Shown here: positions 1-64,000 of the stretch, piece after piece
How positions within the stretch are numbered: position 1 is the stretch's first letter
How the letters are laid out: every line of letters starts with the position of its first letter
Assembly (NCBI GenBank): GCA_965262895.1
Contig: OZ253568.1
Coordinates: forward strand, 3,086,479-3,150,478
Source of the DNA: Chloroflexota bacterium
GTDB lineage: Bacteria > Chloroflexota > UBA6077 > FW602-bin22 > JBCLEL01
DNA: 64,000 bases
Direction of reading: 5' to 3'
Program-made: the position numbers and the translations under genes
The notes under the pieces: generated by a model
Told to the model about the DNA's origin: nothing
Database searches by the model: none
Seen by the model: the letters and a program-made list of their open reading frames with translations, nothing else

Positions 1-595
1 AGCTCTGGGCTTTCTTCAGCATGTCGGTGCCAATGAAGGTCGCTAATCGGTTGGCAAGATCGGTAGCCAAGATGGCAGTGCCTTCCAGTCCGGCCGCTTT
101 TGTCATCAACAATGCATCGCCGGGTTTGCATCCGCCGGCACCCATGACTTTGTGACGGCCCAATCTACCAATTGCAGTTGTGACAATGATTGGCTGTTCG
201 ATCCCGAGGGTGATTTCGCTGTGTCCGCCTAGGATTTCTATGTCCAGCGATTCAGCGGCCCGGTGCAAGTCCTGGCAGATCGTCGCCAGCCGGTTCTCGG
301 TCGATCCAACGGGGAGCAAGATGGTCGTTAATATGCCTACCGGTTCACTGGAGCACGCCGCTAGATCGTTACACGCGATGTGAACTGCCAGCCATCCGGC
401 GTTCGCGCCGGCAGCCGTGATTGGGTCGCTGGTCAGAGCGATAGTATCCTGGCCGAGTCCCAACACCGCGCAATCCAGCCCAATCCCCGGCCGCAAGAGA
501 GTCTCGGGGCGTCGCCTTCCAAGCCGGCCAAAGACGACCCTTTCGAGAATCTCGTTCGGCACCTTGCCGGGCGCTAGAGCCACATCTTTAGCCAC
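1..595 (-). CDS. AIR synthase-related (PurM/HypE/ThiL-fold) protein, N-terminal part; gene runs off the window edge
   Basis: Absent from the ORF track because no stop lies in the window. A minus-strand GTG at 595-593 opens VAKDVALAPGKVPNEILERVVFGRLG..GIGLDCAVL..LGGHSEITLG..KPGDALLMTKAAGLEGTAIL. This is the typical N-terminus and motif set of HypE-like AIR synthase family proteins. Confidence 0.6.
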   Translation of the reverse strand, partial: MAKDVALAPGKVPNEILERVVFGRLGRRRPETLLRPGIGLDCAVLGLGQDTIALTSDPITAAGANAGWLAVHIACNDLAACSSEPVGILTTILLPVGSTENRLATICQDLHRAAESLDIEILGGHSEITLGIEQPIIVTTAIGRLGRHKVMGAGGCKPGDALLMTKAAGLEGTAILATDLANRLATFIGTDMLKKAQS

Positions 596-619
596 GAGTC
601 TACCTTTACTGGAGACCTT

Positions 620-1010
620 TTTCCGCCGGTGACAAATCGCTACTTGGTACGAAAGCATGTCCCGGACTCCGAACCGGGACAGATTTCGGTAGGGGCGCGC
701 GACACCAACGACTAACTGCCCAACGTGAACAGCCGATAGTAGACACAGAAAAATGTAGGGCTGGTGCCTGTCCCCAGCCGAGGCACTCGGCTAGCCGGCC
801 GGCGAATCCCGCCATGCACACTCTCGTAATTCCCCATTATTCCCCGATCTCGTCATTGCGGCGGTCACAGGCATGCCCTGTACCCCGTTGCGGGGCCGGA
901 ATCCAGAGGAGACATGGGGCCACCGATGCTAATCGAACACCTCAGCCAACCAACCAATCCAACTTTCATACCTTGGTGTGCCGGCGCAGGACGCGATTGA
1001 ATAGCCCAAC
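620..1010. repeat. Mosaic cluster of REP-like hairpin units (A, D, E, B)
   Basis: Unit definitions used throughout. A=GAAAGCATGTCCCGGACTCCGATCCGGGA. B=TTTTCATACCnnGGTGTGCCGGCGCCAGCCGGCATGAGCGATTGC. C=GTCATTCCGGCGAAGGCCGGAATCCAGAGGGGAGG. D=AATGTAGCGCTGGGGCTTGTCCCCAGC. E=GCATGCCCCGTACCCCGATACGGGGC. F=GGGCGAyTCnnGAATCGCCC. G=GATGGTTCCCGTCACGCCCGC. Each contains a short GC-rich palindrome. Copies of A, D, E and B occur here and recur at least 8 more times in the window. Confidence 0.7.
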
Positions 1011-1116
1011 TGCCTGGGTAATTCCTTGCACGGTTTGTATGGTGTTCGTATCGGAGTTGAGTGTGGCTAACCGCCAAAGCTACGGGCGTTTCAAGACGCT
1101 GCGCAGTGCTAACTTC

Positions 1117-1398
1117 CTATTTTCCACGAACTGTGGCGGTCAGATTTGAGCCGGCGCTGAAGCTGACGCGGCGGCTCTCTGATACTTGGATAGGCTCGCC
1201 GGTGCTAGGGTTCCGGCCGGTGCGCGCTTTGGTCTCTTTGACTCTGAAGCTGCCAAATCCGGTGAGACGTACGTTTTCGCCATCAGCCAGACTACTCTCT
1301 AGAGTTGACAAGATGGAACTTATGACCTGAGTTGCCTTGGATATAGTTAGGCCGTTATCCTTTGCAACTGCGTGTGCGAGCGCGCTCTTTGTCAACAT
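1117..1398 (-). CDS. hup: HU/IHF-family DNA-binding protein
   Basis: 93 aa. The sequence ...GFGSFRVKETKARTGRNPSTGEPIQV... is the canonical HU beta-arm signature. Confidence 0.9.
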   Translation of the reverse strand: MLTKSALAHAVAKDNGLTISKATQVISSILSTLESSLADGENVRLTGFGSFRVKETKARTGRNPSTGEPIQVSESRRVSFSAGSNLTATVRGK

Positions 1399-1532
1399 GC
1401 GAGCCTGCCTCCCTTTGTGTCTCTGAGTGCTGCGTAATTGAAATGGGGTAGCCTGACCATCTGCAAAACGCCGTATTTGAGATGATTGGCAGCGAACATA
1501 TTATACGTATCGCGGGAATTTGCCAAATTAAA

Positions 1533-2129
1533 TCATGGCGTGCGATCTTGTCGTACTTGCCGCCGGCCCGCTGCCGTTAGCTCTGCCAGAGTCTCATCAG
1601 TCAGCCAGACTCGATAAGCCATCAGCCGCCGTCCACTATCCAACATCCTCTGGCGGATCGGGCCCTGAAGCTGCTTTAGCGACACCCTTCGCACTTCACT
1701 GATCTCCACCGTGTCGCTGGCATATAGGTCACCGGCGGTCGATCGCGCGCTGAAGACATGTGTTGTCCAATCGACCGTTTTCTCACCGGCGAAGAATTGC
1801 ACCTGAGCCCGCACAAGGTAGCGCTCCAGAGAGACATCCAAACCGGTCTCCTCTTTAGCTTCGCGCCCCGCGCCGGCCTCCAGCGACTCACCGGGCGACA
1901 GCCCACCACCGGGCGCGCGGTAGACACCAGTTGGATAGTTGTGCTTGGCTATCACCACTACCTGCTCGCCCTCGATGATGAAGAATGTGACGTCATGAGC
2001 GCGTCGGTTCTTTTGACTGGCGATAATCATATCGATCTCGCCGGTCGACACCTCGTGGCTGAACCGGAAACTTCGCGGTGTCCCGTATGAGGCTTCCCAA
2101 GATCTAACTGTGTCAGGGTCTATGAACAT
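1533..2129 (-). CDS. NUDIX hydrolase
   Basis: Nudix box GGGLSPGESLEAGAGREAKEETGL (Gx5Ex7REx2EExG). Confidence 0.85.
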   Translation of the reverse strand: MFIDPDTVRSWEASYGTPRSFRFSHEVSTGEIDMIIASQKNRRAHDVTFFIIEGEQVVVIAKHNYPTGVYRAPGGGLSPGESLEAGAGREAKEETGLDVSLERYLVRAQVQFFAGEKTVDWTTHVFSARSTAGDLYASDTVEISEVRRVSLKQLQGPIRQRMLDSGRRLMAYRVWLTDETLAELTAAGRRQVRQDRTP

Positions 2130-2267
2130 GTGTCTGGTATCCTCGCATGGCCAACTGGCCCGTCACGACCTTAGCTTCGCGATTAGGGTCGGCCGGCTCA
2201 GCCTTAGGCCGGCGAGTTGCTATTATAATCTCGTCCTGCGCCCGATTCCCCTTGTATGATGAACGTC

Positions 2268-2760
2268 GTAACTGTTCAGATTTAGGGGTATCTGCTCCGT
2301 ACGGGCGTATTATCGCACCAACGAGTGTCTACCAACGCCGAGGGCGCCCGATCGGCGCATTCCAAGAAAGGGTTGCAAGGGCGAAGCCCTTGCCGGGGGT
2401 GGGGGGTGTCCCCCACAACAAAGATTCCCCCTTCTCGTGGCCAGAGGCTGTCTCACAAGTCCAAAGGGCAGCGATAAGCGCAATTCCGACCTTCGTATTT
2501 GGTCGATTTCATCAATAATGAACCGTTAACTAGGTCATGATGAGAAGGTCCCGCCGTATTTCGTACCTCACACAGAGTTATGAGACGAACTCTGGCCAGG
2601 AGAAGGGGGTCAGGGAGATGAGGTCCACCACCTGGTGGGTTTGACATGGATAGGGTCGGAAATCACCCCTTGACCGCTGACTGAGGTCCTGAATGGCAAC
2701 GCAGCCGATCCAGTTCAGGGACACCGAGGAGAGAAAATACACCCAAATCTGAACTGTTGC
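2268..2760. mobile_element. MITE copy 1 (IS66-like ends, carries nested insertion)
   Basis: Left end GTAACTGTTCAGATTTAGGGG; right end is the reverse complement GCAACAGTTCAGATTTGGGTG. 8-bp target duplication TGAACGTC (2260-2267) / TGAACGCC (2761-2768). Homologous to 12086-12569 and 30302-30583. Confidence 0.75.
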
Positions 2761-2821
2761 TGAACGCCCCTTTCCAGGATGTTCCGAGGCTCCAATTTAT
2801 TTGTGTCGAGGAGGTTGAGAA

Positions 2822-3802
2822 ATGAGAACCAGAATCGTTATTCCTGACGACTTTCCACCGGTCTACAAGGGACATCCTGAGCTCGAACGACTGAAAGAGC
2901 TCGGCGACGTTGCGGTATACGATACCAAGGCCATCGATACCGAGGAGTTGGCCGGCCGGCTCGCAAATGCTGAGGTCGTGGTGAATGTGCGTGCGTTCAG
3001 TCGCTTCGACCGGCACTTGCTTGCCCGCCTACCCGAGCTGAAGTTGATCTCGATTCTTGGCACCGGCACCGACAATGTCGATCTGGACGCGGCCACAGAT
3101 CTCGGCGTCGTGGTCGCCAACGCGCCCGGCGCGTCCACCACCTCAGTTGCTGAATTGAACTTCGCTTTGATACTCGCAGTCGCTCGTGCCGTGGCACTGT
3201 CTGATCGCAAGGTGCGCGAAGGCGTCTGGCATCACCAACATGGGATGGAGCTGGACGGCAAGACCATCGGCATAGTCGGATTGGGTCTGATCGGCTCCGA
3301 GGTAGCTAGGTTTGCCCAGGCATTTGGAATGAACGCAGTAGCCTGGTCCTTCAGTCACGACCCTGTACGCGCCGACCGGCTTGGCATCCGTCTGGTCGAT
3401 CTGGACGACCTGTTTCGTATATCCGACGTTGTCTCACTCCATGTACGCAACTCCCCCGAAGCAGCCGGTCTTGTCGGCCCCAGGCAGATCGGCCTGATGA
3501 AACGCGGCTCCATACTGATAAACACGGCGCGGGCCGCGGTTGTCGACGAAGATTCGTTGCTCGCCGCCCTCCGGGAGGGTCGGCTCGCCGGAGCCGGCTT
3601 GGATGTGTTCGCTCAGGAGCCATTGCCGGCTGACAACCCGTGGGTCCAGCTTGACAATGTTGTCTTGACCCCCCACGTCGGATGGGTCACGCACGATTCA
3701 TCCGAACGGCTGATGAAAATGCCAGGCGACAACATAGTCGCCTTCCTGGAAGGAAAGCCGGCTAATGTTGTGAACCCAGAGGCTCTTAATCGCCGGCGCT
3801 GA
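2822..3802 (+). CDS. D-isomer-specific 2-hydroxyacid dehydrogenase
   Basis: 326 aa. NAD-binding GIVGLGLIGSEVA, with catalytic R..E..H context (..NTARAAVVDE.. ..LTPHVG). Confidence 0.9.
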   Translation: MRTRIVIPDDFPPVYKGHPELERLKELGDVAVYDTKAIDTEELAGRLANAEVVVNVRAFSRFDRHLLARLPELKLISILGTGTDNVDLDAATDLGVVVANAPGASTTSVAELNFALILAVARAVALSDRKVREGVWHHQHGMELDGKTIGIVGLGLIGSEVARFAQAFGMNAVAWSFSHDPVRADRLGIRLVDLDDLFRISDVVSLHVRNSPEAAGLVGPRQIGLMKRGSILINTARAAVVDEDSLLAALREGRLAGAGLDVFAQEPLPADNPWVQLDNVVLTPHVGWVTHDSSERLMKMPGDNIVAFLEGKPANVVNPEALNRRR

Positions 3803-3807
3803 TCGCG

Positions 3808-4128
3808 TTACTCTTCCCCTGCTCGCTGTTGGCAACTGCTCAGGTGTGGGCGACGGCGGATCAACAACCAGCGCTTCGCCTCGGCATGCATGTCGGCAAG
3901 GTCCGGCTGGTCAACTATCATCATCCGCATCCGGATCGCGACGAAGTCGTCGTTCGCCTGAACCAAGTTGAGCAACGGCCGATTGGCCATAATCTTGCCC
4001 CACTTCGCCGCAAACTGCCGGAGCGCGCTGACATCCAGCCTACGCAAGGTGGTTGAGAGCTCTTGGTTGAAGACCCTCGTGTCGTATCGCTCGACCAAGA
4101 CTGCCTCCTCGCGTGTCCCGCAAGCCAT
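3808..4128 (-). CDS. hypothetical protein
   Basis: 106-aa ORF with protein-like helical composition that fills the gap between flanking genes. No recognisable motif. Confidence 0.4.
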   Translation of the reverse strand: MACGTREEAVLVERYDTRVFNQELSTTLRRLDVSALRQFAAKWGKIMANRPLLNLVQANDDFVAIRMRMMIVDQPDLADMHAEAKRWLLIRRRPHLSSCQQRAGEE

Positions 4129-4306
4129 TCACTTGACGTAAGCACGTTCACGATTCAGACCCAGGACTTTTCGACCCACTCGGGTAGCGCCTTGAACCGC
4201 AGTGTCCCCTCTAGTGAACCGATATAGCACGGCCGGACATGTACAATGGTGGGCTGGCGCGATGTCGATCTGGCCTGACTACCCACACCCATGGCGAGGT
4301 ACAGTG

Positions 4307-5083
4307 ATGTTGATTGGTGCGATGAATCACCCTATGCGCGATCTGGTACAGGAGATACGGGACTTTGCCGAAGCTGACTTCGACTTCGTAGATATCACCC
4401 TGGAGCCCACCGGAGCCCGGCCGGACCAGGTCGACGTCAAGTCTATTCGCCGGGTATTGGACAGCACTAGATTGCAGGCAGTGGGACACACCGCTTGGTA
4501 TATGCCGATCGCTTCGCAGTTTCCCGAGCTGCGTCAAGCGGGATTAGAAATTCTCGAACGGTGCATCCAGACTTTCAGCGAGCTTCAGATCCCACTCATG
4601 AACGTCCACCCCGACATACGGAGAGAGCAACGCGGCCCCGACGCCTTGGCGAGCGCGAATGCAGAATCTATCGCTCACCTCGCCGAGGTTGGCCAAAGCC
4701 TCGGAGTTCGCTTGATGGTCGAAAATCAGGCCGGACCGTTCAGCCAGGTGAAATACATGAGTCGCATTTTGGACGCTGCGCCAACGGCTGGATTTCATCT
4801 CGACGCCGCCCACTCGAACCTCTACGGCGATTACAATCGGGTCGATGAGTTGCTGGAGGCGTTTGCCGACCGGCTAGTCCATGTCCATCTGAGTGATAAC
4901 AAAGGTGGTGATTGGGACCTCCATCTCCCGCTTGGGGCTGGAAATATCGATTGGCAGCGAGTAATTCGCTCCTTGAAGAGCGTCGGATACGACAGTACCG
5001 TAACGCTAGAAGTATTCGCGGATAGAGAGTTGCTTAGGCTGAGCCGCCAGTTACTTCGACAGTGGTGGGACCAAGCTGGTTGA
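4307..5083 (+). CDS. sugar phosphate isomerase/epimerase (xylose isomerase-like TIM barrel)
   Basis: Motifs ..MNVHP.., ..LMVEN.., ..FHLDAAHSNL.., ..HVHLSDN.. are typical of AP_endonuc_2/TIM-barrel family proteins. The ATG at 4307 is preferred over the upstream GTG at 4202. Confidence 0.8.
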   Translation: MLIGAMNHPMRDLVQEIRDFAEADFDFVDITLEPTGARPDQVDVKSIRRVLDSTRLQAVGHTAWYMPIASQFPELRQAGLEILERCIQTFSELQIPLMNVHPDIRREQRGPDALASANAESIAHLAEVGQSLGVRLMVENQAGPFSQVKYMSRILDAAPTAGFHLDAAHSNLYGDYNRVDELLEAFADRLVHVHLSDNKGGDWDLHLPLGAGNIDWQRVIRSLKSVGYDSTVTLEVFADRELLRLSRQLLRQWWDQAG

Positions 5084-5155
5084 GCAAGTCGAAGTCGCCA
5101 ATCCACGGTCAAGCGGGCGAGGCCGCTATTGGAAATGAACGAGAGGTGAATAGCT

Positions 5156-6181
5156 TTGGCTGACCAGATCAGAATTGTTGTTACCGGTCCCCAGATTACC
5201 CCGAGCCACGACGAATGGACCCAGATGGAAGCGGCAGGCCTCGATCTTACGCATCTGCCGACGACGTCGGAGGATGAGATCATCGCCGGCTCCCGTGACG
5301 CACACGGAATGATCGGCACGTTCGGCCCGTATCTCACTCGAAAAACGTTCGCATCGTTGCCTAATCTGCAGTTGTTGGTCTTTTGTAGCGTCGGTTTCGA
5401 CCGGGTAGACGTCGATGCCGCAACCGAGTTTGGCGTTGCGGTGGCCAATAGCCCGACATTTTGTATCGAAGAAGTCGCTGACACCGCTTCTATGCTTCTC
5501 CTGAACTGCGCCCGCCGGGTGCCTCAGCAGCTTTCATCCTTCCGCCAACATGGATGGGATATTCGCAAAGCGCTTGACAGCATGGGACGCGTCAACAGGC
5601 TAAGCCGGCAGACGCTAGGCTTTGTCGGCTTTGGGAGGATTGGTCAGGGAGTAGCCGAGAACCTCGCCGGCTTTGGTATGCGTTACCTCGTCTACGATCC
5701 GTATATTGCGCCGGAACTCGCGGACGCTTGGAACGTTGAACAGGTGTCCCTAGAGGAGTTGTGCCGTCTCAGTGACCTGATATCGGTACACGCGCCCCAC
5801 AGCGCCGATACTCATCACCTACTAACGACTCGGCATTTCAAAATGATGAAGCCGACGGCTCATGTCGTTAATACATCGCGTGGGCCGGTCATCGACGAAG
5901 CCGCACTGATCGCAGCGCTCGAGAATGGCTGGATCGGCGGCGCGGCGTTGGACGTGATGGAGCAGGAACCACCTGTTGTCGACAATCCGTTGCTTGATAT
6001 GCACAACGTTCTGTTGACTGCGCACACCGCCAGCTTCTCGGTGGAGTCACTGGTTGACAACCGCCGAAACGCCGTCGCCGAAATGACCAGAGTCTTCATA
6101 GATCGACGCTGGCCGGTGGCTCTGGTTAACCCGACGGTCAAGGGTACGGCTCGCCTGCGGTCCGTTGTCACAGAGGATTGA
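5156..6181 (+). CDS. D-2-hydroxyacid dehydrogenase family protein (CtBP-like)
   Basis: 341 aa. GFVGFGRIGQGVA NAD motif; ..NTSRGPVIDE.. and ..LTAHTAS.. motifs. Confidence 0.85.
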   Translation: MADQIRIVVTGPQITPSHDEWTQMEAAGLDLTHLPTTSEDEIIAGSRDAHGMIGTFGPYLTRKTFASLPNLQLLVFCSVGFDRVDVDAATEFGVAVANSPTFCIEEVADTASMLLLNCARRVPQQLSSFRQHGWDIRKALDSMGRVNRLSRQTLGFVGFGRIGQGVAENLAGFGMRYLVYDPYIAPELADAWNVEQVSLEELCRLSDLISVHAPHSADTHHLLTTRHFKMMKPTAHVVNTSRGPVIDEAALIAALENGWIGGAALDVMEQEPPVVDNPLLDMHNVLLTAHTASFSVESLVDNRRNAVAEMTRVFIDRRWPVALVNPTVKGTARLRSVVTED

Positions 6182-6189
6182 TGCCTATA

Positions 6190-6910
6190 ACGTAGCCCGT
6201 ATAGATTCAGATTGGTACGAAAGCATGTCCCGGACTCCGATCCGGGATGAATTCCGGCGCCGGCCGGCGACACCAACCACCGTCACCTGAACAACGACTG
6301 CCCAGGGTCGCAAGAGAAATGTAGCGCTGGGGCTTGTCCCCAGCTGGGGAGGGGCCGCACGCGGCAATGATGCCCGAACTCTACTGCCTACCAGCACCCG
6401 CAATTTTCATACCTCAGTGTGCCGGCGCCAGCCGGCGTGAGCGATTGGTACGAAAATGATGCTACGCAGCCTCGAAAGTGCCTGAATGCCACCGCCCCCG
6501 CACTCGTCAGTCCGGTCCTGTCCCCCGATCGTCAGTCCGGTCCCCCAAACGTCATTCCGGCGGAAGCCGGAATCCAGAGGGGAGGGGTGGCACCAACCAC
6601 ACCCAAACAGTTCCAACGACCAGGTCTCATTTTCATACCCTGGTGTGCCGGCACCAGCCGGCATGAACGATTGCGATGAAAGCATGTCCCGGACTCCGAT
6701 CCGGGATAGGCGCTCCAATCAGCCTCGAGGGCGCCTCCCTACACCCTAAACTTGTCGAACCGTGAATTTACAGCCCATTGTGGAGGGAGAAAATGTAGCG
6801 CTGGGGATTGTCCCCTGCCAAGGACGCTCGGCCAGCCGGAAAGGTCTCTTTCCTAGCCCTTGACGGCAGAGGATAGAAGCCTGCCCCGTACCCCGATACG
6901 GGGGTGAGGG
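6190..6910. repeat. Mosaic cluster of REP-like hairpin units (A, D, B, C, B+A, D, E)
   Basis: Unit A near 6215. Unit D near 6313 and 6793. Unit B near 6397 and 6623. Unit C near 6543. Unit A near 6672. Unit E near 6882. The small ORFs on both strands here are translations of these repeats. Confidence 0.75.
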
Positions 6911-7002
6911 CGAACTGCTTCCGGCACCGGATCGCGACGCCAGTGACAGGACGCCGGCGAATGTGTTACAGTTTGGCCCATTGAAAACAGAATACTCGAT
7001 CC

Positions 7003-7163
7003 GGTCAGGTGCCCCGCAACGGGAGAATAGGGAAGGCGGTGTAAGTCCGCCGTGGTTGCGCCACTGTGATCGGGGGTTTTGCCAGTATCCACCCAGCGCT
7101 TGGGCGATAGGGCGGGGACGGCAAGTACTCTAGACCCCCGTAAGCCAGGAGACCTGCCTGACC
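7003..7163 (+). promoter_or_regulatory. cobalamin (B12) riboswitch
   Basis: P1 stem GGTCAGGT...GCCTGACC. Conserved core AATAGGGAAGGCGGTGTAAGTCCGCC...GCGCCACTGT. B12-box AAGCCAGGAGACCTGCC. Lies about 110 nt upstream of the btuC-like gene. Confidence 0.9.
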
Positions 7164-7271
7164 CGGTTGGTAGATCGCTCTTCGCACCAAAGTGGTCGAC
7201 TACCCGGTAAGGCTTGACGATGGCTTACCGACCTCGGACCTCCAGCGAAGATAAGCGGGAGGTCCTTTAGT

Positions 7272-8348
7272 TTGCGCGTCGCGCCACTCCAATCAATATG
7301 GCGGCTCAGGGAAGCTGGCGTCACTACCTCCTTGGCAATCGGCGCGAGCCTGCTGGCCATGTTGCTGATATTGGCTTCACTGGTCTCCGTGACTCTGGGA
7401 CCGGTCAACATTCCAGCCGTCCAAGTTGCCGCAGTCGTGCTTGCGCCGCTGGGGTTGGAGGTCGCTCCCTATAGCCGCACCGAAGAGTTGGTCGTCGAAC
7501 AGTTGCGCTTACCGCGAATCATCGTCGCCGCATTGGTGGGAATGGCTCTCGGCATAGCCGGCGCGACAATGCAAGGTCTGTTCCGCAATCCGATGGCCGA
7601 TCCTGGAATCATCGGGGTATCGGCCGGCGGCGCGGCTGGCGCAGTATTGTCCATAGCCTTGGGACTTAGCCGGCTGTTCTTTCTGGCGTTGCCTCTCTTC
7701 GCATTCCTGGGTGCAATGGGAGCGGCATTTCTCGTTTATGGCATCGCCATCGCCGGCGGGCGAGTTTCTATGGCGACATTGCTTCTCGCGGGGGTTGCCG
7801 TCAGCGCATTTCTTGGCGCGGTCATCTCCGCCGTTCTTGTGCTGGTTCCAAGCAATGAGGCGCTGCGAGAGATCCTGTTCTGGCTGGCAGGGGGACTGGA
7901 CTCCCGAAGCTGGGACCACGTTCACCTGTCCGCACCGCTGATCCTCGCCGGCTCTGCTCTGATAGTCATTCTCGCTCGCGACATCAATCTGCTTATGCTT
8001 GGCGATGACGATGCTAAGTCGATGGGCGTGCGCGTTGGAGTCATCCGGCCGATTCTAATTGCGGCCGCGTCACTAGTAACCGGTGTGGCAGTAGCCGTCA
8101 GCGGGACGATTGCCTTCGTTGGCCTCGTGGTGCCCCACATGTTGAGGCTCGTATTTGGCCCCGACCATCGGGTCCTGATCCCGGTCAGCGCCCTAGGAGG
8201 CGCGTCGTTCTTGGTCATCGCCGACACGCTGGCCCGCGTTGTAGTCCAGCCGGCCGAGTTCCGAGTAGGCATAATCACGGCGTTCGTTGGAGCGCCATTC
8301 TTCATCTTTCTGCTGGTGCACAACAGACGCCGCGCGGAAGCCCTTTGA
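7272..8348 (+). CDS. btuC: FecCD-family ABC permease (corrinoid importer, BtuC-like)
   Basis: 358 aa, polytopic, with FecCD signatures (..RNPMADPGIIGVS.., ..GTIAFVGLVVPH..). Sits downstream of the B12 riboswitch. Confidence 0.9.
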   Translation: MRVAPLQSIWRLREAGVTTSLAIGASLLAMLLILASLVSVTLGPVNIPAVQVAAVVLAPLGLEVAPYSRTEELVVEQLRLPRIIVAALVGMALGIAGATMQGLFRNPMADPGIIGVSAGGAAGAVLSIALGLSRLFFLALPLFAFLGAMGAAFLVYGIAIAGGRVSMATLLLAGVAVSAFLGAVISAVLVLVPSNEALREILFWLAGGLDSRSWDHVHLSAPLILAGSALIVILARDINLLMLGDDDAKSMGVRVGVIRPILIAAASLVTGVAVAVSGTIAFVGLVVPHMLRLVFGPDHRVLIPVSALGGASFLVIADTLARVVVQPAEFRVGIITAFVGAPFFIFLLVHNRRRAEAL

Positions 8349-9628
8349 AACCACCACTTCGAAACCAAGTTGGGAGGCACATTTTGTCGCAAGACTCTTC
8401 ACGTCGCAAGTTCACCCGCCGGCGTTTTATAGCTGGCTTAGGAACGGCAGTAATCCTGCCCGTCTTGTCCGCGTGCCAACCTCAGATCATCGAAACCGAG
8501 AGGGTTCACGTTGTCGAGAAGGACGTGCCGGTCGATCGGATCGTGACACAGATCGTCAGGGAAGAGGTTGAGAGGGTAGTAACCGTCGAGATCGAGAAGC
8601 CAGTCCAAGTCGAAAAAGTCGTGACGGTCCAGGTAGAGAAGCAGGTAGTCGTCGAGAGACCAGTCGAGACGGTAATAACTCAGGTCGTGATTAGGGAATT
8701 GGTCATCCTTGAAGGGATTCCCGGCATCGTCGACCCTACGAATACCGGCTGGCCCCGGGATGTGGAAGGACTCAACGGGAGAGTGACGATCCAAGCCAAA
8801 CCGGGGCGAATCCATACCGTCTCCCTCGGACATGACGAAGTGACGTACGCACTGGTTCCGGCCGATAGAGTCGTGGCTGTAGGCAAATACACGCAGTCGC
8901 CGGAATATTCCAACGTAGCCGATCTGGCGCAAAAAGTGGACGGAATTGGCCGCGACCCTGAGCAGATCGTAGCCCAGAGGCCCGACATCGTCATCGCCAG
9001 CCCATTCACCAAGAAAGACCTTATCGAAGCGCTCGAAAACGCCGGAATCGTCGTTGTCCAAACACAGCTCCACAATGATCCGGCCGGCCGAATCCAGGAC
9101 ATACTATTGATGGGATACGTTCTTGGCGAAGAGGAGCGTGCGCTGACCTTGGCGGCCGAAGTTCGAAGCCGGCACCATGCCTTGACCGACGTCGTGCGAG
9201 CGAAGCCGGCAGATACCTGGCCTCGGGTGCTGGCGCTCACGTCCTACTCCGATGCGCTATATGTCGCTGGCATTGGCTCCACGGAGGGAAACATCATCGA
9301 AACAGCCGGCGGCGTCAACGTAGCGGCGGAAGCCGGCATCGAACGCAATACGACCACCAGCCTCGAGGGTGTCATCGCGATGAGTCCAGAAGTCATAATC
9401 ATCGCTCAGCCCGCCGACGGTGCTGAGAAATTCAGGGAGCAACTTCTCGACAATAAGGCCCTGGCGGAAGTCCCGGCCATCAAAGGCGGAAGAGTGTACC
9501 CGGTTGATCCCAAGCTATTCACCACCCTCTCATTCTGGAACATCCGTGGGGCCGAGGAGCTTGCCAAGATGTTGTGGCCAGACGATTTCGGAGACCTGGA
9601 ATATGGACCCTTTAGTCTGCCGGAGTAG
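8345..9628 (+). CDS. btuF: periplasmic-binding-protein-type substrate-binding lipoprotein (BtuF-like) with Tat/lipobox signal and V/E-rich linker
   Basis: SRRKFTRRRFIAGLGTAVILPVLSAC signal, then a repetitive V/E-rich stretch, then a class-8 SBP domain. The start overlaps the btuC stop; the exact start is uncertain. Confidence 0.85.
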   Translation: MKPPLRNQVGRHILSQDSSRRKFTRRRFIAGLGTAVILPVLSACQPQIIETERVHVVEKDVPVDRIVTQIVREEVERVVTVEIEKPVQVEKVVTVQVEKQVVVERPVETVITQVVIRELVILEGIPGIVDPTNTGWPRDVEGLNGRVTIQAKPGRIHTVSLGHDEVTYALVPADRVVAVGKYTQSPEYSNVADLAQKVDGIGRDPEQIVAQRPDIVIASPFTKKDLIEALENAGIVVVQTQLHNDPAGRIQDILLMGYVLGEEERALTLAAEVRSRHHALTDVVRAKPADTWPRVLALTSYSDALYVAGIGSTEGNIIETAGGVNVAAEAGIERNTTTSLEGVIAMSPEVIIIAQPADGAEKFREQLLDNKALAEVPAIKGGRVYPVDPKLFTTLSFWNIRGAEELAKMLWPDDFGDLEYGPFSLPE

Positions 9629-9657
9629 CCACAGGACGGACAGGAGCGGCCCATAGA

Positions 9658-10926
9658 GTGGACAACGGACGCAACCCGATGCTGGAGGCGCACGACCTCG
9701 TTTATCGGGTTGAGGCGACCCGCCTGCTTGACCAAGTGAGCCTGAGCGCCGGCCGGGGAGACTTTGTCGGATTGATAGGCGCAAATGGCGCCGGCAAGAC
9801 CACCCTTCTGCGGACGCTATCGGGTCTTCTGCGCGCCCAAGAGGGATCGGTGGTCGTGGAAGGACGCGATCTCGCGCATATGTCGGCCGCTGAAATCGCC
9901 CGTATTCAGGCTCATATGCCCCAGACGACCTCCAACACCTACGGATTCAACGGCTTGGAGATCGTGATGATGGGTCGCTACCCTCATATGAATCGCTTTC
10001 AGGTGGAGGGTTCAGAGGACCGGCGCATCGCATTGGACTCCATGCGTCTGACCGAGACCGAAGCGTTTGTCGACCGTGAGATAAATACCCTCTCCGGCGG
10101 AGAACGCCAACGCGTTTTCCTTGCCAGGGCGTTGGCCCAACAGCCTCGAATCTTGCTGCTCGATGAGCCGACCTCCAACCTGGATATCCAGCACCAACTC
10201 AAAGTTCTTGGCACGATTCGAGCGCTGGTTGCCAAGGGACTGACAGCTATCGCCGCCATTCATGATCTATCGCTAGCGGCGCGCTTCTGTCACCGCCTCA
10301 TCCTGCTGAACGGCGGAAGAATACTGGCTCAAGGAACACCGGAGGAGGTGCTGACACCGGCGAACATCGAGACCGCTTTCAGGGTGCGGGCAGTGGTATT
10401 TCAGGACCCATTTTCAGGTACTCCGACCATCAGCCTATTGGACGAGACTCAACCACTCCCTCCTTCCGAAAGCGACCCGCGAGTCCACGTTGTTTGCGGT
10501 GGCGGAACAGGCGCGCGTTTAATGTATGAGCTCCGGCAGGCAGGTTTCTCGGTAACTGTTGGGCCTCTTGGTGCCGGCGACGCCGACCGAACCGCCGCCG
10601 ATATTTTGGGCATCGATTATGTGTCAGTGCCGGCCTTCAGCGCGATAGACGAGGACGCCCATGCCCAACACCTAGAGATGGTTAACGCGTCCGAGTTCGC
10701 GGTCCTGTGCAACCTGCCAATAGGCTTCAACAACCTATCCAATCTGGAGGCAGTCAGACGTACTAGGCAACTGATATGCCTTGAGACGACCCCGCTCTCT
10801 GAGCGAGACTTCACCGGCGGAGTGGCGCACAGGCTGTATCAGGATCTGTCTCCCGCGGCTCGTTGCCGAACGCCGAAGGAGGTTGTGTCGGCCATTCGGG
10901 AACGGATCGGAGAAGTCAGCAATTAG
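9658..10926 (+). CDS. btuD: ABC transporter ATPase (BtuD/FepC-like) fused to an extra ~150-aa C-terminal domain
   Basis: Walker A GANGAGKTT, signature LSGGERQR, Walker B LLLDEPT. Residues from about 270 (..VHVVCGGGTGARLMYELRQAGF..) form an additional domain I cannot assign. Confidence 0.9.
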   Translation: MDNGRNPMLEAHDLVYRVEATRLLDQVSLSAGRGDFVGLIGANGAGKTTLLRTLSGLLRAQEGSVVVEGRDLAHMSAAEIARIQAHMPQTTSNTYGFNGLEIVMMGRYPHMNRFQVEGSEDRRIALDSMRLTETEAFVDREINTLSGGERQRVFLARALAQQPRILLLDEPTSNLDIQHQLKVLGTIRALVAKGLTAIAAIHDLSLAARFCHRLILLNGGRILAQGTPEEVLTPANIETAFRVRAVVFQDPFSGTPTISLLDETQPLPPSESDPRVHVVCGGGTGARLMYELRQAGFSVTVGPLGAGDADRTAADILGIDYVSVPAFSAIDEDAHAQHLEMVNASEFAVLCNLPIGFNNLSNLEAVRRTRQLICLETTPLSERDFTGGVAHRLYQDLSPAARCRTPKEVVSAIRERIGEVSN

Positions 10927-11054
10927 TCCCTAGGAGCCTGGGAACGACGATGAGCGAAACAAACGATTACCCCAGCCGAATGATCGAAATGCGCGCAATC
11001 TAGCATCCTTCCCGTGATTAGGGCATCAAGACCCAAACCGGCATCGAATTCCAC

Positions 11055-11558
11055 CTACAGAAACCTAGTAGAGGTCATGGCGCCTAATGCAATGAGGGGT
11101 AAGACCGCCGCAACGACAATCATTATCGTCAATCCGCTGCTTGAGCTCTGAGCTTGGCCGCTCAGAACCGGAGTATGGTGAGTTCCCTCTATCGATGATC
11201 CCAACATGACAGTGCGGTTAGAGGCGATCCAAGTGATCAGCCAAGCGATAATGCCGGCGATCGACGCAACAAACCCGATCAAGATGGTCAAACCCCAACT
11301 GGTGCCCACGAATACACTCAGAGTGCCACCAGTCATTCGGAAGGCCATTGTCAGTCCTACTAGTATTGTAATGACAGCACTGATTCCAACCATTGAGCCC
11401 AACGCCCGGGTGACGGCTCGCACGATGGGGTGTTGGTATTCCCTGCCCGAACCCCTGAGTCGCGGCGCCAGTACAAGAGCTCCTAACATCGCCAATCCAA
11501 CCCAAGCTAAACCAAATCCGATATGCAATGTTCGCATTACTAGTATTTCATTGTTCAT
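11055..11558 (-). CDS. small integral membrane protein (4-5 TM), paralog of 12657-13160
   Basis: 167 aa and hydrophobic, with the N-terminal motif MRTLHIGFGLAWVG shared with its paralog. Confidence 0.65.
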   Translation of the reverse strand: MNNEILVMRTLHIGFGLAWVGLAMLGALVLAPRLRGSGREYQHPIVRAVTRALGSMVGISAVITILVGLTMAFRMTGGTLSVFVGTSWGLTILIGFVASIAGIIAWLITWIASNRTVMLGSSIEGTHHTPVLSGQAQSSSSGLTIMIVVAAVLPLIALGAMTSTRFL

Positions 11559-11849
11559 GGACTCTCATCCCTTTCATTCTTATGCGATCACAAGCTCTTG
11601 CTCCCTACACGTTTGAGTGAGAGCAAAGACGGTCTGGTGAAGAAATTAGAACATCAACTTCTTCATCCGCAAAAAAAGTGTACACCCGTTGCGGCCGGAA
11701 AACAGGAGATTAGCTGAGTGTTCACAGTCAGCGATTAAGATTCTATTGACAGGCTGGTGTACGCCATCCCGCCGCTCACGTAAGGGACGACGGTCGCCGA
11801 TTCTCAGCCCGCGCAATCGACCCACATCTGAGGCGTACTCCAATGATGG

Positions 11850-12650
11850 TCCGCGAATCCAAGTTGTTTGGGGCGGCGGAATTCGCTCACGTTTAATGCC
11901 AGAACTGAAGCCAGCCTGATGTTCCTTGATTGCTGGTTCCATCTGCGGTGACCACTTGGATCGAGTTGACCGGTCGGCAGCCGATAATTCGGGCATCTAT
12001 CGCATGTGGGTGCCTGCCTCGAGTGCGATGGACTACGATTACCACGCCCATCACCTGGAGATCGTGAGTTTGCCCGCGCTCCTGGGTAAGTGTTCAGATC
12101 TAGGGATACCTGCTCCGTATGGGCGTAATATCGCACCAAAGAGCATCTACCACAGGCGAGGATGTCTGATCGGCGAAAGCCAGGGAAAGGATTGCAAGGC
12201 CGAAGCCCTTGACGGGGGATGTGGGGGTGTCCCCCACAACAAATGTCCCCCTCCTCCTGGCCAGAGGCTGTCTCATAACTCTGTGTGAGGTACGAAATAC
12301 GGCGGGACCTTCTCATCATGACCTAGTTAACGGTTCATTATTGATGAAATCGACCAAATACGAAGGTCGGAATTGCGCTTATCGCTGCCCTTTGGACTTG
12401 TGAGACAGCCTCGGCCAGGAGAAGGGGGACGAGGTCGACCAACTCGTGGAACTGACATCGATTCGTTGGAAATCACCGCTTGAGCGCCGACCGAGGTCCC
12501 AAATGGCGACTCGGCCTTTCCAGTTCACGGGCATCGAGGAGAGAAATACACCCAAATCTGAACCGTTGCGCTCTTGGTGTTATGTTACCCGAATGTCGCA
12601 ATAGGGCAGGTGCCGGCAATCGGGGAATTCAGCGCCAGCGCGTCATCGCG
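11850..12650 (+). pseudogene. Decayed stand-alone copy of the BtuD C-terminal extra domain, split by MITE copy 2
   Basis: GPRIQVVWGGGIRSRLMPELKPA*CSLIAGSICGDHLDRVDRSAADNSGIYRMWVPASSAMDYDYHAHHLEIV aligns to DPRVHVVCGGGTGARLMYELRQAGFSVTVGPLGAGDADRTAADILGIDYVSVPAFSAIDEDAHAQHLEMV. It has an in-frame TGA at 11917-11919. The reading frame resumes after the MITE (LLVLCYPNVAIG ~ FAVLCNLPIGF). Confidence 0.55.
12086..12569. mobile_element. MITE copy 2 (IS66-like ends, carries nested insertion in opposite core orientation)
   Basis: Ends GTAAGTGTTCAGATCT... and ...AAATCTGAACCGTTGC. 8-bp target duplication GCTCCTGG (12078-12085) / GCTCTTGG (12570-12577). Confidence 0.75.
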
Positions 12651-12656
12651 TTTTAG

Positions 12657-13160
12657 CTACACGAACCTTGCAACAGCCATTGAGAATACGCCGATGAACA
12701 CTAGGACCGCTGTAACGTGGCCCAAACTCGCCGTCCGGTTGCTGAAGGTCTGCAATTGCATAATGTCTTCCTGCGTCGACGGGCTCTCCTCGATAGATGC
12801 GCCCAATGCCGCGGCTCGATTTGCCGCGTTACTCAACGCCAGACCGGAGATGAACCCGGCAACAGATACCACGAACCCAACTAAGATAGCCCAACCCCAG
12901 CCGGTGTTCACGAATAGGTTCAGGTTGCCCCCACTGTGTCGGATGGCCATAGCCAGGCCGACCAGGATCGTGACGACCGCGCTGATGCCAAGCAACCGTC
13001 CTATCACGCGCGCGATTACATGCATCACCGGGCGCTGATAGTCGGGGCCCAACTCACGCAGACGCCGTCCTAGCATTAGAATGACAGACAGTGCGGCACC
13101 GGCCCATAATACGCCAAAGCCTATGTGGAGAATCCGCATCACTACCATCTCAAAATTCAT
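12657..13160 (-). CDS. small integral membrane protein, paralog of 11055-11558
   Basis: 167 aa, same length and topology as the paralog, with MRILHIGFGVLWAG at the N-terminus. Confidence 0.65.
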   Translation of the reverse strand: MNFEMVVMRILHIGFGVLWAGAALSVILMLGRRLRELGPDYQRPVMHVIARVIGRLLGISAVVTILVGLAMAIRHSGGNLNLFVNTGWGWAILVGFVVSVAGFISGLALSNAANRAAALGASIEESPSTQEDIMQLQTFSNRTASLGHVTAVLVFIGVFSMAVARFV

Positions 13161-13322
13161 CGACTCTCATTCCTCCCACCTATATTCGGTCAAGGACCCT
13201 TGGTCTCAATCCGCTCCCTGATGCGGCGGAAACCGCGTTGGTGACGGATTGTTTCGCTTCACTCACAACAATTATCCTATACCATATTTCGAGGTAAAAG
13301 GTGAGGATTGTCCAGAGGAGCT

Positions 13323-14396
13323 ATGAACGGCGAACAAGAGTTTCTGAACGATTTGGTGACCTCTATCCGGCCGCTGGATCGAGCGGCGATGGCCGCCGCA
13401 AGACAGCGCCAAAATAATCTCACCAAGCCGGCTGGCAGCCTCGGCCGGCTGGAGGAGTTGGCGATCTGGATGGCCGGAGTTACCGGCGAGTTGACCCCGG
13501 CGACCGAGCCGCGCACCGTAATCGTGATGGCCGGCGATCACGGCGTCACGAGTGAGGGCGTCAGCGCCTACCCGTCGGAGGTCACACCCCAGATGGTGAT
13601 GAACTTTCTTGGCGGAGGTGCTGCTATCAATGTGCTGGCAGACCAGGCCCGGGCCAGAGTCTTGGTCGTAGACCTCGGCGTGGCGACCGAAATGGGTGAG
13701 GTGTCTGGGCTGGTGGCTCGCAAAGTCGGTCCCGGCACCGCGAACATCGCCGTCGGACCGGCTATGAGCCGGCCGCAGGCTCTGAAGGCGCTCAGGATTG
13801 GCGCCGAGTTGGCCGAATCGGAGATTGCAGCCGGCGCGCGGTTGCTGGCAACCGGCGAGATGGGCATAGGCAATACTACTCCCGCAAGCGCGTTGATCTG
13901 TGCGCTAACCGACACCGTGCCAGAGGTTATTGTGGGGCGCGGCACCGGCTTGGATGATGCCGGTCTAGCGCACAAGCGGAAGGTCGTCGGTAGAGCATTA
14001 GCCTCAAACCGGTCCGCGTTGACCGATCCGGTCGATGCGTTGGCGGCTATCGGCGGCTACGAGATCGCCGGAATGGTTGGGTCGATTCTGGCCGGCGCTG
14101 CCAGACGCCGGCCGGTCGTGTTGGACGGTTTCATCGCAGGCGCCGCCGCGTTAGTTGCCGCGAGGATAGCTCCGACAGCCCGCAACTATATGGTGGCCGG
14201 TCATCTATCGGCAGAGCCGGGCCACCTCGTCGCGTTGAATGCACTGGAGTTGCAACCTCTACTTAACCTCAGCTTGCGGCTAGGTGAAGGAACCGGCGCC
14301 GTTCTCGCCTTCCATCTTATCGACGCTGCAACGCGTATTATGGCCGAAATGGCCACCTTTTCAGAGGCAAGTATCAGTAGAGCAGTCGAGCGCTGA
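13323..14396 (+). CDS. cobT: nicotinate-nucleotide--dimethylbenzimidazole phosphoribosyltransferase
   Basis: ..VMAGDHGV.., ..GEMGIGNTT.., ..LRLGEGTGA.. motifs. The ATG at 13323, with a GAGGAG RBS, is preferred over the TTG at 13308. Confidence 0.9.
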   Translation: MNGEQEFLNDLVTSIRPLDRAAMAAARQRQNNLTKPAGSLGRLEELAIWMAGVTGELTPATEPRTVIVMAGDHGVTSEGVSAYPSEVTPQMVMNFLGGGAAINVLADQARARVLVVDLGVATEMGEVSGLVARKVGPGTANIAVGPAMSRPQALKALRIGAELAESEIAAGARLLATGEMGIGNTTPASALICALTDTVPEVIVGRGTGLDDAGLAHKRKVVGRALASNRSALTDPVDALAAIGGYEIAGMVGSILAGAARRRPVVLDGFIAGAAALVAARIAPTARNYMVAGHLSAEPGHLVALNALELQPLLNLSLRLGEGTGAVLAFHLIDAATRIMAEMATFSEASISRAVER

Positions 14397-14402
14397 AGTC
14401 AG

Positions 14403-15203
14403 ATGCGACCACCGAGAACTGGATTTATCGGTTCTTTCAACCTATTTCGCTCGTTGGTGGTCGCACTGCAATTCCTCACCTTGTTTCCAGTCCGAGCTCG
14501 TGGGCCGTTGGCACCAGGAGAGCTGGGACGATCTCTCATCTTTTTTCCCGTGATCGGCGCTGTGATTGGTGGGATTATGGCGCTGGTCGGCTCTACGTTA
14601 ACGACGATCGCACCTCCCTTATTGACGGCCGCCATTATCGTTGCGCTAGGTTTGGCCCTTACCGGCGTATTGCACTTCGATGGGCTTCTCGACACGGTAG
14701 ATGGACTCTTCGGAGGCGTTCATTTAGAGGATCGACTGGCGATCATGCGCGACAGTCGCGTCGGCAGCTTTGCTCTGGCGGCCGGCATTTGCGATGTGCT
14801 GTTTAGGTTAGTCACAGTTAACATCTTGGTCGACTCCGGCGCATTGGGAGGCCTTTTAATGGCCGCAACGGGCTCTAGATGCGCGATGGTCTATGCGGTT
14901 GTTGCGTTTAAGCCGGCCCGCGACTCTGGCTTCAGCTCCGACTTCAGGGTCGGCACGAACGCCTTGACGGTCGTCCTGGCGGCCCTGATAGCGTTGGTCG
15001 TGGGATACGCGGCTGTTGGGCCGGCAAGTTTGGTCCTGATGGCCTGCGCTTTCACATTGACTCACTTTGCCGGCATGCTCGCCGTCAGCAAGGTCGGTGG
15101 CCTTACTGGGGATGTATATGGCGCTGTCAACGAGATCGTCGAGGTTGTAATCCTCATAGCGCTTGCGCTCTGGTGGCCGTCAGTTTCAGGTCTTCTAGGC
15201 TAA
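14403..15203 (+). CDS. cobS: adenosylcobinamide-GDP ribazoletransferase (cobalamin synthase)
   Basis: 266-aa polytopic protein with LQFLTLFPV near the N-terminus and ..HFDGLLDTVDGL.. Confidence 0.9.
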   Translation: MRPPRTGFIGSFNLFRSLVVALQFLTLFPVRARGPLAPGELGRSLIFFPVIGAVIGGIMALVGSTLTTIAPPLLTAAIIVALGLALTGVLHFDGLLDTVDGLFGGVHLEDRLAIMRDSRVGSFALAAGICDVLFRLVTVNILVDSGALGGLLMAATGSRCAMVYAVVAFKPARDSGFSSDFRVGTNALTVVLAALIALVVGYAAVGPASLVLMACAFTLTHFAGMLAVSKVGGLTGDVYGAVNEIVEVVILIALALWWPSVSGLLG

Positions 15204-15229
15204 TGTCTTCAGAATGGAGATGACCCGGT

Positions 15230-16252
15230 TTGAAAGAGGCTTCGTCTTACCCGGATCGTTCGATGGTGCTGCTGCTTGCGCTGGCGTTCGATTGGATATG
15301 GCGCGAGCCACCTGCCTGGGCGCATCCGGTCGTTTGGCTCGGAAAGCTAGTCGACCTTCTGGTGCCGGCCGAGAGCTCAACATCGGTGACTGACCGGGAC
15401 CACATCGCCCAGCTCGTCCAAGGCGCCTTCATTTGGGCACTGACCGTGCTCACCGCCTATCTCATTGCACGAGTCGTCGAACTGGCAATCCGGCGGCTGC
15501 CGGGGCCATTGGGACTGCTGGCCGGCGCGATTGTGTTGAAGCCGTCCTTCGCCGTACAGGGCCTCATCGAGGCATCAACGATCGTCGAGAGTCGTCTCCG
15601 CGCGGGCGATATGGCCGGCGCACGTGCCTCGCTAACCACTTTGGTCAGTCGCGATGTTGCCGCGCTGGACCAGCCCCTGGTAGCCGCCGGCGCTATAGAA
15701 TCACTCGCCGAAAACCTGAACGACTCGTTCGTAGCGCCGGCCAGCTACTTTCTAATGTTCGGCCTACCCGGCGCATTTGCCTATCGAGCCGCCAACACGC
15801 TCGACTCGATGATCGGCTATCGGGGACGGTACGAGTATCTGGGTAAAATCTCCGCTCGAGCAGATGATCTCGCCAATCTGGTTACATCCCGAATGACCGC
15901 CGTTCTGATCGTCGGAGCGGCGGCGCTCAATCGCTTGGACTGGCCCAAATCTCTGCTAATCTCCCTACGCGACCATCGACTGACGGCAAGCCCTAATGCC
16001 GGCTGGCCGATGGCCGCGATGGCGGGCGCTTTAAATGTGCAGCTAGAGAAGCCGGACGACTACCGGCTTGGTGCTGAGTTCGGTCGACCGGAGCCGGCCG
16101 ACATCAACCGAGCCGCCCGGGTCGCCCGATCGGCCGTCTGGCTTTGTTGGGCGTTGGCCGCCGTAGCTGCCCTCGCTTTCAAGCTGCGCAAGTTCTTTCG
16201 CGTGAATTCTTCGCTTAGTACTAAGGCCGCGGGAGTGGTAAGGCGTGGGTGA
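15230..16252 (+). CDS. cbiB: adenosylcobinamide-phosphate synthase
   Basis: ..DWIWREPPAWAHPVVWLGK.. and ..DSMIGYR.. motifs. The start could instead be the ATG at 15263. Confidence 0.9.
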   Translation: MKEASSYPDRSMVLLLALAFDWIWREPPAWAHPVVWLGKLVDLLVPAESSTSVTDRDHIAQLVQGAFIWALTVLTAYLIARVVELAIRRLPGPLGLLAGAIVLKPSFAVQGLIEASTIVESRLRAGDMAGARASLTTLVSRDVAALDQPLVAAGAIESLAENLNDSFVAPASYFLMFGLPGAFAYRAANTLDSMIGYRGRYEYLGKISARADDLANLVTSRMTAVLIVGAAALNRLDWPKSLLISLRDHRLTASPNAGWPMAAMAGALNVQLEKPDDYRLGAEFGRPEPADINRAARVARSAVWLCWALAAVAALAFKLRKFFRVNSSLSTKAAGVVRRG

Positions 16253-17324
16253 GGACGGCGGCGGTCCCGGCCCGGTCCCTCATGGCAGCATCAGCGAGGC
16301 TGAGCTGACAACTTACGGGCTGACTATCGACCAGGTTATCGATTTCAGCGTAAACACTCACCCGCTTGGCCCCTCGGAAAACGTGCGTGCCGCTCTCGCT
16401 GGTCTATCCATAGATCGCTATCCGGAAGACGGAACACCCAGGCTCCGCCAGGTACTTGCCGATCGGCAAGAGAGACCGCCCGATTGGATCGCTGCCGGCA
16501 ACGGCTCTATCGACCTGATTTGGCAGTTGGCGCTCGCATCACTGGCGCCGGGAAAAAAGGCTCTCGTTGTAGGACCCACTTTCGGCGAATATCAGCGGGC
16601 GATCCGGGCGGCCGGCGGACAGCCGGTGATTTATTGCGCTGATAGATCCTGCGATTTCTCTCCCGATCTGGCGGATGTGATCCGGATTGCCGATGAAGAA
16701 CGGCCTTCGCTTATATTTATCTGCAATCCGAATAACCCGACCGGCCATCTGCTCTCCAGCGCCCAGCTTGCAAGAATTGTTGAAGCGGCGCCGACGGCCC
16801 GATTGGTCGTCGATGAGGCATACATGTCTTTCGTCGATTCAGAAATCTCAGCGTCGGCCGACATTGCTCTGTTAGTAGAGGCCGGCCGAGCGATAATTCT
16901 GCGCTCGCTTACTAAGGATTGCGCGATCGCCGGCCTGCGCTTGGGTTACGCCGTCGCACGACCGGAGATCATCAGTGCGCTGGACGCTGTGCGACCGCCT
17001 TGGAACGTGAACGCGGCCGCAGTTGCCGCCGGTCTGGCCGCGCTGTCCGATGGCGATCACCTGGCCCAAGGTAGGGCAGTCGTAGAAGAGGCTCGGTCAT
17101 ACTTGACCAGCGAATTGAGCCGGCTTGGATACAAGGTCTGGCCGTCCGTAGCCAATTTCTTAATGGTCGAGGTCGGCGATGGTTCCGGCCTGCGCCACCG
17201 GCTTATAGGGCGCGGACTGGTCGTCCGCGACTGCGCTTCCTTTGGCCTGCCCGAATGCATCCGCATAGGTATGAAGCCGCTGCGAGATTGTCGACGACTG
17301 ATCGAGGCCCTGGTCGATGCCTGA
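16245..17324 (+). CDS. cobD: threonine-phosphate decarboxylase (class I/II aminotransferase fold)
   Basis: ..ICNPNNPTG.. and ..SLTKDCAIAGLRLGY.. (PLP lysine context). Positioned between cbiB and cobQ. Confidence 0.8.
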   Translation: MGEDGGGPGPVPHGSISEAELTTYGLTIDQVIDFSVNTHPLGPSENVRAALAGLSIDRYPEDGTPRLRQVLADRQERPPDWIAAGNGSIDLIWQLALASLAPGKKALVVGPTFGEYQRAIRAAGGQPVIYCADRSCDFSPDLADVIRIADEERPSLIFICNPNNPTGHLLSSAQLARIVEAAPTARLVVDEAYMSFVDSEISASADIALLVEAGRAIILRSLTKDCAIAGLRLGYAVARPEIISALDAVRPPWNVNAAAVAAGLAALSDGDHLAQGRAVVEEARSYLTSELSRLGYKVWPSVANFLMVEVGDGSGLRHRLIGRGLVVRDCASFGLPECIRIGMKPLRDCRRLIEALVDA

Positions 17325-18852
17325 AACACCCGTCCTGATGGTCCAAGGTACTGCCTCCGGCGTCGGCAAGAGCCTGATAGTGACCGGCCTCTGTCGTCTT
17401 CTCCACCAAATGGGTCACAGGGTCGCGCCGTTCAAGGCGCAGAACATGTCGAACAATTCCTTCGTCACCGCCGACGGGTACGAAATCGCGCGATCGACCG
17501 CAGTGCAGGCTGAGGCAGCCTGCATAGAGCCGACTCAGTACATGAATCCCCTGCTGCTCAAGCCGGAGGCCGATAGCAGCTCGCAGGTGGTTGTCTTGGG
17601 AAGACCGATCGGATCTCTCTCCGCTCGCGGCTACTACCGACGCAAAATAGACCTTTGGCCAAAGGTTACCGAGGCATTGGCCCGACTCCGGGGCGAGTTC
17701 GACGTAATAGTCGCCGAAGGCGCCGGCAGTCCAGCCGAGATCAATCTCCGCGAACACGACGTGGTGAACATGCATCTCGCCCTTCATGCCGGGGCGTCGG
17801 TATTGTTGGTCGGAGATATTGACCGGGGAGGCATCTTCGCGCAGCTTCTGGGAACACTGGACCTGCTGAGCAGTGAAGAGCGGGGGCTCGTTCAAGGGCT
17901 TGTAGTCAACCGGTTCCGCGGAGACCCATCGCTTTTCGACGAAGGTGTGGACATCCTCGAGCGTCGATCCGGCAAGCCAGTAATCGGTGTAGTGCCCTAT
18001 GTGCCCGATCTCGCAATAGCCCAGGAGGACTCGGTCGGCCTCGAGGACCGACGCTCTCGCGCCGGCCCTACTCGTCCGGATGCCAATGAACTCGACATCA
18101 TCGTCATTCGACTACCGCGCATCTCCAACTTCGACGACTTCGATCCATTGGATCGCGAGCCCGGCGTCCAAGTGCGTTACGTCGATTCTCCTCGGTCGTT
18201 TGGCCGCCCCGACCTGGTCATCTTGCCCGGCACCAAGACGACGGTGAGCGATCTGAACGCCATCCGAGCCAATGGACTGGCCGGCGCAATAGTCGCTGCC
18301 GCCTCGGCCGGAGTTCCAGTAATAGGCATTTGTGGCGGTTACCAAATGCTCGGCCGGCTTATCCGCGATCCGCTGACAGTGGAATCATCGGAGTCGATGG
18401 TCGAAGGACTGGCCCTATTACCTGTTGAGACCGTCTTTTCCCATGAGAAGCGAACCACCAGGGCTCAGGCCCGCGTCGTTGCCCGGAAAGGCCCCCTGGC
18501 CGGTGCCCACGGCAAACCAATCGCCGGCTACGAAATACACATGGGACGTTCGACTGGTGCCGGTGAGGCGCCCTTTCAGATCACTCGCCGGCTGGACCGC
18601 CCGGTCGATGAGCCGGATGGCGCGTCTGCAAGCGACGGGCTCGTCACGGGTACCTACCTGCATGGCCTGTTCGCGAACGAGCCGATTCGGCGCAGCATAC
18701 TGGACTGGCTCCGGTCATCCAGACCAATGCCGGCGCCGACCATACTGGCGCCGGCCGTCGATCCCTACGATCGCTGGGCCGACGTGCTGCGCCGAACGTT
18801 GGACTTGGAGCAGATCAATCAGTTCATTGAGGAACTGGGTGTGAACCCTTGA
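17317..18852 (+). CDS. cobQ: cobyric acid synthase
   Basis: 511 aa. N-terminal GTASGVGKS P-loop and a C-terminal GATase (..GICGGYQMLG..). Confidence 0.9.
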   Translation: MPETPVLMVQGTASGVGKSLIVTGLCRLLHQMGHRVAPFKAQNMSNNSFVTADGYEIARSTAVQAEAACIEPTQYMNPLLLKPEADSSSQVVVLGRPIGSLSARGYYRRKIDLWPKVTEALARLRGEFDVIVAEGAGSPAEINLREHDVVNMHLALHAGASVLLVGDIDRGGIFAQLLGTLDLLSSEERGLVQGLVVNRFRGDPSLFDEGVDILERRSGKPVIGVVPYVPDLAIAQEDSVGLEDRRSRAGPTRPDANELDIIVIRLPRISNFDDFDPLDREPGVQVRYVDSPRSFGRPDLVILPGTKTTVSDLNAIRANGLAGAIVAAASAGVPVIGICGGYQMLGRLIRDPLTVESSESMVEGLALLPVETVFSHEKRTTRAQARVVARKGPLAGAHGKPIAGYEIHMGRSTGAGEAPFQITRRLDRPVDEPDGASASDGLVTGTYLHGLFANEPIRRSILDWLRSSRPMPAPTILAPAVDPYDRWADVLRRTLDLEQINQFIEELGVNP

Positions 18853-18899
18853 GATCACAGTGATGGCAGGTAAACGCACTCGTCGTCAGATTGCCACGA

Positions 18900-19130
18900 A
18901 AATAGATGGTTCCCGTCACGCCCGCAGGCCCCGGCCAAAACTGTAGCGCGTTAGCTTTTCCCACGCTTGATCCCCGTCACGCCCGTGGGTCGCGGCCAAT
19001 CCAGCGAGCCCGGTCATTCCGGCGAAGGCCGGAATCCAGGGGAGGTATGGGTGTCGCCGGTTTTCATACCGTGGTGTGCCGGAGGCAACCGGCATGGGCG
19101 ATTGCAACGGAACTGACAAGAGCGGTGAGG
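18900..19130. repeat. REP-like hairpin cluster (G, G, C, B)
   Basis: Contains GATGGTTCCCGTCACGCCCGC, GATCCCCGTCACGCCCGT, GTCATTCCGGCGAAGGCCGGAATCCAGGGGAGG and TTTTCATACCGTGGTGTGCCGGAGGCAACCGGCATGGGCGATTGC. Confidence 0.7.
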
Positions 19131-19327
19131 CATCAGAGTAAGATTGATCCCGGCAGGACATTGGGCCAGTGTCAGATCCCCAAGGCCACGAGTGAACTGC
19201 AATTCGTCCGGATAAATTCCTGATTCGTTCTGCGCCGCGTCGTTGGCGTCGCTTGACAACGTGCAGTGCTGTCTCGACAATGGCGCCCGTTGGCGGCATG
19301 TCCTTCTGTTGCTCTTGGCAGAAAGGA

Positions 19328-19603
19328 ATGGCTTTGCGGTCGCTGTTGGCGCTACTGTCCGGACTGCTGATTCTATCGACTGCTTGCCGTGCGCCGGCTT
19401 CCGCGCCTGGTCCAACCGAAGTGCCTCCGACTCCCATTTCCGCACCGGCTCCAACGGACGCACCTGCATTGAATGCGACAGTGACACCCTCTCCTGCCAA
19501 CGAATACCAAGATTCCGATTGCCCATGCGAAGGCGACAACGGCTTTCACAGACACCCCAGCACCGTGTACCAACACGCCGATGCCGTTGTCTACGCCGGA
19601 TGA
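19328..19603 (+). CDS. small Pro/Thr/Ala-rich putative lipoprotein
   Basis: MALRSLLALLSGLLILSTAC signal/lipobox-like N-terminus followed by a low-complexity linker. No homology recognised. Confidence 0.35.
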   Translation: MALRSLLALLSGLLILSTACRAPASAPGPTEVPPTPISAPAPTDAPALNATVTPSPANEYQDSDCPCEGDNGFHRHPSTVYQHADAVVYAG

Positions 19604-19707
19604 ATCGGCTAAATGAACCGGAGGAAATGCGCTATCCTAGAGCGCCCAAATCGAGGACGTACTGGGGATTTCTTTCTCAAACGCCAACTTAAACTAGGAG
19701 CAACGTT

Positions 19708-20505
19708 GTGTTATCCAGGGAACAGCTAGCTTTCTTCGAAACGTTCGGGTTTCTTGTAGTGCCACAATCATTTGTACAGAAGGAGACGGACGCAATCAGT
19801 CAGGAGTTCGATGGAATACTTGAGCGAGACCGGCGGGGAGAACCCTTTTCTGAGACGAAGCGACAGGTGATTTACGGGTTCTACGAGAAAAGCCCTTTGC
19901 TGATGGCCTTGCTTGACGATGACCGTATCTACGAAGCGGCCGGGCAGTTGTTGGGGCCGGGATTCTCTTGGTTGGTCTCGGAGGGAAACCTGTTTGTCGG
20001 GGATACACGGTGGCACCCGGACGGCACGAGGCTGGATTTTGCTCCGCTCAAGATAACGATGTACCTTGACCATCTCACCTCCGACACAGGGTGTCTTCGG
20101 GTGATTCCAGGTTCGCACTGCCTGCCCTTTCACGAAGACCTCAAGCCGTCGCCTACGCACGACCGACCGAGGAGCTACGACAAATTCGGAGTGAGTGGGA
20201 CCGAAGTGCCTTCCTTTCCGCTTGAGACGCAACCCGGCGACCTTATATTCCTGAACATGAACCTCTGGCATGCAGCCTTTGGTGGCCGTCCCGGCCGCCG
20301 TCAGCTATCGGTGATCTTCACCCCAGAGCCCAGCACCGAACAACATGTTGAGATTATGCGGCGGAACTATGAGCACAACATCGCGGAAATCGGCAGGTAT
20401 CAATGGTCTCCGCCTGGCTCAATCATTGATGACGCGCTCTTGACCAGTGAAAGTCCTCGGGTGCGCGGACTCGTGTCAAAGTGGATCGAGCTTGGTCTGA
20501 AGTAG
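19708..20505 (+). CDS. phytanoyl-CoA dioxygenase (PhyH) family Fe(II)/2OG oxygenase
   Basis: 265 aa with ..WHPDG.. and ..LWHAA.. motifs typical of the PhyH family. Confidence 0.85.
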   Translation: MLSREQLAFFETFGFLVVPQSFVQKETDAISQEFDGILERDRRGEPFSETKRQVIYGFYEKSPLLMALLDDDRIYEAAGQLLGPGFSWLVSEGNLFVGDTRWHPDGTRLDFAPLKITMYLDHLTSDTGCLRVIPGSHCLPFHEDLKPSPTHDRPRSYDKFGVSGTEVPSFPLETQPGDLIFLNMNLWHAAFGGRPGRRQLSVIFTPEPSTEQHVEIMRRNYEHNIAEIGRYQWSPPGSIIDDALLTSESPRVRGLVSKWIELGLK

Positions 20506-20619
20506 ATAATAGGCCTATCCCACAGACTAACAGAATTAGGCGCCGCTGCCGGGTCAGAGCACCGAATCGTCGGACCTTACTATTGGAGAGCCAGTTGATC
20601 GTCCTACTGGAGGAGCCCT

Positions 20620-20640
20620 GTAACTGTTCAGACTTAGGGG
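20620..20640. repeat. solo MITE terminus
   Basis: GTAACTGTTCAGACTTAGGGG matches the left end of the MITE family. The sequence diverges after it. Confidence 0.4.
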
Positions 20641-20664
20641 GACTGGTCTTGCGAGCCTCATTGC

Positions 20665-20830
20665 AGTGAAAATGGACGGTTCCCGTCGCGCCCGCGAGTC
20701 CTGTCGTTGCTACTTAGAATAGGTCCCCGCCATTCGCTGCGTCATACCTTCCTCCCACGCGGTCTTTCCGGCGAAAGCATGCCCCGTACGCCGATACGGG
20801 GCCGGAATCCAGAAGGAGAGGGGAGAGGCA
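20665..20830. repeat. REP-like hairpin cluster (G, E+C)
   Basis: Contains ATGGACGGTTCCCGTCGCGCCCGC and GAAAGCATGCCCCGTACGCCGATACGGGGCCGGAATCCAGAAGGAGAGGGG. Confidence 0.6.
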
Positions 20831-21092
20831 GGACCGCCATACGACAGCAAGAGACCCGGCGTCCCAGCATACTCATCCTCTTATGTGGCCTTCGCGAGGC
20901 CGTGGTGAACGCCGGCAAAAATCCGGACACGACGTCGAGTGACTGATGAGGACCAATTACACGCGAGCTTAAAGCCCGTGACGGATTTGTTCGTACACTG
21001 ACACACGTGCGCTATTATGGCTGATATTTGCCGCAAGACCGATACTGGTGGACCAGGATGGCGAAGAGGCTGGATCCTGGACGTGAGATACG

Positions 21093-22010
21093 ATGCAAGA
21101 TTTCGTTGCTTACTTCAACGGTGAATGGCTTCCTCACAGCGAGTGCAAGCTGCACATAGACGATCGTGGCGTCCGTTTGGGCGACGCAGTCTACGATGTA
21201 GAACGCACCTTTGATGGCAAGATCTTCGACCTCGCAGGCCACATTGACCGATTCTATCGGTCACTTGGATACGTGCGGATCGATCCCGGCCTGACCAAAG
21301 ACGAGATGGCGGAGATCACTCTCGAAGTCGTGAGACGTAACGATCATCTGCGCACCGCCGGCAACGACTTCATGATCCGCCAAATAGTTACCGGAGGATC
21401 AGCTTGGTCTGTAGCGGATCGTAACCGACCCAACGTGTACGTTGGGGCCGGCTATCTGAACTTCAAGCGCTTCGCTCACCTGTACGAACAAGGGTGTCAC
21501 GTCGTCTTCGCTCGAACCCGCGCCTATCATCCCACCTCAGTTGACCCCAAAGTGAAGCACTACAGCCGTCTGAATTTCGTTCTAGCAGAGCTGGAGACCA
21601 TTGACGTAGATCCTGGGGCGTGGCCTGTTCTCCTTGATCATGATGGGAACATCTCGGAAGGCACTACTTTCAACTTCGGTCTGGTAAAGGATGGCATCAT
21701 ATATACCGCCGGCGACCGCAATGCTCTTCAAGGGATATCTCAGAACGTGATAAGGAGGCTGGCCCAAGATCTGGGAATACAAGCAATCGAAGGTGAGCTG
21801 CAGCCTTACGATGCTTATTCTGCCGACGAAGCGTTCGTGTTGGCCTCGAGCTATTGCCTGCTACCCGTGTCCAAAGTGGACAATCGGCCGTTGAAGGCCG
21901 AGACTCCAGGCCCTGTCGTAAGACGCTTGCTCCAAGCGTGGAGCGAACTGGTAGGTGTCGATATCGTCGAACAGGCGCGACAACAGGCCGGGATCAGTGC
22001 CCCGGCTTAG
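21093..22010 (+). CDS. class IV aminotransferase (branched-chain / D-amino-acid aminotransferase family)
   Basis: 305 aa. FDG..FDL..H..R.. N-terminal pattern, ..KHYSRLN.. and ..EGTTFNF.. motifs. Confidence 0.85.
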   Translation: MQDFVAYFNGEWLPHSECKLHIDDRGVRLGDAVYDVERTFDGKIFDLAGHIDRFYRSLGYVRIDPGLTKDEMAEITLEVVRRNDHLRTAGNDFMIRQIVTGGSAWSVADRNRPNVYVGAGYLNFKRFAHLYEQGCHVVFARTRAYHPTSVDPKVKHYSRLNFVLAELETIDVDPGAWPVLLDHDGNISEGTTFNFGLVKDGIIYTAGDRNALQGISQNVIRRLAQDLGIQAIEGELQPYDAYSADEAFVLASSYCLLPVSKVDNRPLKAETPGPVVRRLLQAWSELVGVDIVEQARQQAGISAPA

Positions 22011-22873
22011 CGTCCGGCGAATGCCCGCTCCTTGACCTGCGAGTGGAGCTCGAAGATGGTGCCAGTCCTCGCCGGTTTCGGCAGCGGCAGCCTGACCTTC
22101 GTCATACTAGTCATGCGGTACTCGTGAGTTGGCTCGCCGCGCACGATAGTCCGGTCATACTCGTCGAGATCTCCAACGCCCGCAAGCGGCCACGCATCTA
22201 CCGCGGTGTACTGGTAGAACAGCAGCCGGCGCGCATTCGATGAGCGGTTGGGCGCTGATGCGTGAAGTGTACCGCAATGATGGATCGTTAACCCACCTGC
22301 CTTCACTTGCACTGGCACCGCCTTGCTTAGGTCCACGTTCTCACGGCTCGGGGAGATAGCGCCCACGAAGACGCCGTCCTGATGCTCGTCGTAGATCGTC
22401 CCCTTGTGAGAGCCGGGAATGACCAGCAAGCAGCCATTTTCCAAGGTGCAATCGTCTAGCGCGACACCCACCGCCACGAGATCGTCATTGGTGTGCGGGT
22501 AGTGGGCGAAGTCTTGATGCCATTCGATTGGGCTGCCCACTTCGGCCACCTTCATGTTCAGTTTGTCTCCTTGGAAACGGATGTCGGGGCCAATCAACGG
22601 ACTTATGAGATCCAAGATCGCATCGGAACGCATCAAGCCGTCGAAGAACGGATGCCACTTGCTTGGCGTCTTTAGACGCCTCAATAGCGGTCGTTCGGGA
22701 GTATGCTCTGGTTCCAGGTCAAAAATCTCGGAATGCTCGGAGACTTCCCGCGATTTTTCGACGAACTCATCGACGACGCGACGAGCCTCCTCTAGTTCCG
22801 AAGGTGTGAGGACATTCTCCACTCCCAGGTAGCCGTGGGTCCGATAGTACTCAATTTGGTCGAGCGTAAGCAT
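22007..22873 (-). CDS. phytanoyl-CoA dioxygenase (PhyH) family oxygenase
   Basis: 288 aa with ..WHQDFAHYPH.. and ..HHCGTLHAS.. motifs. Convergent with the aminotransferase and overlaps it by 4 nt. Confidence 0.85.
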   Translation of the reverse strand: MLTLDQIEYYRTHGYLGVENVLTPSELEEARRVVDEFVEKSREVSEHSEIFDLEPEHTPERPLLRRLKTPSKWHPFFDGLMRSDAILDLISPLIGPDIRFQGDKLNMKVAEVGSPIEWHQDFAHYPHTNDDLVAVGVALDDCTLENGCLLVIPGSHKGTIYDEHQDGVFVGAISPSRENVDLSKAVPVQVKAGGLTIHHCGTLHASAPNRSSNARRLLFYQYTAVDAWPLAGVGDLDEYDRTIVRGEPTHEYRMTSMTKVRLPLPKPARTGTIFELHSQVKERAFAGR

Positions 22874-23092
22874 GAACGAAACTCCACACTGGTTGGATCG
22901 CGTTTACACCGCAATCACACTAATTCTTTGATGACACGTCTCGCGCCACGGCAGCGTCTTTGCATGCCGTGGAAGACTCCGAGTAACCATAATACCATAA
23001 CGCTCCAATAAATCCGCCTTGTGCCACTTACATTCAAATGACCCCACGTCTGGCCTTGCTATTCCCTGTGCCCGGTTGGGTCCAGACGGCCA

Positions 23093-23101
23093 TGGTAAGA
23101 T
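23093..23101 (+). promoter_or_regulatory. candidate extended -10 (TGgTAAGAT) for the stand-alone Clp N-domain gene
   Basis: The same TGnTAAGAT element recurs exactly 516 bp downstream, before clpC. Assignment is by sequence pattern only. Confidence 0.3.
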
Positions 23102-23160
23102 GAGTTGCGAACTGCGACCGGCTGCGAGCGGCGCACTTCTTGTAACCCGGGGGAAGCTCA

Positions 23161-23595
23161 TTGGCGGATAGATTCGACAAATTCACCGAGCCTGCGGTAA
23201 AAGTTCTCACCTTAGCGCAGGAAGAGGCGCAGCACTGCAACCGCAACTACATAGGCACTGAGCACCTACTGCTAGGCCTCGTCCGCGAACGCGAGGGCGT
23301 CGCGGCTAGGGTGCTGGCAGATATGGGGGTAGAGTTGTCGAAAATGCGCTTGGCGATCGAATTCATCATCGGTCGCGGCGACCGAATGGTGATGGGCGAA
23401 ACTGGACTAACCCCGCCTGCCAAGAAGGTCATAGAGCTTGCGGTTGATGAGGCCCGCCGGCTGAACCACCGCTATATCGGTACCGAGCATATTCTGCTCG
23501 GTTTGGTCCGAGAGGGTGAAGGAATCGCCGCCGGCGTCTTGGAGGCTTTGGGAGTTAGCCTCGACAAGGTGCGCGCGCAGGTAATGCTCGTTTGA
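23161..23595 (+). CDS. stand-alone Clp N-terminal (double Clp_N repeat) domain protein, ClpC2-like
   Basis: 144 aa. About 15 substitutions over the first 141 residues compared with the ClpC N-domain encoded 516 bp downstream. TTG start and the same 5' leader as clpC. Confidence 0.85.
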   Translation: MADRFDKFTEPAVKVLTLAQEEAQHCNRNYIGTEHLLLGLVREREGVAARVLADMGVELSKMRLAIEFIIGRGDRMVMGETGLTPPAKKVIELAVDEARRLNHRYIGTEHILLGLVREGEGIAAGVLEALGVSLDKVRAQVMLV

Positions 23596-23608
23596 CTGTT
23601 GCCGGCCG

Positions 23609-23617
23609 TGTTAAGAT
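23609..23617 (+). promoter_or_regulatory. candidate extended -10 (TGtTAAGAT) for clpC
   Basis: Duplicate of the element at 23093-23101. A TTGACT hexamer lies upstream. Confidence 0.3.
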
Positions 23618-23676
23618 TAACTGCGAATCGCGACCGGCTGCGAGCGGCGCACTTTTTGTAACCCGGGGGAAGCTCA

Positions 23677-26133
23677 TTGGCGGATAGATTCGATAAATTC
23701 ACCGAGCGAGCCAGAAAAGTTCTCACCTTAGCGCAAGAAGAGGCGCAGCGCTTCAACCACAACTACATAGGTACGGAGCACCTACTCCTGGGCCTTGTCC
23801 GCGAAGGCGAAGGTGTCGCGGCTAAAGTGCTGGCAAATATGGGAGTAGAGCTATCGAAAGTGCGCTCGGCGGTCGAATTTATCATCGGTCGCGGCGACCG
23901 GATGGTAATGGGCGAGATTGGACTAACTCCCCGTGCCAAGAAGGTCATAGAACTTGCCGTTGACGAAGCCCGCCGGCTGAACCATCACTACATCGGCACC
24001 GAGCATATTCTGCTCGGCTTGGTCCGAGAGGGTGAAGGAATTGCCGCCGGCGTCTTGGAGAGTCTCGGAGTCAGCCTCGATAAGGTTCGCGCACAGGTCA
24101 TCCACCTTCTCAGCCAAAGTTCTACATACACGCAGCATGAGTCCCGCCAGCCGACCAGAACTCCGACAATCGACCAGATGGGAATTGACCTGACTGCGGC
24201 TGCTAGGTCCGGCAAGCTCGACCCCGTCATCGGTAGGTTGACCGAAATCGAGCGCGTGGTTCAGATTCTTTCGCGTCGTACCAAGAACAATCCTGCCTTG
24301 ATTGGCGAGCCCGGCGTTGGGAAGACAGCCATCGTCGAAGGACTGGCCCAGCGCATAGTGGCCGGCGACGTCCCCGAGACTTTGACAGGAAAGAGGCTGC
24401 TCACTCTCGACATCGGGTCGTTGGTTGCCGGTACCAAGTATCGGGGAGAGTTCGAAGAACGGCTAAAGAAGATCGTTGAAGAAATCCGGACCGCCGGCAA
24501 CTGCGTCATGTTCATCGATGAGCTTCACACACTAGTGGGAGCCGGCGCTGCCGAGGGCGCGGTCGATGCCGCCAACATACTCAAGCCGTCGCTTGCGCGT
24601 GGTGATCTCCAGTGCATAGGCGCGACTACTCTTGATGAGTACCGAAAGTACATTGAGCGCGACGCCGCTTTGGAGCGCCGTTTTCAGCCGGTCACCGTTG
24701 AAGAACCCACAATCGAAGAGACGATCGCTATTCTGAAGGGTATCAAGGAGCGGTACGAGGCGCACCACCGGCTCGAGATATCCGAGGAAGCTATCCAAGC
24801 TGCCGCCGACTTGGCAGCCCGCTACATCGCCGACCGATTCCTTCCGGATAAGGCGATCGATTTGGTTGATGAGGCATCTTCTCGTGTCCGACTCAAGAAG
24901 TCGAAAGCGCCACCCTCTCTGAAAGATGCGTTAAAAGGACTCGAGGCGGTCCAGCGCGAAAAAGAGGCGGCTATCAGTGCCCAGCAGTATGAGTTGGCAG
25001 CCGATCTGCGCGACCGCGAGGTCAAGTTGCGGGAAAAGATCGACGCACTGGAGGCAGGCTGGCAAGAGACGCAAGCGGCCGGTAAAACGGTCGTCACCGG
25101 AGAGCATATCGCCGAAGTTGTCTCTATGTGGACTGGTGTCCCAGTTACCAGGATTGCTATGGAGGAGTCCGAGCGCCTGCTTCAAATGGAAGATGCGTTG
25201 CACAAACGTGTCGTCGGTCAACAGGAAGCCATCGTGACGATCTCCCGCGCCGTGCGGCGGGCCCGCGCCGGCCTTAAAGATCCTAAACGTCCAATCGGTT
25301 CGTTCATCTTTCTTGGCCCTACCGGAGTTGGCAAGACGGAGCTGGCACGCGCCTTGGCCGAGTTTTTGTTCGGCAGCGAAGAAAACATGATCAAGATCGA
25401 CATGTCGGAGTTCATGGAGCGCCATTCGGTAGCCCGCTTGGTTGGCGCGCCCCCCGGTTACGTCGGGTACGATGAGGGCGGACAGCTTACCGAGGCCGTT
25501 CGACGCAAGGGATATTCGGTCGTACTGCTGGATGAGATCGAGAAGGCACATCCCGAAGTCTTCAACATGCTCCTTCAGGTAATGGAAGATGGCCGCCTGA
25601 CCGATGCCAAAGGCCGCAAGGTTGACTTCCGCAACACGATTATCGTGATGACGTCGAACGTCGGCGCCGATTTAATCAAGAGGGACACGACGCTTGGGTT
25701 CACGGCGCGCGGCTCAGAAGCGAGTAATTCAGAAAGCGCCTACGTGAAAATGAAAGAGAAGGTATTGGGCGAGCTGAAGAAGACGTTTAGGCCCGAGTTC
25801 ATGAATAGGATTGATTCGGTGGTGGTATTCCGCGCGCTGAACAAGGAAGAAATCCGGGCAATCGTCGATATATTGATGGGCCGGGTGCGTGCCCAGCTCA
25901 TTGAACAGAAAATAACCCTCGAAGTCGACGATGAAGCGAAGGATCTGTTGGCCGAGAAGGGGTGGGATCCGCAATTCGGCGCCCGGCCTCTGCGGCGGAC
26001 TATCCAAAATATGATCGAAGATGAGCTTGCGGAACAGCTGTTGCAGGGGAAAATCAAGCAAGGATCATCCGTCAAGGTCACGGTCAAGGACGACAAGCTT
26101 GAGATGAAGGAGGTCGAGCTCGTAGGAGTTTGA
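23677..26133 (+). CDS. clpC: ATP-dependent Clp protease ATPase subunit ClpC
   Basis: 818 aa. Clp_N repeats, two AAA+ modules ([16 protein letters not shown]) and a UVR-like middle domain. Confidence 0.95.
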
Positions 26134-26159
26134 TCAGGGCGATTCACGACCTTCTTGAA

Positions 26160-26187
26160 GGGAGACGCTGCGAGTCTCCCTTTTTTT
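26160..26187 (+). terminator. Rho-independent terminator after clpC
   Basis: GGGAGAC-GCTGCGA-GTCTCCC hairpin followed by TTTTTTT. Confidence 0.7.
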
Positions 26188-26208
26188 CTGTCCATAAGGC
26201 GCAAATTG

Positions 26209-27591
26209 ATGGCTAGTGGTCGACCCAAGCGACGTGTCATCTACGTCTGCCAGCAGTGCGAAGCGCAGGCTCCCCAATGGCTCGGGCGATGCCCCGAGTG
26301 CGGCGAATGGAACACACTGTTGGAGACCCCCGAGCCGCGGCCGCCGGCTCCCGGCCCGTTAGCGACGAATAGCTCGGGCTCCACTCCTGTTGCTCTGGAC
26401 GACGTTATCTTGCAGGACACGCCCCGCATCAGCACGTCTATTGCCGAACTCGACCGAGTGCTAGGGGGCGGTATCGTACATGGATCGGTCATACTGCTAG
26501 GCGGTGATCCCGGGATTGGCAAGTCCACGCTCGCTTTGCAGGTAGCAGCGGGAATGGCAGGTCGAGATCAACCGATTCTTTACGTTTCCGGGGAAGAATC
26601 GACTGGTCAGATCGTGATGCGCGCCAAGAGAGTCGCTGCCACCAACACCAACATTCTTGCCCTCTCCGAAACCTCCCTGGACCAATTGGTCCCACAGATA
26701 AGGCAGATCCGGCCCGCGCTCTTGATAATAGATTCGATCCAAGCGGTGTACTTGGAAAGCCTGTCCGCAGCAGCTGGGAGTACAAGCCAGGTGCGAGAGT
26801 GTGCAATGGCGTTGCTTCGCTTAGCCAAGGAGTCGGTCATACCGACGATCATCATCGGGCACGTAACCAAAGAGGGAGCCATAGCCGGGCCTCGCGCGTT
26901 AGAGCACATAGTAGACGTCGTGCTTTATCTGGAGGGCGAACGATTTCATAGCTATAGGCTATTGCGTGGTGTGAAAAACCGCTTCGGTTCGACGAACGAG
27001 GTTGGCGTTTTCGAAATGCTAGGTGATGGTCTCAAAGAAGTTAAGAATCCCTCACATGTTTTCCTTGCGGAACGCCCTGCAGGCGCGGCCGGATCTACGG
27101 TTGCCGTGACTGTCGAGGGTACTCGTCCAATGCTGGTTGAGGTTCAGGCACTGGCGACCTACAGCCCCCTCGCGGTTCCTCGTCGCACCGTCAACGGTGC
27201 CGACATGAATCGATTGCAGCTCATCATTGCGGTGTTGACGAAACGAGTGGGGCTTGGCCTGGTCAATCAGGATATCTACGTGAACGTAGTCGGTGGACTG
27301 CATGTTGAGGAGCCGGCTGCCGATCTTGCGGTAGCGCTGGCAATCGCTTCGAGCTTCCGCGACCGACCGGTCGCCGGCGATTTGGTCGCGATTGGAGAAG
27401 TCGGTCTCGCCGGCGAGTTGAGAAGGGTCTCCCACTTGGAGCGGCGGCTCACCGAGGCGTCGAAACTTGGCTTCACTCGATGCATCCTTCCAAGTGGGGC
27501 CGCGGGTGGATTGCCGGCACCGGCGAATTTGAACCTCCTGAGGTGCGCAACGTTGGCCGAGGCGTTGGAGGCGGCATGGCAGATGGTATGA
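26209..27591 (+). CDS. radA: DNA repair protein RadA
   Basis: C4 zinc finger CQQCEAQAPQWLGRCPECGEW, Walker A GGDPGIGKST, KNRFG motif and a Lon-like C-terminal domain. The ATG at 26209 lies downstream of the clpC terminator. Confidence 0.95.
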   Translation: MASGRPKRRVIYVCQQCEAQAPQWLGRCPECGEWNTLLETPEPRPPAPGPLATNSSGSTPVALDDVILQDTPRISTSIAELDRVLGGGIVHGSVILLGGDPGIGKSTLALQVAAGMAGRDQPILYVSGEESTGQIVMRAKRVAATNTNILALSETSLDQLVPQIRQIRPALLIIDSIQAVYLESLSAAAGSTSQVRECAMALLRLAKESVIPTIIIGHVTKEGAIAGPRALEHIVDVVLYLEGERFHSYRLLRGVKNRFGSTNEVGVFEMLGDGLKEVKNPSHVFLAERPAGAAGSTVAVTVEGTRPMLVEVQALATYSPLAVPRRTVNGADMNRLQLIIAVLTKRVGLGLVNQDIYVNVVGGLHVEEPAADLAVALAIASSFRDRPVAGDLVAIGEVGLAGELRRVSHLERRLTEASKLGFTRCILPSGAAGGLPAPANLNLLRCATLAEALEAAWQMV

Positions 27592-28265
27592 CCGCGGACC
27601 TTACTGCGGTCATTCTCGCGGCCGGCCAAAGTCGGCGATTGGGCTGCGACAAGTTGCTCTTGCCCATAGCGAAACGCCCTGTCATAGCTTGGACTCTCGA
27701 CGCTTTCTCACGCAGCCACCTGGTGAGCCGGATTGTACTGGTCATATCCGAACGTAATCGCCGATTCTGCTCGGACCTGTTAGAACAAATGGGAATTGTT
27801 GACCGGACACACCTAGTTGTTGGTGGGAATCGCCGGCAAGATTCCGCTCGGACCGGCCTTCTGGCTGCCAGAACCGAATGGATAGCGGTACACGATGGTG
27901 CCCGCCCCTTCACCAGTGGAGATCTGATTGAGCGAGGATTCCAGGCTGCTCAGTCTACCGGCGCTGCCGTACCCTGCCTGCCAGTAACCGACACTGTCAA
28001 ACGGGTAGATAGCCAGGGCAGAGTCGTCGAGACTCTCAAGCGGTCCGAATTGGTGTCGGTCCAGACGCCGCAGTTCTTTCGTCGGGATCTCTTGCTCGCC
28101 GCAGTTATGTCCGCCGGCGACGACGTGACCGACGATAGCTCATTGGTCGAAGCGATGGGTTCGCGAGTCCAAACGTTCAGTGGCGAGCCGTCGAACATCA
28201 AGATCACCAAGACAGAAGATATTAAACTGGCCGAAATGATCGCCGCTAAAGTGTTGGTCCGATGA
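27588..28265 (+). CDS. ispD: 2-C-methyl-D-erythritol 4-phosphate cytidylyltransferase
   Basis: ..AVILAAGQSRRLG.. and ..VHDGARP.. motifs. The ATG overlaps the radA stop (ATGA). Confidence 0.9.
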   Translation: MTADLTAVILAAGQSRRLGCDKLLLPIAKRPVIAWTLDAFSRSHLVSRIVLVISERNRRFCSDLLEQMGIVDRTHLVVGGNRRQDSARTGLLAARTEWIAVHDGARPFTSGDLIERGFQAAQSTGAAVPCLPVTDTVKRVDSQGRVVETLKRSELVSVQTPQFFRRDLLLAAVMSAGDDVTDDSSLVEAMGSRVQTFSGEPSNIKITKTEDIKLAEMIAAKVLVR

Positions 28266-28765
28266 TGAGGGCGGGCATAGGCAATGACATTCACCGATTG
28301 ATCGCCGGCTCCAAACTCATCCTGGGCGGTGTCGACGTGCCATTCGACAAGGGACCCGACGCTCACTCCGATGGCGACGTTGCCATTCACGCCCTGATAG
28401 ATGCACTCCTGGGAGCCGCCGGCCTCGGAGATATCGGCACGCACTTCCCGGATAGCGAACCGCGTTATCGCGGGGCTTCGAGCATCGACCTGCTGCGACG
28501 CTGCATCGAACTGTTGAGTGAGGCTGGATTCCGGCCCCACAATGTTGACATTTCGATATTGATTGAACGGCCCCGGCTGGCGCCCTACCTGGGCCTGATG
28601 GTCGAGCGAATCGCCGCCGTGCTGGAGTTGCCGGCAAATCGAGTCAATATCAAGGCGGGGACAAACGAAGGCATGGACGCGATAGGTCGCGGAGAAGCAG
28701 TTGCCGCCCTGGCTGTCGTCACCGTAATCGGAGGACATACCCAATTCGAAGATTCATCTACCTGA
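28262..28765 (+). CDS. ispF: 2-C-methyl-D-erythritol 2,4-cyclodiphosphate synthase
   Basis: ..GIGNDIHRL.., ..HSDGDV..HAL.DA.LGA.. and ..DIG..FP.. motifs. Confidence 0.95.
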   Translation: MMRAGIGNDIHRLIAGSKLILGGVDVPFDKGPDAHSDGDVAIHALIDALLGAAGLGDIGTHFPDSEPRYRGASSIDLLRRCIELLSEAGFRPHNVDISILIERPRLAPYLGLMVERIAAVLELPANRVNIKAGTNEGMDAIGRGEAVAALAVVTVIGGHTQFEDSST

Positions 28766-28836
28766 TCTATTCGTCGCCGATTTATGCGACTTGCCTCCCG
28801 TCCGAAAACCACCTCCGAGGTTGAGGAACCTTCCGG

Positions 28837-29817
28837 CTAGCTGGGACCTCGCGACAGTATGCCGGCGCGAGCCATTGATTCTTCTACCCCGGACCCAGGG
28901 CGTCCGTCGTCCAATTGGTCGACGATTGGCCGTATGCGCCCATCACCTACTCTGAGCCATTGCATCAACGTTGCAAAGTCTACGCGTCGTTGGAGATCAT
29001 CTCGCATAGAGGCAATTGCTTCGATCAATGCTTGCCGAGTCCCGTAACGCCATTTGTCCAGGGTCTCGTTTGAGTAGGCGCCGGCTGATATCGCCGGAGC
29101 GGCGTGGCGCGACAACCCGTACTGCTCGGCGATCGGTCCGGCCGCGCTCCTGAGCGCGCTGGACGACAGTCGAGTGAAATCGCTGCCTAGGGGCAGCCAT
29201 CCAACCATTGCGGAAAATGACTGATTGGGTGGTGAACTTAGTAGAAGATCTAATTCGGAACGGTCGTTGTCGCCTCGAGGCGCGACCATGAACCTCGCCA
29301 ACCGAAAAAGTTGGCCCAGTTCCCGGTCGCGGTCTTGGTAATATCGCGGATCCAAGATCTGCACGATCTTGTCGAAGCCTACCAGGAAAGTGAGCCCGCC
29401 AAGCTTGGGAAACGCTTTTCGGTAGGCGATTGCTTGATCGAGATACAGGCCAAGATTTGTTACAGCTACCGAGACTCTTTGATGGGCACGCGCAAGGTTG
29501 GTTAGTGACACCAACCGGTCTACAAGACTGGCGCCTTGTTGCTCTGTTTTGTCTATGGTGTGGACGGCAATCGAGACTACTGCCTCGTCACACTGGTCGG
29601 TGCCTAGCGCCTGCTCAATAACTGCTTCGTGGGCAATCGTCAAGGGATTGAACGAGCCGGCGAAAACTGCCATCCGGCGGCCCGGCGCAGCAACACCGGG
29701 CGTCGCGTACATTACCTTGACGATTGGGGCGGCGCTCTGCCTCAGTTGGGCCACGCTGTGCCGAATGGAAAGCGCCAAACCGAGATCGTCGAACGCCGCG
29801 AATCCAGGTGAATTCAA
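28837..29817 (-). CDS. NadD-like nucleotidyltransferase domain protein with ~110-aa C-terminal extension
   Basis: GSFNPLTIAH (the GxFxPxHxGH-type motif) and LSSSALR (ISSTxIR-type motif) of NMN/NaMN adenylyltransferases. The C-terminal third is unassigned. Confidence 0.65.
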   Translation of the reverse strand: MNSPGFAAFDDLGLALSIRHSVAQLRQSAAPIVKVMYATPGVAAPGRRMAVFAGSFNPLTIAHEAVIEQALGTDQCDEAVVSIAVHTIDKTEQQGASLVDRLVSLTNLARAHQRVSVAVTNLGLYLDQAIAYRKAFPKLGGLTFLVGFDKIVQILDPRYYQDRDRELGQLFRLARFMVAPRGDNDRSELDLLLSSPPNQSFSAMVGWLPLGSDFTRLSSSALRSAAGPIAEQYGLSRHAAPAISAGAYSNETLDKWRYGTRQALIEAIASMRDDLQRRVDFATLMQWLRVGDGRIRPIVDQLDDGRPGSGVEESMARAGILSRGPS

Positions 29818-29864
29818 GCCAAATCCGCTTGCCGGATCAGGTGAAAATCCTCAGACTGGTGACC

Positions 29865-30122
29865 TCAGACCGCCGCCTGGACCTTTTCTTCCACTTGGTC
29901 GGTTATCTCTTTGAGGTCCGGGAATCTCCCAGTGTCCCACTTCGAGTGTATTTGCTCGCCGTCCACTGAGACCTCGAAGGCTCCGTTGAGACCGCCAATC
30001 AGCTTAACTGAGCCCACTTGACCCTTGAACTTAGTCATGATCTCGGCCGCCGTCCAGGCGGCCCGCAGCTGATAGTTTCAAGGTACGCAGTAGATTATTT
30101 CCATGTGGAACGTATTATCCAT
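29865..30122 (-). CDS. SelW/SelT/SelH (Rdx) family selenoprotein, CxxU with in-frame UGA at 30080-30078
   Basis: Not in the ORF track. GGAGGAG RBS 5 nt before the ATG. Translation: MDNTFHMEIIYCVPUNYQLRAAWTAAEIMTKFKGQVGSVKLIGGLNGAFEVSVDGEQIHSKWDTGRFPDLKEITDQVEEKVQAAV. It fits the Rdx pattern IEYCxxC/U..RA.W...E.......v.L.....G.FEV.VDG..i.SK...GRFP. Confidence 0.8.
30045..30063 (-). promoter_or_regulatory. putative bacterial SECIS hairpin
   Basis: In the mRNA, 14 nt after the UGA: GGCCGCC-UGGAC-GGCGGCC (7 GC pairs, 5-nt loop). Confidence 0.5.
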
Positions 30123-30301
30123 GTCACTCCTCCATTTGGCTTTGTGGGCTGAATCGGCACGCGTCCCTCCGCCCGCCAATCCATGCCCTACTTCTCTCTG
30201 TGGCTATTGTAGCTGATTCCATAGCGCGCGGCAGCACACTTCGCCGGCAAGGCGCGGCATCGAAGCGAATCCGCGGGTTGTGACCACCGACCGTCACCTA
30301 C

Positions 30302-30583
30302 GTAAGTATTGAGATTTAGGGGTACCTACTCCGTATGGGCGTAATATCGCACCAATGAGGCTCTATCACAGGCGAAGACGTCTGATCAAGGAAAGCCAGG
30401 ACAGGGTTGCACGGGCGAAGTCCTTGCCGGGGGATGTGAGGGATGAGGTCGACCAGCTCGTGGATTTCGCATCGATAGGTTGGAAGTCACCACTTAATCG
30501 CCGACTGAGGTCCCGAATCGCGACTCGGCTTTTCCGGTGCACGGGCATGGAGGAGACAAATACACCCAAATCTGAACTGTTAC
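30302..30583. mobile_element. MITE copy 3 (basal 282-bp form, no nested insertion)
   Basis: Ends GTAAGTATTGAGATTTAGGGG and ...CACCCAAATCTGAACTGTTAC. Perfect 8-bp target duplication TCACCTAC (30294-30301 and 30584-30591). Confidence 0.8.
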
Positions 30584-30704
30584 TCACCTACCGTCTTCAA
30601 ATCCGTGTGCGCGGAAGCGCCCTATAATATATTTGTGGCTCGCACTATTCGATTGTATTACGAGCATTGCAGCGACGGGCGAATCCACCAAAAAGGAGTG
30701 AGAC

Positions 30705-31106
30705 GTGCATTCGATACCGATTGGTACGCGAGGCGAAGCCAGTGAGATGGTGAGCGAGCAAGAGACCGCGAGCGCCGTCGCCAGCGGTGCGGTTCCAACA
30801 TTCGCCACGCCGGCGATGATTGCTCTGATGGAGCGGGCATCGGTGAACGCCATTCGGCGTTTCTTGGACGAAGGGCAAGACAGCGTGGGAACGCTAGTCA
30901 ACGTGACGCATCTGGCCCCTACGCCGGTAGGATGTAGGGTGCAAGCGGAGGCCGAGGTCACCGCAGTAGATGGCAGAAAAATCATGTTCAAGGTTTGTGC
31001 ATCTGACCCAATCGAGTTGATCGGAGAGGGCACACACGAGAGAGTGCTTGTGGATCGAGCAAAGTTTATTTCGAAGGCAGCGACCAAAGGCCGCGGCCTC
31101 GGTTAG
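30705..31106 (+). CDS. hotdog-fold thioesterase family protein
   Basis: 133 aa. ..VPTFATPAMIALMERAS.. and ..GTHERVLVD.. resemble FlK-type/4HBT-like thioesterases. Confidence 0.7.
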   Translation: MHSIPIGTRGEASEMVSEQETASAVASGAVPTFATPAMIALMERASVNAIRRFLDEGQDSVGTLVNVTHLAPTPVGCRVQAEAEVTAVDGRKIMFKVCASDPIELIGEGTHERVLVDRAKFISKAATKGRGLG

Positions 31107-31114
31107 ATTCTCGT

Positions 31115-32410
31115 ATGCCTAGTTCAACCGAGCTGATTACCCTGGCGCGGCAGCGCTTGAACGCGGGTGATGTCGAGTACGTTGCCCAATGCTGTCGCAT
31201 CATTCTGAATCATTTGCCGGCCCATATACCCGCGCACCTGTTGCTCGCGGAGTGTCTGTCAAGTATCAACGAATATGGGCAGGCCAAGGACCTGTCGCAG
31301 AGGGTACTCAGCTCTGTACCGGACAACCTCCGGGCTCTTCGTACGCTAGGGTCCGCGATTGTTGAAACCGACGGACTTGGTGCCGCCGAATATGTGTATC
31401 AGATCGCGTACGATAATCACTCGTTCCATCCCGAGCTACCCGGCGAAATCGAAGATGTCTTGGGAAAGCGACTCACCCTATCGAATATAGGATTGGCTCG
31501 ACTTAGCCTGAACTCAGGCCAATTCTTGGACGCCGCCGGGGCGCTCAATCGGGCACTCGCGGTCGATCCGCGGCGCTTGGATGCCCGGGCGCTTCTGGCA
31601 CTTGCCTATCATCGCGTCGGTGATCGCTCATCTTCCGAAGCCGTGTGCAAGGATTTGCTTAATGACGCTCCGGATTGTCTGCCCGCCTTGGCAATGCTTT
31701 TGCACCATCTTATTCTCGACGGTTCCGGCTCGAATGAGGCGGAGCAGATAGTCTCGCATATTGCGGCCCGTGATCCATCCTACCTGTACGTCAGGGAAAT
31801 CTTGCCGGCGGAGATCCTGTCTCAGCTGCCCAGATCGGACATCGAGATCGACCTCGCTTCGGACGACTCGACCGATCCTCATCCATCTCCGCAACTCAAG
31901 AACGACGTCCCCAGAGGCTCCGATGGCGGGGAAACCGATGCCTGGATGTCCAAGATGATCCGCCCGTCGAACGCCGGCGAAACCGCTGCCGGCGTTCCTC
32001 CGGCCAATGCTCGATCAGACGAACCCAATCCGGCTCCGCATACGTCCCCGGCGAGTTCCGAGCGTCCGGGCATCCCGGGGATGTATCTGAAGGTGGCCGC
32101 GAAAGCTGATGAACAAGTGACCGGCTTGACGACGGAAGCAATGCGGCAACATATGGACAAGGCGTTGCGATTCCAGCAGAGCGACAAGTTTGACGAGGCC
32201 GTTTCGGAGTACGCCGCGATCTTGCGCTCGGACCCATCGCTGGCAGGTGAGATAGTAGATAACCTGCGATGGATCGTGTACGCTAAGCCCAATCACATCG
32301 CCGCTTTGAAGACGTTGGGAGACGCCTACATGAGAGTTGGTGATGTCGAAAAGGCGGTCGAGCAATACGATCGCGTGATGAGTCTCCGCGGATCAGGCAG
32401 CCGCAATTGA
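31115..32410 (+). CDS. TPR-repeat protein
   Basis: 431 aa. Multiple A/L-rich 34-residue repeats at both ends flank a low-complexity Pro/Ser-rich linker. Confidence 0.75.
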   Translation: MPSSTELITLARQRLNAGDVEYVAQCCRIILNHLPAHIPAHLLLAECLSSINEYGQAKDLSQRVLSSVPDNLRALRTLGSAIVETDGLGAAEYVYQIAYDNHSFHPELPGEIEDVLGKRLTLSNIGLARLSLNSGQFLDAAGALNRALAVDPRRLDARALLALAYHRVGDRSSSEAVCKDLLNDAPDCLPALAMLLHHLILDGSGSNEAEQIVSHIAARDPSYLYVREILPAEILSQLPRSDIEIDLASDDSTDPHPSPQLKNDVPRGSDGGETDAWMSKMIRPSNAGETAAGVPPANARSDEPNPAPHTSPASSERPGIPGMYLKVAAKADEQVTGLTTEAMRQHMDKALRFQQSDKFDEAVSEYAAILRSDPSLAGEIVDNLRWIVYAKPNHIAALKTLGDAYMRVGDVEKAVEQYDRVMSLRGSGSRN

Positions 32411-32441
32411 TCGGAGGACCCTTGTTGGGTAGCAGGTTCAG

Positions 32442-32897
32442 ATGGAAAAAACTTTAATCATCATAAAACCCGATGGCGTAGAGCGAGGCATGGTGGGCGA
32501 GATTATCTCCCGCTTCGAGCGGCGCGGATTCAGGATCGGCGCCCTCAAGATGGTGAAGGTCGATCGCGCGTTGGCGGAACAGCATTATGCAGTCCACAAG
32601 GGCAAGTTCTTCTACGATGACCTCGTCAAATATATTTCCTCGTCGCCTGTGATTGTGGCCGTATTGGAAGGTCCAGATGTTATCAAAGCGACTCGCCTGA
32701 TGGTCGGCGCGACCCGGCCGGCCGAGGCGGCGCCTGGTACCATTCGCGGCGACCTCGCCGTCTCTACTCTGCGTAATCTGATCCATGCATCCGACGGGAT
32801 TGAAACAGCAAAGCAAGAGATCGCTCTGTGGTTCACCAAGGGTGGTGTTCTCGACTACCAGCGCGACATCGATTCCTGGATTTATGAGGCCGACTGA
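32442..32897 (+). CDS. ndk: nucleoside diphosphate kinase
   Basis: ..TLIIIKPDGV.. and ..NLIHASD.. (active-site His) motifs. Confidence 0.95.
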   Translation: MEKTLIIIKPDGVERGMVGEIISRFERRGFRIGALKMVKVDRALAEQHYAVHKGKFFYDDLVKYISSSPVIVAVLEGPDVIKATRLMVGATRPAEAAPGTIRGDLAVSTLRNLIHASDGIETAKQEIALWFTKGGVLDYQRDIDSWIYEAD

Positions 32898-32918
32898 GCC
32901 AGATTGCCGGCCCAATCG

Positions 32919-34127
32919 TCACGCCCCAAACTTCTTCAACCTGAGGGCGTGAGCCAACACCAACGCCATAATCGTTCTCGCAGGAAAGACGCCGAGGCCG
33001 CCGCCGGCGCAGGCCCGCTCACCGAACCTCGTAGTCTCATCTGGCATCGCCACCGGCGACGATAGCAAGAACGGCGTCGGATGCCACGAGTGACTCCCAA
33101 GATTCGCCGGCGTGCTGTGGTCGCCGGTCACCACCAGAACTTGCGGCTTCAACTCGGTAATACGCGGCATTAGCCGGTCCACCTCCTCGATTACCGCAAC
33201 TTTGCCATCGAAGTCGCCGTCTTCGCCCCTCGAGTCAGTCGGTTTGACGTGCACGAAGAAGAATTCGTATTCGCCGTAGGCGCTCGTCAGCGTGTCGAAC
33301 TCTTCGCCGATCGACTTCCCGGTTGCAAGAGCGTCCATGCCCACCAGCCGGCCGAGTCCACGGTACATGGGATATGCGGCGATGGCCGCGCATCTTATGC
33401 CGTGCGCTTCCGACAACGTTGTGAGCGAAGGAAGCTTGGCAAATCCTCGCAGCAGGATCATATTTGCCGGATGTTCATCTGACAACTCGCGCCGAGCCTC
33501 TCCAATGAACCGGCTGACGATTGAGGCGGTTGCCTCGGCACTTGGACTATCCGCTCTGGGTTCCAGCGGCGAGACACCAACATGCTGAGGATCGGTATCG
33601 GACAATGCCCCGGACAGGTTCTCGCCCCGGAAAACGACGACCGCCCGATGCTCGCTCTCGGTCTCCAGAAAAATCTGTACTCCCGGCACTCTGATCGCCC
33701 TCAACTTGTCGCACAGCCGGCGGTTCAGCTCACTTGAGATACGGCCGGCACGTCGGTCGATGACTACGCCTTGACGATCGATAGTCGCGAAATTGATTCG
33801 GGCAGCCAGATCGTCTTTACCTAGCTCGAAGTCGACGCCGAGAGCCGACAACACGCCTCGTCCCACGTTTTCCGCGATAGGATCGTATCCGAAGAGCGCG
33901 AGGTGAGAAGGTCCGCTGCCCGGTGTGATACCCGGCCCCACGGTCTGGCTCAAACCGCATATTCCACCCGCCGCCAACTCGTCCAGGTTTGGCGTATTGG
34001 CTATTTCCAGCTCCGTCAATCCCTTATCTTTATGGGGAAGCCCGCCCAACCCATCCAGGACCAGCATCACGATTTTCGAATCTGCCGGCTGTTTCAATGC
34101 CGGCAAAAGTTCAATAGAATCTTGCAA
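32919..34127 (-). CDS. apgM: cofactor-independent phosphoglycerate mutase, archaeal type
   Basis: 402 aa with ..LVLDGLGG.. and ..VTGDHSTP.. motifs. Confidence 0.9.
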   Translation of the reverse strand: MQDSIELLPALKQPADSKIVMLVLDGLGGLPHKDKGLTELEIANTPNLDELAAGGICGLSQTVGPGITPGSGPSHLALFGYDPIAENVGRGVLSALGVDFELGKDDLAARINFATIDRQGVVIDRRAGRISSELNRRLCDKLRAIRVPGVQIFLETESEHRAVVVFRGENLSGALSDTDPQHVGVSPLEPRADSPSAEATASIVSRFIGEARRELSDEHPANMILLRGFAKLPSLTTLSEAHGIRCAAIAAYPMYRGLGRLVGMDALATGKSIGEEFDTLTSAYGEYEFFFVHVKPTDSRGEDGDFDGKVAVIEEVDRLMPRITELKPQVLVVTGDHSTPANLGSHSWHPTPFLLSSPVAMPDETTRFGERACAGGGLGVFPARTIMALVLAHALRLKKFGA

Positions 34128-34686
34128 GAGACCGCCTTGGTTGCTTCAATTCGTTCGATAGATGGGCGTCTATGTCGCTCAGAGTTTGGGCCAGACGTGG
34201 GAAAAACACCCAGACCGTGGAAGCTCCGAACAACCCACCGGTCGTCACGCGCAGCAGCCAATCGCTCTCTCGCACCCCGAACATCTGCGATAGGCCATCG
34301 ATCATCATTGGTGCTATTGCTAGCATATACAGCTTTATCGGCATCGGTCCTACTAGCCTAGAGACGCGATGATAGATGATACTTGATACAAACAACCCGA
34401 AATAGATCCCTATCTCGCGTTGACAAACTGCCACCTGATGGCCAAGTACGAAGAAGCTCCGTTCCCGTTCTTGGTGGCATGCCACGCTGAAGCCCACGAA
34501 TATTGTATGGGCCAATTCATCGTAGCCGATCGCCGCAAGCACCGGAGTCAGTAACGGCATCAGCGCGAAGATTCCAAAGACGACCGTCAGCGAACCCAAG
34601 AAAAGACCGAGCCCACGTCGCGTGATAATCGCCGCCAAGGTCAACATTGCCGTCCCGCAAACATTTGCCGCCCCGGCCGGCAGCAA
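34111..34686 (-). CDS. DUF2085-family membrane protein
   Basis: The CHQERERSF....VCQREIGIY pattern is typical of DUF2085; multiple TM segments. Confidence 0.7.
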   Translation of the reverse strand: MLPAGAANVCGTAMLTLAAIITRRGLGLFLGSLTVVFGIFALMPLLTPVLAAIGYDELAHTIFVGFSVACHQERERSFFVLGHQVAVCQREIGIYFGLFVSSIIYHRVSRLVGPMPIKLYMLAIAPMMIDGLSQMFGVRESDWLLRVTTGGLFGASTVWVFFPRLAQTLSDIDAHLSNELKQPRRSLARFY

Positions 34687-34700
34687 CCTATAATCTTGGC

Positions 34701-34772
34701 GGGCCGCTAGCTCAATGGTAGAGCAACGGACTTTTAATCCGCAGGTTCAGGGTTCGATTCCCTGGCGGCCTA
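34701..34772 (+). tRNA. tRNA-Lys (anticodon TTT)
   Basis: Cloverleaf folded by hand: acceptor GGGCCGC/GCGGCCT, D arm GCTC-AATGGTA-GAGC, anticodon loop CTTTTAA, T arm CAGGG-TTCGATT-CCCTG. Confidence 0.9.
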
Positions 34773-34839
34773 CCGCCATCGACCATTTCCATTATGCACG
34801 CCCCGCGCCTATGGTAGCAACGCCGGCCGGCCCAAAGAG

Positions 34840-34935
34840 GAACCTGTAGCGCTGGGGCTTGTCCCCAGCCAAAGCCCAGCGTCCCCGTAGGGGCGATTCA
34901 CGAATCGCCCTTGGGTGCGGTAATGGCCACGCCCG
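34840..34935. repeat. REP-like units D and F
   Basis: Contains TGTAGCGCTGGGGCTTGTCCCCAGC and GGGGCGATTCACGAATCGCCC. Confidence 0.6.
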
Positions 34936-35069
34936 CCGGCCGGCCCCATCCTTGCCCCCAATACCGGCATTACCACTTCACACCCCGTGGGTTACACTGC
35001 AAAAAACAAACAACCACCGCGAATCCGCACTGCAGTCACGCGGAGAATCCAACTTGGCCACCGCACGAA

Positions 35070-35225
35070 CAACCGAACCCGGCGACACCGTCACCGGCTA
35101 CGAGTCCCAGCTTCGGCGGATGGCCGACGCCTTGCGCGGCAGCCGGCCGAAGCCCGCCGGCTGGATGCGGCCATTGACGCTAATCTGGACAGCTTGGGCT
35201 TCATCTCCAATCAGGAGGACGCCGA

Positions 35226-35229
<4 letters not shown>
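35070..35229 (+). pseudogene. possible type I R-M methylase (hsdM) remnant
   Basis: ..GYESQLRRMADALRGS.. resembles HsdM N-termini (LE..LW..AD.LRG). A shifted frame ends ..EARRLDAAIDANLDSLGF, resembling the C-terminus. The ~450 aa in between are missing. Confidence 0.3.
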
Positions 35230-35866
<637 letters not shown>

Positions 35867-35875
35867 GGACGCGTC

Positions 35876-36229
35876 ATGCGGGTAAAGCTCGACGATAACC
35901 TGCCACTCCAGCTCAGCCGCCTTTTCACTGAATCCGGCCACGACGCCGTCACAGTCCTCGACGAGGGGATTGGCGGCGCAACAGATGCAGAAATCGCGTC
36001 GGTCTGCCTCGCTGAGGAACGCGTGCTGGTGACGCAAGACGTGGACTTCGCCGATATCAGGATGTATCCACCGGGCGACTATCCCGGCATCGTCGTATTC
36101 CGGCTCGCCAGCCAAACGCGGGACCTTATCTTAGAGGTCGGTGCCCGGTTGATTGAAACGCTGGCCGGCTCATCCCCTAAAGGCCAACCCTGGATAGTGG
36201 AAGATGCACGAGTGCGCATCAGGGAGTGA
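35876..36229 (+). CDS. DUF5615 (PIN-like) toxin-like protein
   Basis: MRVKLDDNLPLQL...GHDAVTV.....GATDAEI......E.RVLVTQDVDF is typical of DUF5615 partners of DUF433. Confidence 0.75.
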   Translation: MRVKLDDNLPLQLSRLFTESGHDAVTVLDEGIGGATDAEIASVCLAEERVLVTQDVDFADIRMYPPGDYPGIVVFRLASQTRDLILEVGARLIETLAGSSPKGQPWIVEDARVRIRE

Positions 36230-36232
36230 TCT

Positions 36233-36385
36233 ATGACCACCATCACCAAAGCCGGCATAGAGCAGGCCGGCCTAGCCTGGCTCCCCGGCGCCGGCTGGCG
36301 AATTGCCCACGGGCCGGACATCGCGCCCGGCACTTCCGGCTGGGTAGCGACAGGTCCGGCAGGTAATCCTGAGATACCGGCTTGA
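36233..36385 (+). pseudogene. type I restriction enzyme HsdR N-terminal remnant (50 codons)
   Basis: ..IEQAGLAWLPGAGWRIAHGPDIAPG.. matches the conserved HsdR N-terminus (E.AAL.WL..LGW....GPDIAP). The rest of the ~1000-aa protein is absent. Confidence 0.45.
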
Positions 36386-36397
36386 AGGGGAAGATCA

Positions 36398-36610
36398 ATG
36401 CACAAGTACGAGATCATCATCTATTGGAGCAATGAAGACGGCGTATATGTCGCCGAAGCGCCCGAGCTTCAGGGATGCGCGGCCCACGGCGACACGCAAG
36501 AAGCTGCACTTGAGAGCATCGGCCAAGCCGTGGACTTGTGGCTTGAAACAGCGCGAGAGTTCGGCGACCCAATCCCGGAACCCAAGGGCGGGCGCCTCAT
36601 GCTGACATAG
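36398..36610 (+). CDS. hicB: HicB-family antitoxin (UPF0150)
   Basis: ..YEIIIYWSNEDGVYVAEAPELQGCAAHGDTQEAAL... No hicA is detectable next to it. Confidence 0.8.
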   Translation: MHKYEIIIYWSNEDGVYVAEAPELQGCAAHGDTQEAALESIGQAVDLWLETAREFGDPIPEPKGGRLMLT

Positions 36611-37079
36611 GAAACACCACGGCCACCATCGCCGAAGCCGGCCTCTCCTAGCCCACCCGGCTACACCACCAGCGTCGACCCCCTCGGCCGGCTCTTGCCC
36701 CCATGCACCGACGGCTCCGCGCACCACTTCGCCGCCAGCCGGCGCACCCCGACGTAGGTGTCCTCGTCGAACTCCAGCAGGTCGCAGACCACCCGGCGGT
36801 CCAGCAGCGCCCGATTCGGATCCGCGTCCGCTAGGTAGGCCGGCTTCAGCTCCTTGCCTCGGAAATACTCGATGGGTCGCCGGCTGCCGGCCGGACAGCA
36901 TACCCTGTAGCAGGCTGCCCATCGCGTTGTTGGCGCTAGGTTCGGTCTGGTGTGGCATATTGCTATTCAGCGGCTCTCCCGCCGGCGGGTCCAGTCGACG
37001 CGTGCCGCATTCTGTCTTGAGGGCGGACGGATTTGCGTTAGCGCCGGAGCATTGTCTCACCCGGCCCTACGCTCCTACA

Positions 37080-37475
37080 TCATTCTAAGCGCTCGACTCC
37101 AGGACACGTGTCGTAGTCGCGATCGAAGCTTAGGATACGATTTGTCCCGGCCCTGCGCATCATGACCACGTGCAAGGCATCTCGTGCGGAAAGGCCGTCC
37201 ACTGAACCGATGAACGCTCTGGCGGCACGGACCTCAGACATGCCAAATGTCAGGATTTCGTCGACAATGGCATCCAAGCTCTTGAAAGCAGGGTCGATGG
37301 CATCGAGCCGCCGAATCGCCGTGTATCTATGAAATATCTCCTGGTAGACCTCCGCGTCGGTGACGAATTGTTCTCCGTCGCGCACAAACTGGGTCAATAT
37401 AGCTAGGGCGCGGTCCTTGTTTGGAGGGGCAGCCCCTACCAGGTACATCGGTACGTTGGAGTCGATGAAGATCAC
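37080..37475 (-). CDS. vapC: PIN-domain toxin VapC
   Basis: The GTG start overlaps the vapB stop (GTGA). VIFIDSNVPMY...D.....E.......D..H......G...ILSFDRDYD shows the PIN acidic residues. Confidence 0.85.
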   Translation of the reverse strand: MIFIDSNVPMYLVGAAPPNKDRALAILTQFVRDGEQFVTDAEVYQEIFHRYTAIRRLDAIDPAFKSLDAIVDEILTFGMSEVRAARAFIGSVDGLSARDALHVVMMRRAGTNRILSFDRDYDTCPGVERLE

Positions 37476-37717
37476 GTCAGACGTCGCCCTGATTCGATCT
37501 CCCGTAGCATGATTTCTATATCGGCTGTTGGAAACTCGTGCCGCGACGCATCGGCGATGGCGCGCAGCTTCGTTTCGACCGTTGCGGGGTCGTCCGCCTT
37601 TGCCTTGCGCAGCGCTTGCCGGACCCACTCGGCGAGCGTCATTCGCTGCCGGCGGGCGACAGCCTGAATCTCTGAGTATTCCTCCTCATCCAGGAGGACT
37701 TGCAGTCGTTTAGCCAT
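37472..37717 (-). CDS. vapB: ribbon-helix-helix antitoxin VapB
   Basis: 81 aa. MAKRLQVLLDEEEYSEIQAVARRQRMTLAEWVRQAL is an RHH/CopG-type N-terminus. Confidence 0.75.
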   Translation of the reverse strand: MAKRLQVLLDEEEYSEIQAVARRQRMTLAEWVRQALRKAKADDPATVETKLRAIADASRHEFPTADIEIMLREIESGRRLT

Positions 37718-37839
37718 GCGGACAGTCTAATTAACTCATATTCAATTAATCCACTACAGTCCTGATTGGTAGCTGCTCGAACGTCGGCGGGCCAGTTTTG
37801 TTAGCGACCGCTACGAAACCATCACCCGGACTGCGATCC

Positions 37840-38075
37840 GGGATTGATGGATCCCGTCACTCCCGCCAGTCCCGGTCACCCCGGCGAGTGCCGTAACTCC
37901 GGCCCCCTCCCAACTCGTCATTCCGGCGCCGGCATGCACCGTTCCCTGATACGGAGGATAGGGCGAACAGGTAACGTCCGGGAATCCGGCCTCCCAACAA
38001 CAACCAACATCCCTGTTGGGGCGACTCGCGAATCGCCCTGGGTTGGGGGTACTGGCAAAATCCCCGCCGCCGGCG
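37840..38075. repeat. REP-like hairpin cluster (G-like, C-like, F)
   Basis: Contains GATGGATCCCGTCACTCCCGC, CGTCATTCCGGCGCCGGCATG and GGGCGACTCGCGAATCGCCCTGGGTTGGGGGTACTGGCAAAATCCC. Confidence 0.6.
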
Positions 38076-38304
38076 TCCGACGCGGCCGAACCGACCGGTG
38101 CTGCTAACGTCTACGCGCCGGCTGGCGACACGCGGACGGGGATCGTTCGCCACTCAGCTCCCCTATGTAGAATTGGACACAAGCATCGTCGCGCCAGTCC
38201 AATATGCACTGGAGCATCGTCCTCACCTGTTTTTGCGCGGGTGCATCGGCATTCGCAATTGCGCCGGCCGTGAGTAACCTTGCCGCCACGAGGAGCCGAA
38301 TCCA

Positions 38305-38800
38305 TTGTTCCACCGCTACGACCCAGATCTCCATCATCGTCGATCGGTCAGGCTGAAGCGATATGACTATACCCTGCAAGGTGCGTACTTCGTGACCATA
38401 GTCGCGCGCGACCACGGATGAGCAACACAGGACAACTGGTGGCAGACGTCTGGGAATGGCTGCCAACGCGATATCGCTACTTAGAGTTGGACAGATACGT
38501 CGTCACGCCGAATCATCTACGCGGCATCATCATTATCTCCAACGGCCCTAAGGATCAGTCTCGAACCGCCCAGATCCCCGCGCGAAAACCCTTGGGACGC
38601 CTCATAGGCGCATTCAAGAGCGTAGCGACCAAGAAGGTCAACCTAGCTGCAACGAACGCCCAATCAACGGTCGTGGCAGCGCAACTACTACGAGCATGTC
38701 ATACGAAGTGAGTCCGAGTTGAATCGGGTTCGAGAGTACATACTCGACAATCCGCAGCGATGGGAAACGGATAGCGAAACCCGAAAGCCAAGCGCAATCA
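38305..38800 (+). pseudogene. REP-associated tyrosine transposase (RAYT, IS200/IS605 Y1 family), inactivated
   Basis: ..HHRRSVRLKRYDYTLQGAYFVTIVARDHG* (stop), then ..YVVTPNHLRGIII.., then a frameshift before ..WQRNYYEHVIRSESELNRVREYILDNPQRWETD. These match the RAYT motifs RSIRL.gYDY..GAYFVT, MPNHvHgii and WQr.yyehvIR....l..ir.YI..NP..W. Confidence 0.7.
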
Positions 38801-38907
38801 TCAATTCCTGTAGGGAATCTTCCGATCCTCCCCCTCGATGCGACAGGATTCACGTCATCGTGACCAAATCACGGCCGGAATTCCGGCCTTTCAATAACGA
38901 CTAACGG

Positions 38908-38960
38908 TCCCTGTACGGGCGATTCGAGAATCGCCCTGGGGTGGGCCTAATGGCAAAATC
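38908..38960. repeat. REP unit F downstream of the RAYT pseudogene
   Basis: GGGCGATTCGAGAATCGCCCTGGGGTGGGCCTAATGGCAAAATCCC, in the same orientation as the copy at 38029. Confidence 0.6.
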
Positions 38961-39100
38961 CCGTTGGCCTCCCATCAGGCCGGCCGGCAATGTCTTGTTC
39001 ACCTACCAATCCCTCGTTGTAGAATACCGGCCTGAAGCCCAAACAGCCCCGTCGACAACCGGCCCCCGCCGCGGCCGGCGCCGGGCACCAGAGGAAACAC

Positions 39101-39922
39101 GTGCGCGAAAACAAGGCAAAGACCCTGCTCGCAGCCGGCGAGGTAGTCTGCGGCGCCGGCCTAACCATAATGTCCCCCGCACTTATCGAGCTCATAGGCT
39201 TGGCCGGCTTCGACTACGTCATCCTCGACGAGCAGCACGGCTGGATGAATCCCGAGACCGTCGCCGACATGATTCGCGCGTCGGAAAACGCAGGCCTGAC
39301 GCCAATGGTGCGAGTCCCAGAGATCCACTCTCCCACCGTGGGAAAGTTCCTCGACTTGGGAGCCCAGGGGATCGTATTTCCCAACGTCAACAACGCCGAT
39401 GACGCGAAACGCGCCGTCGCCTCCGTACGCTACGAGCCATTCGGCACAAGAGGCTCCTGCCCCACCGTGCGCGCGGCCGACTACTCGATGACCGATTGGC
39501 TCGAACACTACGAAGCCTCCAACCGGGACATCTTCACGCTTTTGCTCATCGAGACCCGCGCTGGCTTTGATAACCTCGAGACTATTCTCGGGGTTGATGG
39601 CATCGACTCGATGCTCCTGGGCCCGTTCGACCTTTCGTCCTCGCTCGGCATTCCCGGACAGGTGGACCATCCAGAGGTCGTCAGCCGGCTCCGGCGCGCC
39701 CAGGATCTCCTCCGGGGGAGCGGCGTCACCATCTGCTCCTGGAGCCTGGAGTTGGATTCGGTGATTCGAGCCGCCGAAGAAGGAGCCAGGATGTTCTGGC
39801 TGTCCGGTACAAAGATGCTAGCCGACGCACTCCGGCAAAATGTCGACACCGTCCGGCGAGCAACCGGCCAGGTGGCCGGCACCAATCGGCCTGGCCGTCC
39901 CGGCGACGCACCGTCTCGCTGA
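39101..39922 (+). CDS. HpcH/HpaI-family aldolase
   Basis: 273 aa with ..GFDYVILDEQHG.., ..MVRVPE.. and ..LIETRAG.. motifs. Confidence 0.85.
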   Translation: MRENKAKTLLAAGEVVCGAGLTIMSPALIELIGLAGFDYVILDEQHGWMNPETVADMIRASENAGLTPMVRVPEIHSPTVGKFLDLGAQGIVFPNVNNADDAKRAVASVRYEPFGTRGSCPTVRAADYSMTDWLEHYEASNRDIFTLLLIETRAGFDNLETILGVDGIDSMLLGPFDLSSSLGIPGQVDHPEVVSRLRRAQDLLRGSGVTICSWSLELDSVIRAAEEGARMFWLSGTKMLADALRQNVDTVRRATGQVAGTNRPGRPGDAPSR

Positions 39923-40314
39923 GTTCCTCCACGTTGGCTCCCAGGGTGGTATAATGTAAAACAAATGTTCGCAACTACCGCAACGGCTCTGAGTTCGGCA
40001 TACTTACTGAATGCCGGCCTGCGCCGACTCCCACAGGGCCGGCGACGAAAAATTGGAAAATGCAAGACAAAATGATGGGTCACGCCTCCGCCGGCCTCTT
40101 TCGGCGGGAACGCAGCAATTGCAAAAAAGTCGAAATTGCAAAACAAATTGGTCGAGCAATCCAACTGCCGGCCTCTATGAGTTCACACAGGCACGCTGCA
40201 AAAAACCTAAAAATGCAAAACAACAATCCAATCAAGCCAGACACCGAACGAACCGAGGACGGCGTCAATACCAACGAATGAGACCGCATTAGGACTTACC
40301 GGGAGGACAGGAAA

Positions 40315-41346
40315 ATGCGTGCGATGCGACTATTGGGAGAGGGCCAAGCCATAGTAACCGACCGGCCGGAGCCCAGGCCGGGACCGGGGCAGGTGCTCTT
40401 GAAGATGAAAGCGGCTGCCATCTGCGGCAGCGATCTTCATCGCTACAAGCTCAAGCTGTCCGACGACGATCCGACCAAGCGGTTTGTGCCAGGCCACGAA
40501 CCTTGCGGTGATGTCGTTGAAATTGGACCAGGAGTCGATGGTTGGTCCGTCGGCGAGCGTGCCGTTGTTTACCACCGCGTTACCTGCATGCAGTGCCTCT
40601 ACTGCATTGGTGGCGAGCGAAACCTGTGCGTCAATAGGATTGGAGCCTACGGATTCGACCCCGACGGCGCCAATCAAGACTACATGATCGCCGCGCCCCA
40701 GCACCTGATAAGGTTGGCGGACGATTTCGACCACGTCGATGGAGCTCTCTTCGCTTGCCAGGTCGGAACCGCCTATCACCCGTTGAAGGCGATGAACGTC
40801 AGCGGGCGAGACCGGCTGGTCGTGTCCGGACTGGGGCCGGTCGGTCTCTTCACCCTCCTGCTCGCCAAGGCCATGGGCGCTGCGGTCGCCGGCGTCGATC
40901 CGTCACCAGAACGCCGACAACTCGCCGAGCAATTGGGCGCCGACGCGGTCCTTGATCCAACGGCTAAGCTCATCGGCGAAGCGGTGGACTCCGTATTTCC
41001 TGGCGGCGCCGATAAATTGGCCGAAACCTCCGGCGCTTCGTCCGCCCACCGCGCTATCTCCAGTCAGCTTCGTACCAATGGCCAGGCCGCGATCATCGGC
41101 TTGGCTCGTCCCGGCGCTCCATTGGATCTCGGAGACCTCAGCGAAATCCTCTTCCAGCAGATCCGTGTCTTCGGCTCGAACCTCTACCCCAATAAAGACT
41201 TTGACGAGATCGTTGACTTTGTCCGGCGCAAGAAAGTGCCGATCAAGAAAGTCATCACTCACGAAATGCCGCTCGAAGATGGCCCCGCGGCATTTCAGCT
41301 TGCCGCCGGCGCCACCGCCGGCAAGATCGTGTTCAGATTCGACTAG
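40315..41346 (+). CDS. zinc-dependent alcohol dehydrogenase (MDR family)
   Basis: GHEPCGDVVEIG zinc motif, structural-zinc Cys cluster C..C..C.......C, and GLGPVG NAD motif. Confidence 0.9.
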   Translation: MRAMRLLGEGQAIVTDRPEPRPGPGQVLLKMKAAAICGSDLHRYKLKLSDDDPTKRFVPGHEPCGDVVEIGPGVDGWSVGERAVVYHRVTCMQCLYCIGGERNLCVNRIGAYGFDPDGANQDYMIAAPQHLIRLADDFDHVDGALFACQVGTAYHPLKAMNVSGRDRLVVSGLGPVGLFTLLLAKAMGAAVAGVDPSPERRQLAEQLGADAVLDPTAKLIGEAVDSVFPGGADKLAETSGASSAHRAISSQLRTNGQAAIIGLARPGAPLDLGDLSEILFQQIRVFGSNLYPNKDFDEIVDFVRRKKVPIKKVITHEMPLEDGPAAFQLAAGATAGKIVFRFD

Positions 41347-41460
41347 GCGAGTCGCGTCTGAACGGCAACTCGGCAACTGCCGGATTTCGCATGGGCTTAT
41401 TCCACGTTCGTGACGGTTTGGCCCTCTAAATGGCCCTAGCGTAGGGGCGCGACTTGAAGA

Positions 41461-42905
41461 CCATCTGCTCCAACTAATTGGTTTTCAGGGTGCTTGCGGT
41501 GCGTCTGGAGCATTTGCGGTTGGCATATCGAGGCTTGCGAGTGAGCGCCAGTCCGGGTGGTGCGGGCAGGATTGACTCGACAGGTATGCGCGGGGCCTGG
41601 ATGCGCGTTCTACGTGAAGGTCGTATGAAGCCCAGTTCGCGACCTCGCTCGACGAAGACCTTCACAGGGTCTCTGCCCTCATAGGCATATTGAGGCGCAT
41701 ACTCCACCAGCAGACCGATGGACACCTCGAAAGGGTCCACCCCGGCCTTGTGGGCTATCTCAAGCCTCATCGACTGGAGGACCTGCGATATTATCAACGT
41801 CGCCCATATCTGTTGCTGAATCACCACCTGCTTGGCAGACCACAGAAGACGCAGCTTGAGGTGTTGCTTGGCCAATGCGAGTGCCATCTCAATGTCCCAC
41901 CTGCGAGCATAGACCTCGGCAATGGATGGAATCGGGAATTTGTGAGGCTCTAGAACGTTGGTGATGTAACGGCGCAGTGTTTTGCCCTGTCTGAAGGTCA
42001 CCAGCCGAACGGCGTGTTTGGTCCGGTCAGCGCGGTGGACTCCCAGCCACACGATGCCATCGAAGACATCGCCGCGCTGATAGAAAGTATGTATCACTTT
42101 GTAGCTGGTCTTTGCTCTCAGCCTGCTCAGCCAATGGCAACCCCTGTCTGTCAGCCAGTCAAACCAGGCGAAACCGAAGTATCCCAAGTCTGCCACCACC
42201 AGTGTTCCCACGGGCAGCTCTGCCGCCAGATCTCGGGCCAATACCTTCTCGTTCTGATTGGGATTCGGCTGGAACTTGACCCTACGCCACTGCTGGCGTC
42301 TCAGGTCGAACACGCCGGCCAGCTTGCCGGCGAGCAGACGAGTGTCCCCTTCAGGGATTTCCCTCAGAGTCGGCAGCGTTCTCGAGATGGCCTCCAGTGT
42401 ACTCTCGTCTATGCACACCACCTCTTCGGCAAACGATGCCAGCCTATCGGAGACCAAACCCTCAAATCGCTCTGCCAACACGCTGCTGATCTGCTCGAAC
42501 AGCCTCTCCAGCGGCTCGATCCCCGCGCTATGTAGCCGATTGTAAACAGCCTGGTCTGTTACCTCAAATCGGGGGAAGAACCACAGCCCCCGTTCCGAGA
42601 TAAGACGCCACAAGGCCAGTTGGCTGCCAAAGCCTCTCAGTACGCACACCAGCAGTCCAGCCCACAGAGCCATCGCCGGCAGAATACGCGGCCTGCCAGG
42701 CCCCTTGACCCTGCGGTCTGGCTCCATCCCCTCCAAACACTGTTGGAGGAACTCCTCTATGTTCCCTAAGGTGTTTGTATCGTCACCGAGTTTCTTGGGC
42801 ATTTCGCGCTGTTCCTCCCGCAGAGTAGTCTTGTCCCTTACTACCGTGCAGGAGTTCTTTCCCAAGGGAAGGATGGTTCTTATAACAATTAGTTGGAGCT
42901 GATGG
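41461..42905 (-). mobile_element. IS4-family insertion sequence, apparently intact (1445 bp)
   Basis: 20-bp terminal inverted repeats CCATCTGCTCCAACTAATTG (41461-41480) and CAATTAGTTGGAGCTGATGG (42886-42905), matching 19/20. 9-bp direct target duplication ACTTGAAGA at 41452-41460 and 42906-42914. Confidence 0.85.
41474..42802 (-). CDS. IS4-family DDE transposase
   Basis: YARRWDIEMALALAK fits the IS4 Y-(2)-R-(3)-E-(6)-K signature; ..VADLGYF.. and ..CIDEST.. are DDE contexts. The ATG at 42802, with a GGGAGGA RBS, is preferred over the TTG at 42865. Confidence 0.9.
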   Translation of the reverse strand: MPKKLGDDTNTLGNIEEFLQQCLEGMEPDRRVKGPGRPRILPAMALWAGLLVCVLRGFGSQLALWRLISERGLWFFPRFEVTDQAVYNRLHSAGIEPLERLFEQISSVLAERFEGLVSDRLASFAEEVVCIDESTLEAISRTLPTLREIPEGDTRLLAGKLAGVFDLRRQQWRRVKFQPNPNQNEKVLARDLAAELPVGTLVVADLGYFGFAWFDWLTDRGCHWLSRLRAKTSYKVIHTFYQRGDVFDGIVWLGVHRADRTKHAVRLVTFRQGKTLRRYITNVLEPHKFPIPSIAEVYARRWDIEMALALAKQHLKLRLLWSAKQVVIQQQIWATLIISQVLQSMRLEIAHKAGVDPFEVSIGLLVEYAPQYAYEGRDPVKVFVERGRELGFIRPSRRTRIQAPRIPVESILPAPPGLALTRKPRYANRKCSRRTASTLKTN

Positions 42906-43324
42906 ACTTGAAGACGCTGACCTACGTAACTTGGATCATCTCCGTTTCCCTAGTCGTGTGGCTACTGCTTTGGGTTGTAACAGGACATTGGCTCACGGCG
43001 GCTGTGGGGGTAGGTGCCGGATACGCGGTCCTGCTCTTATCGAAGCGCCTGCTGATGTCGCTCTTCCGGCGGCGGTTCCGGCGAGTCTATGGCTGGTTTA
43101 GTCGCCAAGGCTCGCGGTATCCACCGAATTGGGATCGACTCCGCCGGCGCGTGTATCGCCGGGATAGCTATACCTGTCAAAACTGTGGCGCGACCGGTGT
43201 GCGAATCGAGGCGCATCATATCGTCCCCATCAGATTCGGCGGGACTCATCACCTAAGTAACCTCATAAGCTTGTGCAGCGACTGCCACGGCAAGGCCGAC
43301 CGCAAGCGGCTTCGATCCGGATAA
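42902..43324 (+). CDS. HNH endonuclease with two N-terminal transmembrane segments
   Basis: CQNCGATGVRIEAHHIVPIRFGGTHHLSNLISLCSDCH is the HNH motif; the N-terminal ~45 aa are hydrophobic. The ATG at 42902 lies inside the IS end. The native start is probably the TTG at 42908. Confidence 0.7.
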   Translation: MDLKTLTYVTWIISVSLVVWLLLWVVTGHWLTAAVGVGAGYAVLLLSKRLLMSLFRRRFRRVYGWFSRQGSRYPPNWDRLRRRVYRRDSYTCQNCGATGVRIEAHHIVPIRFGGTHHLSNLISLCSDCHGKADRKRLRSG

Positions 43325-43733
43325 GTCGATCTCTGAATCAGTCTTCGTACAGACAGGAGCCGGCGGCAAATCTAAATTGTGCCGTTGAGGGTCTCGTTAG
43401 TCCGACCCTAGTGGCTCCCCTTACCATCATGTTTCAGTAGAAACAGCCTAGAAACGCCAATGGCTCGATGGAGTCCGTCGTCGTTCGAAGGCGCTCAAAA
43501 CAGCACGCGAGCGGCATTGTTGATCGACGTTGACCGTGTAGCACGGGAATTCTAGCTTCGAGGGTCTATCCACTAGCCCAAATGCTCCGATAGTCCGAGC
43601 CGGCCTGTATAGTCATAGACTGTATAATGCAACTGACCTAGGTCCGTTCCGGCTTTGATGCTGCGAACTCCTGTCCTGGGGATTACTCCTAAGATACCTT
43701 GTCCATATCGCAAAACGCGGAGGGGATTTCTTG

Positions 43734-44318
43734 ATGACCCTGCACCTTCCTATGATCAAGCAGACCGAGATAAAGGTCCTCAGCGATATCAATGCGATCA
43801 AACACGGCGATTATGTCCTAAAAAATGGGGCGAAGTCGGACATACTAATTGACCTGCACGGTCTAGCATCACATCCCTCTATTTTTCGCTATCTCGCGGA
43901 GAAGGTGTCCAACATAGTTTGGGACTTGGGGATAGACCGAGTCGTCGGGGTCCCTTACGCAGGAATCCCGCTCGCGACGGCACTATCCCTTATGACAGAC
44001 ATTCCGATGCTATGGGTGCGCAAAATGGCGGATTCACCCAACGAGCCGTCCGGAGTTGAAGGGGACTTTGCCCGCGCGAGCGTGGCATGCGTAGTCGAAG
44101 ACTTGGTGACCACTGCCGCGAGTGCCATCGAGACTGCCCATCAGTTGCGCGACGCTGGTTTAATCGTCCACGATGTGGTGACTGTCGCTGATATGGAACA
44201 GGGTGCAAGAGAGAATCTGGCTGCAAATGACTTGAAGTTGCATTCTCTAGTTACCTTAAGCGAGGTTAGGAGATACGGCCAGCCACGCCCGGTCGGGCCG
44301 ATCAGTCGAGAGGAATAA
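43734..44318 (+). CDS. pyrE: orotate phosphoribosyltransferase-like type I PRTase
   Basis: PRPP-binding loop VVEDLVTTAAS, ..SDILIDL.. and ..VGVPYAGIPLA.. patterns as in PyrE. Confidence 0.75.
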   Translation: MTLHLPMIKQTEIKVLSDINAIKHGDYVLKNGAKSDILIDLHGLASHPSIFRYLAEKVSNIVWDLGIDRVVGVPYAGIPLATALSLMTDIPMLWVRKMADSPNEPSGVEGDFARASVACVVEDLVTTAASAIETAHQLRDAGLIVHDVVTVADMEQGARENLAANDLKLHSLVTLSEVRRYGQPRPVGPISREE

Positions 44319-44725
44319 GACTCGGCTGAGGGTCACACGCCTGATCCGACGCTGCTAGCGAATCCAAAATGATACGGGGCTTCGCGGTTGTCTGTTATGC
44401 TAGACCGGTCAAGGACAGTCGGCCTAGCCTGGAGGGTGGGGAGACATAGTCCCCGCAACGGCAGACGCGAGATTGGCCTCTGGGCCGTGCTCTCTTTGTG
44501 TAATTCCACTTTCCGGCAACGGAGATTTGCTGCGAATGTCGGCCACGTTTGACTTCGTGTACTGTGAGAGGCTTGTCAACAACACCAGGCAACTAACACC
44601 GACTGGAACTGCTCTGCGATACGAGTTTGGTCCATCTAAGGCATGACCGCGAATTACGAGTCCGGATCTCCAGTTTGCGAAGGGCTGTTGGTTATAGTTC
44701 GGTCAAACATACAGGAGGATTTCAA

Positions 44726-45967
44726 TTGCCTTACGAGGTAAAGCTTCTTCAGCTTTCGCCGTCTATGGAGGACGGTACCGTGACCGCCTGGCTAAAGAAA
44801 GTAGGAGATGAGGTCGAGGAAGGTGAAGAGTTATACGAGGTCGAAAGTGACAAGGTATCGGCGCCAGTAAAGTCGCCCGCTACCGGGACCGTTCACCAAT
44901 TATCCGTAAATGAAGGCGACAACGTCCAGGTTGGTGCGCTGCTGGCGATAATAGCGCTGTCTGGTGAAAAGCTGGAGGCCCCCGCTGCCGTTGGCCAAGT
45001 AGACTCCGCGGCCATGGTTTCTCCGTCGCCGGCGGTTTCTGCGCCCGTCCCAACGCCTCCACCGCCACAAAGGGCAACGTCTAAAACAGGACGCATATTC
45101 GTTTCTCCCAGAGCTCGCCGAGTCGCGAAAGAGCTTGGTCTAGACCCTACGATGTTAACCGGAACCGGCCCTGGTGGCCGCGTCTTGGAAAGAGATGTCA
45201 TAGCTGCGTCCAAAGCGGCCCCAACCGCTCCTGTCGCTCCGATACTGCCGGCTCCGGCTGCCGCTCCGGTGTCTGGTGTGTTTGACGTAGTGAGATTGAC
45301 GGGCATGCGCAAGACCATCGCCGAACGCATGCACCTCAGCAAAGACACCACGGCATCCGTGACTTTGACCTCCGAGGTCGACATGAGTGAGGTTGCGAAG
45401 CTGCGTTCTCAGATCAATACGGAATGGGAGAGCAAATTCAACTTTCGCGTCTCTTACACCGATGTCATAGTCAGAGCAGTCACCAAGGCGCTGGGCGAGC
45501 ATCCGGCTGTCAACGCCAGTCTGGTGGATCAAGAGATTCGAAGGCATAAGGATATAAACGTTGGTGTTGCAGTCGCGCTGGATGATGGGCTAATAGTGCC
45601 GAACATTCCCAACGCCGACCAAAAGTCGTTGCTTGAAATCTCGACCACACTCCGCGAACTAGCCGGCAAGGCCCGGGATGGTAGTTTGTCACACACTGAG
45701 GTCACTGGAGGCACGTTTACCATCACAAATCTGGGCACACATGGTGTTGAGGCATTTACTCCCATCATTAACCATCCTGAGTGCGCAATTCTCGGCGTCG
45801 GCAGGATCGCCGATCGGGCCGTAGTACGTGACGGGGAAATAGTCATACGTCCAACCATGTGGCTAAGCCTCACCTTCGATCACCGTATCGTCGATGGTGC
45901 CCCGGCCGCTCAATTCCTGGCTCGCGTCCAGAACCTACTCGAATCTCCTTACCTCCTGTTTGTTTAA
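44726..45967 (+). CDS. dihydrolipoamide acyltransferase (E2 of a 2-oxoacid dehydrogenase complex)
   Basis: Lipoyl domain ..EVESDKVSAPV.., E3-binding domain ..SPRARRVAKELGLD.., catalytic ..LTFDHRIVDGA... TTG start at 44726 after an AGGAGGA RBS. Confidence 0.9.
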   Translation: MPYEVKLLQLSPSMEDGTVTAWLKKVGDEVEEGEELYEVESDKVSAPVKSPATGTVHQLSVNEGDNVQVGALLAIIALSGEKLEAPAAVGQVDSAAMVSPSPAVSAPVPTPPPPQRATSKTGRIFVSPRARRVAKELGLDPTMLTGTGPGGRVLERDVIAASKAAPTAPVAPILPAPAAAPVSGVFDVVRLTGMRKTIAERMHLSKDTTASVTLTSEVDMSEVAKLRSQINTEWESKFNFRVSYTDVIVRAVTKALGEHPAVNASLVDQEIRRHKDINVGVAVALDDGLIVPNIPNADQKSLLEISTTLRELAGKARDGSLSHTEVTGGTFTITNLGTHGVEAFTPIINHPECAILGVGRIADRAVVRDGEIVIRPTMWLSLTFDHRIVDGAPAAQFLARVQNLLESPYLLFV

Positions 45968-45994
45968 GCACTAACTCGTACGGGTGAGATTATT

Positions 45995-47407
45995 TTGACG
46001 ATCGAAACTGACATTGCGATAGTCGGAGCCGGTCCGGCCGGCTACGTTGGGGCTATTCGGGCTGCCCAAATGGGGGCGCGAGTTACCCTGGTCGAAAAGT
46101 CCGAGCTTGGCGGCACGTGCCTGAATCGTGGTTGCATACCTAGCAAAGCGCTGCTCGAAGCTGCATCGAGATACACTGATTTGAAGGAGGCCGAGCAATT
46201 TGGTCTACGCGCAAATGACGTTGGATTTGACTACCGAAAAATCGGCGACCGTAAGAATAAGGTAGTTCGGCAATTACGTAATGGCGTTGAAAGCTTGGTG
46301 CGAGGCAACGGCATCAATTGGGTGCGAGGCAAGGGCACTATATCCGCCGGAGGCGTCCGGGTAGAGAAAACGGACGGGACTATTGAGCGGATCCGCGCCG
46401 GCCGAGGCGTTCTGATTGCCACAGGCTCTAAGGAGGGAAGACCTCCTATTCCTGGGGTCAATCTGCCGGGCGTAGTAGGAAGTGACCAGGCGCTCGAACT
46501 GGATGAGGTGCCGAACTCCATTGTAATCGTGGGTGGTGGGCCTGTCGGAGTCGAGTTTGCAACCATCTTCAGCAGCTTTGGCAGTCATGTCACTATCGTA
46601 GAGATGTTGCAAACGCTATTGCCATTGGAAGATGCCGAGATGGGTCGTATGTTGGCGCGCAGCTTCGCCCGAAAGGGAATCTCGATCAAGACTGGCACTG
46701 CTGTCAGCCGGATCGAGTCGGACGCAGGGAGCTTAGCGGTAGTTGTCGGTGACCCAGATGGGCAGACCGAGGAACGGTTATCGGCTGAGCGTGTATTGAT
46801 AGCGGTAGGTCGTCAACCAAACACGGATGGTCTTGGCTTGGCCGAATCTCGAATCAAGATGGATGGTCGGCACATTCACGTGGACGAGAGCATGAGGACC
46901 TCGGCATCAAACGTCTATGCGGCTGGTGATGTCGTCGGAGGCTATATGCTAGCCCACGTGGGTTCAGCGGAGGGCGAGGTGGCGGTAGAGCATATGTTGG
47001 GGCAGCAGGTCAGAGTCGACTACCGCGCGGTGCCAAGCTGCACCTATTCGTCTCCAGAGGTCGCAGGTGTTGGCCTCACGGAAGTAGAGGCGCGAGAGGC
47101 CGGCCACAAGGTCAAGATTGGTCACTTTCCCTTTGCCGCGGCCTCAAAGGGGATCGTCTCTGGTGAAGCGGACGGCGTTGTGAAGATCATTGCCGAGGCG
47201 CAGTACGACCAGGTGCTTGGTGTACACATCATAGCCTCTCATGCTACTGATATGATCGCTGAGGCCGCATTAGCTATAAACCTCGAGGCCACGCTGGAGG
47301 ATTTCGCCAACACGATCCATCCTCATCCCACGATGACCGAGGCGGTTCGTGAGGCTTCGTTGGACGCGGACAGTCGTGTGATACATCTGCTCAAGCGTAG
47401 AGGCTAG
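45995..47407 (+). CDS. lpdA: dihydrolipoyl dehydrogenase (E3)
   Basis: GAGPAGY FAD motif, redox-active GGTCLNRGCIPSK, and the C-terminal HPHPT interface motif. Confidence 0.95.
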   Translation: MTIETDIAIVGAGPAGYVGAIRAAQMGARVTLVEKSELGGTCLNRGCIPSKALLEAASRYTDLKEAEQFGLRANDVGFDYRKIGDRKNKVVRQLRNGVESLVRGNGINWVRGKGTISAGGVRVEKTDGTIERIRAGRGVLIATGSKEGRPPIPGVNLPGVVGSDQALELDEVPNSIVIVGGGPVGVEFATIFSSFGSHVTIVEMLQTLLPLEDAEMGRMLARSFARKGISIKTGTAVSRIESDAGSLAVVVGDPDGQTEERLSAERVLIAVGRQPNTDGLGLAESRIKMDGRHIHVDESMRTSASNVYAAGDVVGGYMLAHVGSAEGEVAVEHMLGQQVRVDYRAVPSCTYSSPEVAGVGLTEVEAREAGHKVKIGHFPFAAASKGIVSGEADGVVKIIAEAQYDQVLGVHIIASHATDMIAEAALAINLEATLEDFANTIHPHPTMTEAVREASLDADSRVIHLLKRRG

Positions 47408-47505
47408 CCAAGCCGGGCATTGACGTACCCATGACCGGCTACTTAGAATGTCTGCGCCGGCACCGCCGGATTCCCACAATACCATTATTTTGAGGAGTGT
47501 TTCAG

Positions 47506-48492
47506 ATGTCCAAGGTATTCGTTTCGCGACTCATACCCGAGCGTGGGCTGAAGAAAGTGAAGGCCGCGACGGACGCCGAGGTCTGGAATAGTGATTTGCC
47601 GCCACCGGCCGACGTGCTGCTGGATAAGGCTAAGGAGTGCGATGGCCTTCTGTCGCTCTTGACCGACAAGATAGATGGCGACTTCATGGACGCTTGTCCT
47701 AGGCTGAAAGTAATCGCAAATTTGGCAGTCGGCTTCGACAATATCGACATTCCTGCGGCTACGAAACGTGGCGTCATCGTCGGAAACACTCCCGGCGTAC
47801 TTACGGACACGACCGCGGATTTTGCTTGGACTCTACTAATGGCAGCGGCCCGCCGGCTAACTGAAGGTGAGCGCTATGTCCGGGACGGCAAGTGGACAAC
47901 CTGGGGGCCGTTACTGCTGCGCGGGCAGGATATTCATCACGCCACGTTGGGGCTCGTTGGCTTGGGCAGGATCGGCTCCGAAATGGCGCGCCGCGCCCAG
48001 GGTTTTTCGATGCAAGTGCTGTACCACGACGTGGTCAGGCGCGAAGATCTTGAGCAGTCGATGGGCATTCGCCACGTAGATATGGACACGCTGCTAAACG
48101 AGTCTGATTTCGTCTCTGTGCATGTTCCTTTGTTTAAAGAGACTTACCACCTCATAAACGATTCTGCCTTCGCCAAGATGAAGAATAGCGCGGTGTTAGT
48201 GAACTCCGCTCGTGGGCCGATAGTGGACCCGAAGGCGCTGTACGATGCCTTGTCAACTGGGCAGATTTTCGCGGCGGGGTTGGACGTGACGGAGCCCGAA
48301 CCTATCACGATGGACGATCCGCTCCTGACTTTGGAAAACTGTGTGATCGCACCACATATTGCGAGCGGTAGCGTGGAGACTCGCGAGCAGATGTCGGACG
48401 TGGCAGCCGAAAACATCTTGGCCGGTCTGGCCGGCAAACAAGGACCGGCGATCGTGAACCCAGACGTATTCGCGAAGGGTCTGCGTCAATAA
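47506..48492 (+). CDS. glyoxylate/hydroxypyruvate reductase-type D-2-hydroxyacid dehydrogenase
   Basis: GLVGLGRIGSEMA, ..NSARGPIVD.. and ..APHIASGS.. motifs. Confidence 0.9.
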   Translation: MSKVFVSRLIPERGLKKVKAATDAEVWNSDLPPPADVLLDKAKECDGLLSLLTDKIDGDFMDACPRLKVIANLAVGFDNIDIPAATKRGVIVGNTPGVLTDTTADFAWTLLMAAARRLTEGERYVRDGKWTTWGPLLLRGQDIHHATLGLVGLGRIGSEMARRAQGFSMQVLYHDVVRREDLEQSMGIRHVDMDTLLNESDFVSVHVPLFKETYHLINDSAFAKMKNSAVLVNSARGPIVDPKALYDALSTGQIFAAGLDVTEPEPITMDDPLLTLENCVIAPHIASGSVETREQMSDVAAENILAGLAGKQGPAIVNPDVFAKGLRQ

Positions 48493-48588
48493 CAGAAGCC
48501 TCCGCCCGACTTCATATTAACTTCGCGCGTTCCCTTGTCTTCGGTCGGACGCTATTGTCCTAGGCTGCGAGTCCTTCCATCCCTCCAA

Positions 48589-50337
48589 CTAGTACCCGAT
48601 CGCCATCCCAGCAACCCTCGGATCAGTCCCTCCGAGGAGAATCTTGCGGTGGTGATCGAAGGCTATTAACTGAACTCCGCCGCCCGCGCCCCAACGATCC
48701 AGTCGTTCCACCCGGTGGCCCCGCTCAGTCAGTCCGGCTAGTGCGTCGTCTGAAATACCCTGTTCCGCTCTTACAACGAACCTATGTTCGATGGTTTCCG
48801 GATCGGTGCTGGGAAAGCTGTACCATCTAGGTGCTTCGGCAGCCTCCTGTACGTTCAGGTCGAAATCCACAAGGTTCACGATCGTCTGCATATTCCACTG
48901 GGGTTGCTGATCTCCGCCCGGCGTTCCGCCGACGATCACCGGTTTGCCCTCGTTGGTGATGAGATAGCAATTCAGTGTATGCATAGTCCGCTTGCCGCCA
49001 GCCAAGCGGTTAGGATGGCCCGCTTCGAGTGTGAATCCGCGTCCGGCCCGGTTATTCAGCACGATGCCGGTATCGCCAGCTACTACTCCGCTGCCAAAGG
49101 CGTTAGACAAACTGTGGATGATTGAGACTGCGTTACCCCAACGGTCAGCTACTGCGAAATAGGTCGTGTCACCTCCTAGCAACTCCGGCGGGGCACCGGC
49201 CAACACGCCGAGCGCCCGGCTGTGGTCGATGTCCCGACGGCGCAAGGCCGCGAACTCTTTGCTTATCAACGAGTTGATTGAGAAATCAACAGTGCGGGGG
49301 TCGCCACAATAACGCAGGCGATCGGCGAAAGCCAGCTTCTTGGTTTCAATCATGATGTGCAGTGTTTGCGTCGTATTCCGTCCCAACATCCGCAGATCGA
49401 ATCCTTCAAGAAGGTTCAACTCTTCGAGAACTATTAGACCTTGCGATACTGGTCTGGTCTGGTGAACCTGGTAACCTCGATAGTCGGTCGAAATTGGAGC
49501 GTAGACTTCGGTCTCGTGATCCGCGAATTCAGCTTCTGTGAGTCCACTATCCGAGTTACCACTTGCACGGTAGAAGTCGGCGATTCGTCTCGAGATATCG
49601 CCTTCATAGAATGCCTTAGAGCCACCAGACGCAATGAGGCGCAAGGACTCTGCCAGATCCGGATTTCGGAGCCGGTCGCCAGCCTGTAGTGATCTACCGC
49701 CCGGCATGAATATTAACGCGGAAGTCGGGAATTGACCCAGGACGTGGGCCGTCCCAGCGATAACGCCGGCCGTTGTCTCCGGCAGGATGAACCCCTGTCC
49801 GGCTATCTCGATGGCCGGCTGCAAGAGGTCGCCCAACGGGCGAGTAGCGAAGAGGTTCGCTATTGTCTCGTATGCATGAACTGCTCCCGGCACTGCTGCT
49901 GAGTACAGGCCGGAGATTGGCATCTTGCGAAATCCCCGCTCCAGGAAATACTCCGGTGTTGCCCTGTAGGCGCACACTCCACTTCCGTTGATCGCCGTGC
50001 ACCTGCCAGTACTTGCTTCGTAAACGATGGCGAAGAGGTCGCCGCCCAATCCGCACATGGCCGGCAACGTGACATTCTCGACAGATGCGACTGCGATGGC
50101 CGCATCGACCGCATTGCCCCCGGATTCCAATACGTCGATGCCTACGCGTGTCGCGATCGGGTCTGCGGCAGATATCATTCCCTCAGAGCCATACGCAATT
50201 GGGCTCTGCTGGCCGGCTCGAGGAACGCTGCTAGTCGTTCTTAGTCCAATCCCTCCGGATGCCAAGCTCATATTGTCTCCCCCAACGGGCCTGTCGAATC
50301 CCGATTTTGGTCTGCCATCTCGATTCGAAATTCCCAC
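48589..50337 (-). CDS. ggt: gamma-glutamyltransferase
   Basis: 582 aa. The autoprocessing site ..GGDTTYFAV.. and ..GGTPGG.. are typical of GGT. Confidence 0.9.
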   Translation of the reverse strand: MGISNRDGRPKSGFDRPVGGDNMSLASGGIGLRTTSSVPRAGQQSPIAYGSEGMISAADPIATRVGIDVLESGGNAVDAAIAVASVENVTLPAMCGLGGDLFAIVYEASTGRCTAINGSGVCAYRATPEYFLERGFRKMPISGLYSAAVPGAVHAYETIANLFATRPLGDLLQPAIEIAGQGFILPETTAGVIAGTAHVLGQFPTSALIFMPGGRSLQAGDRLRNPDLAESLRLIASGGSKAFYEGDISRRIADFYRASGNSDSGLTEAEFADHETEVYAPISTDYRGYQVHQTRPVSQGLIVLEELNLLEGFDLRMLGRNTTQTLHIMIETKKLAFADRLRYCGDPRTVDFSINSLISKEFAALRRRDIDHSRALGVLAGAPPELLGGDTTYFAVADRWGNAVSIIHSLSNAFGSGVVAGDTGIVLNNRAGRGFTLEAGHPNRLAGGKRTMHTLNCYLITNEGKPVIVGGTPGGDQQPQWNMQTIVNLVDFDLNVQEAAEAPRWYSFPSTDPETIEHRFVVRAEQGISDDALAGLTERGHRVERLDRWGAGGGVQLIAFDHHRKILLGGTDPRVAGMAIGY

Positions 50338-50443
50338 TTAGGCGGGAACATGCAGATGGCAATTGTATCTCAGTATGTAGCTCGCGAAGGGTGTTACAAT
50401 GAAGGTCCTGTTGAAGACGGGACTATAGGTTGGAGGTGACTTT

Positions 50444-51226
50444 GTGGCGCAGGCCGCTCTCAACTACAGCCGGGCCGAACTAATGGCTGTCTGCTCGGCC
50501 CGTGAAATCAAGAACGGTGAACGAGTCTTCGTCGGAACTGGCCTGCCCATGCTAGGAGCAATGCTGGCCAAGAGGACACACGCACCGGACTCTGTGCAGA
50601 TCTATGAGTCCGGGGTGATCGACTCTAGGCCGACGCGAACCCCGATTAGCATAGGCGATTGTTGCCTAGTACCAAATAGCGCAATGCTCTGTGGTTTGAC
50701 CGAAGTCTTTGGTTCGATCCTGCAGCCCGGTTACGTAGACGTCGGGTTTATCGGCGCCGCTCAGATTGATCACTACGGCAACATCAATACGAGCGTAATA
50801 GGTGATTACTTCCACCCAAAGGTCCGGCTCCCAGGCAGCGGTGGCGCGAACGAGATAGGCAGCCTCGCCAATCGTGTGTGCGTGATGATGGTTCAAGATC
50901 GTCGTAAGTTCAGCGAAAAAGTAGATTACGTGACAACGCCGGGCTACCTTTCCGGTCCTGGGGCTCGGCAAGCGGCCGGCTTGCCGCGTGGCGGTCCATC
51001 GGTGGTGATCACTCAGATGGCCATATATAGGTTCGACCAAGAGTGCGAAATGCGCCTGGTTTCGGTTCACCCTGGCGTGACGGTTGATGATGTGCGTGAA
51101 CAGGTGGCCTGGGATCTGCGAGTCGCACCCGAAGTCGAAGAGACGGCACCGCCTATCGAAAACGAGCTTCGCCTATTGCGTGAAGAGCTGGACCCGAAAG
51201 GCATCTTTCTGGGAAGCCGCGACTAG
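50444..51226 (+). CDS. CoA-transferase beta-subunit-like protein (glutaconate/3-oxoacid CoA-transferase B family)
   Basis: 260 aa. ..VFVGTGLP.., ..ESG.. and ..GAAQIDHYGNIN.. patterns. No alpha subunit is adjacent. Confidence 0.7.
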   Translation: MAQAALNYSRAELMAVCSAREIKNGERVFVGTGLPMLGAMLAKRTHAPDSVQIYESGVIDSRPTRTPISIGDCCLVPNSAMLCGLTEVFGSILQPGYVDVGFIGAAQIDHYGNINTSVIGDYFHPKVRLPGSGGANEIGSLANRVCVMMVQDRRKFSEKVDYVTTPGYLSGPGARQAAGLPRGGPSVVITQMAIYRFDQECEMRLVSVHPGVTVDDVREQVAWDLRVAPEVEETAPPIENELRLLREELDPKGIFLGSRD

Positions 51227-51291
51227 GGAGACGTCAATCATCGTCGCGGGACTGTGTTGCCGGCGGTTGAAATTACTTTCTTCAGGCTTGA

Positions 51292-51714
51292 CTAGATATC
51301 GGTAGGTTCCAGAGTTATGCCCGGCCACCTCTCGTCAACCTCGCTGACGTCGACAGTAATGCCGTCGGGGTCTTCTACCTTGAATGCTCGATCCTCAAGA
51401 TTATCGGGATCCACGGGGCGTTTTCCATTCAGTCCGTCCGAAAAGATTTCATATCCCATTTCGCGGAGGCGCCGGGCAGCCGCTGGGACATTAGTAACGC
51501 CAACCCCCACGTGCAGGTAATCCAACATACCCCCGACATGGTCAGGTCGCGGGTCGCCGGTGTGCTGGAAGACGGCGAAATTATGGTAGCCGTCTGAAAG
51601 GTCGTAGCGTATACCCTTGTGCTTAACTACTTTCATACCGAGACCATCGCGCCAGAACCGTACCGACTCATCCAGATTGGACGCACGCACGCCAACATGC
51701 ACCAAGACACTCAT
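51292..51714 (-). CDS. VOC/glyoxalase-family protein
   Basis: ..VHVGVRASNLDESVRFWRDGLGM.. and ..HVGVGV.. motifs. Start taken at an internal ATG. Confidence 0.8.
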   Translation of the reverse strand: MSVLVHVGVRASNLDESVRFWRDGLGMKVVKHKGIRYDLSDGYHNFAVFQHTGDPRPDHVGGMLDYLHVGVGVTNVPAAARRLREMGYEIFSDGLNGKRPVDPDNLEDRAFKVEDPDGITVDVSEVDERWPGITLEPTDI

Positions 51715-51893
51715 CGTAACAGGCCTCCTAATTCGCAAAGATCCGTCTAACGTCCAACTCGGGCCGGCTCGGCAGTATCGATTCTAGCATGGCGCCGGCC
51801 CCTGCCCATTGGAGTGCACCGAGTTCCGGTTGAGACCGGATCGCATCCGCTTGAGTGTTGGGATCGATGAGATCTGGGAGTTCGCATCCTTTC

Positions 51894-52148
51894 CTATTGC
51901 TCCTGTAGCCGCATGTGGATTCGGTGTCGCAGGTCATAGGGACTCGATTCGTCCTGTGCGACTTGGGCGATCAATCGCCGCAATCTGTCGGAGAATCTGA
52001 AACGTGCGCGGCAGTTCGGGCACGCGTCGAGGTGCCGCCGGACGATTGCCGCTTCCTGGTCGGACAGTTCGCGGTCGAGGTACACGTGTAACTTTTCTTC
52101 TGCTTCCTGGCACTCTATATGATCAGGTTCGCTATGAAAGTTCGTCAC
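51894..52148 (-). CDS. zinc-finger (zf-HC2) anti-sigma factor, RsrA-like
   Basis: 84 aa. C..AEEKLHVYLDRELSDQEAAIVRRHLDACPNCRARF carries the H-x3-C-x2-C motif. Overlaps the sigma gene by 17 nt. Confidence 0.8.
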   Translation of the reverse strand: MTNFHSEPDHIECQEAEEKLHVYLDRELSDQEAAIVRRHLDACPNCRARFRFSDRLRRLIAQVAQDESSPYDLRHRIHMRLQEQ

Positions 52149-52758
52149 GACTACCCGCCTGTACTTGGATTCCGGCCGCCGAACTCGAATATTGCCATAA
52201 TTTCTTCTGCATAAGCCTGCGACCGCGCGAAAGTCGGCTCATCACGGTACCCATTGGAACGTCGGTCACGTCTGCGATTTCTCGGTAGCTAAGACCCTCG
52301 ACGTCGGACAATAGCACCGCAATGCGAAATTGCGCCGGGAGTTCCTCGATTGCGGCTTTGATGTCCAAGTCGACTAGCTCGCGGAACACTTCATCTTCGG
52401 CACTCTTGGGAAGGGGAGTCTCTGACCGGTTCGTCCGATTGTAGAGATAGAACTCCTCCAAATCTTCGATTGAAGACTCGCTTGTGGACCACTTTGCCCT
52501 GTTCATGTTGACGTGGGTATTGTGTAGGATCCGAAACAACCATGCCCGCATATTTGTTCCCAATTGAAATGTATGGGCCGAACGAAAAGCGCGAAGGTAG
52601 GTTTCTTGGACGAGATCTTCGGCGTCCTGCGCGTTGCGCGTCATACGGCGGGCGGTACGATACAGAGAGTCGACATGATTCATAGCCAGCCGTTCGAATT
52701 CGGAACTCTCTGAGGCGGACATTGCTGCTTTGTTGTCGCTAGGGTTTTTCTGGATCAT
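52132..52758 (-). CDS. ECF-type RNA polymerase sigma-70 factor
   Basis: Region 2 (..DAEDLVQETYLRAF..) and region 4 (..LSYREIADVTDVPMGTVMSRLSRGR..). Confidence 0.9.
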   Translation of the reverse strand: MIQKNPSDNKAAMSASESSEFERLAMNHVDSLYRTARRMTRNAQDAEDLVQETYLRAFRSAHTFQLGTNMRAWLFRILHNTHVNMNRAKWSTSESSIEDLEEFYLYNRTNRSETPLPKSAEDEVFRELVDLDIKAAIEELPAQFRIAVLLSDVEGLSYREIADVTDVPMGTVMSRLSRGRRLMQKKLWQYSSSAAGIQVQAGSRDELS

Positions 52759-52994
52759 GGTCTTGCCCTTTGCCTTGCGTCGAGTTGAGTCTACGCTCGC
52801 CTCTCAGGAAACTCAATCCCACATCGTATGAGGCACCACGCGCCGCACGTTCTCGGAAATGCAATTCTCATTTGGAATTGAGGTCCAACTAAGATTGTAC
52901 TATCAGTACTGAACACTCAAGGTCGATACAAGACTCTCCGTCGATTGGACAAAGTCTGTCGATTCTCCGTCCGAGGCGGCCAAACGCTGCCCCT

Positions 52995-53590
52995 ACGCCT
53001 AGCGGCGCGCTTCATTGGGCGCTTTGTTTTGCAAAAAGTACCTCTTAGAGGTGGGTCCCTCCGATCTGATAGAGGCCGGTGGTCTGAGACGATGCCAAAT
53101 CCGGCCGGCTTGCGCTCGTCAAGACAATTTGTTTTGCAAAAAGTACCTCTTAGAGGTGGGCCCCTCCGATCTGATGGAGGCCGGCGGTCTGAGACGATGC
53201 CAAATCCGGCCGGCTTGCGCTCGTCAAGACAATTTGTTTTGCAAAAAGTACCTCTTAGAGGTGGGCCCCTCCGATCTGATAGAGGCCGGTGGTCTGAGAC
53301 GATGCCAAATCCGGCCGGCTTGCGCTCGTCAGGACAATTTGTTTTGCAAAAAGTACCTCTTAGAGGTGGGTCCCTCCGATCTGATGGAGGCCGGTGGTCT
53401 GAGACGATGGCACATCTGGCCGGCTTGCGCTCGTCAAGACAATTTGTTTTGCATTCTTGCCATCGGGAAAGCGGTTCTGCGCAAGTTGATAGAGGCCGGC
53501 GGCCTGAAATGACGTCACCAATTGGCCGGCGTGCGCTTGTCTAGGCGTTTGTTTTGTGTTTTTTCGTATTGGGCCGGCCATCTTCCACGG
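52995..53590. repeat. 105-bp tandem repeat array (4 near-identical units plus about 1.5 degenerate units)
   Basis: The TTTTGCAAAA palindrome recurs with its G at 53031, 53136, 53241, 53346 and 53451 (degenerate), and at 53556 (degenerate), an exact 105-bp period. Units also contain ACCTCTTAGAGGT and CCGGCCGG palindromes. Confidence 0.9.
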
Positions 53591-53712
53591 ACCGATATCA
53601 AGCTGCGCGCCGTAGGTGTGCTGTCGTCAGAGTTGGCACGAATAAGCGAACATACGTACCATCATTATACCGCAGTAAGAGCGATATTGCGCGAACTGTT
53701 GACGGCGGCAGG

Positions 53713-54975
53713 GGTTTTTGATTCTCTAACATCCGTTGTCACCCAAAGGTTGGCGGTGGTCTTGCCTTCCCCCTCCCCTCTGGATTCCTGCCCCCGTATC
53801 GGAGTACGGGGCATGCTTTAGATCGCGGGAATCACCATGGCCTTGCGAAGGCCACAAAAGAGGATGAAAATGGGACGGCGCCGGGTGGTGCAACGCGGGC
53901 GAACTAGCGGCGCGCCCTAGGCGGGGGACAATCCCCCGCGCTACAATCCCCTCTCCCCACCCCTCTGGATTCCGGCCCCGTGTCGGGGTACGGGGCATGC
54001 TTTTGATCGCCGGAATGACGAATCGAGGGTCCGGAGTGACGAAGGGATGCCGCGAATGACCAATGAGAGGCTGCTGGAGCGGTCTATCCCGGATCGGAGT
54101 CCGGGACATGCTTTCATAGCAATCGCTCATGCCGGCTGGCGCCGGCACACCAAGGTATGAAAAGCGGGAGTTGTGGTTTGGTACAGCGAATTGGCACGGT
54201 GGATTCTGCCACGCCCCACCCCAACCCCAGCGGGGGACAAGCCCCCGCGCTACATTTTCTCATTCCGCCATCGGCCATCGGCCATCGGTCTACAATTCGG
54301 CAAGTTTCGCCGGTGGAGAGCCGGCATCGAGGTTGATTGGAGGGCACATCCCGGATCGGAGTCCGGGACATGCTTTCATAGCAATCGCTCATGCCGGCTG
54401 GCGCCGGCACACCAAGGTATGAAAAGCGGGAGTTGTGGTTTGGTACAGCGAATTGGCACGGCGGATTCTGCCACGCCCCACCCCGACTCCAGCGGGGGAC
54501 AAGCCCCCGCGCTACATTTTCTCATTCCGCCATCGGCTATCGGTCTACGATTCGGCACGTTTCGCCCATGGAGAGCCGGCATCGAGGTTGATTGGAGGGC
54601 ACATCCCGGATCGGAGTCCGGGACATGCTTTCGTGCCAATCGCTCATGCCGGCTGGCGCCGGCACACCAAGGTGTGAAAATTGGGTGCATTGGTTGGTGG
54701 GAGAGTTCTAGCGTCATTGCCACAACCCGCACCTCCCCTCTGGATTCCCGCCTTCGCGGGAATGACGAATTGAGGGGCCGGAATGACGAGATCGCGGAAT
54801 GGAGGGGTTCAACGGCGCGCTCGAAAGCGGCGTAGGCGCATTTACGTACGAATGACGACATGCGGTTTGCGGACTATCGAAATGGCCTTGGCGGGTTGAT
54901 TGTTTCGACCAACTGCTTGTCGGCCTAGGAAAATACTCTAGAAGTCCTAAACATTAAAGAATAGAAAAGCCCTGG
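53713..54975. repeat. Composite long repeat A (1263 bp; mosaic of REP units with an internal 262-bp tandem duplication)
   Basis: Collinear with 57480-58415 and in the same orientation. The internal unit starting TCCCGGATCGGAGTCCGGGACATGC recurs at 54087, 54349 and (variant) 54604. Confidence 0.85.
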
Positions 54976-55122
54976 ACGGCGGGCGAGGGTCTTCCGGTTC
55001 TCCACCCAAGTCGGTCACACGAGCCGCAATTCCGGACGGACGTGCGTTGCCAAGTGGTTAGCCATCGGCCCGGAGAATCAGATGGCCGCACAGACAAGAC
55101 GCTACGATTTGTGCTTGGCGTG

Positions 55123-57450
55123 CTAAGTCGGCTCGGTTACCGTTATCGTCCGATCGGCAGAGATGTTGCTTATCGACTGCACAACTCCACTGGGCCAGCG
55201 GATTTCGAGCTCGTCAACTTTGCCAACTTGGCCTAGACCAAAGTGGGCGATCAAACTGTTTTGGGACAAGAAGCTTGTTCCGCTCTGGATCTCCCGAATT
55301 TGACGCTTATTTCCAGCAGTCAGAATAAGCCGAGCTCCGATACCGTCCCGGTTGCTCTGGGTTCCGGCGAGTTGGACGTTTAACCACCGATTGCCGTTGC
55401 CCCTATTTCTAAAAAGCACTGGCCGTTGGTCGTAGTTGGCGACGAGCATGTCCAAGAATCCATCGCCATCTATGTCACCAACGGCTAGTCCGCGGGCGCA
55501 TCCGGTGTGTGCGGTGGAAGTGATCCTCGATACGTCACGGAATGTCCCGTCGCCCATGTTGTGGAAAAGGGCATTGGGTTGGTCCGGAGGGTAGTTTCCG
55601 TCAGCTTTTTGCTCTGGGTATAACCTGCCGGCTACAAAGTAGAGATCGAGTACGCCATCGTTGTCGAAGTCTAGGAAAGCGGTACCCCATCCGCTTGAGT
55701 CCTCGCCGCGAACGACCGCGCGGCCGACGCCAGCTCGATTCGTCATTTCTTCAAATGTCGCGTCGCCTCGGTTGCGATAAAGGACGTTGCTGCCCAAGTT
55801 AGTCGCGAACATGTCCAGACGCCCGTCGCCATCGTAATCGCCCACCGCGACTCCCATTCCGTGAAATGCCGCATCGACGCCGGCGCGCGCGCCGACCTCT
55901 CGAAACGCCCAGCCATCGTCTCTTGGACCAAGGTTGCGAAACAGCGTGTTTGGGCGAATGTGGTGGCCGAAGTCGTTTACTACGTATAAGTCCGGCCTGC
56001 CGTCGTCGTCATAGTCAAATGAGCCTACAGCCAGTCCTGCACCATGGATCTCGCCCGCATCCAGATATTTCGTCACGTCAGTGAACGTGCCGTTGCCCTT
56101 GTTTTGGAACAGACGGTGGCTGCGAGATGCCGCAGTATACGCCCTACGAGTGAAATCTGGCGACATCTCCAACCGGAACTCTGGAACCTCGTCAAGCCAG
56201 TACGTAACGTAGAGGTCCAAATGTCCGTCGCCATTGAAATCAACCCAGGCTGCCGAGGCGGGGTGACCTTCACCGCGGGCAAGCAGTGCGTCGAACGTAA
56301 CGTCCGAGAATCTTCCATCGCCCTTGTTTCGGAACAGCTTTAATCCGCTCAGAGTCGTAAGCAGAATGTCACAGTGACCGTCGTTGTCGTAATCGGCGGC
56401 GGCGACTCCAATAGCAACCCCGTCAGGATCGGCTATCCCCGCCTCGTCTGCGATTTCGGTGAACGTGCGGTCTCCATTGTTGATATAGAGCGCGTTCGGT
56501 CCATTCGCATTGGTCAAGAATATGTCCGGCATGCCATTTCCATTGACGTCAATAAAGGCCGCGCCGGCTTGAATGGTGTCGGCACGCCGGTTAGCCTGAT
56601 GCCTGAAGTTAATTCCTGCCTGCAGCGTAATGTCCTCGTAGATTGGTAGCGTTGCCTCGGGATCGGGTCGACGCAGTGCCGCGGCAACTCTCGCTCCGCC
56701 AATCGCAAAAACGAGTCCCGCCATACCCACGAGCAGAGCCCTGCGAGACAGCCCAGGTGAGCTCTTGACTCCGGTTGAGCTTGCCGGCTGATTGGCGACT
56801 TGGTTCCAACCCGCGATCAGATCGGCCGCTAGGTGTCGATAGAATCCCCCTATCCAGTAGGCGACGATCACCGGCAGATAGGCGGCGGTGTTAAGGGCGA
56901 GATGGAGCCACATTAGATGCAACGCATTACCCAAGATACCTGGCGTTCCGTCTCGCCCGAACTCAACAAACTGCCAGATCTTGAATATGTGCTCGATGGC
57001 GTGATATCCCTGGATAAGGATGCCTACTGTGAGAAGCCACCACGCTGCGGTCCCGCGGGACCAAAGCTGTGGTCGGTGCGCACCACTCAGGGCATAGACT
57101 GAGATAAGGAGAAGAAAAAAGAGAATGTTATAGGCGAATTGAAGTGGCTCTTGGTCGAAATATTGACCGAGCAGGCCTTTCGCATTCTGTATTTCGAGGA
57201 CGAATCGCTGAAATACTTGAACGACCTGCTCGGCCTCATGGAACCCCTGAATTATCAAGAGTCCGAGGAACGCGACGGCAAGTGCTGGGTTGGGTAAGTG
57301 TCCGGTAGCTTCTAGTTGGCTCAGCCGGTTTCTAAGCTCGAGGATCCGTTCACGTATGGCTGCCGACTCACCGCTGACCAATAGCGACCCTTCTGCCTCG
57401 TCCTGTGATTTTACCCTTCGGTAGAACATCGTAAGTATACACGCGGCCAA
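55123..57450 (-). CDS. FG-GAP/VCBS-repeat protein with ASPIC/UnbV C-terminal domain (CRTAC1 family), fused to an N-terminal ~230-aa membrane domain
   Basis: Repeated ..D.DGDG..D.. FG-GAP units; C-terminal ..ELEIRWPSGVVQS.. UnbV_ASPIC motif. The N-terminal hydrophobic domain has HEAEQ/HAIEH motifs. An internal Tat-like motif SRRALLVGMAGLVFAIGGARVAAA lies at about residue 235. Confidence 0.85.
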   Translation of the reverse strand: MAACILTMFYRRVKSQDEAEGSLLVSGESAAIRERILELRNRLSQLEATGHLPNPALAVAFLGLLIIQGFHEAEQVVQVFQRFVLEIQNAKGLLGQYFDQEPLQFAYNILFFLLLISVYALSGAHRPQLWSRGTAAWWLLTVGILIQGYHAIEHIFKIWQFVEFGRDGTPGILGNALHLMWLHLALNTAAYLPVIVAYWIGGFYRHLAADLIAGWNQVANQPASSTGVKSSPGLSRRALLVGMAGLVFAIGGARVAAALRRPDPEATLPIYEDITLQAGINFRHQANRRADTIQAGAAFIDVNGNGMPDIFLTNANGPNALYINNGDRTFTEIADEAGIADPDGVAIGVAAADYDNDGHCDILLTTLSGLKLFRNKGDGRFSDVTFDALLARGEGHPASAAWVDFNGDGHLDLYVTYWLDEVPEFRLEMSPDFTRRAYTAASRSHRLFQNKGNGTFTDVTKYLDAGEIHGAGLAVGSFDYDDDGRPDLYVVNDFGHHIRPNTLFRNLGPRDDGWAFREVGARAGVDAAFHGMGVAVGDYDGDGRLDMFATNLGSNVLYRNRGDATFEEMTNRAGVGRAVVRGEDSSGWGTAFLDFDNDGVLDLYFVAGRLYPEQKADGNYPPDQPNALFHNMGDGTFRDVSRITSTAHTGCARGLAVGDIDGDGFLDMLVANYDQRPVLFRNRGNGNRWLNVQLAGTQSNRDGIGARLILTAGNKRQIREIQSGTSFLSQNSLIAHFGLGQVGKVDELEIRWPSGVVQSISNISADRTITVTEPT

Positions 57451-57479
57451 TCGAATGGCTTGGGAGAGTGCACACCAGT

Positions 57480-58415
57480 GGTTTTTGATTCTCTAGCATC
57501 CGTTATCACCCAAAGGTTGGCGGTGGTCTTGCCTTCCCCCTCCCCTCTCGATTCCGGCCCCGTATCGGGGTACGGGGCATGCTTTTGATCGCCGGAATCA
57601 CCATGGACCTGAGAGGTCCGCATAAGAGGATGAAAATGGGGCGACGGGTGAGTTTTTTCCATCGTCTGGTGACCTTACCCCTCCCCACCCCTTCTGGATT
57701 CCGGCCTTCGCCGGAATGACGATTGGGGGGCCGGATTGACGAGGGGATGCCGCGAATGACCAATGAGAGGCTACTGGAGCGGTCTATCCCGGATCCTAGT
57801 CCAGGACATGCTTTCATAGCAATCGCTCATCCCGGCTGGCGCCGGCACACCAAGGTATGAAAAGCGGGAGTTGTGGTTTGGTACAGCGAATGAGCACGGC
57901 GGATTGTGCCACGCCCCACCCCGACCCCAGCGGGGGACAAGCCCCCGCGCTACATTTTCTCATTCCGCCATCGACCATCGGTCTACAATTCGGCACGTTT
58001 CGCCGGTGGAGAGCCGGCATCGAGGTTGATTGGAGGGCACATCCCGGATCGTAGTCCGGGACATGCTCTCATAGCAATCGCTCATGCCGGCTGGTGCCGG
58101 CACGCCAAGGTGTGAAAATCGGGTGCATTGGTTGGTGGGAGAGTTCTAGCGTGATTGCCACAACCCGCACCTCCCCTCTGGATTCCCGCCTTCGCGGGAA
58201 TGACGAAAGGGGGGGTGCGGGAATGACGAGATCGCGGAATGGAGGGGTTCGGCGGCGCGCTCGAAAGCGGCGTGGGCGCATTTTCGTACGAATGACGACA
58301 TGCGGTTTGCGGACTATCGAAATGGGCTTTGTAGGTTGACTTTTTCGACCAACTGCTTGTCGGCCTAGGAAAATACTCTAGAAGTCCTAAACATCAAAGA
58401 ATAGAAAAGCCCTGG
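57480..58415. repeat. Composite long repeat B (936 bp), direct repeat of 53713-54975
   Basis: Same unit order and orientation as repeat A, without the 262-bp duplication. The last ~200 bp are near-identical, ending ...CGACCAACTGCTTGTCGGCCTAGGAAAATACTCTAGAAGTCCTAAACAT.AAAGAATAGAAAAGCCCTGG. Confidence 0.85.
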
Positions 58416-58462
58416 GGTGCACACAGGGTCCGCGGACGGATATCCGGGACGCGGGATGGGAG

Positions 58463-59110
58463 CTAGTTTGGGTTAGCCTGCTGGGAAGTGGATGGGTCAA
58501 CCGAGTTACGAGCTCGCTCTCTCCGTCTGATCACTCGCGCCGAGACGTTTATCAAAAGAAAGCCAGCAACAAATAAGACTGCGAAGAGTGTGACCGCCAA
58601 CTCGAAATATTGCGAAAGGTAGTACTGTATAGTCTCGCCGAACGCGAATATCAATCCGCCCACCAGGAAAAACCTGGCTCCACGGCCGATCGCTGAGGCG
58701 ATCACGAAGCGTCTAAAATCCAATTCGAAGACACCGGCGCTTATGGAAAACACTTTATACGGGATGGGTGTAAATGCCGCGATCAGGATCGCCCACACGT
58801 CGTAGCGCTGATAAAGTCTTTGGACGAGCATAATCTTTTCTTCGCCGAATAGCTTGATCGCTATCGGCCGGCCTCCTCTCGTGCCCATCTGGTGCCCAAG
58901 CATACCGCCCAGGACCGACCCAATCATACATACGAGTGCGAACACCAAGGCCGTCGGTGGATTTGCGATGCTCAGAGCGATAAGCAAAATATCCGGAGGA
59001 ACCGGAAAGAAACTAGATTCTGCGAATGATATGACGAAGAGTGCGGCCGGACCGTATGGTGATTCCGCCCACGCGACTACCCACTCCACGAGATGTCGAA
59101 GAATTTCCAC
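58463..59110 (-). CDS. DedA/YqaA-family (VTT domain) membrane protein
   Basis: ..FVISFAESSFFPVPPDILLIAL.. is typical of the YqaA/DedA family. Confidence 0.8.
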   Translation of the reverse strand: MEILRHLVEWVVAWAESPYGPAALFVISFAESSFFPVPPDILLIALSIANPPTALVFALVCMIGSVLGGMLGHQMGTRGGRPIAIKLFGEEKIMLVQRLYQRYDVWAILIAAFTPIPYKVFSISAGVFELDFRRFVIASAIGRGARFFLVGGLIFAFGETIQYYLSQYFELAVTLFAVLFVAGFLLINVSARVIRRRERARNSVDPSTSQQANPN

Positions 59111-59307
59111 TCAGAAATCCCTCCTACGGTTCTAGTTGTATTCCGCCTCGCACGCCGACGTGACGTGGAGAGCCAATGCCGGAACTACTCAATCCGGCCA
59201 CTAAATCTTGCGCATGAAGCCCACGGACTCAGCTATTCTCGAAGGTCGTCTGCCGCAAGACCTTGGAACGGTTTGGACAGCTAGGAAAGTCAGTATCCTA
59301 AAATGCG

Positions 59308-59766
59308 CTACTTCCAGCCGCGCAGGACTTTCTCGGTTTCCTCTTTGTGGGTGGTTTCATCCTTGATAAAGTCTTCAAGGACCAGTCTCAGAGCGTGCTC
59401 GCCAAGCTGTCCGGCGAATTCTGCATGCTCGACGTACCGATTGATGGCGTCTTCTTCAGCCGAAAGTACATTATTTAGCATTTCTACTGGCTCGGTGGCT
59501 TCGGGAACAGCTTTTGGCTCGGTTATCGGAACGCCACCTAGCGCCGCCACCTTTTGCGCCAAGTACTGGGAATGGCTCAACTCACTGCTAACTTCGCTGG
59601 AGAAGAACTCCGAGAGCCAGGACCTATGAGGGCCCGTTACTACAGATGAATACTGGATGTACATGATGACGGCCTGATACTCGTACGCCAAGTCCTCGTT
59701 GATGGCGCTGATCAGCCGGTCCTTGGCGTTGCTGGTTATTTCGGTGACAGAAGATACGGTAGCCAT
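59308..59766 (-). CDS. ferritin-like domain protein
   Basis: 152 aa. E..A...Y and E..H..E motifs (..NEDLAYEYQAV.., ..EEDAINRY.., ..DETTHKEE..) form a di-iron four-helix bundle pattern. Confidence 0.75.
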   Translation of the reverse strand: MATVSSVTEITSNAKDRLISAINEDLAYEYQAVIMYIQYSSVVTGPHRSWLSEFFSSEVSSELSHSQYLAQKVAALGGVPITEPKAVPEATEPVEMLNNVLSAEEDAINRYVEHAEFAGQLGEHALRLVLEDFIKDETTHKEETEKVLRGWK

Positions 59767-60054
59767 GAGATCTCCTTCGAGTGTCTGCTTGAAGTGCTAG
59801 TTTGTTAGTGCGATAAGAGTATAGTTTGTTTTCCGTTTGGTTGAAAACTTGTGCCAATTCGTGAAAATCATATTACCTAATGTAGGAATAGTGACGAGAT
59901 GACGTCTCCCGGATGAGAATGGCGACTCTTGACTTCTATGCATCATGGGCGCTCAATCGAATTGAAACAGGTAAGTTCCGGCGGCGTTTCTGTCTTGACC
60001 CCTAGGACGTAGGAACGCCATACTTCGCGCGGAAAATCGAGGCGGGTAAACATT

Positions 60055-60130
60055 GGGTGGTTAGCTCAGCCGGCTAGAGCGCCAAGTTCACATCGTGGAG
60101 GTCACTGGTTCGAGTCCAGTATCGCCCACC
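60055..60130 (+). tRNA. tRNA-Val (anticodon CAC)
   Basis: Hand-folded cloverleaf. Anticodon loop TTCACAT. T arm ACTGG-TTCGAGT-CCAGT. One A-G mismatch in the anticodon stem. Confidence 0.85.
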
Positions 60131-60392
60131 TGGGCGGGTTCCCCGCCCGTCTCCGGTTCCCCCTCTGCGTGGTTGACAACGGGCGGAGCTTCCGCGAGGA
60201 CGTCAAGGCCCCCGCCAGCCACTCCAACTCATGCAACTATATATCTCTCGCCCGTGTCCGCCATCTGTCTGACCCTAACCATTCACGAGGCTTGCCGGTA
60301 TTCTGGGCGTTCCAACTCTCTCCAACCCTGGTTGCCCACGTAGTTCGTCAATCTCACCCTGATCTGGAACGGCGGCCCTCGCCTGCGCGCAC

Positions 60393-60704
60393 TTGCCAAT
60401 CATGACTATCTGTTACTTTATCGGCGTGTACATACTACCGCTACCGGGCTGCAGCGAAAACCTGCTCGTTCGCGACGGGAACGGAACGTTCTACGGGGCC
60501 TCAAGTTGTGAATTCAGAGGGAATATCCGTGACAGCAAGGTCCCGTATGAAATAAGCTCGGGTGAAGCAAGCATGGGCATAGCCTTGGAGTACGAATTGC
60601 CGGAAAGCGCCAGCGACTTCGAACTGCTAGCGGCATTTGAACTGGACGAAGAGGCCGGCCGTGCGGAGGGCTTCATTATCAGACTGTCTGACATAAAGCC
60701 GTAA
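60393..60704 (+). CDS. hypothetical small protein (possible lipoprotein)
   Basis: 103-aa ORF with a hydrophobic N-terminus ending LPLPGCS. No other support. Confidence 0.3.
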   Translation: MPIMTICYFIGVYILPLPGCSENLLVRDGNGTFYGASSCEFRGNIRDSKVPYEISSGEASMGIALEYELPESASDFELLAAFELDEEAGRAEGFIIRLSDIKP

Positions 60705-60778
60705 TCGGTCGGGACAACTCGTCAGACCCCAGCAGCCCAACGGGGAAAGGAGAACGGCGAGTGAAAGGAGAACAGCGA

Positions 60779-61342
60779 GTGAATGGAACTATATTGGATT
60801 ACTCTGTTCAAACCAACTCGGGGTTAATCACGGGGGATAACGGCAACCGATATAACTTCGTCGGGGCCGAATGGAAGGACCAGGCGATTCCCAACCGGGG
60901 AATGCGGGTGGATTTCGAGGCGCAGGGCGGCGATGCCTTAGCCATCTACAGTGCTATGCCGTACCCCGGCGCTGGCGGGATAGGCGGCGCTCTTGACGGC
61001 CTGTTGGGATCCGAGAGGACCAAGGTGGTTGCCGGGGTGCTGGGGATACTCCTTGGCTGGGCCGGCGCCCACAAGTTCTACCTGGGCATCAAGCAGCCCG
61101 CGATGATACAGTTGGCAGTTGGCGGCGGCGGCTTGGTGTTGGCTTCAGTTGTGGCCAATGTATTTATCGCTTTAGGGATTTTCGGCGTTGGCATCATCAT
61201 TGGCTTATTGCTGTCCGGGGTTGGCTATATTGCTCTGATGGCTGCTGGCATACTTGGGCTAGTGGAAGGCATTATCTACCTGACCAAGTCCGATGAAGAC
61301 TTCCAGACCATCTACGTAACCGGCCGGAAACAGTGGCTCTAG
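60779..61342 (+). CDS. TM2-domain membrane protein with N-terminal soluble beta-rich domain
   Basis: ..GILLGWAGAHKFYLG.. is the TM2 motif. GTG at 60779 follows an AAGGAGAA RBS. Confidence 0.7.
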   Translation: MNGTILDYSVQTNSGLITGDNGNRYNFVGAEWKDQAIPNRGMRVDFEAQGGDALAIYSAMPYPGAGGIGGALDGLLGSERTKVVAGVLGILLGWAGAHKFYLGIKQPAMIQLAVGGGGLVLASVVANVFIALGIFGVGIIIGLLLSGVGYIALMAAGILGLVEGIIYLTKSDEDFQTIYVTGRKQWL

Positions 61343-61569
61343 TCGAAGGCGAGCGGGGAATTTGACGGTATTGGGCGCGAGGCCCCGCTCCCGGTGTTTC
61401 TCTGCGCGCCGAACACGCGGCAATGGGGTGTGCTCAAGCGCCTGAGTTCACTCCTGGCCTTCTGGTTGGTTGTGAATCTCTCTCCCCGGCCTGCTCCGAG
61501 CCTAAAGCTACGTCTACTCCTCCCCCCATATCCACTTCAGTCCCCATGTCCGCATCTTCTTCGGGGGCG

Positions 61570-61650
61570 CGATTGCCAATGATAACGACACAGTAGAAGT
61601 CCACTACCGAGGCACCTTGGACTACGGCGAGGTCTTCGATTCGACCTCGT
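61570..61650 (+). pseudogene. FKBP-type peptidyl-prolyl isomerase fragment
   Basis: ..DTVEVHYRGTLDYGEVFDSTS.. is the FKBP signature (V.VHY.GtL.dG..FDSS). It has no start codon, and the downstream FKBP motifs are missing. Confidence 0.35.
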
Positions 61651-61813
61651 CGTTGCCTTGTCACATCCCTTGTGCGCCCACCGCCGCTACAACCCGACCT
61701 CCCAGCGAAAAGTTTGCAGTACAGTACGCTTAGGCCCACCAAAATCGACAACCTTCGTTTTGCAGTTCAGCATGGCGCTCTAGACTTGTGCCAGACTAAC
61801 CTAATATATCTGA

Positions 61814-62424
61814 ATGAAGAGTGGTAGCTTTCCAACCAATTGTCGTGGGCTTGAAGCAATACGCAGCTCCCCTGGCACCAGCGTAGCAAACAGCGGGAAC
61901 CGCCTCCTACCCAATCGCTTCCAGGTCACTCGTCCCGGCTTCGCGGCGGGAGAGTATCCTGGCGCGAAGGGCCCTATCGAGGCTGCAAGAAAGCTGAGAA
62001 TATTGCTAAGAGCGGGATCGACCACTTCATCGACCCGGCGGAGCCGGGAGAATTGATCCCCTATGCTGAGATTGCGGAGAAGGGAGCCCGTTGCCTTGGC
62101 CCGGCCGTTGGATATGAACGGTGTCCAATTGTTCACCAGTGCGTTCCAAGCAGTCCAGAGCAGATGGGCGGGATCCTCGACGCCATCGACACCGCTATGC
62201 GTGACGGCAAGACCGTGTACCTCCATTGTTGGGGCGGAGTTGGCCGGACCGGTAACGTGGTTGGGTGCTCGTTGGTCAGGCATGGACACACGAGAGACGC
62301 AGCCCATCGCCAGATTGCCGAGTGGTGGCAGGGAGTTGAAAAGGTCTACCGGCAGCCCATCTCGCCCGAAACGAGCGAACAACATGAGCACGTCCGCAAC
62401 TGGACTGTGCCGTCGTTAGAATAG
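61814..62424 (+). pseudogene. dual-specificity/tyrosine phosphatase (HCxxGxxR), frameshifted
   Basis: N-part frame: ..RPGFAAGEYPGAKGPIEAARKLRILLRAG. C-part frame: IDHFIDPAEPGELIPYAEI...VYLHCWGGVGRTG... The two frames join only by a 1-nt shift near 62015, in a GGG run. Confidence 0.6.
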
Positions 62425-62432
62425 GTAACCGC

Positions 62433-63404
62433 TTGAGTGAGCTAACCACACGGGACCGGTTTCGCGGTTGCCTGCTGGGGCTGGCGGCGGGTGACGCGCT
62501 GGGCACCACGCTGGAGTTCGAGCGGCCCGGTAGTTTCCAGCGAATCGACGACATGATCGGCGGCGGGCAGTTTAACTTGGAACCCGGCCAGTGGACCGAT
62601 GACACGTCCATGGCCCTGTGCTTGGCCGCCAGCCTGATCGAGAGGGGCGAGTTTGACTCGATGGACCAGATGCGACGCTACGTGCGTTGGCGGGATGAGG
62701 GTTACCTCTCCTCCACAGGGACATGCTTCGACATTGGGAACACCATCGCAGGTGCGTTGTCGCGCTTTATGGATACAGGCGAACCTTATGCCGGCTCTTC
62801 CGACCCTTATTCCGCCGGGAACGGTTCGCTGATGCGGCTTGCGCCGGTGCCGATGTACTTTGCAGGCGATGCTGCCGAAGCAATCAGCAGGAGCGCCGAT
62901 AGTTCCCGAACCACCCACGGGGCCGAAGAAGCGGTTGACGCTTGCCGCTACTTCGCCGGCCTGCTCGTTGGCGCTTTGAATTGCGTCGACAGAGAGACGC
63001 TCCTCTCCGCACGCTATTGCCCGGCGGAAGGCCTTTGGGAAAGAAGCCCGCTGGCGGCAAAGGTCGCCACTGTGGCAGGCGGGTCGTTCAAGGATCGAAA
63101 ACCTCCTGAGATCAAGGGATCGGGCTACGTTGTAAAGTCGCTGGAGGCGGCGCTATGGGCCTTCCACAACTCTCAGGACTTTCGTGACGGAGCCCTTCTG
63201 GCCGCCAACCTCGGGGACGACGCCGACACCACCACCGCAATCTACGGGCAGATCGCCGGGGCTCACTATGGGGTTGGGGCTATCCCGTCTGAATGGCGGG
63301 ACCGCCTGACGATGGTGGCTGAGATTACGTCGATGGCCGACAGTCTCCATGACCACGCCAGGCAGTCCTTGCCCGCAAGGCCGCACAATAGGAAGGCACC
63401 ATGA
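62433..63404 (+). CDS. ADP-ribosylglycohydrolase (DraG/ARH family)
   Basis: ..RFRGCLLGLAAGDALGTTLEF.., ..GQWTDDTSMAL.. and ..GDDADTTTAIYGQIAGAHYG.. motifs. Confidence 0.9.
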   Translation: MSELTTRDRFRGCLLGLAAGDALGTTLEFERPGSFQRIDDMIGGGQFNLEPGQWTDDTSMALCLAASLIERGEFDSMDQMRRYVRWRDEGYLSSTGTCFDIGNTIAGALSRFMDTGEPYAGSSDPYSAGNGSLMRLAPVPMYFAGDAAEAISRSADSSRTTHGAEEAVDACRYFAGLLVGALNCVDRETLLSARYCPAEGLWERSPLAAKVATVAGGSFKDRKPPEIKGSGYVVKSLEAALWAFHNSQDFRDGALLAANLGDDADTTTAIYGQIAGAHYGVGAIPSEWRDRLTMVAEITSMADSLHDHARQSLPARPHNRKAP

Positions 63405-63574
63405 CGGCGGAAGGAACTGAACGAACGGGTGACATTCGGGGCGTGAATGTGCACTGGGTCAGTCATCAAAGCCGTGGCCGACGAGGCATTGGAGTGTCCG
63501 TCGCCGGAGTTCGAGGCCTAGCGTTCACAATGAGAGCGCCCATCGAAGCCTTAGCTGTACAAAGGGAGTCCTGA
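63401..63574 (+). CDS. possible 57-aa ORF translationally coupled to both neighbours
   Basis: Its ATG overlaps the ARH stop (ATGA) and its TGA overlaps the next ATG (TGATG). It falls below the ORF-track size cutoff, and its composition is not convincing. Confidence 0.3.
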   Translation: MTAEGTERTGDIRGVNVHWVSHQSRGRRGIGVSVAGVRGLAFTMRAPIEALAVQRES

Positions 63575-63870
63575 TGAACAACATCGACACAGCATTCGCC
63601 AAAATGTTCGAAAGTTGGAACATCCATCTTTCTCTTAATGCCACTACTCTGAAGCAACCCGGCAAGATCGTGCAAGCCGGATGGGCCATACGGTATGTGT
63701 TCGGCGAGGACTATCTCGACTATTATGCCGAACACCGTATGACTAACCCGCACCACGAGAGAATCCACTCCGATGGGCGGTGTGAGTCATTGGAGGCCCC
63801 GAGCAACAATGTTGAGGCAATTCGATCTTTTGACCACCAGGACGTAGGGAGGCTATACTTCGTGTGGTAA
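63574..63870 (+). CDS. hypothetical protein
   Basis: 98 aa with an AGGGAG RBS and protein-like composition. No recognised motif. Confidence 0.5.
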   Translation: MNNIDTAFAKMFESWNIHLSLNATTLKQPGKIVQAGWAIRYVFGEDYLDYYAEHRMTNPHHERIHSDGRCESLEAPSNNVEAIRSFDHQDVGRLYFVW

Positions 63871-63889
63871 AACGAGTCGGGTAGTGATA

Positions 63890-63966
63890 GGGCGGTTAGC
63901 TCAGCTGGCTAGAGCGCCACGTTGACATCGTGGAGGTCACTGGTTCGAGTCCAGTATCGCCCACCA
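63890..63966 (+). tRNA. tRNA-Val (anticodon GAC), CCA encoded
   Basis: Hand-folded cloverleaf with anticodon loop TTGACAT. The 3' half is identical to the tRNA-Val at 60055. Confidence 0.9.
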
Positions 63967-63975
63967 TTTGCCTCA

Positions 63976-64000
63976 GGGCGCATTCGTCTAGCGGCCTAGG
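63976..64000 (+). tRNA. 5' part of another tRNA (Glu-like D arm), truncated by the window end
   Basis: GGGCGCATTCGTCTAGCGGCCTAGG resembles the acceptor and D arm (TTCGTCTAG.GGCCTAGGAC) of tRNA-Glu. Confidence 0.45.

What the first reader, a model, noticed from the sequence alone, without database searches (positions are those of the whole stretch)
2395..2625. Nested palindromic element whose 125-bp core is 100% identical but inverted between two diverged MITE copies
MITE copies 1 and 2 carry about 210 extra bp at the same internal position; copy 3 lacks them. The insert is bounded by long inverted arms: TCCCCCT.CTC.TGGCCAGAGGCTGTCTCA ... TGAGAC...CTC.GGCCAGGAGAAGGGGG. Between the arms, the 125-bp core 2456-2580 is the exact reverse complement of 12276-12400; I compared them base by base and found no mismatch. 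The surrounding MITE sequence and the outer arms differ by many substitutions and indels. The core also looks AT-richer than its surroundings. The two orientations sit in otherwise collinear hosts. Perfect identity inside diverged flanks points to one of three explanations. One is recent or ongoing DNA inversion between the inverted arms, as in an invertase-type switch. A second is recent independent, site-specific insertion of a small palindromic-ended element in either orientation. The third is gene conversion. The identical 43-aa C-terminus of the ORFs at 2453-2647 (-) and 12209-12403 (+) is a by-product of this identity.
Basis: seen in the sequence. Interest (0 to 1): 0.7.

Follow-up and report, generated by a model that had tools for sequence, protein, structure and literature searches.

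The report
Small transposon inserted into a palindrome
The "flipped" identical core is a 147-bp non-coding mobile element that recently jumped, independently and in opposite directions, into the centre of the same short palindrome carried by two old copies of another small transposon; it is an ordinary, though tidy, case of target-specific transposition and not a DNA switch.

Summary
Window 2456-2580 is the exact reverse complement of 12276-12400, and the exact identity runs 143 bp (2444-2586 vs 12270-12412). The surrounding repeat copies are about 80% identical.

The inversion-switch reading is not supported. The mobile unit, here called E, is 147 bp (2445-2591; 12265-12411). It has imperfect terminal inverted repeats and an 8-bp target-site duplication (CTGGCCAG).

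E sits in the dyad centre of a 28-bp palindrome, CCCCCTTCTC-CTGGCCAG-GAGAAGGGGG.

A genome about 97% identical and syntenic (L020) has precise empty sites at both window loci. A more distant relative has E in a host copy that is empty in the window genome.

Four loci carry non-palindromic duplication variants that are identical as direct repeats. In unbiased samples orientation is 7:6 and is unrelated to host-copy similarity.

E copies are about 99% identical across at least eight assemblies, including a genome only about 80% identical. The transposase that moves E was not found.

In one genome an IS630-family element has in turn hit the same CTAG inside E three times. Verdict: a new member of a known kind, of modest interest.

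The parts
2445..2591 (+). Element E, copy 1: a 147-bp non-coding MITE-like unit, AGGCTGTCTCA...TGAGACGAACT, identical to the family consensus
   Evidence: Boundaries come from the empty orthologous site in L020 and the junction table of 20 copies. It has 0 differences from the consensus.
2437..2444 (.). Left target-site duplication of E copy 1 (GTGGCCAG; one substitution from CTGGCCAG)
2592..2599 (.). Right target-site duplication of E copy 1 (CTGGCCAG)
2427..2436 (.). Left half of the host palindrome (CCCCCTTCTC). It is target DNA, not part of E.
   Evidence: The empty site in L020 reads CCCCCTTCTC CTGGCCAG GAGAAGGGGG.
2600..2609 (.). Right half of the host palindrome (GAGAAGGGGG)
2402..2426 (+). 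Host-subfamily extension (GGGGGTGTCCCCC hairpin plus ACAACAAAGATT). It precedes the palindrome, keeps the same orientation in all copies, and is absent from copy 3.
2268..2760 (+). Host MITE copy 1 (termini GTAA...TTGC), flanked by an 8-bp duplication TGAACGTC/TGAACGCC at 2260-2267 and 2761-2768
12265..12411 (-). Element E, copy 2: 147 bp, inverted relative to copy 1. Positions 143-145 are changed GAA>AGC, which makes its two terminal repeats perfectly complementary.
12257..12264 (.). Left target-site duplication of E copy 2 (CTGGCCAG)
12412..12418 (.). Right target-site duplication of E copy 2 (CGGCCAG; one base lost)
12247..12256 (.). Left half of the host palindrome at copy 2 (CCCCCTCCTC)
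12419..12428 (.). Right half of the host palindrome at copy 2 (GAGAAGGGGG)
12086..12569 (+). Host MITE copy 2, with an 8-bp duplication GCTCCTGG/GCTCTTGG
30302..30583 (+). Host MITE copy 3. It belongs to the subfamily without the extension and palindrome, so it offers no target for E. Its 8-bp duplication TCACCTAC is perfect.

Best explanation
The shared core is the body of a 147-bp non-autonomous transposable element, here called E. E has imperfect terminal inverted repeats (AGGCTGTCTCAcAAgTC / AGttcGTCTCAtAAcTC) and no coding capacity.

A transposase supplied in trans, not identified here, inserts E by staggered cuts 8 bp apart. The cuts fall at the dyad centre of a 28-bp palindrome, CCCCCTTCTC-CTGGCCAG-GAGAAGGGGG. 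That palindrome is an internal module of one subfamily of an older MITE of about 320 bp.

Repair of the stagger duplicates CTGGCCAG. Because this 8-mer is itself palindromic and sits between the two palindrome halves, each filled site appears to have inverted arms of about 30 bp. The target is two-fold symmetric, so E enters in either orientation with equal probability.

Copies 1 and 2 in the window are two separate, recent insertions from the same nearly uniform source family. They went into host copies that had already diverged by about 20%. This explains perfect identity, opposite orientation and collinear diverged flanks together.

Shown: the element boundaries, the duplication, the empty sites, the occupancy polymorphism and the random orientation. 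Inferred: DDE-type chemistry, trans mobilisation, and recognition of the palindrome halves by the transposase.
For: (1) Empty orthologous sites. L020 is about 97% identical and syntenic over 21 kb. At the copy-1 site it reads ...AAAGATT CCCCCTTCTC CTGGCCAG GAGAAGGGGG TCAGGGAGATGAGG, which is the window sequence minus E and one CTGGCCAG. The copy-2 site is empty in the same way. The outgroup L021 (about 80% identical) is also empty at copy 1.

(2) Reciprocal polymorphism. A third host copy 2 kb upstream of the window is empty in L001 and L020 but carries E in L021.

(3) Duplication variants that are not palindromic appear on both sides as direct repeats: CTGACCAG/CTGACCAG (L013), CTAGCCAG/CTAGCCAG (L016-18), TGGTCAG (L008) and CTGGCGAG (L011).

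(4) One copy lies outside the host MITE (L019). Its E is 147/147 identical to the consensus, while its 'arms' are strongly diverged (CCCCCTTTCC / GGAGAAGGTTGGGG). The outer arms are therefore target DNA and not part of the element.

(5) All 11 copies found by DNA search in the OZ244845.1 chromosome occupy the same site of the host MITE, 6 in one orientation and 5 in the other. With the window the count is 7:6. Orientation is interspersed on the host-flank similarity tree.

(6) E copies average 99.0% pairwise identity, and 10 of 19 equal the consensus. Host flanks average 79%.

[quoted passage not shown] It also fits IS elements that split REP palindromes (PMC1525189).
Against: No autonomous element with E's termini was found in about 390 kb of related sequence, nor in the viral or JGI metagenome collections. 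The enzyme and its family therefore remain unknown.

The copy outside the host MITE has a 5-bp flanking repeat (CTCAG), not 8 bp. A fixed-stagger transposase does not predict this.

At one orthologous pair (L011/L012, 96-97% identical flanks) E lies in opposite orientations. This requires either two independent hits on the same site or an in-place flip.

An 'empty' site could in principle be a precise excision or slippage product. That would still mean E is mobile.

Some filled copies in other genomes sit in host copies 95-96% alike. These may have spread as passengers of the host MITE.
Confidence: 0.85

Rival explanations
1. E is an invertible DNA segment. A site-specific invertase, or homologous recombination between the 30-bp inverted arms, flips the core in place, and the two window loci are caught in opposite states.
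For: The inverted arms are long and pair well. One orthologous pair of loci, in genomes with 96-97% identical flanks (L011 vs L012), has E in opposite orientations.
Against: Both window loci are simply empty in the 97% relative, so their states arose by insertion and not by flipping.

In L012 the non-palindromic left duplication CTGGCGAG is not inverted relative to L011. This rules out crossover in the outer arms and leaves only a 4-nt window at the exact element boundary.

No recombinase gene lies from 7 kb upstream of the window to window 13800. No promoter-like or terminator-like site was found in or around E. The arms are target palindrome plus duplication.
Confidence: 0.05
2. The nested segment is as old as the host copies, and gene conversion among copies keeps it identical.
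For: Copy 2 shows a cluster of three adjacent changes (GAA>AGC) that make one terminal repeat the exact complement of the other. The upstream palindrome has a symmetric CCTCC/GGAGG change. Both indicate templated correction within palindromes.
Against: The orthologous sites in the sister genome lack E altogether. Conversion would have to stop exactly at the E boundaries in more than 20 copies and work equally on both orientations. E is also 98-100% identical between genomes only about 80% identical, where intragenomic conversion cannot act.
Confidence: 0.04
3. E reached its positions as a passenger. The host MITE transposed with E already inside, so the copies are not independent E insertions.
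For: Some host copies in other genomes are 95-96% identical in their flanks and share orientation and duplication sequence, for example L006 and L009a. L016 and L018 share the variant duplication CTAGCCAG.
Against: This cannot apply to the window copies, because their host MITEs are present and E-free in L020. It also cannot produce two orientations within one host frame.
Confidence: 0.04
4. An assembly artefact flipped or collapsed a repeat.
For: Palindromic repeats are error-prone in assemblies.
Against: Two assemblies agree. The same architecture, with intact duplications, recurs in more than 20 copies from at least eight assemblies.
Confidence: 0.02

Closest known systems
IS elements that insert specifically into REP / palindromic units (ISPpu9, ISPpu10, ISPsy8, ISPa11, IS1397, ISKpn1; Tobes & Pareja 2006, PMC1525189)
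   Same: The element splits a repeated extragenic palindrome at a fixed position. Removing it reconstitutes the palindrome. Occupancy of the available sites is very high.
   Different: E is a 147-bp non-coding derivative and not an autonomous IS. Its target palindrome lies inside another MITE. Several REP-targeting IS belong to IS110, which makes no TIR/TSD signature, whereas E makes a clean 8-bp duplication.
[quoted passage not shown]
   Same: The duplication is centred in a two-fold symmetric target motif. Both orientations occur at about equal frequency. There is ambiguity between TIR and target sequence at the junctions.
   Different: The target here is far more specific: a 28-bp near-perfect palindrome, with essentially one site type in use. 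One copy has a 5-bp flanking repeat where 8 bp is expected.
Bacterial MITEs and nested MITEs (my own knowledge: Correia/NEMIS, RUP, Nezha, Chunjie)
   Same: Small size, TIRs, a TSD, no ORF, many near-identical intergenic copies, and insertion into other repeats.
   Different: Nesting is site-exact and has three layers: host MITE, then E, then an IS630-family IS at one CTAG within E.
Invertons / invertase switches (fimS, Hin, Bacteroides invertible promoters; my own knowledge)
   Same: A short segment bounded by inverted repeats is found in two orientations.
   Different: There is no adjacent recombinase and no promoter signal. The sites are empty in close relatives. Direct target duplications are present. 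The inverted repeats are mostly target DNA.

Membership tests
MITE (non-autonomous TIR transposon) | Terminal inverted repeats at the element ends | tested here: met
   AGGCTGTCTCAcAAgTC vs the reverse complement AGttcGTCTCAtAAcTC. The termini are constant in 20 copies.
MITE (non-autonomous TIR transposon) | Target-site duplication of defined length flanking each copy | tested here: met
   8 bp in all copies inside the host MITE, including four non-palindromic variants present as direct repeats. The one exception is a 5-bp repeat at L019.
MITE (non-autonomous TIR transposon) | Presence/absence polymorphism with precise empty sites | tested here: met
   L020 is empty at both window loci. L021 is filled where L001 and L020 are empty.
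MITE (non-autonomous TIR transposon) | Too small to encode a transposase; multicopy and homogeneous | tested here: met
   147 bp, with only short chance ORFs. There are 11 copies in one chromosome, at 99.0% mean identity.
MITE (non-autonomous TIR transposon) | An autonomous partner with matching termini | tested here: inconclusive
   None was found in about 390 kb of loci or in the viral and JGI scans. Whole genomes could not be scanned a second time.
Palindrome (REP-like)-targeting insertion | Removing the element and one duplication restores an uninterrupted palindrome that also exists unoccupied | tested here: met
   Unoccupied palindromes are seen at L001:5357, at three sites in L020 and at the L021 copy-1 site.
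Invertase-type DNA switch (inverton) | Both orientations at one locus within a population | not testable with these tools
   No reads are available. Two assemblies show the same orientation.
Invertase-type DNA switch (inverton) | The cassette is a fixed feature of the locus, bounded by recombination-site inverted repeats | tested here: not met
   The locus is empty in a 97% relative. The arms are target palindrome plus direct duplication.
Invertase-type DNA switch (inverton) | A cognate serine or tyrosine recombinase nearby | tested here: not met
   No recombinase Pfam family appears among the genes from 7 kb upstream of the window to window 13800. The rest of the window was not screened.
Invertase-type DNA switch (inverton) | An orientation-dependent promoter or other regulatory signal inside | tested here: not met
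   0 sigma-70-like promoters and 0 terminators in 2100-2900. The core is not structured. There is no Rfam match.
IS630 family (the IS found inside E in OZ244845.1) | DDE_3 transposase with N-terminal HTH; TA duplication within CTAG; TIRs | tested here: met
   DDE_3 at 1.9e-23 and HTH_32 at 5e-17. The junction is CTA|GTGTCCTGTCTC...GAGACAGGACAC|TAG at three sites. The CTAG/TA rule is from PMC2577343, Table 1.

The most novel reading that the evidence does not exclude
E's unknown transposase may position its two cuts by reading the two palindrome half-sites (CCCCCTTCTC) and not by a fixed stagger. The duplication would then equal the spacer: 8 bp at CTGGCCAG sites and 5 bp at the CTCAG site in L019. 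That would be a half-site-guided, almost single-site-specific integration system.

Related open points: E is 98-100% identical over its full 147 bp between genomes only about 80% identical. One orthologous locus has E in opposite orientations. Together these leave room for recent horizontal spread among co-resident Chloroflexota, for sequence constraint beyond the termini, or for transposase-mediated flipping in place.
Probability: 0.12. Interest if true: 0.55.

Novelty: new member of a known kind. Interest (0 to 1): 0.3.

Why it matters
The finding removes a candidate phase-variation switch. What looked like an invertible cassette is a transposon in a symmetric target, and long "inverted arms" can be an illusion created by a split palindrome plus a palindromic duplication.

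It also supplies a clean natural data set for target-site selection:
- precise empty and filled sites between strains;
- a roughly 1:1 orientation ratio;
- three nested layers, each with its own exact target.

The active, highly site-specific E element is polymorphic within a species at 97% identity. It could therefore serve as a strain marker in these uncultivated Chloroflexota.

It also points to a transposase with unusually narrow target choice that could be worth finding. On a practical level, E generates spurious short "genes" in public protein collections.

Tried and rejected
- Rfam, at gathering threshold on the whole window and at E-value threshold on 2200-2800: nothing relevant.
- Promoter and terminator scan of 2100-2900: none.
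- Folding. The hairpin signal comes only from the arms; the core alone is unremarkable on both strands. Host copy 3 as a structured RNA gave z = -0.56, so I dropped the idea that the host repeat is an RNA gene, although it does have swappable hairpin modules.
- JGI metagenome scans with the host extension 20-mer and with the E left end: 0 hits each.
- IMG/VR scans with the E terminus and the core 22-mer: 0 hits.
- Search for an autonomous element with E-like termini in all fetched loci: only E copies were found.
- Mobilisation of E by the IS630-family element found inside it. The two TIRs share CTGTCTCnnAAGT. I rejected this because E makes an 8-bp duplication with no TA, whereas the IS makes TA in CTAG.
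- Alternative parsings of the junctions that would give one constant duplication length for both L019 and the host sites: none works, because the lengths differ by 3 in every register.
- Treating GGGGGATG on both sides of the whole 207-bp block as a duplication: rejected, because both copies are already present in empty copy 3.
- Outer-arm inversion for the L011/L012 pair: rejected, because the non-palindromic left duplication is not flipped.

Full report
**1. Checking the observation**

Window 2456-2580 is the exact reverse complement of 12276-12400. The exact match extends to 143 bp, 2444-2586 against 12270-12412.

Three copies of a repeat of about 280-490 bp lie at 2268-2760, 12086-12569 and 30302-30583. 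Copies 1 and 2 carry about 207 extra bp at the same internal point, and copy 3 lacks them.

Outside the insert, copies 1 and 2 match at 102/126 and 108/137 aligned positions. A 143-bp perfect match is therefore not compatible with equal age (about 0.8^143).

The core has 45.6% GC against 57.5% for the window.

A second public assembly of the same organism (L001, ENA ERZ25068819 contig_10, 99.97% identical over 13.8 kb) has the same orientation at both loci.

**2. More copies**

A 22-mer from the core occurs in only one genome of the GTDB species-representative collection. It is there 11 times, in the 3.88-Mb chromosome OZ244845.1 of an uncultivated Chloroflexota bacterium.

None of these loci is orthologous to the window, so the window comes from a different genome.

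All 11 sit at the same internal position of the same host repeat. Six have the orientation of window copy 1 (A) and five that of copy 2 (B).

The arm next to the CAAGTCC end of the core always reads ...GAGGCTGTCTCA, and the arm at the other end always reads TGAGACGAACTC.... The inner arms therefore travel with the core.

A protein search with the chance ORF that crosses the core found 12 clusters of spurious "genes". Their contigs gave further copies from at least six more assemblies, with contigs of 3.82, 3.62, 3.38, 2.5, 2.15 and 0.45 Mb.

**3. The real boundaries**

Two kb upstream of the window, in the same genome, is a fourth host copy (L001:5196-5516). It has the left extension but no core. 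It reads ...ACAACAAAGAT CCTCCTTCTT CTGGCCAG GAGAAGGAGG CCAGGGGGATGAGG..., which is an uninterrupted 28-bp palindrome.

Filled copies read CCCCCTTCTC [CTGGCCAG] AGGCTGTCTCA-125 bp-TGAGACGAACT [CTGGCCAG] GAGAAGGGGG.

So the mobile unit, which I call E, is 147 bp: window 2445-2591, and 12265-12411 inverted. It is flanked by an 8-bp duplication, and the outer 10 bp of each "arm" are the two halves of a host palindrome.

CTGGCCAG is itself palindromic. The direct duplication therefore also reads as an inverted repeat, which is why the arms look about 30 bp long.

Four loci settle this point. Where the 8-mer is a non-palindromic variant, it is the same on both sides as a direct repeat:
- L013: CTGACCAG/CTGACCAG
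- L016-18: CTAGCCAG/CTAGCCAG
- L008: TGGTCAG
- L011: CTGGCGAG

One copy (L019) lies outside the host repeat. Its E is identical to the consensus at 147/147 positions, while its flanks are only a loose relative of the palindrome (CCCCCTTTCC CTCAG | E | CTCAG GGAGAAGGTTGGGG). This again shows that the outer arms are target DNA and not part of the element.

**4. Presence/absence at the window's own loci**

A search with the neighbouring 2-hydroxyacid dehydrogenase, followed by contig look-ups, gave three syntenic relatives:
- L020, about 97% nucleotide identity
- L021, about 80%
- L022, about 79%

In L020 all three host copies are present and all three are E-free. The copy-1 site reads exactly as the window minus E and one CTGGCCAG, and the copy-2 site is likewise empty.

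L021 is also empty at copy 1, but it carries E (orientation B) in the upstream host copy that is empty in L001 and L020.

L022 lacks the host repeat at these positions. It shows single copies of the 8-mers that flank the host repeat elsewhere.

The order of events is therefore:
- old insertions of the host repeat, shared by genomes about 80% identical;
- much later insertions of E, which are polymorphic within a species.

The two window copies are independent gains.

**5. Population properties**

Nineteen full-length E copies differ on average at 1.46 of 147 positions, and ten equal the consensus. Host flanks average 79% identity.

In samples not biased by ORF calling, orientation is 7 A to 6 B. 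A and B copies are interspersed when host flanks are clustered.

The core has no unusual fold on either strand, no promoter-like or terminator-like site and no Rfam match.

No recombinase gene lies between 7 kb upstream of the window and window 13800.

**6. Mechanism**

[quoted passage not shown] In that model a multimeric transposase engages a two-fold symmetric target and cuts the two strands 8 bp apart around the dyad. The element can enter either way round, with equal frequency (Linheiro & Bergman 2008, PMC2577343).

The extreme site choice resembles IS elements that split REP palindromes, where the flanking fragments rebuild a perfect REP (Tobes & Pareja 2006, PMC1525189).

Shown here:
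- the element limits
- the duplication
- the empty sites
- the occupancy polymorphism
- the random orientation
- the youth of E relative to its host

Inferred:
- DDE-type chemistry
- supply of the enzyme in trans
- recognition of the CCCCCTTCTC half-sites

The enzyme was not found. From my own knowledge, an 8-bp duplication occurs in several IS families (IS66, ISL3, IS1595, IS6, IS256), so no family can be assigned.

**7. What does not fit neatly**

(a) L019 has a 5-bp flanking repeat, not 8 bp. No register of the junctions gives one constant length. Either the cuts are set by the half-sites, so that the duplication equals the spacer, or 3 bp were lost symmetrically.

(b) L011 (OZ244845.1) and L012 (ERZ26167216) are orthologous, with 96-97% identical flanks, yet carry E in opposite orientations. 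The non-palindromic left duplication is not flipped in L012. This excludes recombination in the outer arms. What remains is two independent hits on a near-saturated hot spot, or a flip exactly at E's ends.

(c) E differs at only 3/147 positions in a genome whose orthologous DNA is about 80% identical. This points to recent horizontal spread or to constraint along its length.

(d) Some host copies in other genomes are 95-96% alike, so a few filled copies may be passengers of host-repeat transposition.

**8. Rivals**

In-place inversion, gene conversion, passenger spread and assembly error are each addressed in the rival table of this report. None explains the empty orthologous sites at both window loci.

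Templated correction within the palindrome does occur on a small scale. In copy 2, three adjacent bases of one terminal repeat (GAA>AGC) became the exact complement of the other. The upstream palindrome carries a symmetric CCTCC/GGAGG change.

**9. Verdict**

E is a previously undescribed member of a known kind: a MITE with a palindromic, REP-like target. It is notable for its single-site specificity and for a three-layer nesting, made up of the host MITE (8-bp duplication, termini 5'-GTAA), then E, then an IS630-family IS at one CTAG in E.

Interest is modest.

Noticed in passing
window 2268-2760, 12086-12569, 30302-30583; about 25 copies in L001-L021: The host repeat is itself a genuine MITE. 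Its termini begin 5'-GTAA, it has long TIRs (GTAAGTGTTCAGATTTAGGGGTA), and it has 8-bp target duplications matching 7-8/8 in nearly every copy. It is absent from the syntenic sites of L022. From memory, GTAA ends plus an 8-bp duplication recall the IS66 family; this was not tested.
   Followed up: partly
L005:5471-6635, L006:6372-7536, L011:4726-5890 (OZ244845.1): A 1165-bp IS630-family element (DDE_3 plus HTH) with TIR GTGTCCTGTCTCTGAAG is inserted at the same TA of the single CTAG inside E in 3 of 11 copies. It occurs in both orientations, with a TA duplication. Its TIR shares CTGTCTCnnAAGT with E's TIR.
   Followed up: partly
L019:10179-10341 (ERZ26167216, 3.82-Mb contig): This is the only E copy found outside the host MITE. 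It sits in a looser C-rich palindrome with a 5-bp flanking repeat (CTCAG), not 8 bp. Its flank also contains ACAACAAG...AAAT CCCCC, resembling the host extension, so the extension-palindrome module may be a separate REP-like unit.
   Followed up: partly
L011:4458-6137 vs L012:9945-10437: These are orthologous host copies in two genomes with 96-97% identical flanks. They carry E in opposite orientations. They also differ by the IS630 insertion, by a 22-bp indel (TCGAAGACTACGCAAGGCGAGG) just right of the palindrome, and by one base of the right duplication.
   Followed up: partly
window 12409-12411 region (E positions 143-145); L001:5354-5381 and L020 upstream copy: There are signs of quasipalindrome correction. 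In copy 2, three adjacent changes make the right TIR the perfect complement of the left. In the empty upstream palindrome there is a symmetric CCTCC...GGAGG change.
   Followed up: no
host copies in L003b, L004, L005, L006, L009a, L010 (alignment): The host MITE has interchangeable small hairpin modules at two positions. AATA is replaced by CCGCCTAGGCGG, and GAAGCCCTTG is replaced by ATCCGCCTCAGGCGGAT. This suggests further tiny palindromic insertions or stem swaps.
   Followed up: no
window 2453-2647 (-), 12209-12403 (+), 11804-12319 (-): Chance ORFs across E and the host MITE are called as genes in public assemblies. There are 12 protein clusters of 68-111 aa, none with a Pfam domain.
   Followed up: yes
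L020:10800-13340 vs L001: A 2.5-kb tract is only 77-89% identical in an otherwise 96-98% identical syntenic region. It looks like an imported recombination tract and starts about 0.9 kb right of host copy 1.
   Followed up: no
window 52918-53547; 53709-54975 and 57476-58415; 644-987, 6210-6841, 20774-20908: The window is rich in other repeats. These include a 105-bp tandem array (5 units) and several families of G+C-rich intergenic repeats with hairpins (e.g. ATCCCGGATCGGAGTCCGGGACATGCTTTC, CCTCTGGATTCCGGCC), which are also seen in the OZ244845.1 loci.
   Followed up: no
window 6990-7175; 34701-34772; 60055-60128 and 63890-63963: There is a cobalamin riboswitch upstream of an ABC/FecCD-type transport cluster. 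There are also three tRNA genes, two of which lie in a 136-bp direct repeat 3.8 kb apart.
   Followed up: no
L007:4403-4911: This host copy has a different insertion of about 170 bp in its left arm. At the E site it carries a remnant (ACCCCTTCTCTTGGCCAGG directly joined to GGGATGAGG): an empty or decayed palindrome lacking its right half.
   Followed up: no

What the first reader, a model, noticed from the sequence alone, without database searches (positions are those of the whole stretch)
29865..30122. Hidden SelW/Rdx-family selenoprotein gene: in-frame UGA in a CxxU motif plus a SECIS-like hairpin
The 0.9-kb gap between the NadD-like gene and MITE copy 3 has no entry in the ORF track, because a TGA (minus strand, 30080-30078) splits the reading frame. 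Reading through gives an 85-aa protein whose N-terminus, IIYCVPU-NYQLRAAW, places the UGA at the second redox position of the CxxC/CxxU motif of the SelW/SelT/SelH (Rdx) thioredoxin-like family. The rest (..VKLIGGLNGAFEVSVDGEQIHSKWDTGRFPDLKEI..) follows that family's pattern. A GGAGGAG RBS precedes the ATG. Fourteen nt after the UGA the mRNA can form a 7-bp all-GC stem with loop UGGAC (30045-30063), a position compatible with a bacterial SECIS. This implies the organism uses selenocysteine, and standard gene callers would miss or truncate this gene.
Basis: partly seen in the sequence, partly recalled or inferred. Interest (0 to 1): 0.7.

Follow-up and report, generated by a model that had tools for sequence, protein, structure and literature searches.

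The report
Missed SelW-like selenoprotein gene
A small redox-protein gene of the long-known SelW/Rdx family in an uncultured soil Chloroflexota bacterium almost certainly reads an internal UGA as selenocysteine, so gene finders report only its tail; it is a real but ordinary member of a common bacterial selenoprotein family.

Summary
On the minus strand, ATG 30122 sits behind a GGAGGAG ribosome-binding site. It opens an 85-codon frame with TGA at codon 15 (30080-30078) and a TGA stop at 29867-29865.

With U replaced by C, the product matches Pfam Rdx (E 9.6e-23, 80.6 bits against a cutoff of 22.6) and NCBIfam TIGR02174 CXXU_selWTH (63.6 against 34.2).

The UGA aligns with the second Cys of the CxxC motif in full-length homologs. 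One of them reads YCVPCNY against YCVPUNY here. Among 80 related genome loci, 40 carry TGA at this codon and 40 carry Cys.

The 14 codons before the UGA are under purifying selection (dN/dS 0.08-0.25). The start codon, ribosome-binding site and TGA are kept in all close relatives.

A 7-bp all-GC hairpin with loop UGGAC (30063-30045) meets every criterion of the published bacterial SECIS consensus. It is conserved, with compensatory changes, in Sec-type relatives but not in Cys-type ones.

Sec-type orthologs in Bacillaceae and Verrucomicrobiota lie beside selD/selA/selB or tRNA-Sec.

One test is missing. No Sec machinery lies in the window or 10 kb either side, and the rest of the genome could not be read.

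The family, motif and mechanism have been known since 2004-2008, so this is a new member of a known kind.

The parts
30127..30133 (-). Shine-Dalgarno-like GGAGGAG, 4 nt before the start codon
   Evidence: Read directly. Conserved in close relatives: GGAGGAG in nine of ten rows, GAGAGCAG in L015. A 1-nt indel lies further upstream in L014, so coding does not extend upstream.
29865..30122 (-). Complete SelW-like (Rdx family) coding sequence: 85 codons including Sec15, plus the TGA stop
   Evidence: Translation. Pfam PF10262 E 9.6e-23, covering profile positions 2-73 of 74. TIGR02174 63.6 bits against cutoff 34.2. PDB 2FA8 E 8.6e-14 over residues 7-80. dN/dS 0.12-0.20 against relatives.
30087..30089 (-). 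TGC, Cys12, the first residue of the CxxU redox motif
   Evidence: Aligned with the first Cys of CxxC in homologs.
30078..30080 (-). In-frame TGA, codon 15, proposed selenocysteine codon
   Evidence: Invariant in all 10 close relatives. Aligned with the second Cys of CxxC in full-length homologs. TGA at this codon in 40 of 80 related genome loci and Cys in the other 40.
30045..30063 (-). SECIS-like hairpin: 7 G-C pairs with apical loop UGGAC; the loop starts 21 nt after the UGA
   Evidence: Folded. Energy -14.8 kcal/mol, and all four criteria of the bacterial SECIS consensus are met. RNAalifold consensus of 11 Sec-type relatives is -14.0 kcal/mol, with compensatory changes in 2 pairs. There is no conserved hairpin in 14 Cys-type homologs.
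29865..30038 (-). 57-aa ORF that gene callers report instead of the full gene (starts at internal Met29)
   Evidence: Identical to P0001, which is held by NCBI, JGI, ENA and Logan; JGI names it 'selenoprotein W-related protein'.
29865..29867 (-). TGA stop codon of the same gene, so UGA has two meanings within 258 nt
   Evidence: TGA also ends 16 of the 32 open frames of 250 codons or more in the window.
28837..29817 (-). Downstream 326-aa gene on the same strand, 47 nt after the stop. It has a nucleotidyltransferase-like fold of unclear specificity and is probably co-transcribed.
   Evidence: No terminator-like site between the two genes. The pair is conserved down to L018 and in L014, which has different flanks. 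It scores far below the NadD and CoaD cutoffs.

Best explanation
This is an intact gene for an 85-residue thioredoxin-fold protein of the SelW/SelT/SelH (Rdx) family. Its active-site motif is Cys12-Val-Pro-Sec15.

Translation starts at ATG 30122. When the ribosome reaches UGA at codon 15, the hairpin 14 nt downstream (loop UGGAC) is bound by the elongation factor SelB carrying Sec-tRNA(Sec), and selenocysteine is inserted instead of terminating. The second UGA (29867-29865) has no such hairpin and acts as the stop.

The product presumably cycles between a selenol/thiol form and a selenenylsulfide form, acting as a small redox protein. Its substrate is unknown.

Shown here: the frame, family membership, Cys/Sec alignment, selection on both sides of the UGA, and a conserved hairpin. 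Inferred: SelB binding, actual Sec insertion, and redox function.
For: - Family: Pfam Rdx E 9.6e-23, TIGR02174 above its cutoff, and solved Cys-type bacterial homologs 2FA8, 2OBK, 2OKA, 2OJL and 2P0G.
- The UGA aligns with the second Cys of CxxC. The window's YCVPUNY matches YCVPCNY in P0009.
- Of 80 loci in reference genomes, 40 have TGA and 40 have Cys at this codon. All Sec-type loci keep the upstream hhIxYCxx peptide in frame.
- Close relatives keep the ATG (GTG in L018), the ribosome-binding site, the TGA and the frame without indels.
- dN/dS of the 14 codons before the UGA is 0.08-0.25, similar to 0.07-0.23 after it.
- The hairpin meets the bSECIS criteria: loop 5 nt, stem 7 bp, G at loop position 2, spacing 21 nt, -14.8 kcal/mol (criteria from PMC13188914).
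- The hairpin is rarer than chance: 0.64% of TGA triplets in the window have one as good, and only 0.9% of synonymous recodings fold as well.
- The hairpin is conserved with G-C to A-U and C-G to G-C swaps in Sec-type relatives. It is not a conserved structure in Cys-type homologs.
- Sec-type orthologs lie next to selD/selA/selB in three Bacillaceae genomes. They lie next to tRNA-Sec in L067 and L080.
- TGA is the commonest ordinary stop in the window.
- Sec use is documented in Chloroflexota (PMC1794560, PMC13326102).
Against: - No selA, selB, selD or tRNA-Sec lies in the 64-kb window or in about 7-9 kb beyond each end. The AIRS-family gene at the left edge is not SelD. The rest of the genome could not be inspected, so Sec decoding in this organism is inferred.
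- The hairpin lies on the family's most conserved peptide (RAAW.A). Part of its sequence conservation therefore comes from the protein.
- Individual Cys-type homologs fold about as stably as Sec-type ones when compared with synonymous recodings.
- Only 15 of 40 Sec-type loci pass a strict no-bulge version of the consensus.
- There is no experimental evidence.
Confidence: 0.88

Rival explanations
1. The TGA at codon 15 is a true stop. The functional gene would be the 57-aa ORF from ATG 30038, as annotated in public records, and the upstream 14 codons would be untranslated leader.
For: Gene callers in NCBI, JGI and ENA records report exactly this ORF. Met29 is conserved within the closest clade. 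Sec machinery was not seen in the region that could be read.
Against: - The upstream 14 codons evolve like protein, with dN/dS 0.08-0.25, no indels, and a conserved ATG and Shine-Dalgarno site.
- The Rdx profile match starts at residue 7, so the family domain spans the TGA.
- Met29 is Leu in most homologs and in the Sec-type relatives L053, L058 and L084.
- A 57-aa product would lack strand 1, the redox motif and most of helix 1. This is inferred from the alignment to 2FA8.
- ATG 30038 lies just after the hairpin's 3' arm and has no clear Shine-Dalgarno site.
Confidence: 0.05
2. This is a pseudogene: a Cys-type Rdx gene inactivated by a TGC/TGT to TGA mutation.
For: One nucleotide separates TGA from TGC or TGT, and Cys-type homologs are common.
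Against: TGA is invariant in every close relative across 63-100% protein identity, and purifying selection acts on both sides. The same codon is TGA in 40 species from several phyla. A conserved downstream hairpin co-occurs with it.
Confidence: 0.03
3. UGA is read as a standard amino acid, either through genome-wide reassignment to Trp or Gly or through Cys insertion by a variant Sec-like system. No selenium would be involved.
For: The read-through itself is only inferred. Selenium dependence and the Sec machinery were not tested.
Against: TGA ends 16 of the 32 long open frames in the window and ends this very gene, so there is no global reassignment. The family-wide Cys/TGA alternation with a SECIS-type hairpin, and the linkage to selA/B/D and tRNA-Sec in other phyla, point to Sec.
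Confidence: 0.02

Closest known systems
Bacterial SelW-like selenoproteins (CxxU; Pfam Rdx PF10262, formerly PF05169; NCBIfam TIGR02174), described by Kryukov, Zhang and Gladyshev
   Same: Same family by HMM. Same CxxU motif near the N-terminus, same size of about 80-100 aa, and a SECIS hairpin inside the coding region right after the UGA. [quoted passage not shown]
   Different: Nothing of kind. This copy comes from an uncultured soil Chloroflexota lineage. It uses a CVPU motif and an all-GC 7-bp stem with loop UGGAC. Other subclades use shifted or bulged stems, or GUC/GUU loops.
Cys-type bacterial Rdx proteins with solved structures (Atu0228 2FA8, 2OBK, 2OKA, 2OJL, 2P0G)
   Same: They align over residues 7-81 at E 1e-11 to 1e-14, with CxxC aligned to CxxU.
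   Different: They carry Cys instead of Sec and usually have a C-terminal extension ending ...LGH. No conserved hairpin follows the Cys codon.
Mammalian selenoprotein W (SelW/SEPW1) and the SelT, SelH and Rdx12 proteins
   Same: Same Rdx thioredoxin-like family and the same CxxU motif (family knowledge; Pfam model name).
   Different: Eukaryotic genes place the SECIS in the 3' UTR and use SBP2 and eEFSec. Here the signal lies within the coding region, as in bacteria (PMC13188914).
E. coli fdhF SECIS, the reference bacterial SECIS
   Same: A hairpin immediately downstream of the UGA, with a G-containing small apical loop that SelB recognises (PMC13188914).
   Different: There is no sequence similarity. 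Here the loop is UGGAC rather than GGUC, and it starts 21 nt after the UGA; from memory the figure for fdhF is about 18 nt. Binding by SelB is not tested.

Membership tests
Rdx / SelW-SelT-SelH family (PF10262, TIGR02174) | Profile HMM match above the curated cutoff over the whole domain | tested here: met
   PF10262 80.6 bits against 22.6, profile positions 2-73 of 74. TIGR02174 63.6 bits against 34.2. Scored with U replaced by C.
Rdx / SelW-SelT-SelH family (PF10262, TIGR02174) | CxxC/CxxU motif after the first beta strand near the N-terminus | tested here: met
   IIYC-VP-U at residues 9-15, aligned with the YCxxC of full-length homologs.
Rdx / SelW-SelT-SelH family (PF10262, TIGR02174) | Thioredoxin-like fold | tested here: inconclusive
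   Supported only by sequence homology to solved structures (2FA8 at E 8.6e-14 over residues 7-80). No model was built, because the U-to-C sequence cannot be handed to the structure tool.
Bacterial selenoprotein gene (Sec-UGA recoding) | In-frame UGA aligned with Cys in homologs | tested here: met
   40 loci with TGA and 40 with Cys at the same codon.
Bacterial selenoprotein gene (Sec-UGA recoding) | Protein-level conservation on both sides of the UGA | tested here: met
   dN/dS upstream 0.08-0.25 and downstream 0.07-0.23. The frame and start codon are kept.
Bacterial selenoprotein gene (Sec-UGA recoding) | bSECIS consensus: loop 3-9 nt, stem 4-16 bp, G in the first two loop positions, 16-37 nt from UGA to loop, MFE of -7.5 kcal/mol or lower (PMC13188914) | tested here: met
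   Loop UGGAC, 7 bp, spacing 21 nt, -14.8 kcal/mol. Conserved with compensatory changes in Sec-type relatives, and no conserved structure in Cys-type homologs. These criteria were implemented in my own script; bSECISearch itself was not run.
Bacterial selenoprotein gene (Sec-UGA recoding) | selA, selB, selD and tRNA-Sec present in the same genome | not testable with these tools
   Absent from the window and from about 7-9 kb beyond each end. Only about 80 kb of a roughly 3.9-Mb genome could be read. Indirect support: orthologs adjoin sel genes or tRNA-Sec in other phyla.
Bacterial selenoprotein gene (Sec-UGA recoding) | Selenium actually incorporated at the UGA position | not testable with these tools
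   Needs 75Se labelling or mass spectrometry.

The most novel reading that the evidence does not exclude
In this Chloroflexota clade the Sec-containing SelW-like gene may form a fixed two-gene unit with an atypical 326-aa nucleotidyltransferase-fold protein. The pair is kept down to 59% and 51% protein identity respectively, and also in a contig with otherwise different neighbours. If the selenoprotein is the dedicated redox partner or regulator of that enzyme, this would give a first concrete functional handle on bacterial SelW-like proteins, whose substrates are unknown.
Probability: 0.12. Interest if true: 0.45.

Novelty: new member of a known kind. Interest (0 to 1): 0.17.

Why it matters
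The practical value is annotation. Public records of this lineage (NCBI, ENA, JGI) hold only a 57-aa fragment that lacks the active site, and the exact full-length sequence (queried with X at position 15) is not in the 15-billion-protein collection searched.

The gene also indicates that this soil Chloroflexota lineage decodes selenocysteine, which bears on its trace-element needs.

It opens no new question. The family, the motif and the recoding mechanism have been described for about two decades, and dedicated tools and databases for such genes exist (bSECISearch, deep-Sep, BSepDB).

Tried and rejected
- Looked for the Sec machinery. ARAGORN and Rfam found no tRNA-Sec in the window. Pfam on the ten largest ORFs showed none.
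- Extended both window ends by 10 kb. The only candidate was an AIRS-family protein. It scores 62.9 bits against the selD cutoff of 125 and has no GxGCK motif, so I rejected it as SelD.
I used the 70 residues after the UGA instead.
- Whole-segment folding energy does not separate Sec-type from Cys-type genes. Raw MFE is confounded by GC content. Z-scores against synonymous recodings are no lower in Sec-type genes. I rejected this as a discriminator and used conserved-structure tests instead.
- One register of the hairpin does not fit all 36 Sec-type sequences. Subclades use shifted or bulged versions.
- A scan of the window for other TGA-interrupted frames with Cys/Sec motifs gave only off-frame noise apart from this gene.
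- The promoter and terminator scan was uninformative.
- A look-up of the full-length protein with U was rejected by the tool. With X at that position it is not in the collection.
- I ran no further search on SelD. Hits from this genome could not be singled out among tens of thousands of SelD clusters.

Full report
**Observation**

On the minus strand the sequence reads GGAGGAG (30133-30127), then four bases, then ATG (30122). Fourteen sense codons follow (MDNTFHMEIIYCVP), then TGA (30080-30078). Seventy further sense codons follow, then TGA (29867-29865).

The ORF list shows the two halves as a 33-aa ORF (30078-30179) and a 57-aa ORF (29865-30038). Both fall under the usual 60-aa threshold, so the locus looks empty.

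The hairpin is GGCCGCC-UGGAC-GGCGGCC at 30063-30045. It begins 14 nt after the UGA, and ViennaRNA predicts it in both the 46-nt and 66-nt contexts.

**Family**

With U written as C, the 85-aa product matches Pfam Rdx (PF10262) at E 9.6e-23. The score is 80.6 bits against a cutoff of 22.6, over profile positions 2-73 of 74, so the domain spans the UGA.

NCBIfam TIGR02174 (CXXU_selWTH) scores 63.6 bits against a cutoff of 34.2.

Sequence search of the PDB finds the bacterial Cys-type homologs 2FA8, 2OBK, 2OKA, 2OJL and 2P0G at E 1e-11 to 1e-14 over residues 7-81.

**Cys/Sec alignment**

An exhaustive HMMER search with the 70 residues after the UGA found 261 representative homologs.

- Full-length homologs carry hhIxYCxxC. 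P0009 reads IEYCVPCNY against IIYCVPUNY here.
- Many others begin abruptly at ...LRAAW, the pattern expected when gene callers truncate Sec-type genes.

A scan of one genome per GTDB species returned 80 loci. At the codon aligned with UGA15, 40 have TGA and 40 have TGY. Every TGA locus keeps the upstream strand-1 peptide in frame.

The nearest loci are Chloroflexota MAGs. The best is CAXXUG010000024, at 88% identity. That identifies the source as an uncultured Chloroflexota bacterium.

**Is the upstream part translated?**

The close relatives examined come from public metagenome contigs and share the same synteny: NDK, TPR protein, hotdog thioesterase, this gene, a 326-aa protein, IspF, IspD, RadA. 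All ten aligned sequences (nine distinct) keep the ATG, the Shine-Dalgarno site (weaker in L015), the TGA and an indel-free frame. The more distant L018 starts with GTG. An indel appears just upstream of the Shine-Dalgarno site.

Nei-Gojobori dN/dS for codons 1-14 is 0.25, 0.08 and 0.20 against L017, L015 and L018. For codons 16-85 it is 0.10, 0.23 and 0.12. Both sides of the UGA therefore evolve as one protein.

This argues against the annotated 57-aa ORF and against a pseudogene. Met29, the start that gene callers choose, is Leu in most homologs.

**UGA is not reassigned**

TGA ends 16 of the 32 open frames of at least 250 codons in the window, and it ends this gene too. The internal UGA therefore needs a local signal.

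**The hairpin as SECIS**

A 2026 review (PMC13188914) gives the bacterial SECIS consensus:

- apical loop of 3-9 nt;
- upper stem of 4-16 bp;
- G in one of the first two loop positions, often followed by G or U;
- 16-37 nt between the UGA and the loop;
- MFE of -7.5 kcal/mol or lower.

The window's element has loop UGGAC, 7 bp, a spacing of 21 nt and -14.8 kcal/mol, so it meets all four.

As a background rate, 5.0% of all 1887 TGA triplets in the window are followed by a consensus-compatible hairpin. Only 0.64% are followed by one of -14 kcal/mol or better.

There is a caveat. The hairpin is encoded by the family's most conserved peptide (R-A-A-W-T-A-A), so I tested whether it simply follows from the protein sequence.

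- Only 0.9% of 2000 synonymous recodings drawn from the window's codon usage fold as stably (z = -2.5).
- Across the family, however, this z-score is no lower in Sec-type genes than in Cys-type genes. Only 15 of 40 Sec-type loci pass a strict, bulge-free version of the consensus. Stability alone is therefore not decisive.
- Conservation of structure does discriminate. RNAalifold on 11 Sec-type relatives of the window's subclade independently returns the same 7-bp helix at -14.0 kcal/mol. Pair 24-42 changes from G-C (6 sequences) to A-U (3). Pair 27-39 is C-G (7), U-G (3) and G-C (1).
- The same procedure on 14 Cys-type homologs returns essentially no structure (-0.36 kcal/mol), because their third codon positions vary freely.
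- Over all 36 W-loop Sec-type sequences the register differs between subclades, with shifted 6-bp stems in one Chloroflexota group and bulged stems in Acidobacteriota. Covariation there is modest.
- Other Sec-type subclades use 6-bp stems with GUC or GUU loops.

**Link to the Sec machinery**

None lies in the window. No tRNA-Sec was found, and there is no SelD, SelA or SelB by tblastn or by Pfam on the large ORFs.

Extending both ends by 10 kb, on ENA ERZ25068819 contig_10, added only an AIRS-family protein. It scores well below the selD cutoff (62.9 bits against 125) and lacks the GxGCK motif. The rest of the genome could not be read with these tools, so the organism's Sec trait is inferred.

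The indirect support is good.

- The Sec-type orthologs of three Bacillaceae genomes are flanked by selD, selA and selB.
- tRNA-Sec lies in the Litchfieldia locus.
- tRNA-Sec also lies about 150 nt downstream of the gene in a Verrucomicrobiota MAG.
- Sec use is documented in Chloroflexota (PMC1794560 Table 2; PMC13326102 Table 2).

**Mechanism**

Translation most likely starts at 30122. SelB carrying Sec-tRNA(Sec) would bind the hairpin and decode UGA15 as Sec. Termination would occur at the second UGA. The 85-aa thioredoxin-fold product would use Cys12 and Sec15 as a redox pair.

The coding, alignment, selection and structure-conservation steps are shown here. SelB binding, selenium insertion and redox chemistry are inferred from the family.

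**Comparison with what is known**

Bacterial SelW-like CxxU selenoproteins were catalogued in genomes in 2006 (PMC1794560). [quoted passage not shown] They were also the most abundant in GOS, with 427 genes and motif CxxU (PMC2398784). A 2026 database lists 57,630 bacterial selenoproteins (PMC13326102).

JGI already names the 57-aa fragment 'selenoprotein W-related protein'. The full-length sequence itself is not in the public protein collection searched.

This is therefore a correct and useful annotation fix and a new member of a known kind. It is not a new kind of system.

**Residual novelty**

The only feature that may go beyond routine is the conserved pairing with a 326-aa nucleotidyltransferase-like gene 47 nt downstream. 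That gene scores far below the NadD and CoaD cutoffs.

The pair persists to L018, at 59% identity for the Rdx protein and 51% for the neighbour. It also persists in L014, whose other neighbours differ. It is absent from the more distant Chloroflexota Sec-type loci.

I did not follow this further.

Noticed in passing
The copy upstream of the selenoprotein gene is 85% and 79% identical to the two other copies. Those two carry about 200 extra bases between the two halves. Strains differ in this upstream region (ORF calls differ in L004, L009 and L012).
   Followed up: partly
window 28837-29817 (-): The 326-aa gene directly downstream of the selenoprotein gene is only weakly nucleotidyltransferase-like (NadD model 29.5 bits against cutoff 112). 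It is nevertheless conserved as a pair with the Sec-type Rdx gene across this clade, including in a contig with different flanks.
   Followed up: partly
L067 742-838 and 1024-5148; L089; L091; L080 3368-3462: In Bacillaceae genomes (Litchfieldia, Neobacillus, Nanhaiella) the Sec-type Rdx gene lies between selB or selD and selA. tRNA-Sec lies nearby in L067. In a Verrucomicrobiota MAG (Moanabacter) tRNA-Sec follows the gene within about 150 nt.
   Followed up: partly
window 1-658 (-), continuing in L097 6764-7837: An AIR-synthase-family gene of 357 aa straddles the left window edge. It scores below the cutoffs for HypE, ThiL and SelD and lacks the SelD GxGCK motif, so its specificity is unknown.
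   Followed up: yes
window 23087-23582 and 23603-24098: A 496-nt direct duplication (88% identity) at and just upstream of the 5' end of the ClpC/ClpB-type AAA+ gene (23677-26133). It suggests a duplicated Clp_N segment or a separate 144-aa ORF.
   Followed up: no
window 53023-53453; 54007-54975 and 57708-58415; 6529-6818: Tandem repeats with a period of about 105 nt, and a repeat of about 630 nt (94% identity) flanking the FG-GAP/ASPIC gene (55123-57450). A weaker inverted copy lies near 6529-6818.
   Followed up: no
window 6990-7175 (+): A cobalamin riboswitch (83.8 bits) lies ahead of FecCD, a periplasmic-binding protein and an ABC transporter, with cobalamin biosynthesis genes such as CobQ at 17317-18852 further on.
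   Followed up: no
window 41474-42865 (-): A DDE_Tnp_1 transposase of 463 aa. Three 167-aa ATG ORFs on the minus strand (11055-11558, 12657-13160, 19768-20271) are also called as genes without Pfam hits in the related contig.
   Followed up: no
protein cluster of P0005: The 90%-identity cluster of the 57-aa fragment P0005 contains an unrelated 463-aa protein (P0159). This is probably a clustering artefact in the database.
   Followed up: partly

What the first reader, a model, noticed from the sequence alone, without database searches (positions are those of the whole stretch)
52995..53590. 105-bp tandem array with a phased perfect palindrome TTTTGCAAAA upstream of the ECF sigma/anti-sigma operon
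Four near-identical units plus about 1.5 degenerate units repeat with an exact 105-bp period. That is roughly 10 helical turns, so every palindrome faces the same side of the helix. Each unit contains TTTTGCAAAA, ACCTCTTAGAGGT and CCGGCCGG palindromes. Units differ only at three or four positions, in a shuffled pattern (T/C, A/G, T/C), which suggests ongoing unequal exchange. The array starts about 240 bp upstream of the sigma gene start. Because 105 is a multiple of 3, two long ORFs appear on the plus strand, but they look non-protein-like. Possible roles are a phased array of operator sites for a dimeric regulator, a nucleoid-structuring or centromere-like element, or a satellite.
Basis: seen in the sequence. 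Interest (0 to 1): 0.6.

Follow-up and report, generated by a model that had tools for sequence, protein, structure and literature searches.

The report
Variable tandem repeat of promoter-like units
The 105-bp array is real, but it is a copy-number-variable minisatellite made of decayed copies of a promoter region from a small dispersed repeat family in a sponge-associated Chloroflexota lineage, not a purpose-built row of palindromic operator sites.

Summary
There are four near-identical 105-bp units (53023-53442), a degenerate fifth (53443-53547) and a stub.

Three strains about 96-97% identical in the flanks carry 4+1, 3+0 and 2+1 units. Three relatives about 78-81% identical have no array: their FG-GAP gene abuts the sigma gene.

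Read on the sigma-sense (-) strand, each unit holds CCGGCCTC[T/C]AT, then 35 nt, then TGCAAAACAA. The same bipartite core, with the same spacing, recurs in short tandem sets at four or more other intergenic loci: window 40012-40224 and three loci in a related MAG.

Every set is headed by a canonical -10 (TATAAT/TACAAT, 10 nt, (A)TGTTCG). Heads and units align in one register, so units are paralogues of a promoter region whose -10 has decayed.

At the 40-kb locus, RNA contigs from three metatranscriptomes start 15-40 nt after that -10 and run through the repeats into the ADH gene. At the sigma locus, RNA evidence is weak and unstranded.

The two palindromes are peculiar to this array and are not conserved in the family. 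I found no Rfam hit, no conserved RNA fold and no sign of protein coding.

It is closest to MIRU/BOX-type VNTR repeats and to mobile promoters. The family is new but of a known kind. Its effect on sigma expression is inferred, not shown.

The parts
53023..53442 (-). Four near-identical 105-bp units (starts 53023, 53128, 53233, 53338). On the - strand each reads TGCAAAACAA..spacer..CCGGCCTC[T/C]AT..35 nt.
53443..53547 (-). Degenerate fifth unit. Both conserved blocks and the 35-nt spacing are kept, but the 35-nt middle is unrelated. It is missing in L001/L002 and present in L007.
53548..53565 (-). Stub of a sixth unit (CACAAAACAAA on the - strand). On the + strand it is the T-rich tail of a terminator-like hairpin at 53533-53548.
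53647..53709 (-). Head of the cassette: degenerate block 1 GCCGCCGTCAA (53699-53709), 29 nt, canonical -10 TATAAT (53664-53669), 10 nt, ATGTTCG (53647-53653). It points at the array and the sigma operon.
   Evidence: conserved in L001 and L007
52894..52899 (-). Proximal sigma promoter candidate: -10 TACAAT (TAGAAT in relatives L003/L005, which lack the array).
   Evidence: read from sequence
52132..52758 (-). ECF-type sigma-70 family gene (Sigma70_r2/r4_2).
51894..52148 (-). zf-HC2 anti-sigma gene, overlapping the sigma stop.
39950..39971 (+). Head of the second cassette in the window: TGG TATAAT, 9 nt, ATGTTCG. RNA contigs begin at 39979-40002.
40012..40224 (+). Three family units (71-77 bp period; cores 40091-40146 and 40168-40223) in the 5' leader of the Zn-ADH gene (40315-41346).
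53007..53030 (+). Terminator-like hairpin plus T-tract on the + strand at the sigma-proximal edge of the array. Relevant only to the + strand RNA rival.

Best explanation
The array is a minisatellite (VNTR) built from one unit of a lineage-specific intergenic repeat family, and that unit is a paralogue of a promoter region.

Shown:
- A family cassette has a 'head' followed by 2-5 tandem units. The head is block 1, 29 nt, a canonical -10 (TATAAT), 10 nt, then ATGTTCG.
- The units align with the head in the same register. In them the -10 hexamer has decayed to TAAAAA, TAGAAA or CAAGAA, and to ACTTTT in this array.
- Two blocks in the units stay nearly invariant: CCGGCCTCTAT and TGCAAAACAA, exactly 35 nt apart.
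- One such cassette sits between the FG-GAP gene and the ECF sigma/anti-sigma operon in this species-level lineage only, and it points at sigma.
- Unit number differs between strains, and the variant sites are arranged as a mosaic.
- At the sister cassette (40 kb), transcription starts at the head and the units form the 5' leader of the downstream gene.

Inferred:
- The unit was amplified and keeps changing in number (2, 3 or 4 full copies) by unequal recombination or slippage.
- At the sigma locus the head adds a distal promoter, and the array becomes a long repetitive leader or upstream region of the sigma operon.
- The two invariant blocks are contact sites for a protein (RNA polymerase or a regulator), not RNA structure.
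- Changes in copy number are near-neutral or at most modulate expression.
For: - The array and its period are real.
- Copy number: window 4+1, L001/L002 3+0 (two independent samples), L007 2+1. Flanks are 96-97% identical.
- L003-L005 (75-81% nt identity) lack the array and have the FG-GAP stop 150-230 bp from sigma.
- The bipartite core occurs 5 times in the window against 0 expected, including the degenerate unit and two copies at 40 kb.
- The same core occurs at four loci of Chloroflexota MAG OZ244845.1. nhmmer finds 2-5 tandem copies per locus.
- The head motif TAnnn[TC]-N8-12-ATGTTCG occurs only twice in 64 kb on both strands, each time at the head of an array. It also heads the arrays in L001, L007, L009 and L021, and in L006 and L011.
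- Heads and units share one register: 43% identity in register against 24% out of register. Block 1 lies exactly 29 nt before the hexamer.
- Block 2 (AAAAATGCAAAACAA) is invariant in ADH orthologues at 89-93% aa identity, while the surrounding spacer diverges.
- RNA contigs of X26, X32 and X33 begin at 39990, 39979 and 40002, just after the 40-kb head. They run through the units into ADH, and nothing covers 39931-39978.
Against: - At the sigma locus, none of 12 metatranscriptomes covers 53541-53674, the stretch just downstream of the predicted head start site. Only 4 of 12 show low-depth contigs on the array. Activity of this head is therefore unproven.
- All RNA data are unstranded assembled contigs at 2-19x depth, and DNA carry-over cannot be excluded.
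- The head at the 40-kb locus is degenerate (TAAAAC) in L021 and absent in L020.
- The L009 cassette is probably antisense to both neighbouring genes, so co-orientation with the downstream gene is 4 of 5, not 5 of 5.
- The invariant 33 nt with two perfect palindromes hints at a constraint that this account does not explain.
Confidence: 0.55

Rival explanations
1. Phased operator array. A dimeric regulator binds the palindromes TTTTGCAAAA and/or ACCTCTTAGAGGT once per 105 bp (10 helical turns), on one face of the DNA upstream of the sigma promoter. It acts cooperatively on sigma expression.
For: - The palindromes are perfect in all full units, and the period is exactly 105 bp.
- The 33 nt carrying both palindromes are invariant in 9 units of 3 strains, while 14 variable sites lie in the remaining 72 nt (p about 0.005).
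- The array lies about 125 bp upstream of the proximal sigma -10.
Against: - Other family members keep the asymmetric TGCAAAACAA and CCGGCCTCTAT but have neither palindrome.
- Site number varies from 2 to 4 between near-identical strains, and the array is absent in the next relatives, which have the same sigma operon.
- Neither palindrome occurs elsewhere in the window.
- No regulator gene is adjacent.
Confidence: 0.12
2. A + strand non-coding RNA of about 640 nt. It is transcribed divergently from the sigma promoter region (start near 52915), contains the repeats as modules, and ends at the hairpin plus T-tract at 53533-53565.
For: - Terminator-like hairpins with T-tracts lie on the + strand at both array edges.
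- RNA contig ends fall at 52916 (X25), 52922 (X28) and 53534 (X25). X28 covers 52922-53101 but has no contig on sigma.
Against: - The + strand fold is no better than shuffles (z -1.5).
- No Rfam family matches, even at E<=10.
- The family heads and the RNA-supported 40-kb cassette run in the opposite sense.
- X26 and X27 contigs run continuously from sigma into the array, across the proposed start.
- 8 of 12 RNA runs show nothing on the array.
- Contig ends inside a repeat are also expected from assembly-graph branching alone.
Confidence: 0.1
3. A purely neutral satellite. The unit is junk DNA that expanded by slippage, the family resemblance reflects only common descent from a selfish repeat, and neither the head nor the units do anything at this locus.
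For: - Copy number varies, and the array is absent in relatives with no visible change to the operon.
- RNA signal on the array is weak or absent.
Against: - Two blocks and their 35-nt spacing are kept across paralogues whose middles are unrelated, and across orthologues whose spacers diverged.
- The first 33 nt are invariant.
- Every array is headed by a canonical -10, and at one locus this is backed by an RNA 5' boundary.
Confidence: 0.2
4. The array encodes a 35-residue-repeat protein (ORF 53015-53512, 165 aa, or ORF 52945-53544, 199 aa).
For: - Frames are open because 105 is a multiple of 3.
- The codon-usage score of 53015-53509 (0.11) is similar to that of sigma (0.12).
- A gene caller predicted the orthologous ORF (P0001) in public data.
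Against: - Among variant sites, 5 are synonymous and 9 non-synonymous, against 23% synonymous expected by chance. There is no purifying signal in any frame.
- The C-termini differ completely between strains.
- The only strong database hit is the orthologous array. Three weak hits have E>=6e-7 among 1.8 billion representatives.
- Pfam gives only fragmentary, repeat-driven matches.
- There is no Shine-Dalgarno sequence before either start.
- 47% of shuffled units give two or more open frames.
- The family sense strand is the opposite one.
Confidence: 0.02

Closest known systems
MIRU-VNTR minisatellites of Mycobacterium tuberculosis (Supply et al. 1997, as cited in PMC3635867)
   Same: Units are 40-100+ bp and sit in tandem at several dispersed intergenic loci. 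They are mostly co-oriented and co-transcribed with neighbouring genes, and copy number differs between close strains. One of the first MIRU loci lies in a regulatory (two-component) operon, as this one lies next to a sigma/anti-sigma operon.
   Different: There is no sequence relation. MIRU small ORFs overlap the stop and start codons of the flanking genes, whereas here the MQNK-type mini-ORFs have no conserved length or coupling. MIRUs are not described as having a promoter-bearing head unit.
BOX elements of Streptococcus pneumoniae (boxA-boxB(n)-boxC; PMC3049150)
   Same: A modular intergenic repeat in which an internal module is present in variable tandem number. It is transcribed as an untranslated region and creates spurious ORFs on both strands that gene callers annotate.
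   Different: BOX has terminal inverted repeats and a predicted stable RNA fold. This family shows no conserved fold and no terminal inverted repeats. BOX elements are enriched between convergent genes, which is not seen here.
Putative mobile promoters, and promoter-bearing repeats such as Correia and ERIC elements (PMC3575422)
   Same: Homologous promoter-containing upstream sequence sits in front of unrelated genes in one genome: ADH, cytochrome c, gyrA and an ECF sigma.
   Different: The operational criterion of that study (80% identity or more over 50 nt or more) is not met between loci: heads are 40-63% identical and units 50-74%. Here the promoter region is also iterated in tandem downstream of the live copy.
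Tandem sRNA gene arrays such as cyanobacterial NsiR1 (from my own knowledge, not checked here)
   Same: A tandem array of about 100-bp units in an intergenic region, each unit containing promoter-like sequence.
   Different: In NsiR1 every unit has an active promoter and a terminator and yields a discrete small RNA. Here the internal -10 hexamers are degenerate, no per-unit terminator exists, and no abundant small RNA is seen.
REP/BIME and NIME-type mosaic hairpin repeats (abundant in this same genome per earlier notes)
   Same: Intergenic, clustered and lineage-specific. The array directly adjoins such a cluster (53713-54975).
   Different: Those are short GC-rich palindromic hairpin modules. 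This unit is defined by two asymmetric sequence blocks at fixed spacing and an A-rich tract, not by a hairpin (z-scores about 0).

Membership tests
MIRU/VNTR-type dispersed intergenic minisatellite (kind, not sequence family) | Tandem units of tens to about 100 bp | tested here: met
   105 bp here; 71-77, 107-132 and 132 bp at the other loci
MIRU/VNTR-type dispersed intergenic minisatellite (kind, not sequence family) | Related units at several separate intergenic loci of one genome | tested here: met
   Two loci in the window and four in MAG OZ244845.1.
MIRU/VNTR-type dispersed intergenic minisatellite (kind, not sequence family) | Copy number differs between close strains | tested here: met
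   4+1, 3+0 and 2+1 units with 96-97% identical flanks. At the 40-kb locus one RNA contig's 16-nt loose end suggests a one-unit-shorter allele, which is weak evidence.
MIRU/VNTR-type dispersed intergenic minisatellite (kind, not sequence family) | Small ORFs in the units coupled to the stop/start codons of flanking genes (specific to MIRU) | tested here: not met
   ORFs starting at [A/T]TGCAAAAC are 6-89 aa, unconserved and uncoupled.
Putative mobile promoter (PMP) as defined in PMC3575422 | 80% identity or more over 50 nt or more upstream of unrelated genes | tested here: not met
   Between loci, heads are 40-63% identical and units 50-74% over 70 nt.
Putative mobile promoter (PMP) as defined in PMC3575422 | The sequence actually carries a promoter | tested here: inconclusive
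   A canonical -10 sits at every head. An RNA 5' boundary lies 15-40 nt after it at the 40-kb locus in 3 runs. There is none at the sigma locus, and no stranded data exist.
Any Rfam RNA family (including Chloroflexi-1) | Covariance-model match | tested here: not met
   No hit at gathering score in the window other than tRNAs and a cobalamin riboswitch. No hit at E<=10 on 52700-53800.
Structured non-coding RNA (generic) | Conserved secondary structure with covariation, or folding energy below shuffles | tested here: not met
   RNAalifold predicts 0 pairs on 9 family cores. Single units have z from -1.3 to +1.0. The whole - strand array has z -4.1, but only through pairing between identical neighbouring units.
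CRISPR array | Identical repeats separated by unique spacers of fixed length; cas genes nearby | tested here: not met
   The 35-nt 'middles' are identical in the four units. No cas genes occur among the neighbours.
Array of operator sites for a dimeric regulator | The palindromic half-sites are conserved wherever the element occurs | tested here: not met
   The palindromes are present only in this array's units and not in the other family units.
Array of operator sites for a dimeric regulator | Specific protein binding | not testable with these tools
   Needs EMSA or pull-down.

The most novel reading that the evidence does not exclude
The family is a so-far undescribed regulatory device of this Chloroflexota lineage. 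It consists of a portable promoter followed by a tunable number of leader modules. The two invariant blocks in each module (CCGGCCTCTAT and TGCAAAACAA, 35 nt apart) bind a dedicated protein on DNA or on the 5' leader RNA. Under this reading, unit number sets the expression level of whatever gene lies downstream, here an ECF sigma/anti-sigma pair. The system would behave like a contingency locus that varies between strains.
Probability: 0.15. Interest if true: 0.65.

Novelty: new member of a known kind. Interest (0 to 1): 0.35.

Why it matters
This shows what a striking 'phased palindrome' array really is: a strain-variable minisatellite from a promoter-derived repeat family. It also shows that the palindromes are incidental.

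Practical consequences:
- The ORFs across the array, already predicted as a protein in public data (P0001), should not be annotated as genes.
- The locus is a ready VNTR marker for strain typing of this sponge-associated Chloroflexota.
- The head-plus-units cassettes mark likely transcription starts in an uncultured lineage that has no promoter maps.

If unit number proves to tune expression of the ECF sigma operon, it would be an example of minisatellite-based regulatory variation outside pathogens. That remains unproven.

Tried and rejected
- **Protein coding.** Rejected on database searches, Pfam, codon score and synonymous/non-synonymous counts.
- **Known RNA family.** None found.
- **Conserved RNA structure.** None at core or unit level.
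- **sigma-54 promoter.** TTGCA could be a -12 element, but the GG lies 8 nt before the GC, not 10, so I rejected it by inspection.
- **ECF-type promoter (AAC-N16-CGT) from block 2.** The downstream CGT is not conserved among units, so I rejected it by inspection (sequences).
- **sigma-70 promoter inside ordinary units using TTCACA as -35.** The spacer is 20 nt, so I rejected it.
- **Integron attC or recombinase sites.** The core-site consensus does not fit.
- **CRISPR-like reading of the fixed 35-nt variable middle.** The middles are identical within the array and homologous between most loci.
- **Conserved leader peptide 'MQNK'.** Lengths run from 6 to 89 aa with no conservation.
- **Per-unit intrinsic terminators.** The - strand ACCTC/GAGGT hairpin plus T5 is flagged by the scan, but it is only a 5-bp stem and is absent in other family members.
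- **JGI metagenome scan with the core pattern.** It returned only 5 low-GC chance matches.
- **Other hits in the species-representative scan.** The five hits outside the Chloroflexota MAG (Chryseolinea x2, Methylobacillus, Clostridia, Dependentiae) are coding-region or otherwise unrelated chance matches.
- **A common regulon.** The downstream genes are unrelated: Zn-ADH, cytochrome c, gyrA and the sigma.

Full report
**Observation.** The array is exactly as described.
- Tandem Repeats Finder reports 53023-53453, period 105, 4.1 copies, 96% matches. The repeat finder reports five copies at 105-bp spacing.
- In register, units 1-4 match their consensus at 101-105 of 105 positions. Unit 5 (53443-53547) is degenerate, and a TTTGTTTTG stub begins a sixth.
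- The invariant 33-mer occurs four times against none expected.
- All four units carry TTTTGCAAAA and ACCTCTTAGAGGT. Unit 4 has lost CCGGCCGG.
- The ECF sigma gene (52132-52758) and the zf-HC2 anti-sigma gene (51894-52148) lie on the - strand, so the array is upstream of them.

**Relatives.**
- Translating the array ORF pulled one public 'protein', P0001. It is the orthologous array in two ENA metagenome assemblies (L001, L002) with the same gene order.
- These two carry three units and lack the degenerate unit, a clean 210-bp difference.
- A pattern scan of species-representative genomes found the orthologous locus in Chloroflexota MAG OZ244845.1 (L007), with two units plus the degenerate one.
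- Flanks are 96-97% identical among the three. Units differ at 2-12 positions in a mosaic pattern.
- Three more distant relatives (sigma 78-81% nt identity; L003-L005) have no unit at all. Their FG-GAP gene stops 150-230 bp before sigma.
- The array, and the repeat cluster beside it, is therefore a recent lineage-specific insertion whose unit number is unstable.
- Short-read contigs from several metagenomes break at the array, as expected for a near-perfect repeat.

**Not a protein, not a known or structured RNA.**
- Three of six frames are open, but 47% of shuffled 105-mers give two or more open frames.
- Variant sites show 5 synonymous against 9 non-synonymous changes in the best frame, with 23% synonymous expected.
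- C-termini differ between strains.
- An exhaustive HMMER search gave only three weak hits, all with E>=6e-7. Pfam gave only fragmentary, repeat-driven matches.
- Rfam gave nothing, even at E<=10.
- RNAalifold predicts no pairs on nine family cores. Single units fold no better than shuffles.
- The whole - strand array has z = -4.1, but only through pairing between identical neighbouring units. The + strand has z = -1.5.

**A dispersed family.**
- Read on the sigma-sense strand, every unit contains CCGGCCTC[T/C][A/T]T, then 35 nt, then TGCAAAACAA.
- This bipartite pattern has five exact matches in the window against zero expected. They include the degenerate unit, whose 35-nt middle is unrelated, and two tandem copies upstream of a Zn-ADH gene.
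- The same pattern hits three further intergenic loci in OZ244845.1 (L006, L009, L011). The five hits in unrelated taxa, and all five JGI metagenome hits, look like chance.
- An HMM of the cores finds 2-5 tandem copies at each locus, with periods of 71-135 bp, and nothing else in the window.
- Downstream genes are unrelated: ADH, cytochrome c, gyrA and the sigma.
- Four of the five cassettes point the same way as the downstream gene. L009 is probably antisense to both its neighbours.
- In ADH orthologues at 89-93% protein identity, the 15-mer AAAAATGCAAAACAA and the 35-nt spacing are unchanged while the rest of the spacer has diverged.

**The units are copies of a promoter region.**
- Each array is preceded by a canonical -10 followed at a fixed distance by (A)TGTTCG.
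- The pattern TAnnn[TC]-N8-12-ATGTTCG occurs only twice in the window, at 39950 (+) and 53669 (-). Both sit at the head of an array and point into it. It also occurs at the heads in L001, L007, L009 and L021. L006 and L011 have TATAAT-N10-ATGTTCC and TATAAT-N10-TGTTCG.
- Laid out from the hexamer, heads and units are collinear: an 11-nt block 1, 29 nt (often starting CAGTTC), the hexamer, 10 nt, then AT...
- Head-unit identity is 43% in register against 24% out of register.
- Heads keep TATAAT or TACAAT. Three of five have the extended TGn.
- Internal units have TAAAAA, TAGAAA, CAAAAA or CAAGAA at that position. The 105-bp unit has ACTTTT.
- The fixed spacing of the 'bipartite motif' is therefore the spacing of a promoter region.
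- The two palindromes are local accidents. T5+GCAAAAC stands in place of the family's A5TGCAAAAC, and CCTCTAAGAGGT stands in place of TTCTAAAAAGGT.

**RNA evidence.** All runs are unstranded Logan contigs at low depth.
- At the 40-kb cassette, contigs from X26, X32 and X33 begin at 39990, 39979 and 40002, which is 15-40 nt after the predicted start. One is a 1379-nt contig running through the units into ADH. No run covers 39931-39978. This supports an active head promoter with the units as a 5' leader.
- At the sigma locus, four of twelve metatranscriptomes have fragments on the array at depths no higher than sigma. X26 has one contig running from sigma into unit 2.
- No run covers 53541-53674, just below the predicted head start. 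Activity of this head, and the strand of the array transcripts, remain open.
- A + strand RNA bounded by the terminator-like hairpins remains a minor rival.

**What is left unexplained.**
- The 33 nt containing both palindromes are invariant in nine units of three strains, while 14 variable sites fall in the other 72 nt.
- In the family register, this segment is the pseudo -10 with its flanks and block 2. It may reflect the same constraint that keeps block 2 invariant elsewhere, or a palindrome-specific binder.
- I could not distinguish between these two possibilities.

**Comparison and verdict.**
- In behaviour the array matches MIRU-type minisatellites (intergenic, co-transcribed, strain-variable; PMC3635867) and the variable boxB modules of pneumococcal BOX elements, which also spawn spurious ORFs (PMC3049150).
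- In content it resembles putative mobile promoters (PMC3575422), although it fails that study's 80%-over-50-nt criterion.
- It is a new family of a known kind.
- The organism is an uncultured Chloroflexota (record title). Its sequence is held by sponge metatranscriptomes.

Noticed in passing
window 39931-40002: RNA contigs from three metatranscriptomes start at 39979-40002, right after TGGTATAAT (39947-39955), and none covers 39931-39978. This is a likely transcription start for the Zn-ADH mRNA, with a leader of about 350 nt.
   Followed up: yes
L009 7201-7420 (MAG OZ244845.1): A family cassette (head TGGTACAAT plus two units) that appears antisense to both neighbouring genes. It is followed by a hairpin plus T-run (GGGCGTCAGCGCAGCCTTTTC), so it may be a stand-alone transcript of about 200 nt.
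   Followed up: partly
window 52726-52806: The first ~10 codons of the sigma ORF (ATG at 52758) and the ~50 nt just upstream of it are far more divergent between strains than the rest of the gene or the upstream intergenic region. L001 calls the gene 196 aa against 208 aa here, so the true start may lie further in.
   Followed up: no
window 53713-54975 and 57480-58415: Composite 255-262-bp repeats made of short GC-rich hairpin modules flank the FG-GAP/UnbV gene. Contig depth over 53750-54000 reaches thousands in every metagenome, so these modules are extremely abundant across the community.
   Followed up: partly
L003 3853-4001; L005 3771-4001: In relatives lacking the repeats, the FG-GAP/UnbV gene ends only 150-230 bp before the sigma gene on the same strand. 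That suggests an ancestral FG-GAP-sigma-antisigma arrangement, which the insertions have split.
   Followed up: partly
window 51868-51893: RNA contigs of X32 and X33 replace 24 nt here with 150 other letters. This is a strain-level indel between the anti-sigma gene and the glyoxalase gene. L003 has an extra 106-aa ORF at this position.
   Followed up: no
window 40210 (run X33): One RNA contig's loose end (AATTACAAAAAAGTCG) joins the unit-1 upstream sequence to unit-2 block 2. This hints at an allele with one unit fewer at the 40-kb locus.
   Followed up: no
P0001 (ENA ERZ26167216, ERZ25766727): Public gene calls annotate the orthologous array as a 111-aa protein. This is a spurious ORF created by the 105-bp (35-codon) period.
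   Followed up: yes
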